Shown here one piece after another: positions 1 through 64,000 of a stretch of 64,000 bases of DNA (within the stretch, counting starts at the first letter, position 1; the number at the start of each line of letters is the position of its first letter). Origin of the DNA: a virus (taxonomy: Duplodnaviria; Caudoviricetes); the IMG/VR virus record IMGVR_UViG_3300025730_000007, positions 21,195-85,194 of that record. One strand, 5' to 3'. Below the pieces are notes generated by a model. That model ran no database searches. It saw nothing but the letters and a program-made list of their open reading frames with translations, and was not told the origin of the DNA. Position numbers and translations under genes: made by a program.

Positions 1-67
1 AGCTCAAAGCGGCCCATGACGCCCTCTTGGGGCCGGGGTTGCCTGAGTGGCACAAGGAGGGGGAGTA

Positions 68-280
68 ATGCCCCGCGAACCTGCAATCCACTACCGTTCA
101 ATCAGGCTCTACGTGAATGCCGGTATGGCGTTCCCCGAGTGCTACAGCAACGCACCGTTGCTCGACTTGGAGAAGTCCGCTCTACCGACTACTGGAGACA
201 TCAATCAGGTTACGTGCAAGAAGTGCATCGCATTGCACAGAAAGAGGTATCCATGGGCACGACAGAGAACGGCACCCTGA
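68..280 (+). CDS. hypothetical protein (Cys-containing)
   Basis: GGAGG-type RBS before ATG 68; 70-aa ORF with a CxxC near the C-terminus. Confidence 0.55.
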   Translation: MPREPAIHYRSIRLYVNAGMAFPECYSNAPLLDLEKSALPTTGDINQVTCKKCIALHRKRYPWARQRTAP

Positions 281-711
281 CCATCAGTGGTGAGGACACC
301 ACGCTCGGCGCTATCGAACAGTGGAGGGCGCAGAACAACGTCTCTGCCGTCTCCATCCAGTTCCGCGCGGGAACGTGGACCGTCACCATCAAAGACGGCC
401 CCGTGAACTACACCGCAATGAGCCCCAAGCTGGTCGGCGCGTGGAATGGTGCGGAGCACTCCTACGCAACGCGGGGCGAGGGCATGATGCGGGCGGAGTT
501 GGAGAAGGCATTGAAGCACCCCCGCAACGCCAACCGGCTCGGCCAACTCGTCGATACCATGCGAGCGCAAGGGTTGCTCTACATGGACATCGTGACACTC
601 GCGCAGGAGGTCGACCCGACTCTCACCTTGGCCGAGTGGGAGACACTCATGCAGGAAGCCGAAGCGGTCGACGAGGACGACATCGCGGAGTCAACCTACG
701 AGGTGCGGTGA
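253..711 (+). CDS. hypothetical protein
   Basis: ATG 253 within the 16..711 frame; phage-like codon usage; stop overlaps the next start. Confidence 0.6.
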   Translation: MGTTENGTLTISGEDTTLGAIEQWRAQNNVSAVSIQFRAGTWTVTIKDGPVNYTAMSPKLVGAWNGAEHSYATRGEGMMRAELEKALKHPRNANRLGQLVDTMRAQGLLYMDIVTLAQEVDPTLTLAEWETLMQEAEAVDEDDIAESTYEVR

Positions 712-917
712 TGGCACGCGTGTTGAAGCAATCGAAGACCGAGCGCCGGTTTGAGGTGCAACTCACACTCAAGGACATGGCCGAGTTGCTTGAGGGCGCG
801 TACGGTCGCGGCACCGTCGAGATTGACACCTATCCCGCCAAGGACGCGACGAACCTACGGTGGACCATGCTCGACGGCATACTGAGCATTGAGTGGGAAG
901 AAGTGGAGGAGACATGA
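711..917 (+). CDS. hypothetical protein
   Basis: TGATG coupling with the upstream stop; MARVLKQSKTERRF... Confidence 0.6.
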   Translation: MARVLKQSKTERRFEVQLTLKDMAELLEGAYGRGTVEIDTYPAKDATNLRWTMLDGILSIEWEEVEET

Positions 918-1129
918 AGCAGCCAGACACCATACCGCAAGCGGTCAGAGACTCCCTCGTCCGTTGGGCCAAGCAACACCCGAGCAAGGTGCGCGACACC
1001 ATCACTGGCGAGGAGAGCGTTCTCCCCATGCCCCCTAGCGTGGAGTGGGACGGGATGAACGGGTGTTACTACTTCATCCGCAATGGCATGTATCACGGCG
1101 TCGAACTCGACGGATACATTCACACCTGA
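914..1129 (+). CDS. hypothetical protein
   Basis: GGAGGAG RBS; ATGA overlap. Confidence 0.6.
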   Translation: MKQPDTIPQAVRDSLVRWAKQHPSKVRDTITGEESVLPMPPSVEWDGMNGCYYFIRNGMYHGVELDGYIHT

Positions 1130-1143
1130 AAGAACTGACTACC

Positions 1144-1476
1144 ATGCCGACTGACACCGAGAACACTGGCAACGAGAAGAAAGAACGTACTCAGCGCCTC
1201 ATCCTCTACACCCTCATCCGCCTCTGCACCGACCGCATCGTGGAGGCGGCGAGCCACGTAGCCTCCAACCCCGACAAGCCCGAGATGCTCAATCGCGCGG
1301 TCGAGGCAATCGACTACATCCAAGCGCTCATACCACGGCTCGACAAGGCAATGGGCCTCGACACTCCCTCCAAGCTCTACGACGTGCTCAAGCTCCTTGT
1401 GCAAGAGTTCGACTCCATCGAGGACGAGACACTCACCGACAAGGCAAGGCGTCATTACGGGTGGCCGAAGCCATGA
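1144..1476 (+). CDS. hypothetical alpha-helical protein
   Basis: ATG 1144; ORF fits the gene tiling. Confidence 0.6.
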   Translation: MPTDTENTGNEKKERTQRLILYTLIRLCTDRIVEAASHVASNPDKPEMLNRAVEAIDYIQALIPRLDKAMGLDTPSKLYDVLKLLVQEFDSIEDETLTDKARRHYGWPKP

Positions 1477-1670
1477 GCATCCAACTCAGCGAAGAGGAGT
1501 ACCGCTACCACGTAGACCAGCAAGACGGCTTCTGCACCGAGTGCCAGGAGATCACCCGCCTTGGTGACACCGAGCCGGATGCGCGAGAGTACCTCTGCCC
1601 CGATTGCCAGCAACTCACATGCATGGGCATGGAGGAAGCATTGCAGGAGGGCGAGGTCCAACTCATCTGA
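1473..1670 (+). CDS. small zinc-ribbon protein
   Basis: CTEC and CPDC pairs; ATGA overlap. Confidence 0.6.
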   Translation: MSIQLSEEEYRYHVDQQDGFCTECQEITRLGDTEPDAREYLCPDCQQLTCMGMEEALQEGEVQLI

Positions 1671-1745
1671 ACCCGCCCCTATCAGTTGCAATTCGCACAA
1701 CCCCCTTGCCCCCACCCCCCTCCGTGAGCCATACTGCTCAGTCCA

Positions 1746-2351
1746 ATGGCACGGACACCACACCACACTGACGACCAATTCCCCCCCACCTCCCCGGACG
1801 CGGATGAGGCAGAGCGCCGCTTCCGCGCACGTCCACCAGACCCCAACCTAGCGCGCAATCCCCACGTCATCAGCAAGCTCAACCGCACACTGGTCGTGGA
1901 GCGGATGATGCTCGACGGCGTAGCGGACCAAGTGGTCATTGATGTCGTCAGTCGCCAGTTCGATAAGGCCGAAGCCACCATCAAGGATGACATCAAGCAC
2001 ATACGCAGACGGTGGACTGAGGAGGATGACGAACAGAGGCGCACGTACAAGTCCAGCGCAATGCGCCGCATCCAAGGGCACATCAGCGAAGCACGCAAGG
2101 ACAGGGCATGGGGAGCAGTCTCCAGCCTTGAGCGGTTGCTTGCGCAGATACAAGGCACGCTGGAGCCCGTGCAAGTCAATGTGGAGTTCGTTGCCCGACA
2201 AGCCCTCGCGGACTACATCTCAAACCTCAGTGACGAGGAACTAGACGCGCTAGAGCTAGAGCAGAAGGAGCTTGAGCGAAAGGCTGCTATGTTCGAGCGC
2301 GGTATGGACCCTGACAGTGTATTCGACACTGAGGGCCACACCATTCAGTGA
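1746..2351 (+). CDS. putative terminase small subunit / HTH protein
   Basis: HTH-like segment (VIDVVSRQFDKAEATIKDDIKHIRRRW) followed by helical oligomerisation-like segments; first gene of the run that ends in the large terminase. Confidence 0.45.
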   Translation: MARTPHHTDDQFPPTSPDADEAERRFRARPPDPNLARNPHVISKLNRTLVVERMMLDGVADQVVIDVVSRQFDKAEATIKDDIKHIRRRWTEEDDEQRRTYKSSAMRRIQGHISEARKDRAWGAVSSLERLLAQIQGTLEPVQVNVEFVARQALADYISNLSDEELDALELEQKELERKAAMFERGMDPDSVFDTEGHTIQ

Positions 2352-2383
2352 CCGCAACACGTATTGCGGCCGGAGTGACACCT

Positions 2384-3274
2384 ATGCGCCGTCTTGTGAA
2401 CCAACCTGCGCTCAACCCTCCTTTCCCGTACTTCGGTAAGAAGGACAAGATTGCCTCACTGGTATGGGAGCGATTCGGAGAGGTCAAGCACTACATCGAG
2501 CCGTTCTTTGGCTCGGGGGCCGTGCTACTTGCCAATCCATCACCTCCCCCGTGGGAGACTATCAACGACCTAGATGGGTTCGTCTCTAACTTCTGGCGTG
2601 CAACGAAGTATGCCGCTGAGGAAGTTGCAGAGCACGCCGATTGGCCCGTAAGCGAGATTGACATGCATGCAAGGCATGAAGCTCTTGTACGCGCTAGAGC
2701 GTGGTTGACTAAGATGCTGATTGCTGACCCAGAGTGGTATGACGCGAAGATGGCGGGGTGGTGGGTGTGGGGTCAGTCTGTTTGGTTGGGAAGTGGATGG
2801 TGTGATGCTGTGAAGATTGGGAAGTCAACTTCCAGAAAGCGACCGCACTTGTCTGCTCGACAAGGCGTTATTGTTGAATCGAATCTAGCGTTGTTGTTGC
2901 ATCTAAAACAACGTCTGAAGCAAACTCGGGTATTGTGTGGTGAATGGTATAGGTTACTGACGGCATCTGCTCTTTATCGTGCATCACCAATAGGAGTGTT
3001 TCTCGACCCACCTTACGATAACACGCGTTCCCGATTGTACGCCGTAGATGATATGCAACTCTACAAGGACGTGGGTGATTGGTGTTTGGAGTATGGGGAT
3101 AAACCAACTATGCGGATATGTTTCGCTGGATACGAAGGTATGTTTGACCCGCCGAATAATTGGGAAACGGTGTGTTGGAAAGCACGCGGTGGAATGAAGA
3201 ATGGTGGTTCATACGTCAATGCGAATAAAACCAGGGAGCGACTTTGGTTTTCTCCTAATTGTCTGAAGCCATGA
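2384..3274 (+). CDS. D12-class (Dam-like) DNA adenine methyltransferase
   Basis: PFPYFGKK, YIEPFFGSGAV (SAM-binding), INDLD and catalytic FLDPPY motifs; GGAG RBS before ATG 2384. Confidence 0.85.
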   Translation: MRRLVNQPALNPPFPYFGKKDKIASLVWERFGEVKHYIEPFFGSGAVLLANPSPPPWETINDLDGFVSNFWRATKYAAEEVAEHADWPVSEIDMHARHEALVRARAWLTKMLIADPEWYDAKMAGWWVWGQSVWLGSGWCDAVKIGKSTSRKRPHLSARQGVIVESNLALLLHLKQRLKQTRVLCGEWYRLLTASALYRASPIGVFLDPPYDNTRSRLYAVDDMQLYKDVGDWCLEYGDKPTMRICFAGYEGMFDPPNNWETVCWKARGGMKNGGSYVNANKTRERLWFSPNCLKP

Positions 3275-3339
3275 ACGGCATAAGTGGGTTAGGAGGCTAA
3301 CCTCCCGGCTCACAATGGTGTGACCGTGGACGGCTCCGT

Positions 3340-3369
3340 TGGTATGGGAGCGATTCGGAGAGGTCAAGC
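3340..3369 (+). repeat. 30-bp exact copy of methyltransferase nt 2460..2489
   Basis: TGGTATGGGAGCGATTCGGAGAGGTCAAGC at both positions. Confidence 0.9.
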
Positions 3370-3386
3370 CTGGGCGGAGTGACACC

Positions 3387-3599
3387 ATGTTCAAGCTGAC
3401 ACGACTGATGACAACCTACAGGACAACCAAGGATCTCTTCAGCGGCGACCATTCTCTTAGGTTGGCGTGCGTCAATGGCACGGTCGAACTGACCAACATC
3501 GACAAGCCGATGTTCGAGCACAACCTGGAGCGTCGGTTCTACCGCGTTACCGTGGAGGAGATTCCGTTTGAGGAGTTCGACAAGGGTGGAGGTGAATGA
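3387..3599 (+). CDS. hypothetical protein
   Basis: GGAG RBS; MFKLTRL...; stop overlaps the next start. Confidence 0.55.
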   Translation: MFKLTRLMTTYRTTKDLFSGDHSLRLACVNGTVELTNIDKPMFEHNLERRFYRVTVEEIPFEEFDKGGGE

Positions 3600-3922
3600 T
3601 GGCACTGAAGGACATCGCTCAACGTTGCTGGCAGATAGCCGAAGCAAAGGGGTTCCACGAGGTCAACAACACCCCTCCCGCTTGGGTGGCAAACCTCCAC
3701 GGGGAGGTGAGCGAACTCTGGGAGGCATACCGCAACGGCAAGCTCGACGAGCCCTGCGACAAGGGCATACCGCTCACCAACGCAGAGGAGGAACTCGCAG
3801 ACATCGTGATTCGCGCGTTCGACACGGCGGGTCAGTTGGGCTTTGACATCGAGCGCGCCATCCTGGTCAAGCTCGAATACAACGCCTCGCGCCCCTACTT
3901 GCACGGAGGGAAGAAGGCATAA
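3596..3922 (+). CDS. MazG-like all-alpha NTP pyrophosphohydrolase
   Basis: LHGEVSELWEA ... EEELADIVIR acidic helices and KLEYNASRPYLHG tail. Confidence 0.8.
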   Translation: MMALKDIAQRCWQIAEAKGFHEVNNTPPAWVANLHGEVSELWEAYRNGKLDEPCDKGIPLTNAEEELADIVIRAFDTAGQLGFDIERAILVKLEYNASRPYLHGGKKA

Positions 3923-3936
3923 CCATGGAGGCCGGG

Positions 3937-4374
3937 ATGTTCACAGTCACGCGAGAGTATCAGTTCGACGCGGCGCATCGCTTGCCCTTGCACGAGGGCA
4001 AGTGCCGCAACCTACACGGACACCGATACACCGTAGTCGCCACCTTCCACTCCAACGCTCTCGACGACAAGGCAATGGTCATTGACTATGTCTCAATCGA
4101 CGAGATACTCAAAGCGGTGGTTGGCCCCTGCGACCACGCCACCCTGGTTGATGACACCGACCCCGCCTTGCTTGAGTTCGTCGAGAGCGAGGGCTCGCGC
4201 AAGGTGGTATTCACCGACCCGACTACCGCTGAGACACTCTCCAAGACCTTCTACAAGGCAATCCAAGCGCGACTGAGGGACAAGCGATTGACACCCATCC
4301 AAGGGGTCAACCTCATTCGCGTCGAGGTACGGGAGACGCCGCGCTCCGCCGCATTCTATGAGGGGCAACTCTGA
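3937..4374 (+). CDS. queD: 6-carboxytetrahydropterin synthase
   Basis: FDAAHRL, CRNLHGHRY, VIDY, DHATL and PTTAE motifs. Confidence 0.92.
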   Translation: MFTVTREYQFDAAHRLPLHEGKCRNLHGHRYTVVATFHSNALDDKAMVIDYVSIDEILKAVVGPCDHATLVDDTDPALLEFVESEGSRKVVFTDPTTAETLSKTFYKAIQARLRDKRLTPIQGVNLIRVEVRETPRSAAFYEGQL

Positions 4375-5090
4375 TGGGTGTCTATGCGGTGAAAGAGGTG
4401 TTCGGTTCCTTCCAGGGCGAGGGCTACCATGCCGGTCGCCCATGCGTGTTCGTGCGCTTCGCAGGGTGCGACGTCTGGGACGGCAAGGAGGAGAACCGTG
4501 CGGAGGCGGCGAGGGAGCGGGGTGGTTGCGCCCTCTACTGCGACACAGACTTCGTTGGCACTGACGGCCACAATGGCGGAAGGTACAAGGGGGTCGGCGC
4601 TCTGGTCGGTGTTGCTCAGTACGAGTGGGACCGATGCGCCATGGCAATCCCCGCTCATTGCCACTCCGCCGCAACACGTATTGCGGTGAGCCCCCGGAAG
4701 TACGTTGTCTTCACGGGCGGCGAGCCCACCTTGCAACTCGACGAGGAACTGATTGCCGCGTTCAAGCGTGAGGGGTGGGAGACGGCCATTGAGACGAACG
4801 GGAGCAACCACCTTCCCCCCGGCTTGGATTGGGTCACACTGAGCCCCAAGCCCCCCAAGCGCGTCGTGCTCACTCAGGCCAGCGAAGTCAAGTGCCTCTA
4901 CCCCGACGTGGTACGAAACCCGCTCGACTACGAGGCACTCGCCGCCAAGCGCTATGTCCAACCCATCGACAAGCGCACTCACTCCGAACTCGACGCCTTG
5001 CGATCCCTTGACACTTGCGTGCAATTCGCACTGAAGCACATCGGGTGGAAGGTATCACTCCAACTCCACAAGCTGATGGGGGTGCCATGA
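4374..5090 (+). CDS. queE: 7-carboxy-7-deazaguanine synthase (radical SAM)
   Basis: [38 protein letters not shown] and SLQLHK motifs. Confidence 0.92.
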
Positions 5091-5662
5091 GCATCGACCA
5101 CACTAGGGCACAACGCGCCGTCCGCGAACTCCTCATTGCCTTGGGCCAAGACCCCGAGCGCGAGGGACTGAGGGATACCCCTACGCGGGTCGCCAAGGCA
5201 TGGGCCGAGATGCTTAGTGGCGACGAGGGCAAGGCGGAGGACATACTCAAGCGCACGTTCGACGCTGATGGCTTCGACCAGATTGTGGCCCTCAGCGACA
5301 TCCCCTTCTACTCCACTTGCGAGCATCACCTGCTCCCCTTCCACGGCAAGGCTCATGTCGCGTATCTGCCTCAGAAGGGTGGGCGAGTGGTGGGACTGAG
5401 CAAGATGGCGCGATTGGTTCAGATGCACGCGCGTCGGCTTCAATTGCAGGAGCGCATGACTACCGACATCGCCAATGACTTGCAACGCCACCTTGACCCC
5501 CTCGGGGTGGCAGTCGTAGTTCAAGCCGGACACCTATGCATGCAAGCGAGGGGGGTGCAGAAGCCGGGGAGCGTGATGACGACCAGCGTGGTGCTCGGCG
5601 TCTTCCGCGAGGGCTCGGCCAAGGCTGAAGTGCTCAGAATGCTACTTGGAGGCCAGCAATGA
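5087..5662 (+). CDS. folE: GTP cyclohydrolase I
   Basis: [33 protein letters not shown] and HLCM motifs. Confidence 0.95.
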
Positions 5663-6369
5663 TTGACACACCCAAAGAGACACGAGAGTCCACGGATGCC
5701 GTGGTGGTATTGAGCGGGGGCCAGGACAGCACGACATGCCTCTACCACGCTCGCCGCCGACACCCGCACATCCACGCTATCACCTTCGCGTACGGGCAAC
5801 GCCACCAGAGCGAGCTATCGGCCTCCAGGCTCATCGCCCGCATGGCCGGGGTGGCAACCCATAGGGTCGTGGACCTGAGCCCGTATGGAGCCCTTGTCGC
5901 CTCGGCATTGACCGACCCCAAGCTCCCCGTCGCCCCGGAGGGGGGAATGGGCAACCTACCCTCCACCTTCACCCCCGGTCGCAACCTCGTGTTCCTTACC
6001 ATCGCCGCGTCGTGGGCCGTGAGCATGGGGGCATGGGAGGTCTACACCGGAGTGTGTCAGACGGACTACAGCGGATATCCCGACTGCCGACTTGAGACGA
6101 TTGCCGCGTTGGAGGTGGCAATCAATCTCGGGTTGCCCGAGGGGCATGGCATCTGCTTCGACACGCCACTGATGCACATGACCAAGGCGGAGATGGTGAA
6201 GCTCGCCGCCTCCCTCGACGGTTGCATGGAGGCACTCGCGGAGAGTGTCACTTGCTACCACGGCAAGGTTCCGGGGTGCGGAGCTTGCCCCGCTTGCGTA
6301 CTGAGGGCCAAGGGGTTCGCGGAGGCAGGCATTGCGGACCCGGCTCAACCGCAACACGTATTGCGGTAG
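5659..6369 (+). CDS. queC: 7-cyano-7-deazaguanine synthase
   Basis: [28 protein letters not shown] and [12 protein letters not shown] motifs. Confidence 0.95.
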
Positions 6370-6380
6370 AGGGCCGGCCC

Positions 6381-7265
6381 ATGCCTCGCATGTTCTTCGT
6401 GGTGCCCGACCAGGAGTGGGCCACTATCCCCCTCGTGGAGTTGAAGCGGCTCGGCTTGTTCGAGCAACCCAACCTCCTCGTCAGTTACTTCTACTTTCCC
6501 ACGCTCCAACACCTCAAGCGGCTCAAAGCCGCTCTGCCCCCCTACGCGGACCCCACATGGTTCCTCGACTCCGGGGCATTCAGTGCGTGGACAATGAAGT
6601 CGAACATACGCCTCAGTGACTACCTTGCATGGGTGAAGGGGGCATTCGACATCCTTGGGCGCGACCGCATCTACGCCTATGCGAACCTCGACGTGGTACG
6701 TAACCCGGCCCTCACCCGGCGCAACCAACGGGTCATCGAGCGTAGCGGCTTCCGTCCCCTACCCGTCATTCACAGCAACGCAAGCGAGGAGACGGTGGAG
6801 CAGGTTGTCGAGGACTATGACACCTTCGCTGTCGGTGGGTTGGTCGGTGGCGGGAGCAATAGCACGCACTATGAGGAGTTCCTTGCGGGGGTGTTCGACA
6901 AGGCGACTACCCGACACGGCATCCACACCGTCCACGGCTTCGGCGTCACCAGCTACCCCATCATGAGGCGCTTCCCCTTCAGTTCGGTGGACAGTAGCTC
7001 GTGGATGGCCGGCGCAAGGTGGGGCCGCTTCCGCCTCTTCGACCCTCGCACTTGCACGCATATCGAGGTCGATATGACCAGCAAGCGGGGGAGCTATGTG
7101 AAGGCGATTGAGTTGCTGAATGCGTGCTACCCCTACAGCATGAAGGAGTTGAAGGAACTGAGGCACGCACGAAGCCGTCAGTGGCGTGCCGCGATTGGCA
7201 CCTTGTCGATACTGAGCTACCGCTACATCGTAGAGCGAGTGAGGAGACACCAGAATGAAACGTGA
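6381..7265 (+). CDS. dpdA: TGT-fold deazaguanine DNA transglycosylase (DpdA-like)
   Basis: FLDSGAFS, YANLDV, PLPVIH, AVGGLVG, VHGFG and PFSSVDSSSW match the TGT-barrel motif order; directly follows queC. Confidence 0.75.
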   Translation: MPRMFFVVPDQEWATIPLVELKRLGLFEQPNLLVSYFYFPTLQHLKRLKAALPPYADPTWFLDSGAFSAWTMKSNIRLSDYLAWVKGAFDILGRDRIYAYANLDVVRNPALTRRNQRVIERSGFRPLPVIHSNASEETVEQVVEDYDTFAVGGLVGGGSNSTHYEEFLAGVFDKATTRHGIHTVHGFGVTSYPIMRRFPFSSVDSSSWMAGARWGRFRLFDPRTCTHIEVDMTSKRGSYVKAIELLNACYPYSMKELKELRHARSRQWRAAIGTLSILSYRYIVERVRRHQNET

Positions 7266-8136
7266 GATCGTGTTCAGTGCGGACGCCGGGTTGCTGTACG
7301 AGGATCGCTACGGGGGGTGGATTGCCACGCTCAAGGAAGCGGTCGAGGCACCGGAGGGGGCAAGGTACGTGAACCCCCCGTGGAGTTGGGTGCCGTTCCT
7401 GCTCTACCACGGAGTGGAGGTGCAGACCCCGCAAGTGTTCCACCCGACTGACGTGTTGATGACTGATGCCCATGGACTCTGGGAGAAGGCACGGGCGACA
7501 GGGCAGGAGCGCGAGCTTGTGGAGATGGCGAGCACGTTGCGCCCTGAACTGAGCGATTGCTTGTGGCAGGCGGATTGCGTATGGCGCATCCGTTGGCGCA
7601 ACCATACGCATCGGTCTGGCAATCAAGTCTTCATTACAACGAACAACGGCTCATTCCACCGACCCGAGGTGCTCAGTTACTTGGAGAACCTCCGTCGCTG
7701 GGAGGCCACCTTGCCGGGGTGTGAGCTTTGCGTGGTTGTGCCATGCGCCGCAGACAAGCCATACCCCGCTCCCATCCACAAGGCGGTTCGCAAGGTGATA
7801 CCGGCGGAGTGCCGGATGCTCATTGCGACTGGCGTGTTCGGCATTGTGGCCGAGCAGTTCTGGGCCAAGATGCCACACTATGACTCCGGCATCCCCTACC
7901 GTTGGCGAGTAATGACGCGCACGAAGGAGCACTTCAGTCTGGTGGAGTACGGCAAGGTCGTGGTCTACTCGGACTTCTACGCAGACGCCGTGAGGCTCGG
8001 ACTGACGGACATCGGGCAAGCGCACAAGGCGCGGTTCCCCGTGGCCGAGGCCGGGGCTCACACCTTGGGCGAAGCGGGGTATGCGGATCTCTTGAGCGAG
8101 CCCTTGCTCGCAGCGTTGAAGGAGGCATTCCAATGA
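7255..8136 (+). CDS. ArcS/DUF5591-like protein (archaeosine-synthase-like domain)
   Basis: VVVPCAADKPYPAPIH resembles the ArcS PCSxxKPYxxSxxH motif; followed by GVFGIV...YD; lies inside the deazaguanine cluster. Confidence 0.55.
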   Translation: MKREIVFSADAGLLYEDRYGGWIATLKEAVEAPEGARYVNPPWSWVPFLLYHGVEVQTPQVFHPTDVLMTDAHGLWEKARATGQERELVEMASTLRPELSDCLWQADCVWRIRWRNHTHRSGNQVFITTNNGSFHRPEVLSYLENLRRWEATLPGCELCVVVPCAADKPYPAPIHKAVRKVIPAECRMLIATGVFGIVAEQFWAKMPHYDSGIPYRWRVMTRTKEHFSLVEYGKVVVYSDFYADAVRLGLTDIGQAHKARFPVAEAGAHTLGEAGYADLLSEPLLAALKEAFQ

Positions 8137-8897
8137 GGCGACCAGTCACCACCCCGAAGCCGGCCCACAAGGGGGCCAAGGTGCCCTCGCGGCCCAAGGT
8201 CTACCCCGTTGCCTACGTGCCACCCTCAAGCCTCAAGGGGGCCGATTACAACCCCCGTAACATGGACCTTCCAGAGCTTCACCGACTGGCCCAGAACATT
8301 GCCGAGTTCGGGTTCTTGGATGCGGTGAGTGCGTGCAAGGAGGACAACGAGTTGCTCGGTGGGCACCAGAGGGTGAGGGCCGCATTGATGCTCCTCAGTG
8401 GTGAGTATGCCCCGCTCAACCCGGACGGCACTGCGATGCTCGGGTGGGAGCGCCCCGAGAAGATCCCGGCCATCTTCGTCGAGGGGCTGAGTGACCGACA
8501 ACGCAAGACGGTCAACCTGTCGCTCAATCGCATCAGCGGCAATTGGGACTACGACAAGGTGGTCAGTGTGGTGAAGGACTTGCACGCTCAAGCCATGGCC
8601 GACGTGGACGAAGCCATGAAGGACGTGGACCGTCAACTGAAGGCTATCGACGCGCTCGCGGCAACCGGCTTCAGTGCGGCGGAGATCACCGACTACCTCG
8701 ACATGAGCACTGACACGGAGCGGGGCCGGGGGCCGTTGCCGGCCAAGGGGGTTCCCAAGCTCACGCTGGAGTTCACGAGCAAGGAGACGCGCGACGCGTT
8801 CAAGTCATTCCTCAGCGCGGTAGTCGCGGAGGACGAGCCGAGCGGGGACAGCCTCGCAAAGCGTCTGGGCATCGTAGTGAAGCGCAAGGGTAACTGA
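8133..8897 (+). CDS. ParB/Srx N-terminal domain protein
   Basis: YNPR, IAEFGFLDAV, LGGHQRVRA and LNRISGNWD motifs. Confidence 0.8.
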   Translation: MRRPVTTPKPAHKGAKVPSRPKVYPVAYVPPSSLKGADYNPRNMDLPELHRLAQNIAEFGFLDAVSACKEDNELLGGHQRVRAALMLLSGEYAPLNPDGTAMLGWERPEKIPAIFVEGLSDRQRKTVNLSLNRISGNWDYDKVVSVVKDLHAQAMADVDEAMKDVDRQLKAIDALAATGFSAAEITDYLDMSTDTERGRGPLPAKGVPKLTLEFTSKETRDAFKSFLSAVVAEDEPSGDSLAKRLGIVVKRKGN

Positions 8898-8925
8898 CCG
8901 CAACACGTATTGCGGTGGAGTGGCA

Positions 8926-10566
8926 ATGGCACGGAGGCTTCTGACACCGGAGCAAGCCGCAGAGGAGATGGACGCTGATAGGAGGCATCAGCGGGAGGTC
9001 CGTCTCACACCCCTCATCGTCCGCAAGGTCGCCGCCGCGAAGACCAGCATCAAGGGCTTCTTCAACTTCGTGGCGCGGGAGGAGAATACCAAAGCTCGCA
9101 TTGACGCCCTCCCGCATCAGCAACTCCTGTTCGACTTCATTCAGGCCCATCCGAAGTGCATTGTGTTCATGCCCCCCGGCGCGAGCAAGACCTTCTGCAC
9201 GGGCATCATCACTCTGTTCCTCTTGGGCCAGAATGCCACGGAGCGCGGAGCGGTAGTCTCTGCCACGCAAGGGCAAGCGGAGAAGCCCCTTGCCATGGTG
9301 CGGGACTACATCGAGTCGAGCAAGGAGTTGCGCTTCGTCTTCCCGTCGCTACAGCCGAGCATCAGGCGTGGCGACCCGTGGACCCAGACTGCCATCACCG
9401 TCAATCGCCCCCCGGCCATCCGCGACCCCTCCTTGGTTGCGGTCGGCATCGACGGCGCATTGCCGGGTTCGCGACTCTCGTGGATGGTGATTGACGACAT
9501 CCTCGACCGTCAGAACACGGCGACCAAGGCTCAACGCGATAAGGTCTACGACTTCATCGAGACTACGTGCTTGAGCCGCATCGACCTGACGGGCGGGAGG
9601 GTGGTAGTCACCAACACTGCTCACCACCCCGACGACGCTCAACACCGACTGCTCAAGAAGCGCAAGTGGCCGGCAATCAAGATCACCCTCAGTGGCAACG
9701 TCTACCTCTACAACACTGAGTGGGACTCGCCGCTGATACGCCCGAGTGTGCATGGCCCCAAGGACGTGGAGGGGCCATACCGGCTTGTCGCGAATGACGC
9801 CTTGCACCCGAGCGGCTTCGACGAGCACGACGAACTGAGCTTCTGGCCCACGAAGTTCACCAAGGCTGTCAGGGCGGAACTGAAGCGCGGGTATACGCCT
9901 CGCCGCTTCATGCAGCTATACGAACAGCAGAGCAGCGACAAGGAGAGCCAGCGTTGCCAGGATGAGTGGATCGAGCGGTGCAAGGTGCCGGGGCTCAAGC
10001 TGACTGACCGCTACGACGGCTCCTTCTACACCGCAACCGGGGTGGACTTGGCGGTACAGGAAGGGGAGGAGAACGACAACACGGCATTCGTTACGGTGGA
10101 GTTCCGCCCCGATGGCGTGCGCCGCATACTCGACGTGGAGATCGGCCAGTGGAACGGCCCCACTATCGTTGAGAAGATCCTCGACAAGACCAGGCGATAC
10201 AAGTCAGTCGCCAGGGTGGAGAACAATGCGGCGCAGGACTACATCCTCCAGTTCACCCGCAAGCGGCACAAGGGGACACGCATCGTGCCTCACACCACGG
10301 GGAGGAACAAGGCCCACCCGGAGTTCGGTGTGGAGGGCATCTTTATCGAGTTCATGAACGGAGCGTGGATGATACCCTGCGAAGAGGACGGGGCGATGGA
10401 CCCTATGGTGGAGTCACTCGTGGAGGGGTGCCTCGAATACCAGCCTTCCAAGCATACACACGACGCGCTGATGGCACTCTGGTTTGCAGTGGAGCAGGGG
10501 CGCAAGATTGCCGCGTTCGGTGCCATGGGCAAGAGTCCCGGTCGGGCTGGCATCATGGCGCGCTGA
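8926..10566 (+). CDS. terL: terminase large subunit
   Basis: Walker A-like MPPGASKT, Walker B VIDDILD, RNase H-like nuclease GVDLA...VENN...HDALMA. Confidence 0.88.
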   Translation: MARRLLTPEQAAEEMDADRRHQREVRLTPLIVRKVAAAKTSIKGFFNFVAREENTKARIDALPHQQLLFDFIQAHPKCIVFMPPGASKTFCTGIITLFLLGQNATERGAVVSATQGQAEKPLAMVRDYIESSKELRFVFPSLQPSIRRGDPWTQTAITVNRPPAIRDPSLVAVGIDGALPGSRLSWMVIDDILDRQNTATKAQRDKVYDFIETTCLSRIDLTGGRVVVTNTAHHPDDAQHRLLKKRKWPAIKITLSGNVYLYNTEWDSPLIRPSVHGPKDVEGPYRLVANDALHPSGFDEHDELSFWPTKFTKAVRAELKRGYTPRRFMQLYEQQSSDKESQRCQDEWIERCKVPGLKLTDRYDGSFYTATGVDLAVQEGEENDNTAFVTVEFRPDGVRRILDVEIGQWNGPTIVEKILDKTRRYKSVARVENNAAQDYILQFTRKRHKGTRIVPHTTGRNKAHPEFGVEGIFIEFMNGAWMIPCEEDGAMDPMVESLVEGCLEYQPSKHTHDALMALWFAVEQGRKIAAFGAMGKSPGRAGIMAR

Positions 10567-10611
10567 CACCGCAATACGTGTTGCGGCATAACAGGGCAAT
10601 GGAGGCACCGA

Positions 10612-10971
10612 ATGAGGCAACTGACTCGTGACCACTTCATGCGCAACCTCTGGCGATGGAGCGCCGGGGTGCCAGAGGTCGAGACTGATGAGTTCGACCA
10701 TGCGGCGCAATGGTCCCCCGCGTTCGAGCGACTGATGCGCAACCGGCTCATCGTGGGAGCCTACCGCTACGGGGCAATCGGCGCTCAGGTCAAACCACCC
10801 TACGACCGCATCTCCTCTTGCCTACGCAGACTGAGGCAATACCGGGAGACGGGGAACCTGGAGTTGCTTGTCGACGTGGCGAACCTCTGCTTGCTTGAGT
10901 TCGTCGAGTGCCGACACCCCCGCAAACACTGGCACTCGACGGACGACGGCGAGCACGTCAACACGGCATAA
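10612..10971 (+). CDS. hypothetical protein, possible all-alpha NTP pyrophosphohydrolase-like fold
   Basis: YRYG...GNLELLVDVANLCLLEF helix resembles the E-x-x-x-D-V-A-N helices of this superfamily; GGAGG RBS. Confidence 0.4.
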   Translation: MRQLTRDHFMRNLWRWSAGVPEVETDEFDHAAQWSPAFERLMRNRLIVGAYRYGAIGAQVKPPYDRISSCLRRLRQYRETGNLELLVDVANLCLLEFVECRHPRKHWHSTDDGEHVNTA

Positions 10972-10995
10972 CCACCGATAGCCAAGGAGGGAAGT

Positions 10996-11172
10996 ATGTT
11001 GACTCTAGAGCAAGCGCTGGAGGTTGTTGATGAAGACTTGCCAGACGGTGCGTGGATGGCAATGCTCTGCGACCTGACTGGTATGGATGCCGGCGAGGTG
11101 GCAAACGGGCTCTATGCAATTGAGAAGCGTCGTCGGCGTGAATGGAGGAATAACAATGAACGCGGGAAGTGA
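10996..11172 (+). CDS. small hypothetical protein (58 aa)
   Basis: AGGAGG RBS; open frame read by hand, below the ORF-track cutoff. Confidence 0.55.
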   Translation: MLTLEQALEVVDEDLPDGAWMAMLCDLTGMDAGEVANGLYAIEKRRRREWRNNNERGK

Positions 11173-11362
11173 GGACTTGCACGGATTCATCTGCTCCGTG
11201 GTCCGCATGATGCGAGGGGTCATTGCCCCCCGTTGGCACTTCGCCATCGTGGCATGGGATGGGCAGAACTTCGTGTACGAGAAGACCGACCCCGACAGCG
11301 TGGCAACGTCGAGCGCGTTGCGTGCGTTGTCCATCATTCTCAACCCACCGAACAAGGCGTGA
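11156..11362 (+). CDS. hypothetical protein
   Basis: GGAGG RBS before ATG 11156. Confidence 0.5.
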   Translation: MNAGSEDLHGFICSVVRMMRGVIAPRWHFAIVAWDGQNFVYEKTDPDSVATSSALRALSIILNPPNKA

Positions 11363-11376
11363 CTAGGAGGCCACCC

Positions 11377-12216
11377 ATGAGACACCGAGTAACCACCGAC
11401 CCGCGTGAGCACTTCGTGCGGACTGAGGAAGAACGCAAGGCGGAGAACGAGCGCTATGTGTTCGAGCGGAACAAGCTCAATACTCAGTTCGAGGCGGAGC
11501 TTGCTGTCGAGTGCCGCAAGGCGGGTATCCGTTCCCCCGGCTCCGGGTTGCTGTCGTGCCATGTGAGGACGAAGCATCCCGACCTCTACGCGGTAGTCAT
11601 CGAGCCCTACGAGCGCCGCGCGAAGGAGTTGCAGACTCAACACAACGAGCGGCACGACATGCTGACCAAGCGCTTGCATACCTTGGCGACATGGGCGTCA
11701 ATCCGCTTCGTTGCGAACGTCGATACCCCACCCCCCGACCCCCCATGGGTGGAGTTCCACACCGCACACGAGTCCAACTACCACACTCAGACGGCTCCCC
11801 GAGCCTATGCCGAGGCGTCAGCCACCTCGCGCTTGTGGACCGTGGGGTACGCGGAGCCGATGGTGCCTTGCGTGGTTGTTTGGGAGGAGAGGGAGTGCAA
11901 GCTCTACGTGGCACTTGAGAGCGACCTGGACCGGCGCATCCTCTACATCCGGTGCTATCACGAGGGGCTCCCCGTGGGGGAGTTCATGCGCCGATGTTGG
12001 GCGCGAGCGTGGAACCCCCGAGTGCTCGACCCGTTCCTCCCGGCGGGACTGGAGGACAAGCTCGGGCTCGACTACCAGGGGCGAGATAAGCACGCGACCG
12101 CGTACTCGTGCGCAAGGTGCAAGCGGCTCTATGATGCCGAGGACTATTCGGGGGTGTTCAAGCTCTGCGAATGCGGGTTCGACCTCCGGCCCATACATGG
12201 CGACCAGGAGCCCTAG
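11377..12216 (+). CDS. hypothetical protein with C-terminal zinc ribbon
   Basis: AGGAGG RBS; CARC...CECG. Confidence 0.65.
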   Translation: MRHRVTTDPREHFVRTEEERKAENERYVFERNKLNTQFEAELAVECRKAGIRSPGSGLLSCHVRTKHPDLYAVVIEPYERRAKELQTQHNERHDMLTKRLHTLATWASIRFVANVDTPPPDPPWVEFHTAHESNYHTQTAPRAYAEASATSRLWTVGYAEPMVPCVVVWEERECKLYVALESDLDRRILYIRCYHEGLPVGEFMRRCWARAWNPRVLDPFLPAGLEDKLGLDYQGRDKHATAYSCARCKRLYDAEDYSGVFKLCECGFDLRPIHGDQEP

Positions 12217-12358
12217 CAGCCTCACCACGGGCTCGCAACCCCCACCCCCGGCCCCTTGCCACCCCCCTCCCTCCCCGACCCCGTATTCGGCTCCCCACGG
12301 CATAACCCACTAGGCACTGACCGCAACACGTATTGCGGCGCATACCAGGAGGATCACA

Positions 12359-12640
12359 ATGCCACGCAAACCACACCGACCGCTCGCTGACGTATTGCCC
12401 ACCGACGAGGCACTTGCCCAGATGCGCAAGGCCGGGGGGACTTGGGCCGCATACCAGAACATCGCTCTCGACAGCGCTACCCTTGGCGCTCTGCGCTTCC
12501 TCAAGGTGGGGCCGGGTTGCACTTGCGAGACGGCCCCGGAGCGCTTGCCCGACTCTCACCTTGGCATCGGGTGGCGCTTCTCTCACGTAGGCTACGTCGA
12601 CCTCGCCACGGGCGAGATCAAGGAGACGCCCAATGACTGA
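12359..12640 (+). CDS. hypothetical protein
   Basis: AGGAGG RBS; ATGA overlap with the next ORF. Confidence 0.65.
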   Translation: MPRKPHRPLADVLPTDEALAQMRKAGGTWAAYQNIALDSATLGALRFLKVGPGCTCETAPERLPDSHLGIGWRFSHVGYVDLATGEIKETPND

Positions 12641-13079
12641 CAAGTTCGCACCCCCCGTTGGAGACGTTGAGTGGAAGGTCTACCGCGTCGATCAAGCCGG
12701 CCACTATCAACCAACCGGGGCAATCGTTCATGCTCATACGTACTTCGACGCGCATCGCAAAGCGGCTCAGTTGCTCGGGGAGCCCAACCTGGGAGACGTG
12801 AAGGTGGAGATGCTCGGTGGCAATGAGCCCCCGGCCACCGACAAGAATGTGGTGCATACGGTGGTTCACTACACCGTAACGTTCCAGGTCAGTTACTCGT
12901 CCAAGGACACATTGCACAAGGGGCAACGGGACCGCATTGCGCGGGACATCGAGAACGCTACCAATGAGGCACTCGACTCCCACCCCTACTTCCGCGACAA
13001 GAAGCAAGTGGACTACACCGTAGCGGCGGCTCGCGGCACGGTTCAACCCAAGCTGGGAAGGAGGCCCAAGAATGGCTGA
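12633..13079 (+). CDS. hypothetical protein
   Basis: AGGAG RBS; tiled ORF. Confidence 0.65.
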   Translation: MTDKFAPPVGDVEWKVYRVDQAGHYQPTGAIVHAHTYFDAHRKAAQLLGEPNLGDVKVEMLGGNEPPATDKNVVHTVVHYTVTFQVSYSSKDTLHKGQRDRIARDIENATNEALDSHPYFRDKKQVDYTVAAARGTVQPKLGRRPKNG

Positions 13080-13620
13080 GAGGACTACCATCGAGGGATA
13101 TGACATCGAGCAGGACTTCACCGGGTTCCGCTACACGAAGCTGAAGGCAATGTACCAACACCCGCGCATCAAGTCGCTCAAGGCGGATGGCGTGGTACGC
13201 GTCGCCGGCATGAACTATTGGAAGGGGCCGGCATGGTACATCCTTGTCGGCCAAGCGCTCAGTCCCGATGACGACTTGTATGCCACCTTCGTCAACGACT
13301 CCCAGGGGGAGGCGAAGGTGCTCGTGGTGCGCGAGGGGGTGGGGCTCACCATCGACGGCATTGAGGTGCTCCGCAAGCTACTTCCCCACCGCTCGCTGGA
13401 CCTCTTCGACGTTGCGCGCAAGGTGGGTGAGATGCATATCCTCCGCCTCGGCAGCGGCAACGGCCCCCTCTACCCCCATGCCGAAGCGGTGAAGGCTAGC
13501 TTCCAGGACAATGGCCCCCTCCACGCGGGTGATGTGTTCAGTGATGACGATGTGCGCAAGTCAATTCGCACGTTGGAGGAGAATGACACATTCCCCAAGT
13601 CTAGGGGCAATGGGGGGTGA
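13072..13620 (+). CDS. hypothetical protein
   Basis: GGAGG RBS; tiled ORF. Confidence 0.65.
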   Translation: MAERTTIEGYDIEQDFTGFRYTKLKAMYQHPRIKSLKADGVVRVAGMNYWKGPAWYILVGQALSPDDDLYATFVNDSQGEAKVLVVREGVGLTIDGIEVLRKLLPHRSLDLFDVARKVGEMHILRLGSGNGPLYPHAEAVKASFQDNGPLHAGDVFSDDDVRKSIRTLEENDTFPKSRGNGG

Positions 13621-13919
13621 GTCGGAAGTGTCGTTGCACATCAAGCGGCGAGGAATACCACGTTCCGGGGTGTCGCCCCGGTCGCCCACTCTGCCGTTGG
13701 ATGCGCAAGCGCAAGTCGAACCAGCAAGTCTGCAATTGCGAGGCATACCACTTCCCCCATCGCTATGGCTCAGGCAAGTGCGGGCATCCCGAGCGCATTG
13801 ACATTGAGTGGCTCGATGCGATGTACCCCAAGCTGACACCCGAGCAACGTGAAGCCGTCATTGCCGGCAACGCAGACCCGGAGGACTTCGACGACATCCC
13901 TTTTGAACAAGCATGTTAG
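13617..13919 (+). CDS. Cys-rich hypothetical protein
   Basis: GTGA overlap; CNCEAYHFPHRYGSGKC. Confidence 0.55.
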   Translation: MSRKCRCTSSGEEYHVPGCRPGRPLCRWMRKRKSNQQVCNCEAYHFPHRYGSGKCGHPERIDIEWLDAMYPKLTPEQREAVIAGNADPEDFDDIPFEQAC

Positions 13920-13929
13920 GAGGTGCTCA

Positions 13930-14235
13930 ATGCCCCGTCGATCTGTCGATGCTTGCCTTGCTTGTGGCCGTTCGGGCCATCTCGCGACGCGCCACTATGA
14001 CGCTTATCAATGCCCCGTATCGACGGGGCCATGGGGGGATGTCGTGGAGCCCGATGAGGTTGGCCGTTGCGGTCATTGCGGGGGGAGCGGCTTTACGTAT
14101 CAGAACGGCATGCATACATCGAGGAGCGGAGTTCGCGGATACCGTTGCATGCAATGCGGGTGTATCAAGCGAGAGGACTGGCGGAAACTGAAACGCAAGA
14201 GGAGGCCACATGGCACGCAAGCGAATGACGGTTGA
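13930..14235 (+). CDS. Cys-rich zinc-finger-like protein
   Basis: AGGAGG RBS; CLAC, CGHC and CMQC. Confidence 0.55.
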   Translation: MPRRSVDACLACGRSGHLATRHYDAYQCPVSTGPWGDVVEPDEVGRCGHCGGSGFTYQNGMHTSRSGVRGYRCMQCGCIKREDWRKLKRKRRPHGTQANDG

Positions 14236-14470
14236 GGAGACATACGAGTTCCGCGAAGGGGGATTGCCGAAGGCTGGAGAGCTATGGGTCATTGAGCCTT
14301 ACGGTCTGCACAAGGTGCTCAGTGTCCCCGAGACACCCGACGAGCACGGGGCATTGATTGTGAGGTGCGAGAGTGTTGCAACCAAGCGCGAGCTTGGACT
14401 CTCGCTCTCACACTGGATGCTCAAGCACCCCTCCTTCCCCAACGGTTGCCCCGCACGGAGGTATCAATGA
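14210..14470 (+). CDS. hypothetical protein
   Basis: AGGAGG RBS; ATGA overlap. Confidence 0.6.
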
Positions 14471-14943
14471 GCAGCAAGCGCAAGCCGGCTCCGGTCGAGG
14501 AGAAGCGCACTCGCAAGCTCGGGGAGGTGCCCGACCGCATCCGCCTCCCCAAGCGGCGAGTGGGGTTCAACCAGGAAGCACGGGTCGGGGGCCACAAGCT
14601 CTACATCAGAACGGGTGAGTACGAGGATGGCACCCTCGGTGAGATATTCCTCGATATGCACAAGCAAGGCTCGGCGTTCCGTGCGATGATGAACTGCTTT
14701 GCAATGAGTATCAGTCTCGGGCTCCAGCATGGCATTCCGCTGGACTCCTACGTAAAGATGTTCACCTTCACTCGGTTCGAGCCCAACGGGTTGGTCACGG
14801 GGCACGAGAAGATCCACAAGGCTACGAGCCTCATTGACTACGTGTTTCGCGCACTCGCCATTCACTATCTCGGTCGTGAGGACTTGGCCCACGACCCGGA
14901 GGAAGAGACAATTCATACAGGAGTGTTCAATGGGCAAAGGTAG
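14467..14943 (+). CDS. stand-alone TSCPD-type domain (C-terminal domain of class II ribonucleotide reductase NrdJ)
   Basis: [72 protein letters not shown] matches the NrdJ C-terminal region. Confidence 0.8.
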
Positions 14944-15142
14944 AGACAAGCGGCGCAAGAAGCAGAGGCAACATGACAACCACGCAAGGCGGAGCACGCC
15001 AGGTTCTCTCGCAGAGGTCCAGGTGATTGGCGTCGACCTTGCGAGCGGCCCAGACTCCACCATTGTCCAGGTCCGCGACGTGACATTGAATGGCAAGCTC
15101 ATTGCCACGCAAGCCGTCGCAGTGCTCAACCCCAAGCTCTAG
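14930..15142 (+). CDS. hypothetical protein
   Basis: AGGAG RBS; basic N-terminus. Confidence 0.5.
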
Positions 15143-15248
15143 TCCCACCCCCAACCGCAACACGTATTGCGGCCCACCCCCCGGCAGAGTATCCTACCCC
15201 CACCAGACTGAGGCGCGGAGGCCACCCTCACGACCGAAAGGCGATCCC

Positions 15249-15797
15249 ATGAACTACGTTCTCATCCACTATCCCGCTGACGTGCGACTCGTAGGTACGA
15301 AGCACAATACCGAGTTCGCTCATCTGCTACGTACGAGGGGCGGAGTGCTCCTCCCCGTGGCAGACAATGGGCTCAACACTCTGCACGATTGGGCTCGGCG
15401 CGAGTACGGGCATCAGGGGCAATTGCCACCTTCCCCCAACCACGTTCTGCGGGGGCCGATCTTCTACATTGACGGGCAACGTTCCATCTCGTGGGCCATG
15501 CTGCTCGACACGGAAGGGGCAATCAGCGGGCGGGTCACTCCGGTGCCGAGTACGGTGCAGAGCGGCAACGGCTTCGTGCGGCTTCACCCGAGTGGCACAC
15601 AAGCCATCGGCATCGACACCGCAACACGTATTGCGGTGAAGGGCGAAGGGGAGAGTACCGTGGAGAGCGAGTGTCTGCTTACGGGGGAGTTCGCCGTCAA
15701 CCCCGCACAACACGGCTTCACGGCGATTGACTTCTACTTCTCCTTCCCCAAGGGCTTCTCCGTTCGGTGGATTGCCGTTGCGCAAGTAGCGAGGTGA
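15249..15797 (+). CDS. hypothetical protein
   Basis: AAGG RBS before ATG 15249; contains motif copy 15619 in frame. Confidence 0.55.
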   Translation: MNYVLIHYPADVRLVGTKHNTEFAHLLRTRGGVLLPVADNGLNTLHDWARREYGHQGQLPPSPNHVLRGPIFYIDGQRSISWAMLLDTEGAISGRVTPVPSTVQSGNGFVRLHPSGTQAIGIDTATRIAVKGEGESTVESECLLTGEFAVNPAQHGFTAIDFYFSFPKGFSVRWIAVAQVAR

Positions 15798-15800
15798 GCC

Positions 15801-16070
15801 GTGTTTGCGTGGTTGAAGGACAAGGCGTTTCTGTTGTTCGCCATAGCGGTCGAGCTATGGCGACAGCGCAATGAGCCCTATCCCCCACCCTCCACCCCGG
15901 CCATTGACGAGGACAACGCTGCTCCGCTCCAACCCATCATTCCCCCCGAGGGGTTGGCAATGAGGTGGAGGGAGGAAGCCCCAACCAAGCCCGATGTCAA
16001 CCCCAAGCCAGAGCCTCTGCGTGGTAGCCTTGCAGACCGCGTGGAGAAGGCGAGACGAGGCAATCAATGA
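15801..16070 (+). CDS. small protein with hydrophobic N-terminus
   Basis: GAGG RBS, GTG start; FLLFAIAVELW; ATGA overlap with the portal gene. Confidence 0.5.
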   Translation: MFAWLKDKAFLLFAIAVELWRQRNEPYPPPSTPAIDEDNAAPLQPIIPPEGLAMRWREEAPTKPDVNPKPEPLRGSLADRVEKARRGNQ

Positions 16071-18184
16071 ACGAGCCCCTAGCCGACATCATCCCCTTCA
16101 TGCAGGTCACTACCGACTTCAGCCGGTATGGCTTCAGCGACAACGCATCTAACTTCCGCGCAACGCGCGTCGTGGACAGTGTGCGGTGGAAGGAGATGGA
16201 GCGTTGGCAGCGATACTTTGAGTGCAAGCAACACGATGCCAAGCGCTACGACTTCGACGGGCGGCTCATGGCTCCTCGTGCTGTCGGTAGCGGGTATTCC
16301 CAACCGCTCATCAGCGCCGAGCGTGCGACGTGGTATGTCCCTCTGAGAGCGCGCAAGCCGTCTACCCCCTACCGCATCGGTCGCCGCATCGTGCTCAGTT
16401 TCACAAGCATGGTGTTCGGTGAGAGTCGTTGGCCCGATGTGGTGGTCAATGGGGACACTGACGCGCAGGAGTTCCTCAACGCGCTAGTCGAGGAGACTGG
16501 ACTACCGACCAAGATGATCCAACTCCGCAACATCGGCGGCTCGGTTGGCACGGCGGGACTGTCGTGGTGCTATCACAACGGGGTTCCCAACGTCGAAGTC
16601 CACAACGGCAAGGGCATCATTGTCCACGAGTGGGCAGACAGGGCGAAGCTACGCCCGAAGCATGTCACTGAGGTGTACCGCTACGAGCGTGACCATTGGG
16701 ATGCAAAGAGGCGTTCCTACGTGCGTGAGCTATGGTGGCATCGGCAGGACTGGACCGAGGTTGCCGACGTGGTGTTCAAGGAGTGCAAGGTCGAAGGCAA
16801 CAACGAGCCAAGGTGGGAGGTCGATGAGGAACTGACTACCATCCACAATGACGGCTTCTGCCACTTCGTCTACGTGCAGAACATCCCGCCCATTGACGGC
16901 GTGGACGGGTTGCCCGACTGCGACGGAGTGTGGGATCAGATGGACACGCTCGACATCCTGGTCAGTATCCTCGCCCGTGGTGGGGTACTCAATCTCGACC
17001 CGACACTGAAGCTCAAGATGGACCCCGAGCTTGTCGAGATGGCGTTCGTGCGCAAGGGTAGCGACAACGCGCTAGTGACCGGCGAGACGGGCGACGCGAG
17101 CTACATGGAACTCGCGGGGAGCAGCATCACGGCGGGTATCTCACTGATGCAGATGCTACGCGTGCAGACGTTGGAGAGTACGGAGTGTGTCATTCCCGAC
17201 CCCGACAAGGTTGCGGCGGCAGGAACGAGCAGCGTGGCACTCAAGATGGTCTATGCCCCCATGCTCTCCAAGTGCGACCTACTGCGTGACCAGTATGGCA
17301 AAGCTCTGCGCGAGCTACTGAGGCAGATGCTTGTCGTGGCCCAACGCATCTACAAGCCACGTCTCGAAACACGCAACGGGGAGGACGGCACTGACGAAGA
17401 GGTGGAGGTCACTGGCTTCATCCACCTCCAGCCGAAGGTGATTGTCGAGCCAGTGTTCGACGAGGACGGCGAGGAGACTGACGAAGAGTCTGTCACCATG
17501 GAGCCGCATACGCCGGGAACGTCGAGCTACATCGAACTCAGTTGGGGGCCATACTTCCGCCCGACTGCGGATGACCAGCAGAAGACGGTATCGACACTCA
17601 CACAAGGCACGGGGGGCAAGGCTGTTCTGTCGCAGAAGACTGCGGTGGAGTTGCTCGCGGGGCTCATCAGTCGCGACCCGTCGAAGATGCTCGACGAACT
17701 CTACAAGGAACAGGATGCCGAAGCCGAGAAGCGCAAGGCATTGATGGACAGCATGGGTGGGCAACCCGGCCAACCCGTCGAGCCGATGGAGCACGAGGAC
17801 GAGACTGAGGAGCAAGAGACTGAGACAGAGCAACCCCCGGTCCAGGCAAGCGAGGCCAAGGTGGAAGTCACTGGCGAGGAGCCAGTCGTCATCGACGAAG
17901 CCGGCCAAGCCCCACCCCCTCCAGCGAAGGAGGTCAGCGTGACACTGACTGCCACCGACGTCGCCAACATCGTCACCGTCAACGAGGCTCGCGCTTCGCA
18001 AGGGCTCGGGCCGTTGCTGCTCGCCAACGGGGAGCCCGACCCGGACGGCAACCTCATGGTCAGCGAGTTCAAGGCGAAGCGAGCCGCCATGATTGCGATG
18101 GTGGCAGGGGCCGAGCAGGGGCAAGCCCCCGGCGAGGAGCCACCCCCCGACCAAGGTGGGTTCGGGGGAGGCTTCGGAGGCTAA
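16067..18184 (+). CDS. portal protein
   Basis: 705 aa after terL; SPP1-like pattern (RIVLSFTSMVFG, FLNALVEE, FVYVQN, LDILVS) with an acidic C-terminal extension. Confidence 0.75.
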   Translation: MNEPLADIIPFMQVTTDFSRYGFSDNASNFRATRVVDSVRWKEMERWQRYFECKQHDAKRYDFDGRLMAPRAVGSGYSQPLISAERATWYVPLRARKPSTPYRIGRRIVLSFTSMVFGESRWPDVVVNGDTDAQEFLNALVEETGLPTKMIQLRNIGGSVGTAGLSWCYHNGVPNVEVHNGKGIIVHEWADRAKLRPKHVTEVYRYERDHWDAKRRSYVRELWWHRQDWTEVADVVFKECKVEGNNEPRWEVDEELTTIHNDGFCHFVYVQNIPPIDGVDGLPDCDGVWDQMDTLDILVSILARGGVLNLDPTLKLKMDPELVEMAFVRKGSDNALVTGETGDASYMELAGSSITAGISLMQMLRVQTLESTECVIPDPDKVAAAGTSSVALKMVYAPMLSKCDLLRDQYGKALRELLRQMLVVAQRIYKPRLETRNGEDGTDEEVEVTGFIHLQPKVIVEPVFDEDGEETDEESVTMEPHTPGTSSYIELSWGPYFRPTADDQQKTVSTLTQGTGGKAVLSQKTAVELLAGLISRDPSKMLDELYKEQDAEAEKRKALMDSMGGQPGQPVEPMEHEDETEEQETETEQPPVQASEAKVEVTGEEPVVIDEAGQAPPPPAKEVSVTLTATDVANIVTVNEARASQGLGPLLLANGEPDPDGNLMVSEFKAKRAAMIAMVAGAEQGQAPGEEPPPDQGGFGGGFGG

Positions 18185-18187
18185 CCC

Positions 18188-20275
18188 ATGGCCGGCCCCA
18201 AGCGGCCCACCAGAGGCTCGGCAGGCTCCCCGGCCCCCCAACCCCCGGCCAAGCCTGCCAAGCCTCCTAGCCCCCGAACACGAGCCGGCAAGCCGGCGAA
18301 GCCGGGAGGGGTGGCAACCCCTGCCACGGTTCGCACGGAGCAAGCCAAGGAGCGTGTCATTCGGGCGACCATTCTCAATCGTCAGCAAGCGTTCACCTAT
18401 GCCAACCAAGTCGGAGTAGACCGGGTGGTCAGTGTGCTACGTCGGGCCATGGCTGACTTGGAGCTACGCCTCGCCACGGTTCCCCGCTCGCTCATTGTCG
18501 AGGGGGCATTCACCCCGACTGCCATGCGGGCGACAATGCATCAGATCGAAGACCTCATTGCCGAGTTGGTTGTGCCAGGGGTGAGGGGCGCAGTCATCGA
18601 CAGCAAGCGAGTCGCCGCTGCTCTAGGCAAGGTCGACGGGTTGCGCAATCTGGTCGAGATGGATACCCGCTTTGCTGGCATCGTCTCGACCGCGCGTCTC
18701 GGCATTGCCTCCCAGCTTGACCCGTACGGCAAGGGGCCGAACGCCTCAGTGCTCAGACGCCTTGCTACCGAGTACCCCAAGGAGGCTCCCGGCAAGGGCA
18801 TCATGGAGCGCTATGGCATGGAGGTGATTGGCAAGTTTGAGGAGCGGCTCATGGTGGCGACCATCAGCGGCAAGCCGTGGACTGAGGTACGGGAAGACCT
18901 CATTAGCGAGTCTCAGTGGTTGGAGGAGAGCCCCATGTTCTGGGCTCAACGTATCGTTCGCACGGAATGCTTTACAGGGGACTCAATCGTGTCGTCTGCG
19001 ATGGTGAGGGCAGTCTACAGACGGTGGTATGAGGGGGAGATTGTGAAAGTTAGAACTCGTGGTGGACGCGAGTTCTCCGCAACCCCTAATCACCCGATGC
19101 TGACGGAACGAGGGTGGCTTGCGGCGCATCAACTCAAGGTGGGAGATAACTTGGTCTGCCACTCGTGGAATGAGGACTTTGGTTCTGCGGGAGATCAAGA
19201 TGTAGCAGGAAGACCAGCCACGATGGCTGAGGTATTCAATGCGGCGGCAACAATAGGGGTCATTGAACGGAGACGTGGAGGAAAGCCAGACTTCCACGGC
19301 GATGGGATGGAGGGCAATGTCAATATTGCGCGTCCCACAAGGCTCTTGGGGGTGGGGGAATTCACCCCTGTCACGGAGCCATTGTGTCACAAGGTCTTCA
19401 CCCCAACCGACAAGTCTGCTCTTGCCTTCTGCCCCTCGTGTGGTGGCTTGCTCCCTGTCGATGAGACTTCTCACTTGTGCGGGACTCCTGAGTTCAACGC
19501 CATTGCGTTCGAGTCTTGCGGTGATGGCTCTGTTGGAGACACCCAAGCTGGAAGCGATGTGGCTCAAGGGTTCCCCGGACTCGTAGCGAGTCACTATGCT
19601 ACGCTCGTCGAGGGGGATGGTTCGGGGGTGTCCAATGACGGCAAAGCGGTTGGTTGCGGCTTCACTTCTAGTTCGCAAGAGCCCCTCAACAATGAGCGCC
19701 TTTCTGAGACGGAACCTACCAATCCCGCATTGAAGGCTGGCGGAATCGAGGCTCTCCCCGTTGGCGTAGAGGTGGATAGCATTGTTGAGATTGTCATCGA
19801 GGACTTTGCGGGTCATGTCTACAACCTTACAACTCCGCACGGGTACTATGCAATCAATGGTATCTACACCGGCAATTGTATGGGAGCATACAACCGAAGC
19901 ATCCTTGAGAACGGCGAGGAGGCCAACGACATCGTGGGCGGCGACATGGTGAAGATCCTTGTCGCCGGCTTCGACGACCGTACGGGGTGGGATAGCTATC
20001 AGGTTCACGGACAGATACGTAGGCTGGACGAGCCGTTTGAGTGGGTGACTAAGAACGGTGAGACTATTGCTTACATGACTCCACCCAATCGGCCCAACGA
20101 CCGGGAGGTGGTAGTCTTCCACCGCGTTGCGTGGGAGATACCCGAGGAGCTTCAGCCCGTGCCCGACGCGGTGTACGAGGCGCGGTTTGCGGAGCAGAAC
20201 AAGAAGGGCAGTCCACCCGAGCGTCCGAAGATGACTACTGTTCCGCTTGGATTGTTTGGCAAGGAGAGCGCGTGA
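18188..20275 (+). CDS. minor head protein (Mu gpF / SPP1 gp7-like), intein-containing
   Basis: Follows the portal; RIVRTE, DDRT...HG...PF and PPNRPNDR motifs of the gpF family, interrupted by an intein. Confidence 0.75.
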   Translation: MAGPKRPTRGSAGSPAPQPPAKPAKPPSPRTRAGKPAKPGGVATPATVRTEQAKERVIRATILNRQQAFTYANQVGVDRVVSVLRRAMADLELRLATVPRSLIVEGAFTPTAMRATMHQIEDLIAELVVPGVRGAVIDSKRVAAALGKVDGLRNLVEMDTRFAGIVSTARLGIASQLDPYGKGPNASVLRRLATEYPKEAPGKGIMERYGMEVIGKFEERLMVATISGKPWTEVREDLISESQWLEESPMFWAQRIVRTECFTGDSIVSSAMVRAVYRRWYEGEIVKVRTRGGREFSATPNHPMLTERGWLAAHQLKVGDNLVCHSWNEDFGSAGDQDVAGRPATMAEVFNAAATIGVIERRRGGKPDFHGDGMEGNVNIARPTRLLGVGEFTPVTEPLCHKVFTPTDKSALAFCPSCGGLLPVDETSHLCGTPEFNAIAFESCGDGSVGDTQAGSDVAQGFPGLVASHYATLVEGDGSGVSNDGKAVGCGFTSSSQEPLNNERLSETEPTNPALKAGGIEALPVGVEVDSIVEIVIEDFAGHVYNLTTPHGYYAINGIYTGNCMGAYNRSILENGEEANDIVGGDMVKILVAGFDDRTGWDSYQVHGQIRRLDEPFEWVTKNGETIAYMTPPNRPNDREVVVFHRVAWEIPEELQPVPDAVYEARFAEQNKKGSPPERPKMTTVPLGLFGKESA
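18968..19876 (+). mobile_element. intein, 303 aa
   Basis: Block A CFTGDSIV, block B TPNHP, block F HVYNLTT, terminal TGN followed by Cys(+1); splicing restores RTE-CMGAYN. Confidence 0.88.
18983..19816 (-). CDS. antisense gene nested in the intein: tandem HTH plus PD-(D/E)xK/Vsr-like nuclease (putative homing endonuclease)
   Basis: ATG 19816 preceded by GGAG/TAAGG; two HTH units (LYANGESLDSAS..., RYESGEPLSHIASSLGVSNRAITARLERNG); nuclease-like EDLVTQWL..NIDIALHPIAVEV..RIEYLSHRGW. Confidence 0.72.
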   Translation of the reverse strand: MTRKVLDDNLNNAIHLYANGESLDSASLQCGIGRFRLRKALIVEGLLRTRSEAATNRFAVIGHPRTIPLDERSIVTRYESGEPLSHIASSLGVSNRAITARLERNGVELRSPAQVRSLIDREQATTRGAEGKSRLVGWGEDLVTQWLRDRGEFPHPQEPCGTRNIDIALHPIAVEVWLSSTSPFNDPYCCRRIEYLSHRGWSSCYILISRRTKVLIPRVADQVISHLELMRRKPPSFRQHRVIRGCGELASTTSSNFHNLPLIPPSVDCPHHRRRHD

Positions 20276-20359
20276 CACCGCAACACGTATTGCGGTGGAG
20301 TTGAACCAACCCCGACACCCTGATAGGCTTGCACTATGGCAAAGAAAGAAGGAGGCTAT

Positions 20360-20503
20360 ATGGGCTTTGACAAGCTCACTGAGAGCCTCAAAGAAAAGGG
20401 CCACGACGAGGACAGCGCGAAGGCACTCGCCGCTTGGATTGGGCGGAAGAAGTATGGTGCGAGTCAGATGGCGCAGATGGCGCAAGCTGGCAAGAAGGGG
20501 TGA
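20360..20503 (+). CDS. small hypothetical protein (47 aa)
   Basis: GGAGG RBS; GHDEDSAKALAAWIGRKKYG; read by hand. Confidence 0.6.
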   Translation: MGFDKLTESLKEKGHDEDSAKALAAWIGRKKYGASQMAQMAQAGKKG

Positions 20504-20506
20504 GTC

Positions 20507-20728
20507 ATGCCGTTCAAGAACATGCAAGAACCCAAAGTCACCAACGGTCCAGTCGACACCACTGAGGGCCGCGAGGGATACGGTAGCGAGTTCGACATGA
20601 TGGAGGAGCAACTCGACTACCAGCAGAGCGACCCGAACTGGCGAGCGGACGAGAAGGGGAGGCCGACCAGTGAGCCAATCGCCTACGAGGATGTCGGAGG
20701 ACGAAAGTCCTTCAAGCTCAATCAGTGA
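20507..20728 (+). CDS. small acidic hypothetical protein
   Basis: Tiled ORF in the head module. Confidence 0.55.
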   Translation: MPFKNMQEPKVTNGPVDTTEGREGYGSEFDMMEEQLDYQQSDPNWRADEKGRPTSEPIAYEDVGGRKSFKLNQ

Positions 20729-20993
20729 GCCCCTCCGCAAGTGGCTCCACCGTAGTCGCTCCAACGCTACAGCGTTGTTCCGCAGGTTGGGTGAAGAGGC
20801 CAAGACACCGCTCGACGCCTATGAGCACTTGAGACGCCGCTTGACGGGAGATGAACCGGGAGGCACTATCTCGAAACGTGTTGTCGCTCAACTTGAACGC
20901 AGCGAACGCGCGTACAAGGGATGGGAGACAAGGTGGAGCAAGGAGCAGAATGATGGAGAACGACCGCAAGCAGATGAACGACCCGAAGGATGA
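20670..20993 (+). CDS. hypothetical protein
   Basis: GGAGG 7 nt before GTG 20670; overlaps both neighbours. Confidence 0.4.
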   Translation: MSQSPTRMSEDESPSSSISEPLRKWLHRSRSNATALFRRLGEEAKTPLDAYEHLRRRLTGDEPGGTISKRVVAQLERSERAYKGWETRWSKEQNDGERPQADERPEG

Positions 20994-21132
20994 CGTCAAC
21001 CCCAAGTTCGTTCCCGAAGGTGGGGATTGCTTGTGCGACGCAATCGACGAGCATGTGAAGGAGTACCACGACGGCGACGAGTCAGCGGTCGGCAGTCTCC
21101 AGAACACGCATGTTCCCTTCAAGGTGAAGTGA
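20950..21132 (+). CDS. small acidic hypothetical protein
   Basis: AGGAG RBS before ATG 20950. Confidence 0.5.
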   Translation: MMENDRKQMNDPKDDVNPKFVPEGGDCLCDAIDEHVKEYHDGDESAVGSLQNTHVPFKVK

Positions 21133-21142
21133 GGTCGAAGCC

Positions 21143-21556
21143 ATGGGCCAGACGCGACTCGATGCCAGCCTGAGCGCTGGACCGCCGAATGCAGGGGAGT
21201 CGGTCTTCCCTGGCACGACTGCGAACATCCCTGTCAACCTCACTCCCAATCCCAAGAACTGGCAACACGCGACCGGCGTGCTCACCCGCGTTGTCAACGT
21301 GGCGACTCCCGCTTGGCTCACCCTCGACGGGGTGGGCGCGACTGCCACCATCAGCGAGTGCGGCTTGCTCTACTTCCGGTCGAGTGCACCCCTCAATCTG
21401 CGGATCACCCAGACGGTTGCCGGGGTAGGCTCCGTCGTAACCGAACACCGAGTCTATGGCTTGTTCATCTGGGAGCCCCCGGAGAGCGAGCCCCTCACTC
21501 TGCTTGAAGTGCAAGGCAACGGAACAATCGAATACTTCGCTCAGGGCCAGCGCTGA
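21143..21556 (+). CDS. putative virion structural protein
   Basis: GAGG RBS; beta-rich composition; head module. Confidence 0.55.
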   Translation: MGQTRLDASLSAGPPNAGESVFPGTTANIPVNLTPNPKNWQHATGVLTRVVNVATPAWLTLDGVGATATISECGLLYFRSSAPLNLRITQTVAGVGSVVTEHRVYGLFIWEPPESEPLTLLEVQGNGTIEYFAQGQR

Positions 21557-21595
21557 CACCCTCCCTGACCAAGTGCTCAAAGAGAGGATAGTCCA

Positions 21596-22243
21596 ATGAC
21601 CGAGAAGCTCCGCGATTCACTCAACCGCTCGGACCCCAACGTGGCTCACGACATCTTCCGCACCCTCAAGTTCGGCAACGTGCTGACCGGGTTGCGTCGG
21701 GTGGTTCGGGGGCAGAACGCGGTGACGGGCGACACCATCGTTCTCCCCAACATGGCGAAGGCCGAGCGCGTGCTCAGTGCCTATGCCCGAGCCGGCGCAG
21801 GAACTCCCGGCCCCCTCACCGTCAGTGCAACCCCGGCGACCCCCGGAGTGGGCGAGGTGGGTTGGGGCGCGACGGGCGACATCCTCTTCAATGCAGCGGA
21901 TGACTGGACGAACGTCGATGTCGAGTACGAGCCGGTCGTCAATGTGGCGGAGTTGGAGTTGGAGGGCTTCCCCGTGGTCGCCGACACTCTCACCCTCCCG
22001 GCGACTGCCGTGCAAGCCGTGATGCTCCTGCTCGTCACGGGGTATACCGCGCTCGGTGTGGCGACGCAGAAGACCGTGCTCGCCGCCGGAAGCGTCCCTG
22101 CCGCCGGTCAGTGCGCGCTCGATGCGGCGAAGGCGACCATCGCGTTCAACGCGGCGGATGCCGTGGTGCGTGCCGATGTGACCATGCTCAAGTCCGGTGT
22201 CGACATCGGTGTTCCGCTGGAGGCACTGAGCACCTTCATCTGA
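21596..22243 (+). CDS. putative head decoration/structural protein
   Basis: GAGG RBS; Ala/Gly/Val/Thr-rich; head module. Confidence 0.55.
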   Translation: MTEKLRDSLNRSDPNVAHDIFRTLKFGNVLTGLRRVVRGQNAVTGDTIVLPNMAKAERVLSAYARAGAGTPGPLTVSATPATPGVGEVGWGATGDILFNAADDWTNVDVEYEPVVNVAELELEGFPVVADTLTLPATAVQAVMLLLVTGYTALGVATQKTVLAAGSVPAAGQCALDAAKATIAFNAADAVVRADVTMLKSGVDIGVPLEALSTFI

Positions 22244-22381
22244 TCGAGAACTACGACCTAGCGGTAGCCTCACGTCCACGAGGACGGGCAGAGAGAGTGA
22301 GGCAGAGGGGGAGGTGGTTCACCCCTTCAAGTCTGCACCGCAATACGTGTTGCGGTGCATTGCCACGTTCGGGAGGCCGAC

Positions 22382-23269
22382 ATGCCAGGAGCAGAAGACG
22401 ACACCACTATCAACCAAGACCAGACTCAAGAACCGAAGGGGGCAGAGGGCACCCCGGAGTCGAAGGGGGCAGAGGGCACCCCGGAGCCGAAGGGGGCAGA
22501 CGGAGACGATGCTGGTAAGGGCAAGGGGGCAGAGGTCAAGAAGCCCGAAGGGGATGCCGATGACTCCAAGCCCGAGACTCGCAAGGCGGCAGACGGGGAT
22601 GACGTCGATGTCGACGACAAGGGCTCAGTTACTATGCCGTTCTCCTCGTTCCAGAAGCGGCTCACCCGCGCTGCGAACCAAGCAACTCGCACCGCACTCA
22701 AGGACATCTTCGGCACCGACGACGCCTCGCAGATCAAGAAGCTGGTCAAGCAAGGCAAAGAGGCACAAGCCGCACTCGACAAGACCCGCCGAGAGCAGAT
22801 GACTGAGGTCGAGAAGCTCAAGGAGGACAACGAGCGACTGAGGGCGAGGGCGGAGGAAGCAGAGGGCAAGCTCTCCACGTATGAGGAAGACCAGCTTGCC
22901 GAGAAGGGCGAGAAGGTCGTTGCTGGCATTGCTGGCAAGTTCATCAGTGGTGACTACATCGAAGACGCGGTTGCTTCGTATCAGCGTCACTTAGCAAAGA
23001 TGTCGAATGACGAACTCGATGGACTTGGCCCCAAGGATATCGAAGACTGGTTCAAGGACTATGCCGCTCGCAAGCCGGCAATGGCACGCAAGCCGGGAGA
23101 GCGGCGCAAGGTGCAAGAGCCGGCAAGCAACGGCCCCGACCCGGCCAAGAAACCCGAGCCTGCCAAGCCGGGAAGCAACTCCAGCAAGACCCCCCGGCCC
23201 AATCAACAGAACAGCATGACGAAGCAGGAGTGGGAGGAGTACAAGCGGCAACGCGGCTTGAACTTCTGA
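22382..23269 (+). CDS. capsid scaffolding protein
   Basis: Charged coiled-coil (TEVEKLKEDNERLRARAEEAE), disordered ends, directly upstream of the capsid gene. Confidence 0.7.
   Translation: MPGAEDDTTINQDQTQEPKGAEGTPESKGAEGTPEPKGADGDDAGKGKGAEVKKPEGDADDSKPETRKAADGDDVDVDDKGSVTMPFSSFQKRLTRAANQATRTALKDIFGTDDASQIKKLVKQGKEAQAALDKTRREQMTEVEKLKEDNERLRARAEEAEGKLSTYEEDQLAEKGEKVVAGIAGKFISGDYIEDAVASYQRHLAKMSNDELDGLGPKDIEDWFKDYAARKPAMARKPGERRKVQEPASNGPDPAKKPEPAKPGSNSSKTPRPNQQNSMTKQEWEEYKRQRGLNF
22433..22505 (+). repeat. 27-bp in-frame tandem repeat (about 2.6 copies, PKGAEGTPE)
   Basis: CCGAAGGGGGCAGAGGGCACCCCGGAG repeated. Confidence 0.85.
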
Positions 23270-23425
23270 TACCCCCCTACGCACAAGCCCTTGACCTCGC
23301 AATCTGTGCGGGAGTATCTTATCCGCTACGCCTCAAACCTTTCCCTCCTACGCTCACGACAGCGGTAACAGTCGGCACTCTGGGGAAGACGGCAATCAAC
23401 CGTTCAGTCTCTTGGAGGAAACACC

Positions 23426-24817
23426 ATGCCACTCGTCGTCGGAATCCCGCCCGTCATTCTCAATCTCATTCAGGAAGGTGTCTTGGAGCGCGCATTCCAC
23501 GACGCCTTGTACCCCAAGCTCCAGTTCCGAGCGGAGGCGCTCGCGGAGGAATGGCCGGCGAACATCGGTACTGAGATGTTCATGACTCGGCCCGGACTCC
23601 TCACCCCGATCACGGAACCCCTCCCGGTCGGCACCGATCCCGTTCCGCAGCAACTCAGCTACGAGCAATGGAGTGCAAGCCTGAAGCGCTACAGCGGGAC
23701 CATCGACACTCACATGCCGACGAGCGTGGTGTCGAACGCCAACCTCTTCCTCAGCAACATCAATCAGCTTGGGCTCCAAGCGGGTCAGTCGGTCAACCGG
23801 CTCCCGCGCAATGCCCTGTTCAAGTCGTACCTGAGCGGGCAGACGCTCACGACGGCGGCAATCGCTGCGGTGGATACGCAGATCCAAGTCGCCTCGTGCA
23901 ACGGCTTCTTCGACGTCATTCTGCTCGGCACGAATGCTCGTCCAGAAGCCGTGTCTCCGACTCGCCCGTTGCCCATCACCATCGGAGTCGGCGGCGGAGC
24001 CGTCCAGCGCAACGTCATCGGCGTTGCTCCCGTGGATGCGACTGACCCCTACGGACCGGGGACTCTGTTCCTCGATGCGGCGGTCGGCGCAGTCTTCCCC
24101 GCGCGTACGCCGGTTCGCAGTGCCTACGCTCCTCGCGTGGTCAGGGCGGGAGGTGGCGCGAGCATCGACGCCATCACCGGAGCGGACATCTTCACGTTCC
24201 AACTCATCATCAATGCCATGTCCATCCTGCGGTCGAACAACGTTCCTCCGCACTCCGACGGCTTCTACCATTGCCACATGAGTCCGCTGTCGAACGCGCA
24301 GATCTTCAGCGACGTTGCGTGGCAGCGACTCCACACCGGAACCCCGGATCACATCCGGTACAAGGAGGGGTGGATCGGGCAGATCGCGCGCAACGCGTTC
24401 TTCGAGAACAACGAGATTCCGAACCAGTCCAACTCGGGAGCACTGACACCGACCGGCGCGAATGCTCAGTACGCTCGCGGCATCGGCGGCGAAGTGGTCA
24501 ATGAAGGTGGCGTGGAGATCGGGCGTCTCATCATGACCGGCAAGGGCTCCATCTACGAGAAGTATCTCGACGAGATGAAGTACGTGACCGAGGCGGGAAT
24601 GCAGGGCAAGGTCGGCGAGTTCGACGTGGTGCAGAACGGCATCCAGGTCGGCACCGAGCGCATCCGTCTCTACCTCCGTTCTCCGCAGGACCGACTCGGC
24701 GACATCGTGTCCTCGACGTGGAGCATCTCGACGGACTTCCCCGTGCCGTCCGACATCAGCGGCGGAAGTGGCCCCGAGCGCTACAAGAGAGCCGTAGTCA
24801 TCGAGCATGCCCTATAA
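23426..24817 (+). CDS. major capsid protein (N4 gp56-like)
   Basis: 463 aa after the scaffold; LRSNNVPP..GFYHCHMSP..IFSD..W..EGWIGQI pattern. Confidence 0.8.
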   Translation: MPLVVGIPPVILNLIQEGVLERAFHDALYPKLQFRAEALAEEWPANIGTEMFMTRPGLLTPITEPLPVGTDPVPQQLSYEQWSASLKRYSGTIDTHMPTSVVSNANLFLSNINQLGLQAGQSVNRLPRNALFKSYLSGQTLTTAAIAAVDTQIQVASCNGFFDVILLGTNARPEAVSPTRPLPITIGVGGGAVQRNVIGVAPVDATDPYGPGTLFLDAAVGAVFPARTPVRSAYAPRVVRAGGGASIDAITGADIFTFQLIINAMSILRSNNVPPHSDGFYHCHMSPLSNAQIFSDVAWQRLHTGTPDHIRYKEGWIGQIARNAFFENNEIPNQSNSGALTPTGANAQYARGIGGEVVNEGGVEIGRLIMTGKGSIYEKYLDEMKYVTEAGMQGKVGEFDVVQNGIQVGTERIRLYLRSPQDRLGDIVSSTWSISTDFPVPSDISGGSGPERYKRAVVIEHAL

Positions 24818-24863
24818 TGCTCGATGAGTTTACATCGGCGACAATGCGGTGTAGACTCTGTGC

Positions 24864-25553
24864 ATGCGTAGGCTAATCTCTCATCCAACTCCTCAGTCCT
24901 CACCAACCGATCTCACCAACCGACGATTCGGGAAGCTCACCGCTATCACACTGAGTGGTAGTCGGCAGGGGCGAAGTCTATGTTGGGTGTGTGAGTGTGA
25001 TTGTGGAAGACGAATCGAAGTTCCGGCCAACAGACTGAGGGCGATGCGAACATGGCATTGTGGCTGTCAGGGGCATGGCAGACATGGCATGGTAGGAACC
25101 AAAGTCTACCGCGCATGGCAGGCTATGAAGGAGCGATGCCACAATCCCAATCACGCGGAGTTCCACAATTACGGAGGCAGGGGAATCAAGGTGTGTGACG
25201 AATGGCGCGATGACTTTCTCGCGTTCTATGAACACATAGGAGATCCCCCAACTGATAAGCACACTATCGACCGCATTGACTTCGACGGTGACTATGAGCC
25301 TGACAACATGCGATGGGCAACACCCAAGGAGCAGGCGAGGAACCAACGAAGCAATCGACTCGTGGTCTACAAGGGGCAGAGTCGATGTGTGAATGAATGG
25401 GCAGAGATTCTAGGCATCAAACCAATTACACTCTACTTCAGGTTGAGGAATGGATGGTCTGTGGAGCGAGCGTTTGAGGAGCCTGTTCAATCAAGACGTA
25501 TACGTTCTCAATCGCTAGCCCTTGCCGCAATACGTGTTGCGGTGATAGGCTAG
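24864..25553 (+). CDS. HNH homing endonuclease
   Basis: RFGKLT..CECDCG..CGC..WQAMKERC..YGGRGIKVC..IDRIDFDGDYEPDNMRWAT..QARN. Confidence 0.88.
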   Translation: MRRLISHPTPQSSPTDLTNRRFGKLTAITLSGSRQGRSLCWVCECDCGRRIEVPANRLRAMRTWHCGCQGHGRHGMVGTKVYRAWQAMKERCHNPNHAEFHNYGGRGIKVCDEWRDDFLAFYEHIGDPPTDKHTIDRIDFDGDYEPDNMRWATPKEQARNQRSNRLVVYKGQSRCVNEWAEILGIKPITLYFRLRNGWSVERAFEEPVQSRRIRSQSLALAAIRVAVIG

Positions 25554-25592
25554 CTTCGCAGCAGCATAACCACACTGGCAAGGAGGCCACGA

Positions 25593-25922
25593 ATGGCACG
25601 CAACACGATTCAGCACGAGCACACTCCCCCCGAGGGAGGCAAGGTCGAGACGGGTGGGGTTCCCATCACTGGGCTCGACTCCGTACCCGAGGGGCAGATT
25701 CCGTCCGAGGCTCCGGTGATGCGGGCGAGTGTCGCCAAGTCCAACCCCAAGGTCAAAGACGTTCCACCCCCCAAGCGCTACATCGTAGTCAAGCAAGCGG
25801 CAGTCCTGCTCGACGGCTCCCGCTCGACGTTGCCCGAAGGCAAGGTGCTCGATAGTCTCAACTATGACATCGACCACCTCAAGCGCTTGGGGGTCAAGCT
25901 CCAACCCTACACTGAGGAGTAA
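25593..25922 (+). CDS. hypothetical virion-module protein
   Basis: AGGAGG RBS. Confidence 0.6.
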   Translation: MARNTIQHEHTPPEGGKVETGGVPITGLDSVPEGQIPSEAPVMRASVAKSNPKVKDVPPPKRYIVVKQAAVLLDGSRSTLPEGKVLDSLNYDIDHLKRLGVKLQPYTEE

Positions 25923-25927
25923 GCTCC

Positions 25928-26320
25928 ATGGCATTCACTGACGCCGACAAGGCGAAGATCCGTCACCACATGGGCTATCTCAATGTCAGTGAGGTGCAGA
26001 CCTTCGCGCTCGGCGTCCCCGCCGCGTTGGAGACTCAGTATCTCATTGAAGGTGCGATGAACCGCGTGCTCGCGGCGGCAGAGGTGCAAGCCAAGAACAT
26101 CGTCGCCAAGATGGATATCATCGAGGAGCAGATGACTGCGGACTTGGAGTTGCTCGCAGTCACCAAGGTGGCGGAGATTGAGATTGACCCCAAGGAGATG
26201 CCGAAGCTCCGCCGTGAATACCGCTTCTGGCAACGCACCCTCGGGAACCTTCTCGGTATCCCGCCCAACCCCTACGACCAGCGCTTCACGAACTCCCTCA
26301 GTGTCCCCGTTCAGCACTAG
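25928..26320 (+). CDS. putative head-tail adaptor
   Basis: GAGGAG RBS; size and position; helical. Confidence 0.55.
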   Translation: MAFTDADKAKIRHHMGYLNVSEVQTFALGVPAALETQYLIEGAMNRVLAAAEVQAKNIVAKMDIIEEQMTADLELLAVTKVAEIEIDPKEMPKLRREYRFWQRTLGNLLGIPPNPYDQRFTNSLSVPVQH

Positions 26321-26357
26321 CCTTCACACCTCGCCCGCTACGCGGTAGTCTACAGAC

Positions 26358-26879
26358 ATGCCGCGACCGAAAGCCCTCAGTCCCGATGAAGCCAAGCGCA
26401 CTCTGGTCCACCGCTTTGGACCACGGGTCAATCGGCTGCGACAGATTGCCGTGCGCTTCGGCTTGCGCCCCTATCGCGTCTGGCTCGTTTGGTTCCAGTG
26501 GACTGGCGAGCAGATTGGCGAAGGTGAGAGACAAGAGGTCAAGCGCGAGGAGATTCTCCCCACCCCCGAACTCACCCTCAATACCCGCTTCCAATGGCTC
26601 AATGTCGGGCGCGTCGAAGACGGTCAGTTCTTGCTCCGCAAGGTGGACCCCACCTTGGGTGAAGCGTTGCTCGCCGGCAGACTCTACCCCGGCTTGGTCA
26701 CTGGCTCGCCTTGCCCCGCAGAGGGTGGCCTCCCTACGAGCTTCCTGTTCCTGGTCAAAGAGGACGGCAGGAGTGGCCCCGATGTGGTGGAGCGCTGGTT
26801 CACGCTGTCGAGCATGCCATACCGCAAGGCCGGACTCCTCGATTGGGACATCCAACTAACGCAAGTGATGCATCAATGA
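26358..26879 (+). CDS. putative head closure protein
   Basis: Position after the adaptor; beta-rich. Confidence 0.5.
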   Translation: MPRPKALSPDEAKRTLVHRFGPRVNRLRQIAVRFGLRPYRVWLVWFQWTGEQIGEGERQEVKREEILPTPELTLNTRFQWLNVGRVEDGQFLLRKVDPTLGEALLAGRLYPGLVTGSPCPAEGGLPTSFLFLVKEDGRSGPDVVERWFTLSSMPYRKAGLLDWDIQLTQVMHQ

Positions 26880-27370
26880 CGACCATCAAGATTGACCGCT
26901 TGTCTGCCGCGTTCGGGCGCATGTTCGAGTCGTACCGTGCGGCTCAGAAGCGCGGGTTGCTCAACGCGGCAATCAAGGGGCAGTCGTGGATCGTCACCAA
27001 GATACTCCCGAGCATTGAGCCCTATCCACCGTTCGACATGGGGGCATTCAGGGCGGGTTGGAACTTCAAAGCAACCGAGGACGGGGCAATCATCTTCAAC
27101 CCTGTTCCCCATGCTCCGTTCATCAACTTCGGTGTCCCCAAGCCGAGAGTGTCTGGGAGGCACCTTGTCGAATGGGTCATTCGGAAGAACATCGCAGACT
27201 CGAAGAATGCCCCGCGCGTTGCGTGGTTGATTGCACGCAAGATCAATGCAAGGGGTCTGTTCACTGACCCTCAATTCCGAATCACCCAGAGGGTGGTTGA
27301 CGAGTTCCTGGTCAAAGAGGTTGCGGCTCAGATTGTTGCCGAGTTGCAGAAGGTGGGGTGGAAGCCGTGA
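26876..27370 (+). CDS. putative neck / tail completion protein
   Basis: ATGA overlap; PFDMGAFRAGW resembles the HK97 gp10-like P-x-D-T-G-x-L-R motif. Confidence 0.5.
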   Translation: MTTIKIDRLSAAFGRMFESYRAAQKRGLLNAAIKGQSWIVTKILPSIEPYPPFDMGAFRAGWNFKATEDGAIIFNPVPHAPFINFGVPKPRVSGRHLVEWVIRKNIADSKNAPRVAWLIARKINARGLFTDPQFRITQRVVDEFLVKEVAAQIVAELQKVGWKP

Positions 27371-28059
27371 GTCACTACTCGTTTGAAGGGTTGGTGAAGG
27401 GCATTGCCTGGAATGAGGTATGGCCCCCTCAACAACCCCCCGGCCTCAAGGACTTTGCTGCTCGCGACTACGCGCTAGAGCGCTTGTTCGACTACCTCGC
27501 AACGGTCGTCTGGAGGCACACTGGCCGGGACCGGGATGGTGAACCCGTCGAGTTCCAGATTGAGCGTTGCCGGATGTTCGTCGAGCAACCAGAGGGTGAC
27601 ATCAAGCTCAAGTTCCCGGCCATTGCCGTGCTCCCGAATAACAATGCACCGGAGTCAGAGTGGCTCGGTTCCCCAATCATTGTCGATGACGGGAGGGCCG
27701 GCATCGAGCCGAGCAAGTATGACCGCTTCGGAGAGCAGACTGTGCTCGTGTGTGCGGCGGAGTTGAGCGAGGATGTCATTCTCGATATGTGGTTTGAGAC
27801 TCGCGCCCAACGCAGAGCGGTGCAAGCCGGCATGGAGGGGCCAGTAATGACCACGAACCAGGGGCCGCTCTATCTCACTCTGCCGGGGTACTATGACCGC
27901 ATCGCGTGCTTCACCTACATGGGGTCGCGCCGCTTCGATGGAGACTTCGCGGTCAAGAACCGGCGCGAGTTGCAGGTCACTCTCAACCTGCGAGTGGAGT
28001 GCGTGTTCCCCGTCCTGGCGAGGGACTTCGATCCTCGCCTTCTCATGGAGACTGAGTGA
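27367..28059 (+). CDS. putative tail terminator
   Basis: GTGA overlap; position before the sheath; FPAIAV. Confidence 0.45.
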   Translation: MSHYSFEGLVKGIAWNEVWPPQQPPGLKDFAARDYALERLFDYLATVVWRHTGRDRDGEPVEFQIERCRMFVEQPEGDIKLKFPAIAVLPNNNAPESEWLGSPIIVDDGRAGIEPSKYDRFGEQTVLVCAAELSEDVILDMWFETRAQRRAVQAGMEGPVMTTNQGPLYLTLPGYYDRIACFTYMGSRRFDGDFAVKNRRELQVTLNLRVECVFPVLARDFDPRLLMETE

Positions 28060-28140
28060 TACCGCAACACGTATTGCGGCAGGGTTAGACAACCACAGAC
28101 GCTAGAGGTATTCTGCCCCTCGCGACCCCGGAGGATTACA

Positions 28141-30345
28141 ATGTCCGTCTACATTCGACGCTTCACGGAAGATCCAGGGCTCGAAGTCTTGCTCGACATC
28201 GAGTCCGTCAACATCATTGACCTGGAGCCTCCCGAGGCGTTCGCAGGCATCGGCACGGGGACTGCCATCCTTGTCGCAGAGTTCGAGGATGGCCCCTACA
28301 ACGAAGTCACTGAGGTGTTCGGTCCCTCCGACCTCGTGCAGACGTTCGGTGAGTTCGGCTACACCTACGACGGCGTGAAGGGGAACAACCCGTGCGCCAG
28401 AAGCCGCAAGGCCGACGCGGCAATCACCCCCGAGTATTGGAACGGCAACGGCTTCGTCCATCTCAATGGCAAGAAGTTCCGCCGTCTCATTCTCGTGCGC
28501 GTCGACACGAGTGTCGGCTACGTGGCATTCACCCGGCTCGCCGCACTCACTGGTCTGTTCAAGCCGACGTATGACCTGGAGCCGGGGCAGATTCTCACCG
28601 TCCAGACCGACCTCGTTGCCGCAACCAACGTCACCTTCTTGGCGACGGCGGCAACGGTGACGGGTGTCGGTGGGGTATTCGCTGGAGTGGTTGCGGGCGA
28701 CTACATCGACCTCGCGTACGATGGGAACCCGACCGTACGCGTCACTTTCCAAGCCGGCGACAACAGCATTGCCGGGGTGGTCGCGCGTATCAATCTCGCG
28801 TTCGGATTCACCTTCGCAGCGGACAGCGGTGGAGAGCTTCAGTTGACTGGCCGGCGACGTGGCAACGCGGGCGAGGTCAGCATCGTCGGAGGCTCTGGCA
28901 CCATCGTGACCACGTTCGGTCATGTGGTCGGCGTCAACGGGGGTGGCGGCAACGTCGATGACATCGACGCGGTGACGGTTGCCGAGGTCAATGCGTTGGT
29001 CGCAGCGGCAGTCCCCACCCTTGCGGTCATGCGGGACTACGACCAGAACATCGTCATCTACAACACCACGACAACCGGGGTGGCAGAGGTGGAGGTGGTC
29101 AGTGCCACGACTACCGCTCTCGACTTCGGCTTCCCGCTCGACACGACTGGCGAGCAAGCGACTGCCGATGAGGACGTGAACATCCCCGCTGGAACACGCG
29201 TTCGCAACGCGGGAGCAACGGAGTGGGTGACTACCGAGTCCATCGTGGCGAGTGCCGCTGAGTACGACGGGTGGACTGCCAAGGTGCGTCACGCCCTCGA
29301 CGACGGCACGGGGGTCGCTGCTCCGGTCGGCACGGTCAACGTCATTCCGTTCCCCGTTGCCGGCGCAATCTTCGCAGTCACCAACCCACTCCCCCTCAGT
29401 GCGGCGAAGACTGAGTTGGAGATTGACGCGGCGTACTATGCCGCAATCCAAACCACGCTCGACCTCAACACGGTTGCGCGTGAAGCGAACTTCATCTGGG
29501 CCGCACGGCAGTCCAACATCTGCCGGCGAGGCGTACGCGAGAATGCGATTCTCGCCAGCGAGCGTGGATGCTTCGGGCGGATGTGCGCCATCCGGCCCCC
29601 CATCGGAACGACTCGTGCAGTCGCCAAGGGCAACGCTGAGCCGGGGATTGGCGCATACCGTCACGACCGAGTGATGTATACCTTCCCCGGCGTGTCGACC
29701 TACGTCCCCGCCATCGCCCTCAAGGGGACTGCGGGTGGGGCCGGCTTCACCGCGAACGGCGTTGTCAACCAAGGAGCAGACGGCTTCGCGGTGAGTGTCT
29801 GTTGCCGGCTTCCGAGCGAGGAGAACCCCGGCCAACTGACGACCTTCATGGACGCGGTGCAAGGGTTGGAGTCCGGTGCCGAGTACGTCGGGTGGACCAT
29901 CGACGACTACAAGGCATTCAAGAAGAAGGGAATCATGACCCCTCGCATGGACGACGGGGTGGCAATCTTCCAGTCCGGTGTGACCAGCGTGGACCCAGGA
30001 ACCTACCCGGCCAAGGTGCGTGTCAGTCGCCGTCGAATGGCCGATGAGATTCAGGACTCGTTGGCGAAGATCAGCAAGGGCTACGGCAAGCGACTGAGCA
30101 GCAAGCAACGCCGTCAGCAATTCGTGCTGGACTGCAAAGCATTCATGGAGTCGTTGCTGTCGCCCAACGACCCCACGAAGCAACGAATCGACTCGTACTC
30201 GATTGACCCCAAGAGCGGCAACACCACAACGAGCCTCGCGGCGGGAGCGTACTATGTCTTCGTGAAAGCGAAGACGTATCCGTCACTCGACGCCATCGTG
30301 CTCCAGACCGAGATCGGTGAGAACGTCACCATCAGTGAGGTGTGA
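28141..30345 (+). CDS. contractile tail sheath protein
   Basis: 734 aa; N-terminal PGL..ID, C-terminal RRRMADEIQDSL...YYVFVKAKTYPSLDAIVL typical of sheath C-termini. Confidence 0.8.
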   Translation: MSVYIRRFTEDPGLEVLLDIESVNIIDLEPPEAFAGIGTGTAILVAEFEDGPYNEVTEVFGPSDLVQTFGEFGYTYDGVKGNNPCARSRKADAAITPEYWNGNGFVHLNGKKFRRLILVRVDTSVGYVAFTRLAALTGLFKPTYDLEPGQILTVQTDLVAATNVTFLATAATVTGVGGVFAGVVAGDYIDLAYDGNPTVRVTFQAGDNSIAGVVARINLAFGFTFAADSGGELQLTGRRRGNAGEVSIVGGSGTIVTTFGHVVGVNGGGGNVDDIDAVTVAEVNALVAAAVPTLAVMRDYDQNIVIYNTTTTGVAEVEVVSATTTALDFGFPLDTTGEQATADEDVNIPAGTRVRNAGATEWVTTESIVASAAEYDGWTAKVRHALDDGTGVAAPVGTVNVIPFPVAGAIFAVTNPLPLSAAKTELEIDAAYYAAIQTTLDLNTVAREANFIWAARQSNICRRGVRENAILASERGCFGRMCAIRPPIGTTRAVAKGNAEPGIGAYRHDRVMYTFPGVSTYVPAIALKGTAGGAGFTANGVVNQGADGFAVSVCCRLPSEENPGQLTTFMDAVQGLESGAEYVGWTIDDYKAFKKKGIMTPRMDDGVAIFQSGVTSVDPGTYPAKVRVSRRRMADEIQDSLAKISKGYGKRLSSKQRRQQFVLDCKAFMESLLSPNDPTKQRIDSYSIDPKSGNTTTSLAAGAYYVFVKAKTYPSLDAIVLQTEIGENVTISEV

Positions 30346-30346
30346 C

Positions 30347-30721
30347 ATGGCGGGTATTGCCGACCAACTGAAACTCTGGGCCAAGGGGCGCAAGCCCCCG
30401 GCAAAGGGCAAGCCCTCCGAGGGCGAGGATGAGGAAGGGGCCAAGCCGGCCCCCACAAGCCGCAAGGCGGAGCCCGAGGGCGAACCCCCTGCCGCAACCA
30501 CCCCCGAGGGTGGGCGAGCCTCTGGTGAGGCGAACAAGGGGCCGCAACCCCCGTTCGCCAAGGAGACGACCCCCGGCAACCTCGGCATGGGCGACAAGGA
30601 CAAGCTCGAGCCCAAGAACCCGATTGAGGCGTTCGCCAAGAAGGCGAAGAAAGAGGGGGGCAAGCTCCCACCCTTCGGCGGCAAGAAGGCTCCACCGTTC
30701 ACGAAGGAAGACGGAGGCTGA
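30347..30721 (+). CDS. low-complexity Lys/Pro/Glu-rich protein
   Basis: GAGG RBS before ATG 30347. Confidence 0.5.
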   Translation: MAGIADQLKLWAKGRKPPAKGKPSEGEDEEGAKPAPTSRKAEPEGEPPAATTPEGGRASGEANKGPQPPFAKETTPGNLGMGDKDKLEPKNPIEAFAKKAKKEGGKLPPFGGKKAPPFTKEDGG

Positions 30722-30730
30722 CCCATGGCA

Positions 30731-31127
30731 CTAGTCGCCGCCAAGCTCGGAGAGAATCCGGTTCAACCGGCGACGGCTTACCTTCGTTCCGTCTGGGAGT
30801 TCGTGGTAGCGACGGAGATTGTTGTTCTGCTCTGTTCGGGTAGCCCAACGGCAATTCTCAGGGCAGTAGTCTCCGTCGTTGTCAATGCGGTCAATGCTGT
30901 GCTTCTGGCTTGGCCGTCTGCCCATGTCCTCAAGGAACTGTTCGTAGGACTGCCATGCTTCGCAGACATGAATTCCGCGTGCTCCATAGCTGGGAAAGTC
31001 CTCTGACTGTTTTGGTTGTGCCGCAATCACATCGACACAACCAAGCAGAGTGGGAGCCGTTGTTTTGGGCTCGCTCGATAACGGTGAGTCTTCCGAATCG
31101 TTGGTTGACAAGATTGTAGGCTTTCAT
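30731..31127 (-). pseudogene. HNH endonuclease pseudogene (internal deletion with frameshift)
   Basis: N-part [26 protein letters not shown] and C-part [29 protein letters not shown] lie in different frames; the intervening CGC..W..M..RC block is missing. Confidence 0.75.
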
Positions 31128-31164
31128 AGAGTGGCGGTAACACTCTAAAGGAAAAGGTCAAGAC

Positions 31165-31599
31165 ATGGCGCTCAGGCTGAAGGGGCAAGAAGTCGAGATT
31201 CGCATCAGCAAGGCGGGAGTCCTTCTCGACACCATCACCAAGGTCACGAACTTTGAGTTCGAGGCCAAGGTGGAGATGAGCGAGGAGGGCTTCCTTGGCG
31301 CGACCACGAATGAGTACGACGAGATCTACAACGGATGCTCGTTCAACTTCGAGGTCCACTTGGACACTCCCGACTGGCTCGACTTCCAACAGAACATCAT
31401 CGACAAGGCGCGGCGCGTGACTCCCGACGTCCAGTTCAGCATCAGTGCGGTTCTGTTCTGGCCGGCAGGAGCCACGAAAGCGGTGCTCATTCCCGACGCT
31501 CACTTCGGCGCGTTGCCCATCAGTGTCGGTGGGCGAGCCGACTTCGTGACAGCGAAGTGCGAGGGAGGAGCATCGGAGTTCACGCTTCAAGACCTGTAA
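31165..31599 (+). CDS. tail tube protein
   Basis: 144 aa beta-rich protein downstream of the sheath. Confidence 0.65.
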   Translation: MALRLKGQEVEIRISKAGVLLDTITKVTNFEFEAKVEMSEEGFLGATTNEYDEIYNGCSFNFEVHLDTPDWLDFQQNIIDKARRVTPDVQFSISAVLFWPAGATKAVLIPDAHFGALPISVGGRADFVTAKCEGGASEFTLQDL

Positions 31600-31740
31600 G
31601 GGCACCCCGCGTTCAGCGGCAATTGTGGCCCTCCCTTGCGCGGTATCCGGCTCGGCTAGGTGTCGGTCGTGACGGTGGCCTCCAACCCCGCGCAAGTAAG
31701 AGGGCCACCCTTTCATTGGAGGCCGGAAGGAAAGAACACC

Positions 31741-32370
31741 ATGGCACACAAGCAAAGCAACCAACCCGCAGACGCCGCAACACGTATTGCGGCGGACCCC
31801 TCCCAACTCATCAGCACGGGGGCAACCGAGATCCCACTCGACGAAGCCCTCAGTTCCGATGATTCGGCAATGCCAGACAAGTCCAGCATTGCCGCCGCGA
31901 TGCAAGCGCTCGCTGATACCCCCGCACCGAAGTCGATGCGTGACGTGGAGGAAGCGGACGCCATCCCACCATGGGCCACTATCCCACCGAACTTCAATCC
32001 TCCCAAGGGAGTGCAAGTCATCTTCATGCTGTTCAAAGCCGAGTGGACTGCCAACCCCCGCAAGGGCAATCGGCAAGCCATCGCATGGCCGGTCACAGTC
32101 ATGGAGGAGAAGAACGCACTCAGTCGCGCTCGTGGCGACGTACTCCGCAGCATCGACGAACTCAGCAAGGCGATGGTCAAGTACATCGACGGGGTTCCGG
32201 TTGACTGGACCGGGGCCAACCGCGAGGGCAACATTGACCAATGGTGGAATGAGGTCGGCCCCAAGTGTCGCAACATTCTGCACCGCATCTACACACAGAC
32301 GCACAACCTGAGTGATGACGAGCATGCCGATTTTTTCGAGAACTGCATCGCTGTCAGAACGGTGGGCTGA
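31741..32370 (+). CDS. tail assembly chaperone
   Basis: Position between tube and tape measure; ends near a slippery site. Confidence 0.6.
   Translation: MAHKQSNQPADAATRIAADPSQLISTGATEIPLDEALSSDDSAMPDKSSIAAAMQALADTPAPKSMRDVEEADAIPPWATIPPNFNPPKGVQVIFMLFKAEWTANPRKGNRQAIAWPVTVMEEKNALSRARGDVLRSIDELSKAMVKYIDGVPVDWTGANREGNIDQWWNEVGPKCRNILHRIYTQTHNLSDDEHADFFENCIAVRTVG
32331..32337 (+). other. programmed -1 frameshift slippery heptamer T-TTT-TTC
   Basis: In-frame X-XXY-YYZ heptamer; the -1 frame is open from 32331 to the stop at 32651, which overlaps the tape measure ATG. Confidence 0.7.
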
Positions 32371-32650
32371 GTGAGTATGCGGATGTTCGTCAGAAGCAAC
32401 TGACCAAGCTGGGAGTCGACTTCGACCCTCACTTGCGCTCAGTCCGCTACATCCTGTCCGAGATTGACCCTGCGGAAGTGCTCCGTTGGCGTTCTCGGCA
32501 GAAGATGGAGCTAGGTCGCTATGGGCGGCAATCCGTTCTGCAATGGGACGCGGTTCCGCTGCTAGAGTTCCTGCGGTATCATAGCGACCTAGTGAAACTC
32601 ATCGACAACGAAAACACCCGCTCAGGCGGCACGATGCCAGGGGAAGACTG

Positions 32651-34654
32651 ATGGCGGATACAGCCGAGGTCCAGGTCAAGCTAACGCTCGATGACGCTGC
32701 GTCCAAGGTGGCTGACACCATCAAGGGCAAGTTCGGTCAGCTTGGCAAAGCAGCCGACAAGATAAAGTCGGAGTTCATGTCGGTGGCGAAGGGGGCATTG
32801 ACTACCGCCATCGGTGTCAATCTTGCCCCCGGCTTGCAAGGCATTGTCGGCGCGTTCAAGGGTATGGTCGACAACGCTGCTTCGGTTCAAGAGCGGATGC
32901 GGGCGATTGCGAGCTACTTCGTCACCGGGGCTGATATGGCTTGGGATGCGGCGATGGACCGAGCCACCAGAATCGATCGCGAACTCTACAAGGCTTCAAT
33001 TGCGATTGGTCAGAACATCGATGACGCGAGACGCGCATTCCAGAACCTTGCTACGCAGAGCGACGGTACGGTCGAGGGGATCGAAGCCGCCGCAAAGACG
33101 ACTGAGAAACTCCTCATGTTCGCTGACATTACGGGGGAGAGCGTCACGGCAATCTCTGACGAGTGGGCCATGATGGAGCGAGGCATGGTTCGCACTCGTG
33201 GCAAGATGTTCAAGATGCTCTTTAGCACTGGCATCTTCGGGAAGAATCTGCGCGAGGCGTCCTCGTATTGGGGGAAGCTGACTGACGAGCAACGCTCGGC
33301 GGCAATGGCGAAGGCAATGGGGACTATCTATGAGCGCTTCGCCAAAGCTCCGCAGACGTTTGCATCGGTGCAGACGTCGTTGGATATGGTCAAGCAACGG
33401 TTGCTCGACGTGGTGGGGATGAACGTCATTGGCGTGTTGACTGCCAAGTTCGACAACCTTTTGCAAGCCATTGAGGGCAAGCGTCCTCAGTTGGAAGCCA
33501 TCGCGGCTCGGTTCGGGAAGTTCCTTGGGGCTCAGATCGAGGGAGCCCTCAATTGGGCCGGGGAGAAGCTCACTTGGCTTGAGGACCATTGGGATGACGT
33601 GGTGAAGGGGGCAGAGGAAGGGGCCAAGGCAATCCTCAAAGCGGTGAAGTTCATTGTCGAGAACAAGGAACTCATCCTCATGGCATACGGGCTCAATGTC
33701 ATGGCTCCTTCGATTCAGTTGGGCATTCAAGCAGCGGGGGCATTGAAGCCCATGCTCATCGGTCTGAAGGCACTCAGTTTCACTTCACTCCCTGCGTTCA
33801 CTACCAGTGTGACAGCGGCGGCAGGGAGTGCCGCGACTCTTGCGCTTCAGTTCGCCGCTGTCGCAGCGGCGGCTCTTGCCATCTATGCCGCGTTCGATCA
33901 GTACAAGAAGCTCCAGAGTGAGGGTGGCTTCCGGCAGGCATGGCAAGAGGCGCGCTACGGACCAGGAATGCACTATAGCGAAGCCGACATCGAGGCTACG
34001 CGTAAGAGCATCCAAGAGCAGCAAACGGCGGGAGGTGTCGAGTCCGCAGCGGCAATCATACAGCAGAAGCAGGAGAGCCTCGCTGCAATGAAGGCGAAGG
34101 CTCAGGCCAAGTTCGGCGCATCGGCTCCAGAGCATTACGAGGCAATGGGCATCACTGCGATGGAGAACATGCTCGCCAAGTTCGAGAAGACCATGCCGAC
34201 CGCCGCGAATGTGGCGTTCGCCGCTACCGTTCAGACGCAGAGCGAGTTGATTGCCGCGTACAATCAAGCCGTCAAGACTGGCGATGACGCGATGGCGAAC
34301 TACCTCGCAAACCTCGCCGGCAAGAGTGAGAGTCTGGCGTACGGGTTGAACGATTCCTCGGTGCAGATTGAGGGTGGTTTTGACGGCTTCATCAACCGGC
34401 TCGGCACCACGACTCGCACCTTCGTGGAGAAGCTCAACAATATGTACTCCGAGCAGCATCCACAGAACGTGAAGCCCAAAGAGGCGGCAACCAAGTCCCC
34501 CGCTATCCACATGAGCGGGGGGCAGACGTTCAATATCAAACAGGAGTTCCGCGAGGCAGACCCGGACAGGATTGCCTTGTTCTTCCGGCGCGACCTCGTG
34601 CGTGCCGCAACGTCTCGCACTCGCTCGCGGGTGAGGACGCCATTCGGGGCATGA
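32651..34654 (+). CDS. tape measure protein
   Basis: 667 aa, Ala-rich and helical with a hydrophobic stretch; canonical position. Confidence 0.8.
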   Translation: MADTAEVQVKLTLDDAASKVADTIKGKFGQLGKAADKIKSEFMSVAKGALTTAIGVNLAPGLQGIVGAFKGMVDNAASVQERMRAIASYFVTGADMAWDAAMDRATRIDRELYKASIAIGQNIDDARRAFQNLATQSDGTVEGIEAAAKTTEKLLMFADITGESVTAISDEWAMMERGMVRTRGKMFKMLFSTGIFGKNLREASSYWGKLTDEQRSAAMAKAMGTIYERFAKAPQTFASVQTSLDMVKQRLLDVVGMNVIGVLTAKFDNLLQAIEGKRPQLEAIAARFGKFLGAQIEGALNWAGEKLTWLEDHWDDVVKGAEEGAKAILKAVKFIVENKELILMAYGLNVMAPSIQLGIQAAGALKPMLIGLKALSFTSLPAFTTSVTAAAGSAATLALQFAAVAAAALAIYAAFDQYKKLQSEGGFRQAWQEARYGPGMHYSEADIEATRKSIQEQQTAGGVESAAAIIQQKQESLAAMKAKAQAKFGASAPEHYEAMGITAMENMLAKFEKTMPTAANVAFAATVQTQSELIAAYNQAVKTGDDAMANYLANLAGKSESLAYGLNDSSVQIEGGFDGFINRLGTTTRTFVEKLNNMYSEQHPQNVKPKEAATKSPAIHMSGGQTFNIKQEFREADPDRIALFFRRDLVRAATSRTRSRVRTPFGA

Positions 34655-34689
34655 CACCGCAACACGTATTGCGGTGAGTGAGGCATAGC

Positions 34690-35931
34690 ATGGCCGAGCA
34701 GAGCAGCATCAGCGTCGACTACGAGACTGAGGCGAGCCGCATTGAGCGGCAAACCAACGTCATGACCATCACTGAGCTTGAGGGCAAGAAGCGCGTCATC
34801 ACCCTCAGTACCTCAAGCATGCCGAAGCGAGGGGTGGCATGGGGCATGGAGCAACGCATTGCCACTCGCTGGCCGGCAGGAGCCCCCGAGGCTACTCAGC
34901 AACTCCTTGGCCCCAAGCAACAAGACACTCAGATGCAGGGCATCTGGCGGCGAACGTGGTTGGGGCGCAATCCGGTGCTCGTGGTCGAGAACGGTAGAGA
35001 GATTCGCGTGGTCTACCCCGCGACCATGCGTGACCTGTTCTACGACATACTCATTCAGGGGTCGCTCTTGCAGGTCACTTGGAAGTCAGTCACCCGCATG
35101 GGCCGGCTCAAGCTGTTCAATGCTCCCCACGACCGTGACACCGACATCGCGTGGGATGCCACGTTTGAGTGGATCAACTCGGGCACCCTGTTCCCCTATC
35201 GCCTTGTCAGCACGCGCGACCAAGGGGTCAAGTCTGAGGTGCAAGGGCTCATCCTCATTAGCGAGACTCTGGTCGAGCTTGAGGCTACCGAGATCCCCGT
35301 CGACCTCCGCACCCCCCGGCCCAAGGGCACTCCGACATTGACGGTCGGGCAAGTGAGCGCCTTCTTGGACTCCCCCAAGAACCTCATTGACGGGGTGGGC
35401 CGCAACCTGCGCGAACTGACGAACAAGCTCAAGTCGGTGGCAGACCTTGCAACCAAGTTCAAGAACATGCCGGCAGAGATCAACGCCTCAATCCTTGCTA
35501 CGGCAGAGAACATTGTGGCGACTTGCAATCAGTTCCACGACGAGTTCACCCGCGTCTCCCCGGAGCAGACTACCTACGACCGGAGGGTGGCGAGTCTGGT
35601 GCAGACTGCCTCGTACTATTCGACCGGAACGAAGCAGACTGAATACATGGCGCAGACTGCGGACCAACTGAGGGAGAAGGCGAAGCGGCGCAAGGCCGGG
35701 GGCAAGGTGCTCAATTCGCAATACCCCACTCAGGGGGACTTGCTCGCCCTCCACATCGTCAAGCAAGGCGACACCTTGGCTGGCATCAGTGCGAGGTACT
35801 ATGGCACCCCTGACCACGCGCTCGACATCGCCAAGGTCAACGGGCTCACCTACCCTGTCGCCCCGGTCAGCACGGCAACCGGCAAGCCCACCATGGGGGG
35901 CAAGTCAATCCTCTCCATCCCGAGGGTGTGA
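34690..35931 (+). CDS. baseplate/tail initiator protein with C-terminal LysM domain
   Basis: HIVKQGDTLAGISARYYG...IAKVNGL LysM consensus. Confidence 0.7.
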   Translation: MAEQSSISVDYETEASRIERQTNVMTITELEGKKRVITLSTSSMPKRGVAWGMEQRIATRWPAGAPEATQQLLGPKQQDTQMQGIWRRTWLGRNPVLVVENGREIRVVYPATMRDLFYDILIQGSLLQVTWKSVTRMGRLKLFNAPHDRDTDIAWDATFEWINSGTLFPYRLVSTRDQGVKSEVQGLILISETLVELEATEIPVDLRTPRPKGTPTLTVGQVSAFLDSPKNLIDGVGRNLRELTNKLKSVADLATKFKNMPAEINASILATAENIVATCNQFHDEFTRVSPEQTTYDRRVASLVQTASYYSTGTKQTEYMAQTADQLREKAKRRKAGGKVLNSQYPTQGDLLALHIVKQGDTLAGISARYYGTPDHALDIAKVNGLTYPVAPVSTATGKPTMGGKSILSIPRV

Positions 35932-35934
35932 GTC

Positions 35935-37575
35935 ATGGCTGAGTTCCCTCACCAGACGTATTATCCCGCGTGCAAGGTGCGTCTCATTGTGCGCTTTGAC
36001 GAGTTCAGTGACGAGCCGAGTGCGGTCCCGCCGAAGAAGCCTGCCACCATGCGCAAGGGGCAGAAGGACAAGGGGCAAGTGCTCGACTACATCATTGACC
36101 CCGATGCCCCCGAGGGGACCAAGCGCTATCGCCTAGCGGGCCGAGGACAGACTGAGGCGCAGGAAGCCAGCAAGGACAACCTCACCCACGTCATCGAGGG
36201 CATCATTCCGGTCAGTGCCACCTTGGAGAAGAACACTTACAAGGAGGCTGACACGCTGGAGCTTTCGCTCTCGTACCTCGACCTTCCCTTCGACCCGAGG
36301 ACCGTGCGCTCGTGCGCTGTCGAGTTCTACCTTGGCACCATTGACGGTGACACTTGGCGGGAGTCGATGCGGCTCCAGGTCATTGCGGACTTGCCCGACG
36401 AGAGCGAGTATGGGACCAACCGTCAGTTCAAGGGGTGGGTCGATGATTGGCGGGTGAATTGGGGCAACGAGGAAGCGGCAACGGTGGAGTTGTCGTGCCG
36501 CGACAACACTGCTCTGTTCATTGACCAGGATGCTCCGCCTCAGATCAAGGTGGACCCCAAGGTGGGAATCGACGAGGCGATTGCAAAGTATCTGTCATGC
36601 TTCCCTCAGTACGAAGGTATCGCCGTTGAATACCGCCCTATCAACGAGGATGCGCCGGCCCTCAAAGACGTGATGCAGCGGAGTAGCCAACGCAACGGTG
36701 GAGTCGGCCCCGGCAAGGACAAGATGTCGGTGTGGGACTTCATCATCGACATCACTGGCATGGTGGGATGCGTGGCATTCATTGACGGGGAGACGGTGGT
36801 CATTCAGAAGCCTCGTACACTCTACGCCGATGGCTTCTCCCGGCTCGAAGACCCGTGGCGTGGCAGGGTGGCCGACAACATCCCAATGAACAACCGGACG
36901 ATGATATACGGGAGGAACCTCACCGAGTTCAGCGTCAGTCGGCGTTACAACGAGAAGGCACCACGCAACATCGAAGTCCGGTGCTACTTGCCAGAGCGCA
37001 AGAAGACCATCGTGGTCAGGTTCCCCGGCGTCAAGAGCAGGGTGCAACCGGGGGAGTCTGCCGACAACACCATAACGGTTTTCCGGGTGTCAGGGGTGCA
37101 AACGAAGGAGGCATTGCAGGTCATAGCCCAAGGCATCTATGAGGACATCAGTCGGCAGGAGATTGAGGTGTCCATGAAGACACCCAACATCGCCAGCTTC
37201 GGCGGCGACAACACTGAGCCCGACTTGCTCTACCTTCAGTCGGGCGACCCGATTGAGGTGTACTTCGCCAAGGACGACAGCGGCGAGCCCGTCACTCTGC
37301 CTGCCACTCAGTCTCAGGTTGAGGACGCGCTACTGACTAACGACAAGACATTCGACTACCTCCAGTCGTTGGGCTACGACCCGGACATTGCGTCGGCGTA
37401 CGCGTCCGCGTACACGAACGCGGGATACCAGACAGCATTCCGCACCTTCAAGGTCGTGTACGACTGGAGTGACGATGAAGGTGTAAGCATCTCAATCGAC
37501 GCCATCAACTACATTGAAGTCCGGTATGACAAGGCTCTACCTGACGGGCTCGAACCTGAGCCGACTGCGGAGTAA
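35935..37575 (+). CDS. baseplate hub protein
   Basis: 546 aa between the LysM and spike genes; GDPIEVYF near the C-terminus. Confidence 0.6.
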   Translation: MAEFPHQTYYPACKVRLIVRFDEFSDEPSAVPPKKPATMRKGQKDKGQVLDYIIDPDAPEGTKRYRLAGRGQTEAQEASKDNLTHVIEGIIPVSATLEKNTYKEADTLELSLSYLDLPFDPRTVRSCAVEFYLGTIDGDTWRESMRLQVIADLPDESEYGTNRQFKGWVDDWRVNWGNEEAATVELSCRDNTALFIDQDAPPQIKVDPKVGIDEAIAKYLSCFPQYEGIAVEYRPINEDAPALKDVMQRSSQRNGGVGPGKDKMSVWDFIIDITGMVGCVAFIDGETVVIQKPRTLYADGFSRLEDPWRGRVADNIPMNNRTMIYGRNLTEFSVSRRYNEKAPRNIEVRCYLPERKKTIVVRFPGVKSRVQPGESADNTITVFRVSGVQTKEALQVIAQGIYEDISRQEIEVSMKTPNIASFGGDNTEPDLLYLQSGDPIEVYFAKDDSGEPVTLPATQSQVEDALLTNDKTFDYLQSLGYDPDIASAYASAYTNAGYQTAFRTFKVVYDWSDDEGVSISIDAINYIEVRYDKALPDGLEPEPTAE

Positions 37576-37577
37576 CA

Positions 37578-38603
37578 ATGGCACCCAAGAGCAAGCGGCA
37601 CGTCTTCGACCCGGCCTTGATTCAGGACATCATGACCGGAATCCCCGGTTCTGATGGGCGTATCTGGGTGTCATACGGCACGGTCGAACTCGACGAGAAC
37701 CTTGAGGGGGAGGAGGACCGTGCTCTCACCTTCGATGAGGATGCCGGCCCACTCGTCGAGGTTCGATTGCAACCTTCCGACAAGGTGGTTACTTGCCGCG
37801 TCGCTACTCCGGTGTCGGGGGTGCTCCAGAGTCAATGGGTGCCACTCGTCGGAGGCGATGAGGTGGTTGTGGTGTTGCCCATGGGCCAGGAGCAGTCTCC
37901 CCCCGTGGTCATTGCGCGTCTCAACAACGCTCTCGACAAGTTCCCAGAGAAGGTCGCCGGCAAGGATGCGCGTCAGAACAACATCGCATTCACCCGCACA
38001 CAGACCCCCACCATCATCGAGGCTGGAAGCCTCTACATGATACGCTCCGCGCAGACTGGCGCGCTCATTGGCATTGACGAGGAAGGCAACGTCACTGTCC
38101 GTGATGGCAACTCGACCGGATTCCAGTTCGGCCCGAGCGGCTTCGCGGTACAGGACGCCGATGGCACGGGGCAGATAACCCTCAACACTGAGGAGAGCTA
38201 TGCGTCAATCTGGTGGCAGAGTACGGTGCTCAAGCTCGACGGCACCGACATCAACCTTGCGGCGAGCGGCAACGTGGCAATCGGCAGCGCTGGCAATACC
38301 CCCGTTCTGCACGGCATGGCGAGTGAGCAAGCCGTCAACCTCTTGGTCAGTTACACTCAAGTCCTCGCCGCTGCTCTCAACCTCATTGGGCCGACCCCAT
38401 TGACTGGTTCGGGGCTCGCTACCGTGGTTGACCCAGCGGGAGCCGGCATGGCCCTCATAACGGCGGCGATTGCGCTTGCCGGGTCCAACGGGGCTCCCAC
38501 CCTCACCGCTGCTCTTGCGGCCCTCACAGCGGCTCTACAGGGGCCGGCCCCGACTACCCCCCTCACTCCCGGCGTAGGTTGCGCCGGCTTCATCATCAGT
38601 TAG
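37578..38603 (+). CDS. baseplate spike (gpV/gp45-like)
   Basis: OB-fold-like N-terminus (PLVGGDEVVVVLPMGQ..PVVIA) then beta-helix-like repeats. Confidence 0.65.
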   Translation: MAPKSKRHVFDPALIQDIMTGIPGSDGRIWVSYGTVELDENLEGEEDRALTFDEDAGPLVEVRLQPSDKVVTCRVATPVSGVLQSQWVPLVGGDEVVVVLPMGQEQSPPVVIARLNNALDKFPEKVAGKDARQNNIAFTRTQTPTIIEAGSLYMIRSAQTGALIGIDEEGNVTVRDGNSTGFQFGPSGFAVQDADGTGQITLNTEESYASIWWQSTVLKLDGTDINLAASGNVAIGSAGNTPVLHGMASEQAVNLLVSYTQVLAAALNLIGPTPLTGSGLATVVDPAGAGMALITAAIALAGSNGAPTLTAALAALTAALQGPAPTTPLTPGVGCAGFIIS

Positions 38604-38610
38604 GTGCGCC

Positions 38611-38925
38611 ATGGGAAGCCCCCCACCCAAGTCAGAGCCACCCCCCGAGGAGCAGGATGTCGTCGATGCTGGCGTCGACTTCGACCCGGAGCCGCCGACC
38701 GCTGCGTCGTTGTGTGGGTTCAAGTTCCCACCATCGTTCACGTTCTTCTTCAGCTTCAACTTGCCGGCCTTGCCGGCTTGTTTGCTGGACCCTCTGTCGT
38801 GTATTCCGTTCCCGTGGTTGTCACTCAATTGCGACCTCTCCAACCCCGTCAGCGTAGGGTGGGGAGGTGGCAAGGAGCCAACGGTGGACGACGAGGACAA
38901 TACAGAGGACAATCCCTACGATTGA
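38611..38925 (+). CDS. small baseplate-module protein
   Basis: Tiled ORF after the spike; Cys/Pro/Phe-rich core. Confidence 0.5.
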   Translation: MGSPPPKSEPPPEEQDVVDAGVDFDPEPPTAASLCGFKFPPSFTFFFSFNLPALPACLLDPLSCIPFPWLSLNCDLSNPVSVGWGGGKEPTVDDEDNTEDNPYD

Positions 38926-38965
38926 CGCACAACCGCAACACGTATTGCGGTGGATGAGGTAGGCA

Positions 38966-39841
38966 ATGAGCACTGGAGATTGGGGAGTAGATAGCTGGGG
39001 AATCGGCCCGTGGGGTGGAGAGGAAGCCCCCACTCCCCATGCGACCGTGGAGGCTATCCGCGAGAACGTGGTGAGGGCTACGTTCGAGAGCAATCTCCTG
39101 CTCACTGGACTACTCGACCGCAAGGACTCCCTCAATCGGGTTCACTACTTCGTAGGGGAGCAGTCGGGGCAAGGGCTCGACGACCAACCCGCGCAGACCG
39201 TGGGGGTCATTCTGGTGGAAGCCGTCAGTGGCGACCCGCGTAGCGTCGACATCTACGTTGACCGGCCCTTCACCCACTATCCTTCACTCTACGTTCTCCG
39301 CTGCGTCAATATGTACGATGCCGGGGGTGCGTTGTTTGCCGACGTCATCAACGAGAGCTTCTACGGATTGAGGGGTACGTTCGAGAAGCCTGTTCCAGAG
39401 ACGTATGCCCCCGATGGCACTCGGGACTTCGCCAACCCTTCAACCAAGGATGCCTTGTTCGACCCGTTGCCCGACATCAGTTTCACCAACCTGGGAACCT
39501 TCCCGTATGGCGATGATGGCGACTACGGGTATGACGAGGGGGTGGAGAACCTCAAGAAGCGCGTCATTCGGCGTTGCGTTGTCAGGCCGGGGGGCTTCGT
39601 GTGGTTGCAAGGCTACGGGGTGGGGATTGCCGAGGAAGGCAAGAAGCTCAACAACGCTGCGAGGCGGGAACGGCTCAAAGCCAGCATCAAGAACCAAGTG
39701 CTACAGGAGCCCGATGTCCGCTACGTGCAAGTCAACATCAAGTATCTGCCGAGTACGCCGGGGATTACTTGGTTCATCATCAAGGTGATTACGACGGTGA
39801 ACAAGGCATTCAAGTTCGACGTTCCGTTCGTCGGATTCTAG
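38966..39841 (+). CDS. baseplate wedge protein (gp25/gpW-like C-terminus)
   Basis: C-terminal GYGVGI...IKNQVLQEPDVRYVQV pattern. Confidence 0.6.
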   Translation: MSTGDWGVDSWGIGPWGGEEAPTPHATVEAIRENVVRATFESNLLLTGLLDRKDSLNRVHYFVGEQSGQGLDDQPAQTVGVILVEAVSGDPRSVDIYVDRPFTHYPSLYVLRCVNMYDAGGALFADVINESFYGLRGTFEKPVPETYAPDGTRDFANPSTKDALFDPLPDISFTNLGTFPYGDDGDYGYDEGVENLKKRVIRRCVVRPGGFVWLQGYGVGIAEEGKKLNNAARRERLKASIKNQVLQEPDVRYVQVNIKYLPSTPGITWFIIKVITTVNKAFKFDVPFVGF

Positions 39842-39851
39842 GAGTCAGTCA

Positions 39852-40961
39852 ATGCCAGACCTACCGACCAGACTGGACCTCTTCTCCATCGGGCGGAACT
39901 ACATCCACCAGAGGGCAAAGAAGGTCGACCCGGCGCAAGTGGACATCGTTGGAAGCGATGCCAATCTGTTCGTTGGTTCCACCTCATACATCGCCCGTGA
40001 GGTGGTCAATCAGATCGTCTCCGAGGTTGCGTCTCTGTTGCTCGATAGTGCGGAGAAGGAGTACCTCGACCGCTACGCATGGGACCGCTATCAACTCCCG
40101 CGCAAGGGGGCGAGTGCGGGGTACGGTGAAGTCACCTTCTACCGGGACTCCACCGCTGCGGGAGCGGGGAGTGTGCCAATCGGCACCGTCGTCAAGACCA
40201 AGACCGGCATCGAATACATCACCACGAGCACGGCAACCTTCGGCCCAACCACGGGCGAGGCGAATGCGTATGTCAAGAGCGTGCAAGCCGGCAAGGCTCA
40301 GCAAGCGGGGGCGAATGCCATCCGCCTCATTGCCGACCCCAAGTCACTCTGGGATACCTCGCTCAAGGTCAACAACGCAGAGCCAACCGCTCACGCCGAG
40401 GACGCCGAGAGCGACCCCGTGTTCCGTGAGCGTATCCGAGACTTCTGGGCCGCTGCTCGCCGTGGCACCTTGGGTGCCATTGCCTACGGTGCAAGGCGGG
40501 TCGCAGGGGTGGAGAGCGCGAATGCGATTGAGGCATTGACACCCGAGCCCAACCCGGCCCGAGTGGTCAATCTCTACATCGCAGACTCAAGCGGCATTGC
40601 CTCACTCGCCATTGCAACGCAAGTGCAAGCAGAACTGATGGAGTGGAGAGCCGGGGGCATCACGGTCATCGTGTATACGTGCTCGGTTCAAACTGTCCCC
40701 GTGAAGCTGAAGCTCAAGTTCAATGCGGGAGTGGTGACGGCTCCCGTCGTCGAGCGAATCCGCGCTACCACGGTCGAGACAATCAACAAGGGTGGAGCCA
40801 ATGAGACGCTCCTCCGTGGCTCTCTGTTCGCCATGCTTGAGATGTTCAAGCCTGCCGGACTGATACCCGACCAGGACACCATCGTTGAACCGGCGGGTGA
40901 CGTGGTTCCGGCGCAAGGCAAGACACTGAGGACGACCATCGACGACGTGACGGTGCTCTGA
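39852..40961 (+). CDS. baseplate J-like protein
   Basis: YLDRYA..RKGASAGYGEVTF..VPIGTVV..ESDPVFRERI..RGTLGAI. Confidence 0.8.
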   Translation: MPDLPTRLDLFSIGRNYIHQRAKKVDPAQVDIVGSDANLFVGSTSYIAREVVNQIVSEVASLLLDSAEKEYLDRYAWDRYQLPRKGASAGYGEVTFYRDSTAAGAGSVPIGTVVKTKTGIEYITTSTATFGPTTGEANAYVKSVQAGKAQQAGANAIRLIADPKSLWDTSLKVNNAEPTAHAEDAESDPVFRERIRDFWAAARRGTLGAIAYGARRVAGVESANAIEALTPEPNPARVVNLYIADSSGIASLAIATQVQAELMEWRAGGITVIVYTCSVQTVPVKLKLKFNAGVVTAPVVERIRATTVETINKGGANETLLRGSLFAMLEMFKPAGLIPDQDTIVEPAGDVVPAQGKTLRTTIDDVTVL

Positions 40962-42766
40962 TGCCTGGATATTACACACGAGAAGACTTGCTCCAACTCT
41001 GGGTCGACTCGACCGACAAGAGCTACAATCGCCCGTTCATCGAGAAGGGGGACGGGGCCGGGTTGGAGGTGTTCAATCAGGCATGGGCTCAGTTCGAGCG
41101 TGTCAGTCTCGCAATCCGCAACACGTTCCAAGCGCTCTACATCTTGCCGTGGAGCGGGCAGACGGCGGAGCCGGCGAGTGGCGAGCGCTTCGCTACGGTG
41201 CAACTCAAGCTCACTCGCGACCCCACCATCGCCCCTTCCCTCTTCGTGCGGATGCCCGAGGGCGTCATTGCCCTTGAGCGGACCTTCGACCATAGCGAGC
41301 AAGGGTCGGTCGAAGTGCTCACTGGCCGGGAGTATGCAATCGAGTCCCCGATCTACTGGCTCCCCGGCAACGTGACTGAGCAGTATCGACAAGCGGTCTG
41401 CACGACATCGGGGTGGGGAGGAAACAACCCCCTTCCAGAAACCATCACTGTCTGGCGGCAGAATGGCAAGCAACTGAATGGCACGCGCGCGAACGTCGAG
41501 TGTGCCGTGCCTCGTTGCTCTGTTGTCGCGTTGCTCGGTGGCGACGGCTTCATTCCTTCACACGTCGGGCAGTATCTCCAGTTCAGTTCGGGTTACAACG
41601 CGGGAGTCATCCGGCGCATTGCGGCTCAGTACACTCCCACCCCCAACGACTCTGGGAGAGCGGAGTTGGAGAGTACGCTCTTGCTCTATGTGAGCGGCGC
41701 AGTCGGCACCTTCCAAGCCGGGGAGACAATCATCCATGGAGGCACGGGGGCCAAGGGGGTTGTCATTCACTACGATGCCCCGAGCGGCTTGCTCGTGGTG
41801 GAGCGGACTGGCGGAGTCTTCGACCTCGCCGGCCCTCCCGTGGTTACGGGGGACACGTCGGGGGCGACTGCCACCTTGGACGCGATGAACCTGGAGGGCT
41901 TGCTCGTTGCGCTTGTGGTCGGCCCCGTTCCCGTGCCGTTTGAGCTATACGAGAATGTCACTCAGGCTGTCAGTGGCGCGAGTGGCACCTTCGCCCTCTA
42001 TGCCAACTCGACCATCTACATCAAGCCGGCATCGGGGCCGGCGTTCGACGCGGTGAACACCATCACCGGAGGCACCTCGGGTGCGACTGCCACCCCTACC
42101 ATCGCTGGATATGACCCGATGCTCGTGCCCGAGCCAGGGCAGACGGCAGGGTGGGGAATGATGGAGTGGGATGCCGAGTTGGGGATTGAGGTGCTCAATG
42201 AGGAACAACCGGATGGGGGTCGCTCTGCCATGCTCGACGAGCTTGGGTTGGAGAAGAACATGCCCCGCATCCAAGGCGAGGGCGATGATGCGTACCGTGA
42301 CCGCATCAGCAAGCCGGCAGACGTGGTGAGCCCGAACGCTATCATTCGAGCAATGATACGAGGGCTCGACCCGCTTGGAGTGACAGGGTGTTTCCGCGAG
42401 GTCGGGCAACCGCTGCTCAAGGGCTTCTTCTACGACGTAGACCCGGCCCTTGCGCACGAGTTCGCCTTCGCCTACGACATGGACCCCGTGGTGCGACCCT
42501 CCGACCGTTGGAAGGTCTATCTCGACTATGCATCATTCCGCGCCTTCTTCCTCATAGGGATTCCACCGACCTCCCACGGCGAGTTCGGCTTCGCGTATGA
42601 CAACCACCCTCTGGGCGCGTATGATAGCTTCCCGACACTGACCTTCTACGATGGTTATGCCGTGCTGACTGCCAACGCTCTGAAGGCACTATGGGCCGAC
42701 ATCAACAACCGCAAGGCCGGAGGCGTCGGCTTTGAGTTCTACCAAGAAACCGATGGGTGCGTGTGA
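40961..42766 (+). CDS. baseplate wedge (gpI/gp48-like) with inserted repeat domains
   Basis: TGATG coupling; LDELG..RIQGEGDDAYRDRI; internal FQAGETI..GTGAKG / FELYENVTQAVSGASG repeats. Confidence 0.55.
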   Translation: MPGYYTREDLLQLWVDSTDKSYNRPFIEKGDGAGLEVFNQAWAQFERVSLAIRNTFQALYILPWSGQTAEPASGERFATVQLKLTRDPTIAPSLFVRMPEGVIALERTFDHSEQGSVEVLTGREYAIESPIYWLPGNVTEQYRQAVCTTSGWGGNNPLPETITVWRQNGKQLNGTRANVECAVPRCSVVALLGGDGFIPSHVGQYLQFSSGYNAGVIRRIAAQYTPTPNDSGRAELESTLLLYVSGAVGTFQAGETIIHGGTGAKGVVIHYDAPSGLLVVERTGGVFDLAGPPVVTGDTSGATATLDAMNLEGLLVALVVGPVPVPFELYENVTQAVSGASGTFALYANSTIYIKPASGPAFDAVNTITGGTSGATATPTIAGYDPMLVPEPGQTAGWGMMEWDAELGIEVLNEEQPDGGRSAMLDELGLEKNMPRIQGEGDDAYRDRISKPADVVSPNAIIRAMIRGLDPLGVTGCFREVGQPLLKGFFYDVDPALAHEFAFAYDMDPVVRPSDRWKVYLDYASFRAFFLIGIPPTSHGEFGFAYDNHPLGAYDSFPTLTFYDGYAVLTANALKALWADINNRKAGGVGFEFYQETDGCV

Positions 42767-43029
42767 TGGCTGACGAGATCAAGCTCCCCGAGACTGGTAT
42801 GCACAAGTCGCTTCGCGATGGGCTGGAGAAGCTCCTCAATGGGGGGCAAGCCCCGAAAGCGTATCCAACCGGAGTGAAGCCCTCAGAACGGGGTGTTCGC
42901 CTCAAGGCGATGTACCCGCAGATTGAGCGGGTGATGAACCTCAGTCACGTCGACACCGAACTGACGCCCGAGCAAGCCGAGGCACTCGCCAAGGCGGAAC
43001 GGTGCGTTGCCAACCCTCGCCGCAAGTAA
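42766..43029 (+). CDS. hypothetical protein
   Basis: TGATG coupling. Confidence 0.55.
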   Translation: MADEIKLPETGMHKSLRDGLEKLLNGGQAPKAYPTGVKPSERGVRLKAMYPQIERVMNLSHVDTELTPEQAEALAKAERCVANPRRK

Positions 43030-43074
43030 CACTGAGCGCTCCACCGCAATACGTGTTGCGGTGAGGAGGACACC

Positions 43075-44670
43075 ATGACCGTTGGAAGCAGAGATGTCGT
43101 CATCAACAACCTGGAGCGCGCGGTAAGCACCGACATCAACCGGCTCCAGACCTTCAAGGACGCGGCCCTCAGTCAGCTTGCGAATTGGTTGTTCGGAGTC
43201 CAGCAACTCAACACTGAGTTGTTCCCCGGCTTCATCACTCAATTCCCTCCGGGGGCGCTCGACCCGTACCAGAACAGCGTCATCGTCAATGGACTGATGC
43301 CCTATCCCCTCAACGGCTCCGTTGATATGTTCGTGTCGCCGGGGCTCGCGTTCATGGAGGATGGAGGCTACACGGCAGACCAGAGCCCGTTCCGCTACGT
43401 GGACGACCCCGGCATAAGTGCCATTGGGACGCTTCAGTTGACGCCGGCCCCCGGCGCAACCCGCATCGACGTCATCGAGTGTGCGCTCATCGAGAACGTA
43501 CTCGAACAGAGCAACCGAGACATCTACAACCCCGCAACCGGGTTGTTCACTCCGGTGCTCGTCGACAAGGTGAAGGCGGGAAGGCTTCAATACCGCATCC
43601 GCGAAGGTGCGCCGGGAGATGGCTTCCCCGGAGTCGTCTCTGGGTGGTTGCCGCTCGCGGTTGTCAGTGTGCCCTCTGCCGCTGCGACGTGGGATGATTG
43701 CACCCTATGGGACGTTCGCCCGCTACTCAGTGCAACCCACAAGCCCCCCTTCGTCAATTGGCTCCAAGACACCTCGTCGCAGACACACTGGTCGACAGCG
43801 GAGTGGAATGCCGCGTTCACTGAGCTACGCGTGACCGGCAAGATGGTCAATGGGCTCGGCCCCTACAATCAGTCGGGGCTACTCGGCAATCACCCGACTG
43901 ACGTGCCGTGGATCGACTTGGCGAATGCGGCGAATTGGGCGGCAGGAGCCGTGCCGATTGCCGGGTTCCCCTACTATCTCTGGGCACTGACACCCTTCAA
44001 TCTGCCAGGGTGGCGCAAGTATACCGGCATCAGCTTCAATCCTCGCCGCCCGACTGGCATGGCCGGCGTGATGGCGGTCAGCATGGTTGCCCCGACAGCG
44101 CGAGGGTTCCCGAGCTTGCCTATCTCTCCGCCGACAGCAACGGGGCTCGGTGGTAGCACTCAGATCGGCAGCATCGCGGCTTGTGGGGTAGTCGATTCCG
44201 GGGCAATTGGACAACCGTTCGCCTCTGACGGCGATTGGGTTCACCAAGGGCAAGACTTGCCTACCATCTCCCCCGTAGCGACTGCTCCCGTCAGCGGTGT
44301 AGGGACAAGCCGATACAACTTCGTCGACAACATCCTCTATCCGGCGAGTGCCCGAGCCATCAGGTTCACGTTCGCAAGGGCATACGCTCTCGGTGTCAGT
44401 CCGACGAACGGATATCTCTATTACACCGTTCGCCTCGTCGATACCATCACTGGCAACGACATCGCCGTCATTGGCTATGGTGAGAAGTCAATTCACCTTC
44501 CGCTTGGAATTGGCACCGTTCAGATCGACATCGAGGTTCCGTTGTTCTTCAATTACGCGCTCGTGGGTACGAGGCGCATTGAGATCGACTTCTATACAAC
44601 ATGGTCGACGGCGGCTCCTGCCGTGGGGATTGAGCTTGGCGTTGTTCCAGCTTGGAAGATGACACCCTGA
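43075..44670 (+). CDS. tail fibre / receptor-binding protein candidate
   Basis: GAGGAGG RBS; position after the baseplate; TPAPGATRIDVIE resembles fibre N-terminal modules. Confidence 0.5.
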   Translation: MTVGSRDVVINNLERAVSTDINRLQTFKDAALSQLANWLFGVQQLNTELFPGFITQFPPGALDPYQNSVIVNGLMPYPLNGSVDMFVSPGLAFMEDGGYTADQSPFRYVDDPGISAIGTLQLTPAPGATRIDVIECALIENVLEQSNRDIYNPATGLFTPVLVDKVKAGRLQYRIREGAPGDGFPGVVSGWLPLAVVSVPSAAATWDDCTLWDVRPLLSATHKPPFVNWLQDTSSQTHWSTAEWNAAFTELRVTGKMVNGLGPYNQSGLLGNHPTDVPWIDLANAANWAAGAVPIAGFPYYLWALTPFNLPGWRKYTGISFNPRRPTGMAGVMAVSMVAPTARGFPSLPISPPTATGLGGSTQIGSIAACGVVDSGAIGQPFASDGDWVHQGQDLPTISPVATAPVSGVGTSRYNFVDNILYPASARAIRFTFARAYALGVSPTNGYLYYTVRLVDTITGNDIAVIGYGEKSIHLPLGIGTVQIDIEVPLFFNYALVGTRRIEIDFYTTWSTAAPAVGIELGVVPAWKMTP

Positions 44671-44685
44671 CCAACGGAGGGGGAC

Positions 44686-45612
44686 ATGGCAGAGGTCGAA
44701 CGCAAGGTGACACTCTTCTCCGAGGTGGAGTTGGCTGAGGCGCTGACTCTCGCCTACGAGAAGGTCTTTGGAACCAAGCCGACAATCCGCACCATCACCA
44801 ACGCGTGGAGTCAGTGTGCGCTTGAGTGTGGCCGAGACGGCAAGGGCAACATCAGCAAGTGTCGCAATTACAATCTCGGCAACATCACCATCACTCTGGC
44901 ACAAGCCAACGCGGGGCGAGACTACTGGACACTCCGGTGCAAGGAGCAACTCCGCGACAAGGCCGGCAAGCTGACCGGCGAGTGGAAGTGGTTTGATATG
45001 CGGTTCGCCGCCAACTCCACTCTGCTCGATGGGGCCGTTCACTACTGGACGTTCTTTGCCGCTGCGAAGCGCAAGGTGGCGCTCGATGCAATGAGGAACG
45101 GTGGACCCAAGGAGTTCACCGATGCACTCGCGGCAATCTGGTACATGACCGCCAACCCCGAGCACTATCTCAAGGGGCTCAATACCCTCGCCCCCATCGC
45201 CGCCAAGTCGGTCGAGACGGCGTTCGCCAACCTTGCCGCTCCCCCGGCCCCCGAACCACCCGCAACCCCCCCGGCAGAGCCCGAGGATGCCTCTACAGAG
45301 CCCGAGGGGGACCAACCCCCGGCCCAACCCCCCGAGCCTACCCCCGAGCCTCCCACGGGCTCTACAGGGGCAAGCCCTGCGGATACCCCGGAGGAGCTAT
45401 TCTGGCCCGAGCCCCCGGTCCCCGATGCCACCCCGATGCTCAGTCCCGAAGCCGACCATGACCGGGAGAGCGGGATGGTCCCCGTGGTCCACCTCAATCA
45501 GTCTGCATGGGACCAGTTCGTGCTCTGGTTCATTGCCCTGTTCACTCGATTCATACATGCTTTCAGGAAAGGCTCCTCCACAGATGGCAACGTGTCCAGC
45601 GACGGAAAGTGA
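44686..45612 (+). CDS. endolysin candidate, GH73 glucosaminidase-like, with Pro-rich linker and C-terminal hydrophobic helix
   Basis: SQCALECG..NYNLGNI..FAAN..GAVHYW..YMTANPEHY pattern; WDQFVLWFIALF tail. Confidence 0.55.
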   Translation: MAEVERKVTLFSEVELAEALTLAYEKVFGTKPTIRTITNAWSQCALECGRDGKGNISKCRNYNLGNITITLAQANAGRDYWTLRCKEQLRDKAGKLTGEWKWFDMRFAANSTLLDGAVHYWTFFAAAKRKVALDAMRNGGPKEFTDALAAIWYMTANPEHYLKGLNTLAPIAAKSVETAFANLAAPPAPEPPATPPAEPEDASTEPEGDQPPAQPPEPTPEPPTGSTGASPADTPEELFWPEPPVPDATPMLSPEADHDRESGMVPVVHLNQSAWDQFVLWFIALFTRFIHAFRKGSSTDGNVSSDGK

Positions 45613-45619
45613 TTGTGTC

Positions 45620-46180
45620 ATGCTGCCCGTCATCCAAGACCTGAGCGCGAGGGTTGAGGGCATCGAAAAGGCTCAGTCGCAAGAGGGGGAGAAGACAAGG
45701 GCAATCGTCTCCGGTGTATCGACGAAGGTCGACCGTGTTGATGCGAAGCTCGACCGCGTGATTGAGGGGTTGAGAATCGGAGCAATCGTTCCGGCTCCCG
45801 TCGAGCGTAAGGAGCACGGAAACGGCAATGGCAAGCATCCCCCACCTTCCAACCAGAGGCGCGAGTCACTCATCAGTTGGAGTACCGACGAAGACACTGG
45901 CCTCCACGCTGCGCCGACATGGGCAAGCAGAGCCCGAGATACGGTGAGCCTCTTGGAAGCCGTTGACGGGGAGCGTGAGCGGCTCGCAATCGAGAACGCG
46001 GCGCTCAAAGCACGCATGTCGGAGCGCGAGAAGCAGAACGGCATTGCGCGTGAGGACAAGCAACGGTCGAGCGACATGACTCTCAAGAAGTGGCAGATCA
46101 TCGCTGGACTAGTCACTACCATTCTGGGCTCAGGGCTCATCACCGCACTCATCTCCTACCTTGCAACGGGACACCCATGA
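45620..46180 (+). CDS. coiled-coil membrane protein
   Basis: Coiled coils and C-terminal TM segment IIAGLVTTILGSGLITALISYL. Confidence 0.6.
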   Translation: MLPVIQDLSARVEGIEKAQSQEGEKTRAIVSGVSTKVDRVDAKLDRVIEGLRIGAIVPAPVERKEHGNGNGKHPPPSNQRRESLISWSTDEDTGLHAAPTWASRARDTVSLLEAVDGERERLAIENAALKARMSEREKQNGIAREDKQRSSDMTLKKWQIIAGLVTTILGSGLITALISYLATGHP

Positions 46181-46434
46181 ACATCGACACAAGCCCCACG
46201 GGACCGCTCTCCTTCCTCTACAGTCGGAAGGCTTGGGTGGCAGTCGCGGTCATTGCCGCGTGCTCGGTTCTCTTCTACCTCGGGAAGATTGACGCCGAGC
46301 AACTGACCGACATGCTCAAGCACATATTCACCGTCTGGGTGGGAGCGATGGCGGTAGAGAAGGGGGCCAAGGCAATCGGAACCAAGACAACGGTCGAGAA
46401 CACGGTCGTTCAGAACAAGGAGGCAGACAAGTGA
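46177..46434 (+). CDS. holin-like protein
   Basis: 85 aa; two hydrophobic segments; SRK before TM1; charged tail. Confidence 0.55.
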   Translation: MNIDTSPTGPLSFLYSRKAWVAVAVIAACSVLFYLGKIDAEQLTDMLKHIFTVWVGAMAVEKGAKAIGTKTTVENTVVQNKEADK

Positions 46435-46865
46435 ACAAGGCATTCCTCATCCTGCTCGCCCTCGTGGCGTTGCTCTCAGTCACCGCTTGCGGAAGCTACT
46501 TGAGCGAGGTGTGTGGCGAGGCGATGGCAGTCACCACTCAGCTACAGAGCACTCTGGCCGACGCGCAACGTGCGAGAGCGGACCTCGACAAGAGTGGCAT
46601 TCGTGACAAGCTACCCCCGGCGCAGAAGGCACTCTACGACAAGGCGCTCGGTATGGCCGACGAGGGCTACCGCCTAGCGGTCGAGACACTCGCCGCTGTC
46701 ACTGACGCGTGCAACCCGCCTGACGTGCGCAAGGGCATCGACCTCATCATCAAGGCATGGGATATCCTCGTGCCCATTCTGGGCTTGATAGGGGGTGAGG
46801 GCACACCCAAGGTTCAACCCCCTATGGTCTGGTCGCACGCTCGCACGGCGGGAGGTGCGCCGTGA
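46431..46865 (+). CDS. lipoprotein
   Basis: MNKAFLILLALVALLSVTA-C lipobox. Confidence 0.7.
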   Translation: MNKAFLILLALVALLSVTACGSYLSEVCGEAMAVTTQLQSTLADAQRARADLDKSGIRDKLPPAQKALYDKALGMADEGYRLAVETLAAVTDACNPPDVRKGIDLIIKAWDILVPILGLIGGEGTPKVQPPMVWSHARTAGGAP

Positions 46866-47680
46866 CTGACGGTCCCGTGCTGACCAAGGGGGGCAAGGGG
46901 CTCGGATGCGTGCGAATGTGGGAGAGGGACTCCCGCGCAAAGAAGTTCCCTGCTCACGTCCTCATCGGCTCCGGTTCGACTCCAAGCAAGTCGGACATGA
47001 CGGGGCTCATCTTCGTGCCCCCCGGCTTCACGCACCCCGACCAGGAGAATCTCCAAGAGTGTGTCGGGTGGTCGCTCTGCGGCTCAATCTATGTGCGTCA
47101 GAAGGCAATGGGGCTCAAGCCCGTAGAGCCGTCGCCGGGGGCTATCTACTATCAAGCTCGCGCCAGAGCCTACGGGTGGCGCAACATCTGGGACGGGGGG
47201 TGCAATCCGAATGAGGCATGGCAAGCCCTCAAAGAGCGCGGAGTGGTGCTCTACAACGACTGGCCCCATGACCCCAAGTCGGTGAACAAGGCATTCCCGA
47301 GCGCGTACCGGAAAGCCGCTGACCATCGGTGGCTTCAGTATCATTGGGTTCTGCGCAACGGCTCTGCCCGTACCAAGGAGGGGACGGGGCTACTCGGCAG
47401 CAAGCGTCCGCTCTCCGTGGCACTCACCATTGACCAGGGGATGGAGGACTGGCGACCAGGAATGGCACCTTGGAAGCGAACCGGCCCCATCGTTGGGGGG
47501 CATGCCGTGCTCATTGTCGGGCACGAGACACTCGCCAACGGCCAAGTCGTGTTCGTGTATTGCAACTCATGGGGCAAGGCATGGGGAGACAACGGCTTCG
47601 GGTTGCTCTCGCAAGAGGCATTCGAGTCCCCGGAGACGTCCTACATCGCAACCCCCGACATCGACGGGAGACTGGTATGA
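46862..47680 (+). CDS. papain-family (C1) cysteine peptidase
   Basis: DQ...ECVGWS (oxyanion Gln and catalytic Cys), GGHAVLIVG, NSWGKAWGDNGF. Confidence 0.85.
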   Translation: MTDGPVLTKGGKGLGCVRMWERDSRAKKFPAHVLIGSGSTPSKSDMTGLIFVPPGFTHPDQENLQECVGWSLCGSIYVRQKAMGLKPVEPSPGAIYYQARARAYGWRNIWDGGCNPNEAWQALKERGVVLYNDWPHDPKSVNKAFPSAYRKAADHRWLQYHWVLRNGSARTKEGTGLLGSKRPLSVALTIDQGMEDWRPGMAPWKRTGPIVGGHAVLIVGHETLANGQVVFVYCNSWGKAWGDNGFGLLSQEAFESPETSYIATPDIDGRLV

Positions 47681-47955
47681 AGCGCATCGTTCTACTCGCC
47701 GCACTCTTGCTCAGTGCGTGTTCCCCCAAGCCCGACCCCGTGTCTCCTGCCGCAACGACTGATTGCGAAGGAGCATGCAAGCAACTCGATTCTCTCGGAT
47801 GCGAGGAAGCCAAGCCGAGCCCCGAGCAAGGTGTTCCGTGCGTGAAGTGGTGTGGCGACTACCACGCTGACGACTACATGCCTCCGTGGAGCGAGTGTGT
47901 CAGCAAGGCAACCTCCGTCGAAGCTGTGAGGGCTTGCGGACTGAAGTGCGAGTGA
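47677..47955 (+). CDS. Cys-rich lipoprotein
   Basis: MKRIVLLAALLLSA-C lipobox; eight further Cys residues. Confidence 0.7.
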   Translation: MKRIVLLAALLLSACSPKPDPVSPAATTDCEGACKQLDSLGCEEAKPSPEQGVPCVKWCGDYHADDYMPPWSECVSKATSVEAVRACGLKCE

Positions 47956-47959
47956 CACC

Positions 47960-48160
47960 ATGCCAATGAACGAGAAGACGCTTGAGGGGTTGAAGGCTTG
48001 GGGCCGACAGAGGCGTACGGCAACCATCAGTGAACACCTTGCCGGCCATGACATCGACGACCCCACGGCGCTCGCGGTATGGATACGCAAACAAGCGCTC
48101 GGTGAGGAGGAGTTCGCGCGGCATCAAGCCGAGGGACGCGCCAAGCGCAAGAAGGGATAG
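47960..48160 (+). CDS. small hypothetical protein
   Basis: GHDIDDPTALAVWI resembles ORF 20360..20503. Confidence 0.55.
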   Translation: MPMNEKTLEGLKAWGRQRRTATISEHLAGHDIDDPTALAVWIRKQALGEEEFARHQAEGRAKRKKG

Positions 48161-48166
48161 ACACCC

Positions 48167-48325
48167 ATGGACCAGAGACTCCCAGACTACGTTGCAAGCA
48201 AGGTCGAGAACCAACCACCCATGACCCCGGCCATCCCCAAGCTCAACCGCAAGGGCCGGCGACGCAGGGCCGCAGAGCTACGCCGCGAGAAGCGACGGCA
48301 GGACAAGCTCGACGCGAAGCGCTGA
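48167..48325 (+). CDS. small Arg/Lys-rich protein (52 aa)
   Basis: Read by hand; stop 2 nt before motif copy 48328. Confidence 0.4.
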   Translation: MDQRLPDYVASKVENQPPMTPAIPKLNRKGRRRRAAELRREKRRQDKLDAKR

Positions 48326-48345
48326 TACCGCAATACGTGTTGCGG

Positions 48346-49116
48346 TCACTCCACCCTACCCTCCCCCATCAGATCACCACACTCCACCACACCACTCCCC
48401 TCATTCCACCGTTGGGCCAGGACCGCCCATGCTCGCGGTTGCACGAGCTTTGCGATGTAGATGTGGGTCGGGGCGTCATTGCCCTTGTACTCGTACCGAT
48501 ACAGGTTGCCGGCCCCTTCCCACATGGCGAGGGGGTCAGTGGTCCACGTCCTCGTACCGTAGGCACTCTTGATGGTGACTGGCTCCTCCAGCTTGGCGCG
48601 GGTCAATACCTCATGCTCAATGGCTTCGGCGGGAGCGGGGCATGACTCGACTCCGCCCAAGAACACTGAGGCGTTCGTCTCCTTTGCGGAGGTGTAGGGT
48701 GGGGTGATGTTGGAGTGCAGCATCATCAACAGAGGCATTGAGCCCCCACCGATTGCGGCCCTCTTGGCATACTGAATCCACGGGGCGAGCGTGCTTACTT
48801 TGCAGTGGAGCCCGTCGAGCAGTAGCACGCTGTCAACAAGCTCTCTCGCTTGCTGGTTCCGCATCACCGCGTCAATGAACCCCCACCCTGCCGAGAACGT
48901 GGCAACGGCCAATCGGCCCCCCGTGTTGACCTTCTTGGCGCGAAGCCAAGCGAAGGGGTCGTTGGCGAACTTCACTCCCGCGTCCTTGAATGAGGTACTC
49001 GACCCGCCCTCAATTGCAATTACGCTCGGGGGCGAGGCGAACAACTGACTAGCCCATTCGCTACATGGCGATGTCTTTGAGCAGTTGAACGCGCATAGAA
49101 TGGCATCCTTTGACAT
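48346..49116 (-). CDS. alpha/beta-hydrolase-like protein
   Basis: AVATFSAGWG nucleophile elbow, VLLLDGLH and a late His; GGAG-like RBS. Confidence 0.55.
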   Translation of the reverse strand: MSKDAILCAFNCSKTSPCSEWASQLFASPPSVIAIEGGSSTSFKDAGVKFANDPFAWLRAKKVNTGGRLAVATFSAGWGFIDAVMRNQQARELVDSVLLLDGLHCKVSTLAPWIQYAKRAAIGGGSMPLLMMLHSNITPPYTSAKETNASVFLGGVESCPAPAEAIEHEVLTRAKLEEPVTIKSAYGTRTWTTDPLAMWEGAGNLYRYEYKGNDAPTHIYIAKLVQPRAWAVLAQRWNEGSGVVECGDLMGEGRVE

Positions 49117-49176
49117 GGAACTTTCTCCTCACTAGGCTAGTGTTTGAGTGTTGCATTGCGGCATAACACGGGGGCC

Positions 49177-50652
49177 ATGCTCAACATCATTGTAGACAAT
49201 CGTCTCAGGTTTGACGCCGACGCGGTAGCGCCGAGCGTGGTGCAGAGTATCCGCAACGCGTTCACGCACCGCAATCCGGCGTATCACAAGAAGCGCGCAA
49301 TGGGGTTCTACCCCGGAAAGGAGAGCGAGTTCATTCACACGTATGAGGAAGAGGAGAACGGGGGGTTCAGTGTGCCGAGGGGGGGAACGTCCAAGCTCAG
49401 GGAGGCATTCCGCAAGGCGGGTGTCGCCTATCGGTTCGTCGACAATAGCTACGAGGGCGAACCCATCAGTGTTCCGCAGCATCGCCTCAAACTGTACCCC
49501 TACCAGCAAGAAGCCGTCGAGGCGTGCTACTTGCGGCGCAATTGCCTGCTCCGCAGTCCAACGGGGAGCGGGAAGACCACAGTCGGTATCAACCTCATTA
49601 CGCGTATCGCTCGTCCGACCCTCATTGTGGTGTGGTCGGGTGCGTTGGCGAAGCAATGGCTCGCCCGGTTGCAGAGCGAGCTAGGGCTCAAAGCCGGCGA
49701 CATCGGGCGCGTCATGGGTGGCAAGGTGGACGTGAAGCCAATCACGGTCGCTATGCAACAGACCCTCTATTCCAGAGGGCCGGCCAACCTAGGGATTGAC
49801 CGCTACTTCGGGTTCCTACTTGCGGACGAAGTGCAACGCTTCGCCGCTACCACGTTCCGAGAGGTGACTGAGCCCTTCCATGCCAAGTGGCGCATCGGCA
49901 TCAGTGCCGACGAGACGCGCAACGATGGCAAGGAGTTCCTCATCTATGACGTGTTCGGGAATGTGGCATACGAGATTGACCAGGAGCCGCTCGTGGAGAA
50001 CGGGTACATCCACGATGTCGCCGTGCGGGTGTTGCCTACCGAGTTCCGCGCCGACTGGTATCAGGTCAGCAAGGACTTCATTGCGCTGACTGATGCCATG
50101 GCGATTGACGAACAACGCAACGCGGTTGTCATGCGAGCGCTGGAGTTGTCGTTCCGAGACGGTGGTTCAACGGCAATGGTGTTCAGTCACCGCGTTGGTC
50201 ATTGCCAGCGGATTGACGCCTTGTGTGCCGAACGCGGCATAAAGTCAGGCCTGATGCTCGGGACTGACGAGTGGGCTCAGGCGTTCGACGATACGAGCCG
50301 GGGGTTGCGCGAGGGCAAGGTGCAAGTCGGCATCGGCACCATCCAAGCCATCGGCCAAGGCATTGACGTTCCCGCCGTCGACCGTGGGGTGATTACCACC
50401 CCCATCAGCGGCAATCGACAACAGTTCAATCAGGTACGGGGACGCATCTGTCGCACAACGGCAGGCAAGGAGAGCGCGGTCATCTATTACTTGTGGGACC
50501 GACACGTCTACGGGTTGTTCGCCCTGAAGAACCTCGCCAAGTGGAGCAACGATGTTCGGGTGCTCGACGTGGCGGATAGGTGGGTTGAGGCGAACGAGTA
50601 CATCAAACGAGAGCAACAGAGCAGGAGGCGGAAACAATGGCAAGGAGCGTGA
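49177..50652 (+). CDS. superfamily 2 helicase (XPB/Rad25-like)
   Basis: LYPYQ, SPTGSGKT, ADEVQ, GISAD, GIDVP and QVRGRICR motifs. Confidence 0.88.
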   Translation: MLNIIVDNRLRFDADAVAPSVVQSIRNAFTHRNPAYHKKRAMGFYPGKESEFIHTYEEEENGGFSVPRGGTSKLREAFRKAGVAYRFVDNSYEGEPISVPQHRLKLYPYQQEAVEACYLRRNCLLRSPTGSGKTTVGINLITRIARPTLIVVWSGALAKQWLARLQSELGLKAGDIGRVMGGKVDVKPITVAMQQTLYSRGPANLGIDRYFGFLLADEVQRFAATTFREVTEPFHAKWRIGISADETRNDGKEFLIYDVFGNVAYEIDQEPLVENGYIHDVAVRVLPTEFRADWYQVSKDFIALTDAMAIDEQRNAVVMRALELSFRDGGSTAMVFSHRVGHCQRIDALCAERGIKSGLMLGTDEWAQAFDDTSRGLREGKVQVGIGTIQAIGQGIDVPAVDRGVITTPISGNRQQFNQVRGRICRTTAGKESAVIYYLWDRHVYGLFALKNLAKWSNDVRVLDVADRWVEANEYIKREQQSRRRKQWQGA

Positions 50653-50954
50653 ACGACTCCACCGCAACACGTATTGCGGTGAGCCGGCAGATGCAAGTGA
50701 CCATCACACTGGCCGAGACGCGGTACTCCCCGGTCAGTTACAACTCATTCGGGGTGGGGCCGTTCTCTGCGACAGTGACCATCGAGCCAGGGGAAGATCC
50801 GGCAGAGGTCATCGAGGAAGCGCGCAACGTGCTACTCGCTGCCGCTCGTGCAGAGTACAAGCGCTCGATTGAGGCATACCCCAAGGCACTCGACTACAAC
50901 GACAGAGTGGTACGTGAGTTCATGGAGAGCAAGCGAGGGACCAATGGCTCGTAG
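50637..50954 (+). CDS. hypothetical protein
   Basis: Tiled ORF; contains motif copy 50662. Confidence 0.5.
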   Translation: MARSVNDSTATRIAVSRQMQVTITLAETRYSPVSYNSFGVGPFSATVTIEPGEDPAEVIEEARNVLLAAARAEYKRSIEAYPKALDYNDRVVREFMESKRGTNGS

Positions 50955-51558
50955 ACTACCTGACGGAACCAAGGTGAAGGGGGGTAGGGGGGTATCTGAC
51001 GCGCGTACGCGCGTCCCGCGCGCAAGCGCGCGGGGGAGTGGTGGTACTTCTGACACTGATACTGATAGACCTACACTTCAACTCATCTGGAACAACACTA
51101 GTGCTCAAGCGCGGACTGCCCCGCAAGACGCAATCCGCGAATGGGCCAAGCGCGCAAAGCGGCAACAGAAGCGGAGCGGGGGAGTGCAGCGGCAGAAGGT
51201 GCTCGACGAGCTTGACTCAATGCTATCGAGCGGTGAGTGGGGAGAAGCAAGGCCGGTCCACCTCGTCGAACTGTATTGCATGCTTCACGAGCGGGTGTAT
51301 GGCGTCGAGGCGCTCGACCTCCGGGGGCAACTCAATCGACAAGCCGCTGCTCGCATGGTGCTCACCATGCTCCAACGTGACTTCGACTCGGTGGTTGCCG
51401 ATGTCGTCGAGTTCATGCGTTGGAGTTGGCAACGCGAGGAAGCAAGGGAGGAGTGGAGACGGCGGAACAATACTGGCCGGCGTCGCCTCACTTGGCGGAT
51501 GCAGTTCGGCGGCGAGCTTCTCACTGAGTATCTCATGCAGCGTGTCAGGAACGGCTGA
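50944..51558 (+). CDS. hypothetical replication-module protein
   Basis: Upstream of the DnaB gene; N-terminus encodes CG-rich palindromes. Confidence 0.55.
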   Translation: MARRLPDGTKVKGGRGVSDARTRVPRASARGSGGTSDTDTDRPTLQLIWNNTSAQARTAPQDAIREWAKRAKRQQKRSGGVQRQKVLDELDSMLSSGEWGEARPVHLVELYCMLHERVYGVEALDLRGQLNRQAAARMVLTMLQRDFDSVVADVVEFMRWSWQREEAREEWRRRNNTGRRRLTWRMQFGGELLTEYLMQRVRNG

Positions 51559-51592
51559 GTCGCGGCATAACGTATCTCCACAGGAGGTCAGC

Positions 51593-51967
51593 ATGGGATA
51601 CCACGGTATGAAGGTCGGGGGACTCGACGGTTCGCTCTACACCGTCTTCGCTCCCCCATGGTGGAAGCTCCACCTCTGGGTCTGGTGGTTCTGGCGTACA
51701 CGAGTAGAGCGTTGGCTTGTGCGGGTGTGGAGGGCATTGACCCCTTTCGTCAAGCGCGACAGGACTCGCACCTTCGACACGGGGGTGATTGAGTTGCGCG
51801 TTGGCAATGAGGCGTTCAGGGTACGGGTGTATCGCGACCGCGAGACGTGGCTTGTGTGGACCCCACCTCCGCCCGCTCCCCCTCCGTTGGCAGGCAAGCT
51901 CGATGTCAGGCCGGATGATGCGTTGCCCCCGAGCAATGACGTGCATCCGATGGAAAGGGGGCTTTGA
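51593..51967 (+). CDS. Trp-rich hypothetical protein
   Basis: AGGAGG RBS; PPWWKLHLWVWWFW. Confidence 0.55.
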   Translation: MGYHGMKVGGLDGSLYTVFAPPWWKLHLWVWWFWRTRVERWLVRVWRALTPFVKRDRTRTFDTGVIELRVGNEAFRVRVYRDRETWLVWTPPPPAPPPLAGKLDVRPDDALPPSNDVHPMERGL

Positions 51968-53391
51968 TGCGTAGGCTTGTGAGTGAGGAAGAAGCGGCCC
52001 CCCCTGTCAACATTCGGTTCGATACGGTCAACGAGCAGATCGTTCTCGCGGTTGCACTTGCCCACCCAACCATTCGCCACGGGTTGGTCCGTAGGTTCCG
52101 AGACGGGGTGCCGTTCATCGACAAGATGCACGTCAGTCTGTGGGAGGTCATCGTCGCCATGGCCGGCGACAACCTGGAGTTTGACCCCGCTACGGTGCAG
52201 AGCTATGCGGGTGACGAGATTGCCGACTATGCCTCGGAGCTTGTGGCGTTGCGGCCCGATGTTCCCCCCAACCTGGAGCATCACGTCCGCGCGTTGGAGT
52301 GGTCGATACAGCGGTATCAAGCGGTCAATGGGCCGTTGGCTGAGCTTATCCTTCAGTTACGTGACCCGCATACGCCGAAGGAGGCTGTCACTGAAGCGGC
52401 AAAGCGGTTGTCCACCGCGTTCACCAACGGGCAAAGCGGTGCTCTGTACGATACCGCTTCGGTGATTACGGAGCAGATGGTCGACATCGACAAGCGGGTT
52501 CGCGGGAGGGCCGTCTACCCCTATGGCATTGACGGGCTCGACGTGGATGAGAACGGAGAGCAACGCATCATTCCAGGGGCCGCACCGAAGCGTATCACCT
52601 TGGTCACGGGAGTGAGTGGTAGCGGCAAGAGTACAGTGACCGACCGCATCATCCTCGGACAGATCGAGCAAGGCCGGCGAGTGTGTATCGGGGCATGGGA
52701 GATGAACCCCGGCGTCACGATTGAAGTGTTGGCGACCATGCGGTGTGGACTGAGCCGTACAGATGTCACGACTGGCCGGCTCGACAGAGACGTTCTGCGA
52801 GACTTGCGGAGCAGTATGGAGGAACTGAGGGACATGGTGACGTTCATCCGTCTCCCCCGGTTCGGTGGCAAGCGGAACAACATCGCACAAGCCGATTCCA
52901 TGCTCGATGCGGCGGAGGAGACGGGAGCCGAGGTGTTCGTTGCCGATCTCTTGCGCAAGGGGTTCGTCTCGCACGACCCGGAGGCCGAGGAACTAGCACT
53001 CAACCACATCCAAGAGCGTGTCGAGAATAGCAGTCTTCACGCCTTGTTCGTTCAACAGCAACGCATGAAGGACATCGAGATGCGCCAAGACAAGCGGCCC
53101 ACCCGCGAGGGGGTCAAAGGAACCAGCGCTTGGGTGGAGATTGCCGATACCGTGCTAGGGGTCCACCGAGATGCTCAGTGGAAGAACGTCGAGGACGTGT
53201 CGATGGAGATTGACATTCTCAAGCAACGGTACGGTGTCTGGCCCCTCGCCGTGCGGTTCAAGTGGAACCCCCTCTATGCCACCCTCATTGATGGCGTGTC
53301 AGTTCCCTACGACATCGCCCTATCGCAAGAGGTCAATCTAGGGGGTGCCGTTGCCAAGGTGTTCGCCGGCAAGCGGAAAGGGGGCAAGTGA
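51967..53391 (+). CDS. dnaB: replicative DNA helicase (DnaB-like)
   Basis: N-terminal NEQIVLAVAL domain, GVSGSGKST, WEMN, FVADLL, QQQR, EIAD and LKQRYG motifs. Confidence 0.82.
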   Translation: MRRLVSEEEAAPPVNIRFDTVNEQIVLAVALAHPTIRHGLVRRFRDGVPFIDKMHVSLWEVIVAMAGDNLEFDPATVQSYAGDEIADYASELVALRPDVPPNLEHHVRALEWSIQRYQAVNGPLAELILQLRDPHTPKEAVTEAAKRLSTAFTNGQSGALYDTASVITEQMVDIDKRVRGRAVYPYGIDGLDVDENGEQRIIPGAAPKRITLVTGVSGSGKSTVTDRIILGQIEQGRRVCIGAWEMNPGVTIEVLATMRCGLSRTDVTTGRLDRDVLRDLRSSMEELRDMVTFIRLPRFGGKRNNIAQADSMLDAAEETGAEVFVADLLRKGFVSHDPEAEELALNHIQERVENSSLHALFVQQQRMKDIEMRQDKRPTREGVKGTSAWVEIADTVLGVHRDAQWKNVEDVSMEIDILKQRYGVWPLAVRFKWNPLYATLIDGVSVPYDIALSQEVNLGGAVAKVFAGKRKGGK

Positions 53392-54332
53392 TGCAGGTTG
53401 ACGTTCCGCGCTTGCTCCACGCGTTGCGCATCAGAGATGCGATATACCGCCACAAGGAATGGTGGAGTGTCTGCCCCTACCCCGGTCACACTGAGAAGGA
53501 GCCAAGCTGGTCAATCCACGACGAGGTGGGGAGTGCGAACCATGGGTGGCACAAGTGCTTCGGGTGCAAGCGAGGGGGTGGGCCGGCTGACTTGGTGATA
53601 GCGCGCATCGGTATCAGTCGGCCTAGTGCGGTTCGGTGGTTGTATGAGAACGGGCTCGTTCTGGGCAAGGCACTCGGAGCTATCGACGAGTTGAAGGTGG
53701 TAGTCACTCCCGCCCGCAAGCGCGCAACGTTGCCCCCATCCGTGGTGATTGCCCCCCTCGACGACTGGCCGGGACTTGCGCGCAAGTATGTCGAGCAGCG
53801 TGGCATCACACCGCAACACGTATTGCGGTATCGGCTCGGGTACGCCGTCCAAGGCAACCTCGCGGGGAGGATCGTGTTGCCGGCTTGGGATACGTACGGC
53901 AATGTCACGAACTACACCGCTCGCACGTTCGTCAACCACCCTCGCAGGTATCTCAACCCCAAGCGGAGTGAGGGCTTCCCTCACAACGTGTCAGTCTTTG
54001 GTGAACACCTCTGGCCGGGGTTGCCGCGAGACGTGGTATTCACCACGGAGGGGGCAATCAATGCCCTCGCCATCGACGCGGTGATGGGGGGCAAGTATGC
54101 GGTCGCTGCTCTGTTCGGTAGCAAGCTCCACCCTCCGCAAGTGCTCAAGCTCAGTCGCTTCACCACGATCATTCACGTTGCCGACCCTGACTACACTGGA
54201 GTAGAGTTCGCCAGCATAGTCCATGACGCCTTGTGCCGAATCTCCAACGTGAGAGTCGCGCGCTTGCAAGGTGGGGACGCGGCAGAGACACCCCCCGACG
54301 AATTGAAGGAGGCGTTACATGGCAATCTCTAG
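53388..54332 (+). CDS. DNA primase (zinc finger plus Toprim)
   Basis: CPYPGH..E..PSW..KCFGC zinc finger; RGI..LGYA; GRIVLP; TEG; DPD. Confidence 0.85.
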   Translation: MMQVDVPRLLHALRIRDAIYRHKEWWSVCPYPGHTEKEPSWSIHDEVGSANHGWHKCFGCKRGGGPADLVIARIGISRPSAVRWLYENGLVLGKALGAIDELKVVVTPARKRATLPPSVVIAPLDDWPGLARKYVEQRGITPQHVLRYRLGYAVQGNLAGRIVLPAWDTYGNVTNYTARTFVNHPRRYLNPKRSEGFPHNVSVFGEHLWPGLPRDVVFTTEGAINALAIDAVMGGKYAVAALFGSKLHPPQVLKLSRFTTIIHVADPDYTGVEFASIVHDALCRISNVRVARLQGGDAAETPPDELKEALHGNL

Positions 54333-54816
54333 GAGGCAGAGGTTGGACCTCAACGACCCGAAGACGGCAGAGCAACTGAGGTTCAGGCTCGAAAGTAGCA
54401 TTGAAGCAACCGGGGGCCGGCTCAAGCTGGTCGCCAAGGCTCTAGGCGTCTGTCGCACGACGGTCTGGCGATGGGTGCATCAACTCGGCCTTGCCGAGAC
54501 GCTCGACGAGGTGCGCGCTCGCAACCTGCATCCCCGTCGAGAAAAGTCGTTCCGGTGGTATCTCACCAACCAACCCGAGCGAGCGCGGGAGATACTGCGC
54601 GACATCTTGTGGCGCAATGACGGCATCCTTGACGCGGTTGCGGTCGAGATGCGTTGCTCGCAGCGAACGGTCTACTATCGAGTCGAGAAGCTCGGGCTCT
54701 GGGCATACGTGCGGGCGAGTCGCAGCGCTGCCGAGAAGAAGCGGTTGCTCGGCAAGCCCGAGCCCGATAGAGAGCCATCCCCCCGAGCCCCTTACATCTA
54801 CCCCGAGTCCCCCTGA
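54319..54816 (+). CDS. tandem Fis-type HTH DNA-binding protein
   Basis: GGRLKLVAKALGVCRTTVWRWVHQLGL and DGILDAVAVEMRCSQRTVYYRVEKLGL. Confidence 0.7.
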   Translation: MAISRRQRLDLNDPKTAEQLRFRLESSIEATGGRLKLVAKALGVCRTTVWRWVHQLGLAETLDEVRARNLHPRREKSFRWYLTNQPERAREILRDILWRNDGILDAVAVEMRCSQRTVYYRVEKLGLWAYVRASRSAAEKKRLLGKPEPDREPSPRAPYIYPESP

Positions 54817-55980
54817 GTCCCCCGGCCAACCGACCCACCCCCACCCCGAATCTTGCAAGAGTTGCATACCGAGCGTTTTCGCCTAGAGGCGATGACAACA
54901 TTCTTGCGTAGCCCTAGGATCGTTTTCTGGGTCTGCCCTAGGGTCGTTGGAGGTGCTCGCTTGCCGAGCCTCTGTGACCCCCTTGCGTTCCCGGCAACGG
55001 CCATCCCCCCAACGTTCTCGTTCGCCGCCAGAAAACGGACGGCATGGTATCTGCATTCGGCTCTTTCTGGCATCGCGCTTGCTACGTGCGGGTGACGCGC
55101 GTACGCGCTTGCATAAGGTGTCGCCTCGCCCCCCTGCTCGCCCCCCTGCTCGCCCCCCTGCTCGCCCCCTGCCGAAAAAAAAAAACCTCGCCGCTCAAAC
55201 CCTCGGAAACCACGGGGAATATCAGGCGAAAAAAACTTCCCGAAACTTTCCAGCGTGAATAGGCCGAGATTCTTCCGAGCATTCGTTTTGAAGCTGAAAA
55301 GCCGGCTGAAAGAGGCCGGAAAAAACCTTGGACGGTTGCAAAAGGCGCGTGCTAGGGTTGCATTGTTTGGTTAGGTTGGTTGGCCCCGTAAGGCCAACGG
55401 GTTGCAAAAACAACCCACCCGCAACGCTGCTAGCAGTAGCAAACACGCCGCAAGGCGTAACGCAAGCCACGGCCCCTAGGGGCACACTAGCAGCGGGCCA
55501 CAAGGTAAGCGCGGGCAACCCCCCGGCCTTTTACAACCTAAGCCGCAACCCCTGCTAAGCCGGGGTTGCGGGTGGCATGGCAAAGGTAGCGCCAAGCGCG
55601 CAGCAAGCCGCAAGGCAAAAGGGGCCGCACAATATGGCACGCGCCAACCCTGGCAATACAAGCCAGTTAGGGCGCAACGCGGCGCAAGGTAGCTACCCCG
55701 CGCACCATGCCTTTTCCTAGCACGGCTCGAAAGGGCAACCCTAGGAGAGACACCCAAGGCAACGGCAGGCAAGAGCCATAATCCAAGCCGTCCAATGCCC
55801 CGGTTGAACCTAGCAAGCTAGGGCCGGGGGTTGGCGCTAAGGGTAGCAAGGGGGGGCCGGCAACGGCCCCCGAAGCTCGTGGCGCATGGGCGCAACCGCA
55901 ACACGTATTGCGGCAGGGTTGGTTCGATTCCAACCACGGGCTCCAACGCAAACAACGCAACGCAAGCAACGGAGAACACA
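54817..55980. other. large non-coding region, candidate replication origin or genome terminus
   Basis: No credible ORF; tandem repeats, A-tracts, CCTAG cluster and inverted repeats. Confidence 0.55.
55125..55171 (+). repeat. 12-bp tandem repeat CTCGCCCCCCTG x3 plus one 11-bp variant
   Basis: Read directly; followed by A11 at 55175..55185. Confidence 0.9.
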
Positions 55981-56223
55981 ATGGCAGACGTAAAGTTCGG
56001 CAAGCGCAACGGGCTCCCCATGGTGCGCTTCACCATGTACTCGAACACAAGCCGGCTCCTCAGCGTGGTCGCGCTGAAGCTCGCGCGAGGGGTGCGGATC
56101 GAGAGCATCGCCAACGCGGAGACGGGCAAGCCGGTCGCCCGCGTCACGTTCGACCGACACGAGGCGCAAGCCGGCAACATGGCGAGCGTCCTGTTCAATC
56201 CGGTGAGCGACTTGTACCGCTGA
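55981..56223 (+). CDS. early hypothetical protein
   Basis: GGAG RBS before ATG 55981. Confidence 0.65.
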   Translation: MADVKFGKRNGLPMVRFTMYSNTSRLLSVVALKLARGVRIESIANAETGKPVARVTFDRHEAQAGNMASVLFNPVSDLYR

Positions 56224-56331
56224 GAGATTGCCCATTGCCTCGGCCCCCTACCCCGCAAGGGTAGGGGCTCGCACAATGCGCAATGTCGCGCAGGAAACGC
56301 AACGTGGCACGAGCCACAGAAAGAGGACCAC

Positions 56332-56853
56332 ATGGAAGCGAACGTGAACATGAACGTGGAAGCAATCGAAGCTTGGGCGAACGCACACGAGAAGCCCGTC
56401 GACGCGGTGCTCGCGGCGATGGCCGCGTACGTCGCGGGAGATCCGGACGCCCCCGCGGAGATGCGCATCCGAAGCGCATGGCGTGACATCGGATGCCGCG
56501 GGAGCGGCCCCGAGGCGTTCCGCCGCGTGCGCTATCCTAGCGGCGTGGACGGCGATGAAGGCGTCTGGCCGGACGGCGACCGCTTGCCTGCGCTGGGCGT
56601 GCGAGCTTCGGAGCGGCACGCGAGCGTGTCCACGAGCGTGCCCGTGGGCACGATCGTGGCGCAGTTCGATCGGACGCGGTTCCAGGGGCGTGGTGGGAAG
56701 TGCCGCGTCACGTTCGCGCTCGTCGGTCCGGCGGACGAAGCAGGGCGCACGCGCTTGTTCTGGCTCGAGCATCGGACGCTTCGGTCGCGTCCTGTGTACG
56801 AGATTGCGCTGCCCGACGGGACGACGACGACGTGGAAGCGCCGCGAGGCGTAA
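56332..56853 (+). CDS. early hypothetical protein
   Basis: GAGG RBS. Confidence 0.65.
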   Translation: MEANVNMNVEAIEAWANAHEKPVDAVLAAMAAYVAGDPDAPAEMRIRSAWRDIGCRGSGPEAFRRVRYPSGVDGDEGVWPDGDRLPALGVRASERHASVSTSVPVGTIVAQFDRTRFQGRGGKCRVTFALVGPADEAGRTRLFWLEHRTLRSRPVYEIALPDGTTTTWKRREA

Positions 56854-56896
56854 CGTGGGGCGGAGGACGTAAGCACCGCGAGGAAGGAGAATCCTA

Positions 56897-57031
56897 ATGA
56901 ACGTCGACGCCTTGAAGGGCGCCCCCTGCCGCTGCCGAGCCGACCCCGCAAGCGGCCCCCAAGGGGCGCAAGAGCCGCAAGCCGGCCAAGGCTCCCAAGG
57001 GCAAGCTCGCCAAGGCAAGCTGAGGCGCTAG
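56897..57031 (+). CDS. small low-complexity ORF (44 aa)
   Basis: AGGAG RBS; reading frame of the 3' part is doubtful (see findings). Confidence 0.35.
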   Translation: MNVDALKGAPCRCRADPASGPQGAQEPQAGQGSQGQARQGKLRR

Positions 57032-57124
57032 CACGTTCCACCCAAGGTCGAAACGGCCCCCCGCAAGGGGCCGTCTGCGGTTGGGGAACCGCACTGATGA
57101 TGACCAGGAACCAGGAGGATCACA

Positions 57125-57604
57125 ATGTGCAACGAGTTCAACTGCATCACCTGCATCACCCATCGCCAACTGACCGGCAAGCTCCACCCCGAGGCGGTAG
57201 CCTGCGACCTGCTATGCATCGAGGGGCCGAAAGACCCCACCATGGGCATCTGCCCCCATTGCTTCCGCCTCATGCAGTGTGGAGACGAGACTGAGGAGGA
57301 GCGTTGCTGCGACGAGTGCGCCGCGATCTACTTCGCAACCAAGCGCGGGGAATTGACGTGCAAGCGTTGCGGCACGACGCAGGAGGAGCAGGAGGAACAC
57401 GGGCTCGGTTGCCCCGAGTGCCTCTGCAAGCATGGGCGACCGGCCATTGACGACGATTGCCCCGAGTGCAACGCCGAGCAGGCTCGCCGCGAGGCATACT
57501 GCGAGGAGCATGGGCACGACCTGGAGGCGAGTGGCGACCCCGAGAACGGTAGCGAAGACCTCTGTTGCAAGAGGTGCGGGTGGTTCAAGCGAGTGTGGTT
57601 CTAG
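57125..57604 (+). CDS. multi-zinc-finger protein
   Basis: AGGAGG RBS; seven or more CxxC pairs. Confidence 0.65.
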   Translation: MCNEFNCITCITHRQLTGKLHPEAVACDLLCIEGPKDPTMGICPHCFRLMQCGDETEEERCCDECAAIYFATKRGELTCKRCGTTQEEQEEHGLGCPECLCKHGRPAIDDDCPECNAEQARREAYCEEHGHDLEASGDPENGSEDLCCKRCGWFKRVWF

Positions 57605-57625
57605 CCCCTAGCAGGGGCCGGAACC

Positions 57626-57713
57626 GGGGTTGGGCGCATGGGCGCAAGGGTGGCCGGTTCGATTCCGGTCCAACCCCCCAAGCATGGGCCGGCAACGGCT
57701 CCAACGCAGGAGG
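57626..57713 (+). ncRNA. structured leader cassette B (T-arm-like hairpin plus GCAA hairpin plus RBS)
   Basis: Outer stem GGGGTTGG/CCAACCCC; CCGG-TTCGATT-CCGG; 43-nt block shared with 58184..58226. Confidence 0.5.
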
Positions 57714-57718
57714 TCACA

Positions 57719-58099
57719 ATGGGTCAGCGAATCAGTGGTAACTACTTCACCGAGCCAACCGAGCAGGGGGGCGAGTGGGAGTTGGTCTGCGGTACGGTCG
57801 AGAACGCGCTCCCCACGGGGGAGTTCGTGGTCATCGACGATGCGGTCTGCGCCATTCTGCACGTCGAGGGAGAGATTGCTTCCTACGACATCGCCGTCCA
57901 GGGGCGATACGTCGAGAGGCCCGACACTTGCGTGCATTGCGGAGCAGAGATTGACTGGACTCAGCGCTACAGTGCCTCGCGCGACACCATCTACAGCATC
58001 GGGGAATGCGAGTGCGGGACGTGCGGGGGCGACGAGCCGTACGCATGGCGCTACACCGAGGGAACGGTCGAGTACGACGAAGACGGTTGCTTCTCCTGA
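57719..58099 (+). CDS. acidic Cys-containing hypothetical protein
   Basis: AGGAGG RBS. Confidence 0.65.
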   Translation: MGQRISGNYFTEPTEQGGEWELVCGTVENALPTGEFVVIDDAVCAILHVEGEIASYDIAVQGRYVERPDTCVHCGAEIDWTQRYSASRDTIYSIGECECGTCGGDEPYAWRYTEGTVEYDEDGCFS

Positions 58100-58121
58100 G
58101 CGGCAACGCAAGGCGGGAGCA

Positions 58122-58226
58122 GGGGTTGGGCGCAAGGGGCGCAACCGCAACACGTATTGCGGCAGGGTGGTTCGACTCCACCGCAACCCCCCAAGCATGG
58201 GCCGGCAACGGCCCCAACGCAGGAGG
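58122..58226 (+). ncRNA. structured leader cassette C
   Basis: GGGGTTG/CAACCCC outer stem, 18-bp motif, GGTGG-TTCGACT-CCACC, GGGCCG-GCAA-CGGCCC. Confidence 0.5.
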
Positions 58227-58230
58227 GAAC

Positions 58231-58542
58231 ATGGAACGAGCAAAGACTGCGAAGGAAGTCGTGCGCCGACTGGCCGAGTGGTCGGTGGCACAAGGGGGGT
58301 GGAACTACCCCCCTCACACCCCGAAGCTCTATGAGGCTCTCGGCATCCCGCACTCCAAGAACAAGGTCTGGGCCGGGTTGTTCGGGTGCTTCTACTCGGA
58401 GGTAGCGGGGGCGACCATTCGCGTATACGCGAGCAACCAGAAGCGCCGACTCCACCGCGTGTTCATCATCTGCCCCGAGTGTGGGGAGGAGAAGGACGCT
58501 GGACACTTCAATCAGCACTCATGCGCAACGAGGAAGGACTGA
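58231..58542 (+). CDS. hypothetical protein with C-terminal C2H2-like motif
   Basis: AGGAGG RBS; CPEC..GHFNQHSC. Confidence 0.65.
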   Translation: MERAKTAKEVVRRLAEWSVAQGGWNYPPHTPKLYEALGIPHSKNKVWAGLFGCFYSEVAGATIRVYASNQKRRLHRVFIICPECGEEKDAGHFNQHSCATRKD

Positions 58543-58545
58543 GCC

Positions 58546-58815
58546 ATGAAAACTGCAAAGAGCAAGAAGTCCAGTCTCCCCCGGCCCCCCAAGGGCAAGG
58601 CGAAGGAGGCTTGGGATGCGGGTGTCGACTATGCCCACGACCTCATTGCGTGGCACCCCGACTCGAACGAATACTCGCTTGTGAGCAAGCTCATGGGCGG
58701 AGTCCTCGACCTCTGCGGCGGAGACGAGTATGCCGCTGATTGGGCGTTCGACGGCGGGAAGTCCGTCATCCACGCTCACTTCGCCGCAAAGGAAGCGCTC
58801 AATGAACTCGGGTGA
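58546..58815 (+). CDS. hypothetical protein
   Basis: GAGGA RBS. Confidence 0.6.
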   Translation: MKTAKSKKSSLPRPPKGKAKEAWDAGVDYAHDLIAWHPDSNEYSLVSKLMGGVLDLCGGDEYAADWAFDGGKSVIHAHFAAKEALNELG

Positions 58816-59053
58816 CAAGGTGGTTCTGGGCAAGGGGTGCAAGGGCATCGGGCTTCGCAAGGGGCAAGTGCTCAAGGTGCTCAAGCTGGTCGGCATTGAC
58901 CAGGGTGGCACGACCATTCTGTTCGAGATGGTTCCGCAGGGGCGCATCCGCCAACTCTACAACCGCAGGACTCCCCCCACGGTCGCCAACGCAACCTCGT
59001 TGTGGCTCCACAATGGCGACCCCACCTTGCGCGTTCTGGCGCACGTCATCTGA
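58802..59053 (+). CDS. hypothetical protein (SH3/KOW-like start)
   Basis: GDKVVLGKG; tiled ORF. Confidence 0.5.
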   Translation: MNSGDKVVLGKGCKGIGLRKGQVLKVLKLVGIDQGGTTILFEMVPQGRIRQLYNRRTPPTVANATSLWLHNGDPTLRVLAHVI

Positions 59054-59114
59054 GCCGTTGCACCGCAACACGTATTGCGGCATAAGGGCAAGGGGCCGAC
59101 CCCAAGTTCGGCCC

Positions 59115-59178
59115 CACAAGCAAGCGCGCGAGACGGTATTCCCCACCCCCTCCTGGCCGTCTCGCGCGCTTGCTTGTG
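59115..59178. repeat. 22-bp perfect inverted repeat with 20-nt spacer
   Basis: CACAAGCAAGCGCGCGAGACGG (59115..59136) and CCGTCTCGCGCGCTTGCTTGTG (59157..59178). Confidence 0.92.
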
Positions 59179-59231
59179 CGGTAGTCGCACAAGCCAACGG
59201 GGCAGAAGTCCCCTTCACCAAGGAGTGGCAG

Positions 59232-61373
59232 ATGACCACTGAGACACCGACTAGGGCGGAGCTTCGACGAAAGGCGAAGCAAGCCCTCAATCCCGAAACA
59301 ATCCTCCAGGGTGCCAACCCGGAGCAAGCGGTCGCCATCCAGCACGGCGAGGGGCCGCTTGGCGTGTTCGCAGGGGCCGGAAGTGGCAAGACCCGCGTGC
59401 TCTGCGCCAGGATGGCGTTCCTGGTCAGTATGGGCGCCAAGCCCGAACGCATCCTCGCCGTGACGTTCTCCAAGAAAGCCGCTGTCGAGATGGAGGAGCG
59501 CGCGCGGAAGATGGGAGTGCTCGCCGCCCGAGTCGGCACTTGGCACTCCCTCGCGTTGCAGATTCTCCGCGAGGAGCACGCTATCGACGAGTGGGCAATC
59601 GACGACAAGGACCGCGCCAAGGTGATCCTCAAGGCCAACGTGCTCGGGTACAAGGGCATGAATTGGCGGGACGCCGACATCGGTGTGGTGTCGGGCTACA
59701 TCTCATTCTGCAAGTCGCAACTCTGGGGGCCGGAGAGCGACGGAGCGCGCGAGTATGCCAAGGGCGAGCGCCGGCTCGTCGAGGCATACCAACGTTACGA
59801 GGCGGAGCTTCTCGACAACCGGCTCCTCACGTTCGATTGCATGCTCTGCAAAGCGGTTGACCTCCTGCGCGTCGAGGACACTCGCCTTCGTTGGGCCGCT
59901 CGCTGGGACTACGTGCTTCAGGATGAGGCGCAGGACGCCAACCCCGCGCAGATGGCAATCGCCGAAGCGCTTGCCCGCGACCACCGGAACTACATGGTAG
60001 TCGGCGACCCGGCGCAGAGCATCTACGGATGGCGAGGCTCCAAGCCCGAGTACGTCATGGAGTTCGAGAAGTCGTGGCCGGGGGCCAAGGTGGTGACGAT
60101 GAATCGGAACTACCGTTGCGGCTCTGCCGTGGTTGCCGTCGCAAACAAGGCAATCAGTCCCGCCGCAATGCGCCTCCCCGCCGACCTCGTGGCCGAGGGT
60201 GGTTGGCAGGGTGGCGTGAGCTTCTGGCGCGAGGCGGACCTCGACGGCGAGGCAACGCGTATCGCCAGCATCGTGCAGGAGAACGCGAGGGCCGGCCAAC
60301 CGTACGAGGCTCACACCGTTCTCTTCCGCACTAACGCTCAGTCCCGCGCGTTGGAAGAGGCGTTCCTGGCCGAGAAGATCCCCTATGTGGTTGTCGGGGG
60401 AACGAGCTTCTACGAGCGCAAGGAGGTCAAGGACTTGCTTGCCTACCTCCGCACGGCAATCGGGCGCGAGTTGGAGCAGAACGTGCGTCGCTGCGTCAAT
60501 GCCCCCTTCCGCTACATCGGCGCAGTCACGGTCGACAAGCTCCTTAGCGCGTTGGGGGCTCGCCACGGAGACCTCGTGGGGGCCATTGGAGACATCAGCG
60601 GCGAACTCCAGCGTAGGCAAGTGTCCAGCCTGACTGACTGGCTCGATGCGGTCGGCAACGTGGACCAGGGCGCCAAGCGGCTCGCCGCACTCACCGACAA
60701 TCGCACTGACACCGACCACGTTGGAACGGTGCTCGACGCGCTCGTGCGTGAGGTCGGATATGTCGAGTGGCTCAAGCGCGACCAGGGTGAAGAGGGGCTT
60801 GATAGCTCCCACGTTGCCAACGTGAAGGAGCTTGTGCGGGTTGCCTCCAGGTTCGCTACGGTGGAGTCGTTCCTCGACTTCATCGACGAGACAATCGCCA
60901 AGTCCAAGGAAGCCAAGCAAGGGGCCGGTGAGGGGCGCGTGCTACTGATGAGCATCCACCGGAGCAAGGGGTTGGAGTGGCCGTTCGTGTTCGTGTGCGG
61001 TTGCTCCGAGGGTATCCTCCCCCACCCTCGCGGGGATGCCGAGGAGGAGCGCCGGTTGTTCTACGTGGCAGTCACTCGCGCGGCTCAACACGCGTACCTG
61101 ACCAGTCCAGCATCGTTGGCATTGAGGGCCGGCGTCAAAGCGGTAGGTCCGTCGCAGTTCGTCGAGGAAGTCATGGACCTTCTCGCTGTCGGGGAGTTCG
61201 AAGTTCGCCGCTCAGGTGGTTGCCGGCAATGCCCCCAAGCCCCCTCGCAAGGGGCGCAAGGTGGCTCCCAAGCCGGCCAAGGCACCCCCGGCCCCCAAGC
61301 CGGCCCCCGAGGCTCCCAAGGGGGACTTGATGGGCCGCATCTTTGCAGCGGCAAAGGGGGTCAAGAGGAATGA
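59232..61373 (+). CDS. uvrD: UvrD/PcrA-like superfamily 1 helicase
   Basis: AGAGSGKT, VTFSKKAA, TWHS, DEAQD, VGDPAQSIYGWRG, NYR, LFRTN, SIHRSKGLEW and EERRLFYVAVTRA motifs. Confidence 0.93.
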   Translation: MTTETPTRAELRRKAKQALNPETILQGANPEQAVAIQHGEGPLGVFAGAGSGKTRVLCARMAFLVSMGAKPERILAVTFSKKAAVEMEERARKMGVLAARVGTWHSLALQILREEHAIDEWAIDDKDRAKVILKANVLGYKGMNWRDADIGVVSGYISFCKSQLWGPESDGAREYAKGERRLVEAYQRYEAELLDNRLLTFDCMLCKAVDLLRVEDTRLRWAARWDYVLQDEAQDANPAQMAIAEALARDHRNYMVVGDPAQSIYGWRGSKPEYVMEFEKSWPGAKVVTMNRNYRCGSAVVAVANKAISPAAMRLPADLVAEGGWQGGVSFWREADLDGEATRIASIVQENARAGQPYEAHTVLFRTNAQSRALEEAFLAEKIPYVVVGGTSFYERKEVKDLLAYLRTAIGRELEQNVRRCVNAPFRYIGAVTVDKLLSALGARHGDLVGAIGDISGELQRRQVSSLTDWLDAVGNVDQGAKRLAALTDNRTDTDHVGTVLDALVREVGYVEWLKRDQGEEGLDSSHVANVKELVRVASRFATVESFLDFIDETIAKSKEAKQGAGEGRVLLMSIHRSKGLEWPFVFVCGCSEGILPHPRGDAEEERRLFYVAVTRAAQHAYLTSPASLALRAGVKAVGPSQFVEEVMDLLAVGEFEVRRSGGCRQCPQAPSQGAQGGSQAGQGTPGPQAGPRGSQGGLDGPHLCSGKGGQEE

Positions 61374-62077
61374 GACGCACTAGCAGCGGGCAGACCGCCG
61401 CAGAGTTGCGGCGGGACCGCAAGCGCGCAGAGCGCAAGCGGTCACTCGACGGGGCATTGCACCTCCTTCGCCGGGGGGCGATGCCTTTTGCCGAGTTCCA
61501 GTCATGCACGCACGAGGTCTGGTGGAGGCTTGCGGCGCATCTCTACCGCAAGTGGAAGCCCCCAACGGGGGTTGACGTGGCGGATGTCTACCAGGAGCTA
61601 CTCCTCGCAGCGTGGCAATTCGTGGGAACGTGGGATTCGACCCGCGAAGTATCACTCGAACGCTACGTCGTTTGGAATGCCAGTGACAAGGCCAAGAAGG
61701 CGCTCCACAAGCTCCGTGGAGCGCGTCTCTCTGGTAGCTCGGATCGCAACCCTACTCGCGGTGAGACGCTAACCCCCAAGGGTGAGTGTCGCGTAGAGGT
61801 GTCAATCGACGAAGATGTATTGACTTCCCGCTACGAACGCGCGAAGGAGATTGCCCGCGAGGTTCCCATTGCAGATGCCGTCGTCATCATTCGGCTTGCT
61901 CGAACGTGGAGTGTCCAGGCTACCGCGTTCGAGCTATACGCCAACCCGCAGACCCGTCTCGCATTGCGGTTCGGTAACGAACGCGCTGCTCACCGCTTCG
62001 TGCGAGGCGTACTCAAACGCACCGCGAAGCGCTATTCCGCCGCAACACGTATTGCGGCGGATGGCGACACGGCATAA
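61370..62077 (+). CDS. sigma-70-family (region 2) phage sigma factor
   Basis: DVADVYQELLLAAWQFVGTWDSTREVSLERYVVW region 2 pattern plus a C-terminal HTH-like segment. Confidence 0.65.
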   Translation: MRRTSSGQTAAELRRDRKRAERKRSLDGALHLLRRGAMPFAEFQSCTHEVWWRLAAHLYRKWKPPTGVDVADVYQELLLAAWQFVGTWDSTREVSLERYVVWNASDKAKKALHKLRGARLSGSSDRNPTRGETLTPKGECRVEVSIDEDVLTSRYERAKEIAREVPIADAVVIIRLARTWSVQATAFELYANPQTRLALRFGNERAAHRFVRGVLKRTAKRYSAATRIAADGDTA

Positions 62078-62149
62078 GCGTTGTCAAAGCCGACCGTCTA
62101 TGGCACGGTCGGCGTTCGTGTTTGAGCCCTAGCAGGGCAAGGAGGCCAC

Positions 62150-63328
62150 ATGGCACGCAAAGCAACGAAACCGGAACGAATCTATGGGGTACTGAGCAGC
62201 AAGGTCAACGAGGAGACGGTGACGGAGGCGCTGATCGCGTTGGAGCTTCCCGCCGATGGAATCGTCGAAGACAAGGTTGGCCGGCTCGTGGCGCACTTCC
62301 GCGAGCATACCGCTGCCGACAAGCTCGCCAAGTGCGATGTCTGCGAGGGCAAGTCGGACGCCGAACTCGACGCTTGCCCCTACTGCGGAGTCGGGGATGA
62401 GGCACCCCCGGAGGACGCACCGGAGGACGCACCGGAGGACGCACCGGAGGACGCACCGGAGGACGCACCGGAGGACGCACCGGAGGACGCACCCCCGGAG
62501 GTCGAAGACGAGCCCGTTGAGCCCCCTGCGGAGCCTGCCAAGGGGGCCAAGGGCAAGGCCGAGGGCAGCAAGGCCGACAAGCCGGCCAAGGCGGAACTCG
62601 TCACGGTCGACGTGGACCCGCGCTTCAGCGTGAAGGACTTGGATGCAGCGGTCGAGCGCGCCAACCAACTGACGCGCGCGGGAGCCGTGGTTGCGTACGA
62701 GTTGGGTCTGCAACTGAAGCAGATCCACACCGACCAACTCTGGAAGCTCCGCAAGGGTGAGGACGGGGCTCCTACGTACAAGTCGTTCGAGGCGTTCGTC
62801 TTCGCGGAGTTGGAGATCAGCCGGCAGACAGCGTACGAGCAGATCGACGTGAGTGCGAACTACGAGAAGTCGGATGTCGAACGACTCGGCTACAAGAAGC
62901 TCGCGTTGCTGCTCAAAGCCCCCGAGGAGAAGCGGCCCGAACTGAAGGAGAAGGCTGAGAAGGGGGCGAGCTACCGCGAACTGACCGCCGAGGTGAAGAA
63001 CGCTCGCGCGGAGGCCGGGACGGGCAAGCGCAACACGGGTCGCAAGGAGACGCCGCAAGGCAAGGCCAACCCCTCTGGCCGGGGTGGCAAGGGCAGCGAG
63101 GTCAACACCATCACCGTCGCAAGCCTGCTCGGCAAGCAGACCGTGCAGATGTTCAAGTCGGTCAAGAAGACGGGCTCCAAGGAACTGGTCCCCGCTACCT
63201 CGTTGGATGACGATCCTTGGGCATGGGTGGAACTCCGCAACGGAGTCGTCGAGGTGTTCCACGTCGCCAAGACCGCCAAGGGGCTCGTGCTCCAGATCAA
63301 GCGCGAGCGCCGCAAGGCGGGGAAGTAG
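62150..63328 (+). CDS. zinc-ribbon plus DUF3102-like putative DNA-binding protein
   Basis: CDVC..CPYC; YELGLQLKQI..YKSFEAFVFAELEISRQTAYEQI..LGYKKL. Confidence 0.55.
   Translation: MARKATKPERIYGVLSSKVNEETVTEALIALELPADGIVEDKVGRLVAHFREHTAADKLAKCDVCEGKSDAELDACPYCGVGDEAPPEDAPEDAPEDAPEDAPEDAPEDAPEDAPPEVEDEPVEPPAEPAKGAKGKAEGSKADKPAKAELVTVDVDPRFSVKDLDAAVERANQLTRAGAVVAYELGLQLKQIHTDQLWKLRKGEDGAPTYKSFEAFVFAELEISRQTAYEQIDVSANYEKSDVERLGYKKLALLLKAPEEKRPELKEKAEKGASYRELTAEVKNARAEAGTGKRNTGRKETPQGKANPSGRGGKGSEVNTITVASLLGKQTVQMFKSVKKTGSKELVPATSLDDDPWAWVELRNGVVEVFHVAKTAKGLVLQIKRERRKAGK
62408..62491 (+). repeat. 12-bp in-frame tandem repeat CCGGAGGACGCA x7 (PEDA)
   Basis: Seven exact units counted. Confidence 0.93.
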
Positions 63329-63453
63329 CCTCTCCGTTCCCACGTTCCCACCGTTGCCGGCTCCCCCTTGCTACCCTTGCCACGGGACTGACCCCTTCGG
63401 GCCGCAACACGTATTGCGGCACGAGGGGGTCTTTACTCGTTTGGAGGCCACCC

Positions 63454-64000
63454 ATGAAACCGAAGTACGTCGGAGGCTATGTCGACCAGACCGACACGTT
63501 GCACTTGCTGTATCGCGAGTCTGGTGTGCTCCACGAGGCAACCACGCGTGCGAGGTGGACAACCTACTTCCGCGCAACTGATGTCGAGCCTCATCGGGCG
63601 CAGATTGAGCGCTCCCCCTACGTGGTGTCGGCCATGCCCGAGGGGGATTGGTTCCGCGTCGATTGGAAGTCCCGAGATGCGCGCAAGTCCATCATGGTCA
63701 CTGAGGACGAACGTGGTCGTCCCATTGAAAACTGGTTCCGCGTCAATGGCGTTGACCCCCACGAGGTCGACGTGCATCCGTTGCGTCGCTTCTTCGTCGA
63801 TACCGATGCAGAGGTGGAGCCGGCCCCCCGCATTGCCTATCTCGACATTGAGACGGACTCCAGGTTGCCGTTCGCGCGTAAGCACGAGATGCGAGTGCTC
63901 TGCGCTTGTGTGGTTGCGGGGTGTGATGCGCCAGAGTCCGACGTGCGCAAGGGGGAGCACGCAATGTTCGTGCTCGACCACGACACTGACGTTGACGAGG
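63454..64000 (+). CDS. family B DNA polymerase, N-terminal/exonuclease part (truncated by window end)
   Basis: GGAGG RBS; EVDVHPLRRFFVD...RIAYLDIETDS (Exo I); read by hand because it has no stop in the window. Confidence 0.75.
   Translation, partial: MKPKYVGGYVDQTDTLHLLYRESGVLHEATTRARWTTYFRATDVEPHRAQIERSPYVVSAMPEGDWFRVDWKSRDARKSIMVTEDERGRPIENWFRVNGVDPHEVDVHPLRRFFVDTDAEVEPAPRIAYLDIETDSRLPFARKHEMRVLCACVVAGCDAPESDVRKGEHAMFVLDHDTDVDE

Follow-up and report, generated by a model that had tools for sequence, protein, structure and literature searches.

A contiguous intein in a MuF-like phage head gene, very probably with a Vsr-like homing-endonuclease gene nested codon for codon on its opposite strand

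Overview

The window analysed here is a 64,000-nucleotide stretch of DNA from a virus of the Caudoviricetes (IMG/VR record IMGVR_UViG_3300025730_000007). We consider it very probable that this window contains a contiguous class-1 intein in a MuF-like phage head gene, with a homing-endonuclease gene nested antisense within the intein, codon for codon in register. The initial annotation had proposed a two-strand selfish element at this locus, and this appears to be the best reading, as the antisense gene shows signs of selection and intein-less host alleles exist. In this mechanism, ribosomes would translate the host gene straight across the insert, and the two HINT lobes (residues 1-66 and 267-303) would then excise it by splicing. 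A separate minus-strand message would give rise to a free protein of 277 aa, in which two HTH units are joined to a Vsr-like nuclease domain. The free nuclease would make its cut at the RTE|S/C site of related phages that lack the intein, and the whole element would be copied in during repair.

The host gene and its intein

The host gene, its exteins and the splicing lobes of the intein are arranged as follows.

18188..20275, plus strand: host ORF, 695-aa precursor (ORF list; match to phrog_15127, 'head protein')
18188..18967, plus strand: N-extein, C-terminal end ...RIVRTE (aligned to the intein-less allele P0172)
18968..19876, plus strand: intein, 303 aa, with class-1 features (sequence blocks, AF2 model, absence from P0172, P0173 and P0175)
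18968..19165, plus strand: N-terminal splicing lobe, intein residues 1-66 (pLDDT, codon-position variability)
19766..19876, plus strand: C-terminal splicing lobe, intein residues 267-303, with blocks F and G (pLDDT >90)
19877..20275, plus strand: C-extein, N-terminal CMGAYNRS, including the stop codon (ORF and alignment to the intein-less allele)

Judged by its homologues and setting, the 695-aa host product is a MuF/SPP1 gp7-like head morphogenesis (minor capsid) protein. A portal-like gene (16067-18184) lies directly upstream, and both PF04233 (Phage_Mu_F) and PF14890 are present in the host-gene homologues P0186-P0194; a Pfam search of the window's own exteins matched no family.

The 303-aa intein had been described as having intact splicing blocks, and this proved correct. 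It begins with Cys1, carries a TPNH block B at residues 39-42 and a GHVYNL block F, and ends in Asn303 with Cys at the +1 position; its penultimate residue is Gly, not His. Across 34 aligned inteins, Cys1, T39-P-N-H42, Asn303 and the +1 Cys are all kept. The Pfam Intein_splicing family (PF14890) matches with an E value of 2.5e-7 and 31.1 bits, under its gathering cut-off of 35.8. The AF2 model of the sense product has a HINT fold, superposing on the Mtu RecA mini-intein (Z 12.5, rmsd 1.4, 106 aligned residues) and on the Hedgehog autoprocessing domain (Z 12.0), and pLDDT in the N-terminal lobe exceeds 90 over residues 1-60 before dropping towards residue 66. Together with the avoidance of stop codons across the insert (see below), the conserved blocks suggest that the intein splices itself out.

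The antisense gene and its protein

On the opposite strand, we distinguish the following features.

18983..19816, minus strand: nuclease gene on the antisense strand, 277 aa and a TGA stop, its codons exactly in register with those of the intein (homologues; AF2)
19814..19828, minus strand: start ATG and Shine-Dalgarno-like AAGG (sequence; family-wide counts)
18983..18985, minus strand: antisense stop TGA, the complement of the intein Ser6 codon TCA (sequence)
19685..19798, minus strand: HTH unit 1, nuclease residues 7-44 (modelled as three helices)
19505..19606, minus strand: HTH unit 2, nuclease residues 71-104 (weak Pfam, PHROG and fold matches)
19055..19417, minus strand: Vsr-like / PD-(D/E)xK-type nuclease domain, nuclease residues 134-254 (fold matches)

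Homology, predicted fold and substitution pattern show that this antisense ORF, which lies nested in a contiguous intein, is a genuine gene under selection that encodes an HTH-HTH-Vsr-like nuclease. Its homologues include 24 proteins at 25-58% identity, several of them with PF18741 and HTH families, and a larger library yielded 918 at E <=1e-3. The AF2 model of the protein (mean pLDDT 83.3) consists of two HTH units and a long helix before a Vsr-like core, bearing out by structure prediction the domain content that had been proposed from the letters. For HTH unit 1, the A1 profile matches 2lvs, the Sleeping Beauty PAI subdomain and resolvase HTHs. HTH unit 2 has weak Pfam matches to HTH_28, HTH_7 and HTH_23, a match to phrog_1303 at 5e-6, and fold matches to Tn3 resolvase (Z 7.2) and GcrA (Z 7.1).

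A Foldseek search of the whole nuclease model against the PDB returned nothing at E <=0.001, and the fold matches for the nuclease were then obtained with an exhaustive aligner. These include Vsr itself (1cw0, Z 10.0 over residues 134-254), 3hrl (Z 9.1) and I-Bth0305I (3r3p_B, Z 9.0, rmsd 3.1, 91 aligned residues; Foldseek probability 0.99, E 0.029). A beta hairpin at nuclease residues 240-253 is the mirror of intein block B. Family-invariant residues are E140, Q157, N164, E175 and W201, and D166 is conserved in at least 90% of members. The EDxHD His, about 7 residues past the Glu, is found as GGxWH in distant members and is replaced by Ser in the window's subfamily (VEVWLSSTSP), while the window's nuclease has His198 where the consensus is Asp, both as aligned by eye. 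With that His apparently missing from the subfamily and His198 standing for Asp, cleavage activity is not assured.

The borders of the gene are built from the intein. As first described, the reverse-complement frame runs from ATG 19816 to TGA 18983 in exact codon register, and the start opposite the block F His codon, the GGAG/TAAGG before it and the stop opposite Ser6 all match the sequence. The ATG is the complement of the His codon CAT, and AAGG, the complement of the Asn-Leu codons, stands 8 nt upstream of it, with GGAG farther away. The same signals recur in the family: 53 of 68 loci use CAT for the His of block F (background 33%, p = 3e-14), and GAGG or AAGG is placed 8 nt upstream of the start in most loci. 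The antisense stop falls inside intein codons 1-25 in 68 of 71 loci, and at Leu2 in 34 of those. Thus, with its start and ribosome-binding site drawn from block F and its stop in block A, the nuclease gene travels wholly inside the intein.

Openness of the frame was not by itself taken as evidence for a gene. The antisense frame in the window is open for 606 aa, far into the C-extein, so openness alone shows nothing, and the caution on this point in the initial annotation was justified. Several more long mirrored ORF pairs are present in the window.

Stop-codon avoidance among relatives

Both frames are open in about 112 related loci, without a single in-register stop, while the other two host-strand frames contain 1-27 stops in every full-length locus. 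Stops in the antisense frame of homologous inteins were likewise absent from these loci; the collection scans used a peptide pattern mirroring intein block B, and the sample is therefore biased towards intein-nested copies. The codons TTA, CTA and TCA occur 0 times across 71 distinct nuclease genes, against about 269 expected, and their absence holds where the exteins are 43-48% GC (6-14 expected per gene). A nuclease gene that lacks these three codons leaves the host frame open.

This observation bears on whether the host gene is continuous. A real nuclease gene could instead lie in a fractured host gene, with two intein halves splicing in trans as in the systems of Dassa et al. (2009). Vsr-like HEGs were indeed first described between split-intein halves (PMC2677866), and gene callers broke up the host gene in L001 and L004, on either side of the nuclease ORF. 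However, no host-frame stop crosses the nuclease gene in the approximately 112 loci, when about 269 stop-making codons would be expected in the 71 distinct genes, and such avoidance makes sense only if ribosomes read through. We therefore regard a fractured host gene as very improbable. Annotation pipelines miss or mis-call antisense genes of this kind, as with the split host-gene calls in L001 and L004.

The relatives are found on contigs assigned to Chloroflexota, Pseudomonadota, Armatimonadota and actinobacteria. Candidate culturable carriers include Ornatilinea apprima P3M-1 (L092), Microbispora rosea ATCC 12950 (L103) and Rhizobium sp. 2MFCol3.1 (L111), in each of which the locus lies in a prophage region. 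Among 130 representatives of the nuclease core motif, the block B mirror is present in 98 by a strict pattern, most of the others being diverged or truncated, and no free-standing relative without the mirror was demonstrated in this set. Two short forms of the nuclease with a single HTH were examined, and both are nested in MuF inteins.

Selection on the two strands

Comparison of the window with its relative L009 separates the intein centre from its surroundings. Differences at sense codon positions 1/2/3 number 45/30/120 and 9/4/52 in the two exteins and 41/8/20 in the intein centre, and in 35 sequences the sign of the codon-position variability flips near intein residues 60 and 278. This flip identifies the antisense frame as the one selected in the centre. 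In the N-terminal lobe, codon position 3 varies more than position 1 and identity is higher in the sense frame (0.57) than in the antisense frame (0.43), so that sense-frame selection is judged to dominate there; the C-terminal lobe behaves similarly (position 3 above position 1; 0.59 vs 0.31). By this measure, the antisense frame is the selected one in the centre and the sense frame in the two end regions, and conservation is thus not confined to the sense frame.

These data also bear on whether the antisense ORF is simply a chance-open mirror frame of GC-rich codon usage that encodes nothing. Such a reading accords with a frame that stays open for 606 aa, well past the intein, and with the other mirrored pairs in the window. 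However, it does not account for homologues at 25-58% identity with a conserved start, for a confident fold that matches Vsr-like nucleases and HTHs, for a variable codon position in the centre that is the antisense third position, or for an antisense frame that is open even where the exteins are 43-48% GC. The codon-position pattern was identical whether alignments were guided by the sense or by the antisense frame. On the codon-position pattern, the stop-codon avoidance and the fold match, we consider a chance mirror frame refuted, with barely any probability left to it.

Within the overlap, three further features can be recognized.

19148..19483, no strand assigned: doubly constrained zone, intein residues 61-172 opposite nuclease residues 223-112 of the catalytic domain (conserved columns)
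19289..19306, plus strand: sense motif DFHGDG, opposite the nuclease strand PIAVEV with the invariant Glu175 (codon conservation)
19484..19801, plus strand: sense-frame linker, intein residues 173-278, opposite both HTH units (pLDDT, identity)

It had been suggested that the sense frame needs only to stay open. For the linker this appears to be the sole requirement: pLDDT is below 50 at residues 173-264, identity is 0.19 in the sense frame against 0.32 in the antisense frame, and 1 conserved column is sense-only against 11 that are antisense-only. For residues 61-172 the suggestion does not hold. Conserved columns in this zone comprise 20 that are antisense-only, 9 that are sense-only and 8 that are conserved in both, and the codons GAY TTC CAC GGC GAY are shared by 63 of 71 distinct loci, with identities as low as about 25%. 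The invariant sense residues F-H-G lie exactly opposite A-V-E of the nuclease catalytic strand; the wobble bases of these Ala-Val-Glu codons are frozen, and DFHGDG as a whole fixes six consecutive nuclease wobble positions. On this pattern of conservation, both frames are under selection at interleaved positions across the roughly 110 codons for the nuclease catalytic domain.

Whether this amounts to deep two-strand dual coding, in which the catalytic domain and a structured, needed part of the intein would both be under purifying selection over about 110 codons, is a more tentative proposal, to which we give somewhat less than even weight. The AF2 sense model has pLDDT of 72-89 for residues 80-170, but we have not relied on this as evidence of a fold, because co-variation on the nuclease strand could produce such confidence. 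An ESM Atlas look-up of sense residues 76-175 gave no usable match. If the proposal is true, this intein family would depend on DFHGDG, and perhaps on the sense residues Cys155 and Cys158, to splice or to fold.

Intein-less alleles and mobility

Precursor residues 261-563 are exactly missing from three collinear homologues, P0172, P0173 and P0175. The first of these, which is 95% identical to the window's host protein over the exteins, was recovered by protein search rather than by the IMG/VR scan; that scan, made with the N-extein for empty alleles, found only three loci, all already known. Its intein-less junction (P0172/L118) reads RTE|SMGAYN, and the candidate cleavage target at the L118 junction is ...CGCACTGAG|TCGATGGGG... 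At the nucleotide level, the N side of this allele is 95% identical to the window and the C side 96% identical to L009.

The antisense protein could nevertheless be real and not, or no longer, a homing endonuclease (a regulator that binds DNA, for instance, or a nuclease domesticated for another role), the intein being inherited vertically. The general-base His of Vsr/EDxHD enzymes seems to be missing from the window's subfamily, the window and L009 have diverged to a similar extent in the intein as in the exteins and give no hint of a recent transfer from one to the other, and vertical-looking inheritance is reported for most VSR-like cases in a recent preprint (bioRxiv 10.1101/2025.01.02.630785). 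Against this, the empty allele occurs in a near-identical phage (P0172/L118) that is a mosaic exactly at the insertion site; several insertion sites and several host genes are occupied by the same intein-nuclease module, of which L007 has two copies in a single gene; the nuclease gene is confined within the intein borders; and the acidic residues E140, D166 and E175 are conserved. We consider a non-homing protein unlikely, if less so than the two alternatives discussed above, and the existence of intein-less host alleles favours the two-strand selfish element.

With regard to expression, contigs of RNA-library origin map to parts of 17.6-21.0 kb, one of them, in a metatranscriptome, to 19612-19885; all are strandless and DNA carry-over is possible. 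The six RNA runs, available as contigs without strand, start or level, give no evidence for or against an antisense transcript, and no intein-skipping contig was present among them. No sigma-70-like promoter was found on either strand of 18700-20400, and the sigma-70 consensus may not be that of the host.

Comparison with known systems

The initial annotation knew of no description of this architecture, but one is already in print: contiguous inteins with an anti-sense VSR-like HEN have been reported in minor capsid (MuF/gp7) genes of actinobacteriophages (Gosselin, Arsenault and Gogarten, bioRxiv 10.1101/2025.01.02.630785), and the present locus therefore opens no new category. The two share a contiguous intein, a separate antisense HEN ORF and a phage minor capsid host. 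Similarly, both nucleases have extra N-terminal helices and match Vsr (1CW0), with Z 10.6 for residues 144-267 of the preprint's protein and Z 10.0 for 134-254 of the present one, and in neither case does the HEN region, translated in the sense frame, show a recognisable fold. The preprint's examples come from PhagesDB, whereas the present copy is from a wastewater or sludge-type metagenomic phage. The shared architecture, host gene type and fold match suggest that they are related.

The available portions of the preprint's text mention neither the codon register and the avoidance of TTA, CTA and TCA nor the start and Shine-Dalgarno sequence built from block F and the sense constraint in the overlap. 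Beyond those portions, our analysis indicates that the element is widespread outside actinophages, that its nuclease gene is recoded never to stop the host frame, that its translation signals are built from conserved intein blocks, and that part of the overlap is constrained from both strands. A search for HINT-flanked, in-register antisense ORFs of the HTH-Vsr type would recover hundreds of hidden genes. Furthermore, the locus is a clean natural system for two proteins sharing one stretch of DNA, with an empty target allele identified for a cleavage assay.

In fractured genes, a Vsr-like (EDxHD) HEG lies between split-intein halves (Dassa et al. 2009, PMC2677866), and the prototype EDxHD enzyme is I-Bth0305I (Taylor et al. 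2011, PMC3239194). The likeness lies in an intein-associated Vsr-like core preceded by DNA-binding modules, with the fold match at Z 9.0. However, the HEG of fractured genes is on the same strand, between separately translated halves that it overlaps by only 6-69 bp (PMC2677866), whereas the present HEG is on the opposite strand and fully overlapped, in a contiguous intein; the host frame runs through without a break, as it does in about 112 relatives. Unlike I-Bth0305I, the present nuclease has DNA-binding modules that are HTHs of resolvase or transposase type, and no clear EDxHD His is seen in the window's subfamily.

Endonucleases outside the intein frame are also known from LAGLIDADG inteins. 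In the Synechocystis dnaX intein, the out-of-frame LAGLIDADG endonuclease is encoded by a same-strand +2 ORF (Phillips et al. 2026, bioRxiv 10.64898/2026.09.14.751524). Antisense LAGLIDADG inteins are attributed to Gorbalenya 1998, and out-of-frame or antisense cases to Gorbalenya 1998 and Gogarten 2002, as cited in the available text of bioRxiv 10.1101/2025.01.02.630785. As at the present locus, the endonuclease occupies a non-intein frame and, in the overlap, it is the endonuclease frame that is under purifying selection, which is relaxed in the frame of the intein; the nuclease family and the hosts are different. A PRP8 intein paper considered as an opposite-strand precedent was set aside, as its wording concerns GenBank coordinates only.

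Finally, like the canonical bifunctional inteins with in-frame LAGLIDADG or HNH endonucleases (PI-SceI, PI-PfuI), the present element places a mobility module between the N and C lobes of HINT and occupies a conserved site in an essential gene. It differs from them in that the nuclease lies outside the intein polypeptide, and its mirror translation forms a loop of about 200 residues in the intein.

An intein in a MuF-like head protein

Two features define the locus, the first of which comes directly after a portal-like gene:
18188..20275, + strand, host gene for a 695-aa MuF/gp7-like head protein (phrog_15127 match; PF04233 in homologues)
18968-19876, + strand, intein of 303 aa, precursor residues 261-563, with Cys1, TPNH at 39-42, GHVYNL and a terminal Asn, then Cys

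Pfam returned no family match for the window's own exteins, the host-protein parts flanking the insert. One homologue from outside the window (P0179, 1118 aa) carries the ADP-ribosyltransferase families PF03496 and PF01129; by its domain content, it joins a MuF protein to a toxin-like domain.

Judged on sequence and predicted fold, the 303-aa insert is an intein, because it has the splicing motifs, superposes on HINT-type structures and is exactly absent from three homologues (P0172, P0173 and P0175). In these, RTE is followed directly by SMGAYN at the junction, and one is 95% identical across the exteins. Pfam Intein_splicing matched the insert at E 2.5e-7, under its cut-off. In an AF2 model built with 34 relatives, the confident lobes (residues 1-66 and 267-303) superpose on the Mtu RecA mini-intein, with 106 residues aligned at Z 12.5 and rmsd 1.4, and also on Hedgehog.

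A predicted Vsr-like nuclease on the opposite strand

19816 -> 18983, - strand, antisense ORF of 277 aa on the reverse-complement reading

The initial annotation placed this frame correctly in every detail. The ATG is the complement of the His codon of splicing block F, with AAGG 8 nt 5' of it, the TGA is the complement of intein Ser6, and codon boundaries are common to both frames. The annotation's caution that openness proves nothing was equally sound, since the same frame is open for 606 aa from an upstream TTG in a window of 61% GC. Further long ORF pairs mirrored across the strands (23396-24817, 28102-30345, 58799-61373 and 62129-63343) are probably the usual mirror frames of GC-rich DNA.

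On homology and modelled structure, we consider the antisense protein to be real. It has 24 homologues of like length (25-58% identity), several with HTH families and PF18741, and 918 representatives matched at E <= 1e-3 when only the first 223 residues served as query. Double-HTH DNA binders are among the matches of its sequence profile. The AF2 model (21 aligned sequences, mean pLDDT 83.3) comprises two three-helix units, a long helix, an alpha-beta-beta-beta-alpha-beta-alpha core and a C-terminal hairpin. In an exhaustive structural comparison the top match was Vsr (1cw0, Z 10.0, 111 residues), followed by 3hrl (DUF559-like, Z 9.1) and 3r3p (catalytic domain of I-Bth0305I, a homing endonuclease, Z 9.0), while residues 64-108 matched resolvase-type HTH domains, ranked after the Vsr-type matches. 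By eye, the alignment shows E140, D166 and E175 to be conserved and the His of the Vsr/EDxHD active site to be missing in the window's subfamily. A search of 18700-20400 for a sigma-70-like promoter on the minus strand found none, the sigma-70 consensus being one that may not be the host's. Splicing, cleavage and homing by the element are what we infer from these sequences.

Recurrence of the nested layout

In the related loci L001, L004 and L007, a nuclease homologue lies antisense within a MuF gene whose frame continues across it. One of these holds two such elements:
L007:1654-4665, - strand, MuF-like gene of 1003 aa with two inteins at different sites, each paired with a separate antisense HTH-nuclease ORF, of 344 aa in one and 326 aa in the other, all frames open

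Automatic gene calls (L001:2563-2928 and 3001-3864; L004:2446-2964, 3001-3852 and 4186-4647) divide the MuF gene on either side of the nuclease ORF or report a spurious ORF opposite the C-extein, so the host gene of such elements is often stored in pieces in public collections. Insertion sites and host genes differ among related loci. Protein-alignment scans covered, among the matches listed, 80 of 208 viral loci and 27 genomic loci. The in-register opposite frame had no stop over ~234 nuclease codons in every usable locus (about 112), and the other two opposite-strand frames had 1-27 stops in all full-length loci. The scan pattern, E/Q-H/Y-R/W-VIRGxG, mirrors intein block B and thus favours intein-nested copies, a bias that does not force the other 230 codons open.

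In 69/71 distinct loci the antisense start lies exactly at the block F His. The His codon reads CAT, which makes an ATG start, in 53 loci and CAC, which makes GTG, in 15; in exteins CAT makes up only 33% of His codons (p = 3e-14 for the excess at block F). The Asn-Leu codons after it supply GAGG or AAGG 8 nt 5' of the start. The stop falls inside intein codons 1-25 in 68/71 loci, and in 34 a rare CTA or TTA at Leu2 creates it. These positions place the predicted nuclease gene wholly within the mobile unit.

Only the codons TTA, CTA and TCA in the nuclease gene put a stop into the host frame. Across 71 distinct nuclease genes these codons were observed 0 times against ~269 expected from the codon usage of each locus's own exteins; loci with exteins of 43-48% GC were expected to hold 6-14 each. 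Such avoidance indicates that host-frame openness is selected, and argues that ribosomes must read through the insert. Fractured genes, in which a same-strand homing endonuclease gene lies between separately translated halves (Dassa et al., 2009; PMC2677866), have a split-intein layout instead, which read-through of the uninterrupted host frame excludes.

Selection on each strand

Between the window and L009, a related locus (86% identical), differences at sense codon positions 1/2/3 numbered 45/30/120 and 9/4/52 in the exteins and 41/8/20 in the intein centre, where there were 47 amino-acid changes on the sense strand versus 21 on the antisense. Among 35 sequences the most variable codon position was 3 for intein residues 1-60 and for the last ~25 residues, and 1, the antisense wobble, for residues 61-278, whether the alignment was sense-guided or antisense-guided. 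Mean pairwise identity (sense/antisense) was 0.57/0.43 for residues 1-60, 0.36/0.48 for 61-172, 0.19/0.32 for 173-278 and 0.59/0.31 for 279-303.

The proposal that the sense frame only has to stay open did not survive this comparison: residues 61-172 face the catalytic domain of the nuclease, and among their columns 9 are conserved in the sense frame only and 8 in both frames. The clearest instance of a sense motif is:
19289-19306, + strand, DFHGDG, codons GAY TTC CAC GGC GAY in 63/71 loci, down to ~25% identity

Because these codons are kept, the wobble bases of the opposing nuclease Ala-Val-Glu are frozen; a synonymous nuclease change there would alter the sense Phe, His or Gly. Nearby ordinary conserved nuclease residues have free wobble (diversity 0.65-0.77). 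Sense residues I86, F90, E100, D119, G130, F132, C155 and C158 behave like the motif. A pattern FCxxC...C.C at residues 154-171 is partly conserved on the sense side. The sense AF2 model reaches pLDDT 72-89 at residues 80-170, a value to be taken with caution because the model could be drawing on co-variation of the opposite strand, and < 50 at 173-264. As the HINT superpositions cover only ~106 residues, the stretch opposite the catalytic domain is, in the model, outside the canonical HINT core. From its conservation, the sense frame appears to be more than filler.

An empty allele

L118:469-1641, intein-less mosaic allele (protein P0172), N-extein like the window and C-extein like L009, switching at the insertion site

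The N-extein of L118 has 95% nucleotide identity to the window, and its C-extein has 96% to L009 versus ~82% to the window; by these identities it is a mosaic that breaks at the insertion site. Just past the junction, this empty allele has Ser where occupied ones have Cys. The mosaic fits recombination at that site, with an event in either direction, and at the sequence level shows an empty target to be present in the window's phage lineage. The window and L009 diverge about equally in intein and exteins.

In run X1, a wastewater library, an 846-nt contig is identical to the intein core (window 19019-19864). Pieces of two kinds adjoin it at both ends, one kind near-identical to the window and the other 10-12% different, and on the C side their depths, 8.44 and 5.31, sum to the core's 13.7. 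In these short contigs, this looks like one intein sequence common to two diverged phage variants, and would hint at recent intein transfer. Public RNA-library data for the region consist of contigs only.

Comparison with known systems

Full inteins with anti-sense VSR-like homing endonucleases have been described in the DNA polymerase, minor capsid, terminase and thymidylate synthase genes of actinophages (Gosselin, Arsenault and Gogarten, bioRxiv 10.1101/2025.01.02.630785), so the architecture for which the initial annotation knew of no description is already in print. The layout is already known, and our locus is therefore a further case of it. Antisense LAGLIDADG inteins were described earlier still (Gorbalenya 1998, as cited in bioRxiv 10.1101/2025.01.02.630785), and an out-of-frame dnaX homing endonuclease under frame-specific selection has been reported (bioRxiv 10.64898/2026.09.14.751524). 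Our analysis adds that the element also occurs outside actinophages, puts a figure on stop avoidance, and describes the start and stop signals embedded in the intein, an empty allele and the sense-specific constraint within the overlap. The actinophage inteins and ours share the architecture of a full intein with an anti-sense VSR-like endonuclease, and the predicted nuclease structures match 1CW0 with Z 10.6 there versus Z 10.0 here.

Follow-up and report, generated by a model that had tools for sequence, protein, structure and literature searches.

Three tRNA-like elements in a phage gene cluster, candidate RNase P processing signals near a hammerhead-like motif

The 85-kb genome of an uncultured phage from sludge carries three tRNA-like elements, here termed A, B and C, all on the + strand. 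We propose that they are RNase P "punctuation" signals that split a polycistronic message and are interchangeable with a ribozyme, a reading that, judged from the sequence, we give an even chance of being correct. That the elements act as processing signals is supported indirectly by an encoded CCA, by an acceptor/T helix of 12 or 13 layers and by a candidate hammerhead in a neighbouring leader. The fold and its compensatory conservation, the CCA, the placement of the elements relative to the genes and the ribozyme core can be read directly from the DNA. Coordinates refer to the window, that is, the whole stretch of 64,000 nucleotides that was analysed.

Element A (55874-55945, +) has a cloverleaf as its minimum-energy fold, with an N-1 pair A55874:U55942, an acceptor stem (55875-55881 with 55935-55941), a D-like hairpin (55882-55893), an 18-nt arm (55896-55913), a T arm (55918-55934) and CCA at 55943-55945. 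Element C (58122-58193, +) has the pair G-1 58122:C58190, an acceptor stem (58123-58129 with 58183-58189) whose innermost position is a G.G mismatch, a D-like hairpin (58130-58142), an 18-nt arm (58145-58162), a T arm (58166-58182) and CCA at 58191-58193. Element B (57626-57680, +) is a three-way junction without the third arm, and consists of the pair G-1 57626:C57677, an acceptor stem (57627-57633 with 57670-57676), a D-like hairpin (57634-57645), a T arm (57653-57669) and CCA at 57678-57680. Common to all three are an 8-bp acceptor helix (7 bp plus an N-1:N73 pair, A:U in A and G:C in B and C), a 4-bp D-like hairpin with GG in its loop, and a T arm with a 5-bp stem and a UUCGAYU loop closed by G-C, which fits the 7-nt UUCRANY consensus of tRNA with its G53-C61 closure. 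At the level of secondary structure, acceptor and T stems add up to 12 bp, or 13 layers with the -1:73 pair. The D loop measures only 4-5 nt, and at most 1 nt separates the acceptor from the D stem. The cloverleaf is the minimum-energy structure for all three elements, and RNAalifold, run independently, returned the same cloverleaf as our alignment.

The T hairpins named in the original prediction, GGTTGG-TTCGATT-CCAACC (55917-55935), GGCCGG-TTCGATT-CCGGTC (57652-57670) and GGTGG-TTCGACT-CCACC (58166-58182), are present, as is a GCGC-(ATGG/AAGGG)-GCGC hairpin upstream of each. The enclosing GGGGTTG/CAACCCC stem described for B and C was also recovered, and A proved to be enclosed too, by AGCTCGTG/CACGGGCT. 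The prediction had seen no CCA end; in fact CCAA stands directly 3' of the acceptor helix in 3/3 elements, although the helix sequence of A differs. The absence of an anticodon arm holds for B but not for A and C, in which an arm of 6 bp, its loop 6 nt long, is placed between D-like hairpin and T arm. What had been taken for a mimic of the tRNA elbow is a conserved tRNA-like fold, not limited to the elbow, that comprises the whole acceptor/T minihelix plus CCA.

To assess conservation of this fold, we compared the copies with randomized controls. The motif GGTTCGAYTCC occurs exactly four times in the window, three of these in the elements; with at most one mismatch it occurs nine times against 3.0 expected, and 0/100 shuffles reach nine. 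In the three-copy alignment, 96.8% of the pair cells are paired, compared with 38-52% in slid controls. Eight pairs have changed on both sides yet still pair (six of the seven acceptor pairs and two T-stem pairs), and 0/500 shuffles match the observed pairing together with these double-sided changes. The covarying stems of the earlier account are therefore upheld as compensatory changes between three paralogues, with which RNAalifold agrees; because no outside homologue was found, this covariation comes from three paralogues of one phage lineage. In a strain variant of A, the D loop and T-loop position 59 changed together from ATGG/U to AAGGG/C, and in a strain variant of C they changed together from AAGGG/C to AAGGT/U. 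These coordinated variants hint at a contact between the two loops; an elbow is only suggested, by the GG of the D-like loop and the coupled variants. A search of the 85 kb with covariance model R1 returned only the three copies, all within this gene cluster (A, 93.1 bits; B, 68.1 bits; C, 96.6 bits). An exact GGTTCGACTCC at 46973 was rejected as an element; it lies within a gene, has no stems and gave no R1 match.

The comparison of copies also bears on whether the elements are decaying tRNA-derived remnants without an RNA function, kept as homology patches for cassette swaps and deletions, which we regard as quite unlikely. In a natural recombinant, represented by a strain contig, A is joined to the block behind C through a CGCAA microhomology, with five genes deleted, so that A stands directly before the 103-aa gene with its hairpin and ribosome-binding block. 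Another strain lacks 55521-56222, a segment that includes A. These rearrangements speak for the remnant reading, as do the 173-aa gene, a cassette common to unrelated Mu-like phages, the confinement of the element family to one lineage, and the copies being mosaics of each other. This reticulate similarity, with the outer parts of C resembling B and its inner 32 nt resembling A, also counts against punctuation. However, the six acceptor pairs that differ between A and B/C are all still paired, and the T loop, the GG and the CCA are intact in 3/3 copies alongside the coordinated variants, unlike what neutral decay would produce. Fragments of the attP type were rejected, since both halves of the acceptor stem are present and our search for a tyrosine integrase or serine recombinase that could account for such fragments found neither.

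The elements share with tRNA (Rfam clan CL00001) a 7-bp acceptor, a 5-bp T stem, the UUCGAYU loop, a discriminator and CCA; the extra -1:73 pair is shared with tRNA-His, and 13 stacked layers are as in tRNA-Sec. Cloverleaf, T loop and CCA might thus speak for genuine, if unusual, decoding tRNA genes, a reading that is effectively refuted. An anticodon arm is missing from B, the one in A and C is a genome repeat whose 6-nt loop (CACGTA, on a 6-bp stem) lacks U33, and both the 4-5-nt D loop and the spacing of at most 1 nt between acceptor and D stem are unlike tRNA. ARAGORN reported 0 tRNA genes, and Rfam none at gathering scores; the tRNA-clan matches of the elements, all on the same strand, are far below threshold, at 21.4 (A), 22.7 (B) and 24.5 bits (C) with the tRNA-Sec model against 47. 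A tmRNA was rejected as well: ARAGORN found none, and at 3:70, where the alanine identity is G3:U70, A has U.G and both B and C have G-C.

The third arm of A and C (55896-55913 and 58145-58162, +), a repeat that B lacks, is an 18-nt near-palindrome with 31 exact copies across the 85-kb genome and zero copies with 1-3 mismatches. The 29 further copies lie at ordinary intergenic and genic sites. In cellular genomes the 18-mer gave 13 single matches, estimated to be at about chance level, and therefore offers no clue to a host or prophage. Apparent strain differences at 55855-55915 and 58138-58164 were discarded because they proved to be cross-matches with 18-mer or GCAA-hairpin copies elsewhere. 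One source of these cross-matches is a minus-strand copy near 8744.

All three elements are intergenic and co-oriented with the genes, B and C lying 21-22 nt past the preceding stop, and the distance from CCA to the next ATG is 35 nt (A), 38 nt (B) and 37 nt (C). The cluster of small genes lies downstream of a 1.1-kb regulatory gap, and gene order suggests that the leaders belong to "early" genes. Because gene calls on identical contigs give proteins of 80, 126 and 103 aa, the elements fall outside the genes. Extended reading frames that would take them in were rejected: the gene calls take the short forms with strong ribosome-binding sites, and B and C differ by 20 nt, which is no multiple of three. 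The leaders are free of stop codons because they are T-poor.

Hairpins flank the elements. An 8-bp hairpin with a GCAA loop (55852-55871, +; family D2) lies 2 nt upstream of A. Hairpins of 6 bp with the same loop lie at 57686-57701 (+), past the CCA of B and ahead of the AGGAGG that serves the 126-aa gene (ATG 57719, a start consistent with the gene calls on identical contigs), and at 58199-58214 (+), past the CCA of C and ahead of the AGGAGG that serves the 103-aa gene (ATG 58231); strain variants of the latter retain the stem and have an ACAA loop. The near-identical block behind B and C, previously given as 43 nt with this hairpin and the ribosome-binding site, is indeed shared; here it extends over 63 nt at 87% identity and includes AGGAGG. 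A further hairpin, CCCCT-AGC-AGGGG (57605-57617, +), directly follows the stop of the 159-aa gene, 8 nt before B, and after cleavage would probably be the structure in which the upstream fragment ends 3'. Neither kind of module, tRNA-like or hammerhead, occurs in the leader of the 173-aa gene or in that of the 41-aa gene, and the punctuation is thus not systematic.

The constant 35-38 nt to the start codon and the conserved hairpin and ribosome-binding block behind B and C would suit uncleaved 5'-UTR structures with a role in stabilising the message or tuning translation, for instance as a block to 5'-end-dependent decay, a ribosome standby platform or a site of protein binding. We consider this very improbable. 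A generic stabiliser needs no CCA after the helix, no T loop and no length of 12/13 layers, and in a neighbour leader a putative self-cleaving motif is used instead.

That motif is a candidate type II hammerhead ribozyme (57046-57105, +; Rfam RF02276) in the leader of the 159-aa gene. It is composed of stem II (GGTC/GACC), GAAA (57050-57053), stem III (57054-57073), stem I (57076-57093) and CTGATGA (57094-57100); A57053-T57074 corresponds to the A15.1-U16.1 pair and C57075 to the C17 cleavage site, with the predicted cut at 57075/57076. All core nucleotides of a type II hammerhead are present, and the minimum-energy fold has three stems (I, 7 bp; III, 8 bp; II, 4 bp), of which I and III are loop-closed and II is open, the type II layout. 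The RF02276 match scores 33.3 bits, 3.7 bits short of the gathering score of 37, with E-values of 3e-4 (region), 0.0066 (window) and 2e-6 (genome). An extra U at 57101 sits beside the core, between A9 and G10.1. Most type II hammerheads have a pseudoknot of at least 4 bp between loop I and the tail past stem II (PMC3088659). In the candidate, loop I is GGGG and the 3' tail has only 2-nt CC runs, with CCC instead upstream of stem II. The sub-gathering score, the extra U and the lack of a clear loop I pseudoknot count against the punctuation reading.

Two features of RNase P substrates are present in the elements, namely a coaxial acceptor/T helix of ~12 bp and a 3' NCCA at the helix of the cleavage site. 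In the punctuation model, A, B and C would fold as paralogous tRNA-like structures within the polycistronic transcript of the small-gene cluster. The cues for RNase P would be the coaxial helix (7+5 bp) with its extra N-1:N73 pair, as in tRNA-His, an elbow formed by docking of the T loop on the GG-bearing D-like loop, and the encoded 3' NCCA. Cleavage by the host's RNase P is predicted at the 5' edge, at or next to 55873/55874, 57625/57626 and 58121/58122, and would separate the cistrons, leaving an upstream fragment that ends with a small hairpin and a downstream message that starts with a very stable tRNA-like fold. Trimming to the CCA by host tRNA 3'-end enzymes, if it occurred, would instead leave a leader of 35-38 nt with the GCAA hairpin and ribosome-binding site. 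In the leader of the in-between gene, the hammerhead would perform the same task by cutting itself at 57075/57076. We infer that the cluster is transcribed, and likewise each cleavage and any influence on stability or translation. In RNA libraries X5 and X6, parts of the region occur as assembled contigs, from which neither transcription nor RNA ends can be read; B and C are not convincingly covered, and a gap in this coverage carries no meaning. The D arm, far below the size in any RNase P model substrate, speaks against punctuation.

The freed elements might themselves be the product, RNase P and 3' trimming yielding 55-72-nt CCA-ending mini-tRNAs that act in trans, be it by diverting host tRNA-binding enzymes or defences that target tRNA (as decoys or sponges) or as aminoacylated acceptor helices. 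This we hold to be unlikely. Its fuller form, in which the excised anticodon-less mini-tRNAs are the active agents and B and C are charged by HisRS or soak up host factors early in infection, appears distinctly improbable; the factors could include a synthetase, modification enzymes and tRNA-targeting defence nucleases, and A and C would be a scaffold displaying the genome-wide 18-nt hairpin as RNA in the anticodon-arm position. The encoded CCA, the three copies, the loop-loop association kept in strain variants and the 8-bp helix with G-1:C73 in B and C fit such a product. Micro-helices with G-1:C73 are charged by HisRS, and because this is the histidine identity pair, B and C could be aminoacylated acceptor helices. 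In bacterial and phage Y RNAs, a tRNA-like module can serve as an RNase P substrate, receive CCA and bear tRNA modifications (PMC4201824). On the other hand, A has A-1:U73, so that no identity is common to all copies, the elements have no promoter or terminator of their own, and a search of the 85-kb genome found no Ro60, RtcB or CCA-adding enzyme encoded by the phage. The first cut would be identical to that of punctuation and does not distinguish the two.

Recruitment of RNase P or RNase Z through a tRNA-like fold in a longer transcript is familiar from MALAT1 mascRNA and the tRNA-like heads of gammaherpesvirus 68 TMERs. Both have hairpins just downstream; they are eukaryotic nuclear RNAs, and their CCA is added after cleavage. 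In plant mitochondria, t-elements define mRNA ends (Forner et al. 2007, PMC1920247). Like organellar tRNA punctuation, and like the phage elements, these are acceptor/T structures in mRNAs beside coding regions that are thought to be read by tRNA-end enzymes (PMC1920247). They differ in being mitochondrial, with protein-only or organellar RNase P plus RNase Z and mapped transcript ends, whereas the elements described here belong to a bacterial phage and encode the CCA (an RNase Z anti-determinant). RNase P also cuts non-tRNA RNAs of phages and operons, among them the P1/P7 C4 antisense precursor, phi80 M3, operon mRNAs and T4 gene 32 mRNA (PMC11143913). These too have an acceptor-like helix, often with a 3' CCA, and are cut by the host enzyme, but most are simple helices or transient structures, while the present elements retain both T arm and D-like arm on a four- or three-way junction, and three of them occur in one gene cluster.

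YrlA RNAs combine a T arm and a D arm without decoding; the one from M. smegmatis undergoes RNase P cleavage and acquires CCA (Chen et al. 2014, PMC4201824). Their genes lie beside Ro60/Rsr and they have a Ro-binding stem, in contrast to this phage, which has no TROVE-domain gene; identity with a Y RNA (YrlA) was rejected on the absence of a TROVE match in the 85-kb genome and of an Rfam match. In operons of phages and prophages, hammerheads, type II included, are located in intergenic gaps, where they cut polycistronic RNA (Perreault et al. 2011, PMC3088659). They resemble our elements in occupying short gaps between small genes, sometimes several per operon, and one candidate lies in this very cluster. 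The presumed outcome, a cut polycistronic RNA, is also the same, but the tRNA-like elements lack a ribozyme core and would need a host enzyme.

Homologues were sought with model R1, as had been proposed, and the search yielded only partial, repeat-driven matches of at most 24 bits in five related viral records; one match that resembled a D hairpin, repeat and hairpin was rejected for want of an acceptor stem. Patterns of D hairpin plus T loop in IMG/VR and JGI metagenomes matched nothing but true tRNAs, variable arms and coding sequence of IleRS, and blastn of the region against phages gave no match. The 126-, 103-, 80- and 159-aa proteins are confined to this phage lineage, and contigs carrying them add no variation because they are 99.9-100% identical. 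For the UvrD-like helicase, IMG/VR contained no close relative, and identity to proteins of cultured phages does not exceed 34%.

The purpose of intergenic phage hammerheads has been an open question since 2011. Neighbouring leaders equipped either with a ribozyme that cuts itself or with a handle for host tRNA enzymes suggest that the cut itself is the function, and the cluster amounts to a natural swap experiment between ribozyme and tRNA-like module. If the punctuation reading is true, "tRNA punctuation", a mitochondrial hallmark, would extend to bacteriophage messages, and a minimal natural RNase P substrate would be an acceptor/T helix with a 4-nt D loop and an optional third arm. Because gene finders and tRNA finders both miss them, such elements may be common in phage dark matter.

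Three tRNA-like elements, A (55874-55945), B (57626-57680) and C (58122-58193), lie on the + strand in the leaders of small genes. Their T hairpins and GCGC-loop-GCGC hairpins were found where the original prediction had placed them, as were the stems that enclose B and C and the downstream block common to these two. Of the four exact occurrences of GGTTCGAYTCC in the window, three lie within A, B and C. Element A, for which no enclosing stem had been described, is enclosed as well, though its stem (AGCTCGTG/CACGGGCT) differs in sequence. The predicted lack of an anticodon arm applies to B, but A and C carry a third arm, CCGCAA-CACGTA-TTGCGG (55896-55913 and 58145-58162), which separates their D-like hairpin from the T arm. 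Nor did the supposed lack of a CCA end survive: CCA follows the acceptor helix in all three elements (55943-45, 57678-80 and 58191-93), and its columns are invariant in the three-copy alignment, though the helix of A has just 1 of 7 pairs in common with B and C. By RNAfold, the minimum-energy structures of A and C are cloverleaves with four arms, and that of B is one with three. The z-scores lie between -1.0 and -2.3; such modest values are usual when RNAs of tRNA size come from G+C-rich sequence. The consensus structure that RNAalifold predicted from the three copies consists of an acceptor helix of 8 bp, a D-like stem of 4 bp, the third arm and a T stem of 5 bp. When the three-copy alignment was scored against our own structure string, 96.8% of cells were paired and 8 pairs were changed on both sides, comprising 6 of the 7 acceptor-stem pairs and 2 T-stem pairs; none of 500 shuffles reached the observed pairing, and sliding the partner by 1-3 columns lowered it to 38-52%. 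We conclude that this is a real, structurally conserved tRNA-like element present in three paralogous copies; its function we infer.

Canonical tRNA numbering fits the elements, with seven acceptor pairs and five T-stem pairs, then the discriminator and then CCA, and the T loop reads U54-U55-C56-G57-A58-Y59-U60, closed by G53-C61. In every copy the base preceding position 1 forms a pair with the discriminator (A:U in A, G:C in both B and C), which results in an 8-bp helix and 13 stacked layers. The former is shared with tRNA-His and the latter with tRNA-Sec, and these features explain why the Rfam tRNA-Sec model was the best sub-threshold match (21.4-24.5 bits vs 47). We rejected the elements as decoding tRNAs: ARAGORN, one of the checks originally proposed for real tRNAs, found 0 genes, no Rfam family matched at gathering scores, the D loop measures merely 4-5 nt, B is without an anticodon arm, and in A and C the loop of the third arm is 6 nt long and lacks U33. 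It could be that an RNase P cut frees the elements as trans-acting mini-tRNAs, a role that the histidine identity pair of B and C would fit; however, this pair is absent in A, and a search of the genome showed the phage to be without Ro60, RtcB and a CCA-adding enzyme.

The third arm occupies the place of the tRNA anticodon arm, where an extra hairpin leaves the acceptor/T helix undisturbed, and it gives no evidence of decoding. Because B is without it, the arm is dispensable. Its sequence is an 18-nt near-palindrome, CCGCAACACGTATTGCGG, present in 31 exact copies in the genome, of which 24 fall in the window (2352-63419; for example at 12321, 28062, 55896 and 58145), and no copies with 1-3 mismatches were found in the genome. 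Most copies sit in the short gap that separates a stop codon from the following ribosome-binding site, mostly in the orientation of the genes and flanked by R at -1 and Y at +1, and related viral contigs contain either the 18-mer itself or fully palindromic variants centred on CACGTG or TACGTA. The repeat could serve as an operator, a stoperator-like site, a promoter or an RNA site, or it could be a mobile insertion unit.

The virus record, of which the window covers bases 21195-85194, is 85,194 bp long and rated complete, and activated-sludge, wastewater and digester samples yielded contigs nearly identical to it. Upstream of the cluster lie baseplate genes, then replication genes (ResIII-type and DnaB-type helicases and a DnaG-type primase) and an HTH protein. 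A gene-free stretch of 1.1 kb (54817-55980) precedes the small genes, all on the + strand and without family matches, which encode proteins of 80 (55981-56223), 173 (56332-56853), 159 (57125-57604; Cys-rich), 126 (57719-58099), 103 (58231-58542) and 89 amino acids (58546-58815). These short gene forms were matched exactly by gene calls on independent near-identical contigs. Downstream are a UvrD-type helicase and then a sigma-70 region 2 protein, and it is a reasonable inference from this layout that the cluster comprises early genes. The region 54817-55880 contains four 12-nt units repeated in tandem (55125-55169), A tracts, recurring CCCTAGGRTCGTT boxes and a T-poor stretch full of GCAA hairpins, and a contig from an RNA library spans 55316-55847. 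Directly 3' of the 80-aa gene stop is a strong hairpin without a T tract, CCCCTACCCC-GCAA-GGGTAGGGG (56240-56272), which may be a 3'-end protector or a terminator without a U tail. The 853-aa frame of the UvrD-like helicase is probably over-extended at 58812-59232; in gene calls on identical contigs the helicase starts at about 59232 and is preceded by a gene of 77-83 aa and by a copy of the 18-mer (59063).

A covariance model built from the three elements recovered these three copies and no others in the genome (96.6, 93.1 and 68.1 bits; next match 25.9). It recovered none in five related viral records, and no relative came up in pattern scans of IMG/VR and JGI metagenomes. So far, the family is private to one phage lineage, and the covariation evidence is therefore limited to paralogues. 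The conceptually closest systems are mitochondrial t-elements (PMC1920247) and the known non-tRNA substrates of RNase P; a literature search returned no paper on tRNA-like, anticodon-less, CCA-bearing elements in phage mRNA leaders. The 173-aa gene forms a cassette (56300-56853) with its own short leader, made up of a GTGGC-ACGA-GCCAC hairpin and a ribosome-binding site. The same cassette was found in unrelated Mu-portal phages (L074, L078 and L079), which have tandem CGTAACGTTACG palindromes upstream of the gene and neither the 18-mer nor the tRNA-like elements.

Strain variants were read from contigs of other public runs aligned to the region (depth 3-7). In run X4, the D loop of element A is AAGGG instead of ATGG and T-loop position 59 is C instead of T, with the A-specific acceptor and T stems unchanged; in run X6, the D loop of C has gone from AAGGG to AAGGT and position 59 from C to T. 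Across the five observed states, G as the fifth D-loop base always occurred with C59, and its absence always with U59. One conversion tract alone is disfavoured, since the T stem would have changed as well. These few states, seen at depth 3-7 and with exchange between copies possible, give only a hint of a D-loop/T-loop contact, as in a real elbow. In a 1041-nt Logan contig (L073, positions 1-200), element A is joined via a CGCAA microhomology to the block normally 3' of C. This contig is without the five genes between A and the C block, and A stands directly before the 103-aa gene, along with a hairpin and ribosome-binding block of the C type; the hairpin loop is ACAA instead of GCAA. Such a natural recombinant would fit a leader module that moves together with gene starts. 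In a DNA contig of run X7, 55520 is followed directly by 56223; this strain is therefore without 55521-56222, a segment that holds element A, the 80-aa gene and part of the long leader. The deletions and mosaicism are what one would expect if the elements were decaying tRNA remnants acting only as recombination patches, as they could be. Both the compensatory changes and the still intact hallmarks nevertheless speak against neutral decay, and a search for an integrase found none.

The features by which bacterial RNase P recognises its substrates are the acceptor/T helix, the elbow and a 3' NCCA, and in the modelled folds the secondary-structure determinants for this enzyme are all present. The enzyme is known to cut RNAs other than tRNAs, among them phage RNAs and operon mRNAs (PMC11143913). 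On the strength of these determinants and known substrates we read the elements as punctuation, by which RNase P would cut a long message into cistrons. The cut would fall at the 5' edge of each element, and a hairpin would lie shortly before the end of the upstream fragment (at 55852-55871 for A and at 57605-57617 for B). The message downstream would either retain the tRNA-like fold, so that its 5' end is base-paired, or be trimmed to CCA, leaving a 35-38-nt leader. The elements are regularly spaced: they begin 21 nt (B) and 22 nt (C) after a stop codon, and CCA precedes the ATG by 35 nt (A), 38 nt (B) and 37 nt (C). Stabilisers or translation elements that stay uncleaved could occupy the same leaders, although this would leave the CCA and the tRNA-specific geometry unexplained.

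A relaxed Rfam scan detected a candidate type II hammerhead (57046-57108, + strand) between the genes carrying elements A and B, where it occupies the leader of the 159-aa gene. It scored 33.3 bits against a gathering score of 37, with E-values of 3e-4 (region), 0.0066 (whole window, all families) and 2e-6 (genome, this family alone). Its core is complete (CUGAUGA, GAAA, the A15.1-U16.1 pair and a GUC cleavage triplet), and RNAfold gave stems I of 7 bp, III of 8 bp and II of GGUC/GACC. It departs from the type in one extra U between A9 and G10.1 and in a loop I pseudoknot that is not obvious, whereas most type II hammerheads have one (PMC3088659). Cleavage is predicted after C57075, between 57075 and 57076, and would leave a 49-nt leader beginning with the stem I hairpin. 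Perreault et al. reported that several hammerheads of one phage-like operon cut polycistronic RNA, both in vitro and in E. coli (PMC3088659). With A, B, C and the hammerhead candidate, four of the six gaps in the cluster hold a device associated with RNA cleavage. Punctuation of a long message by RNase P is our best explanation of the tRNA-like elements, and we would give it an even chance of being right.
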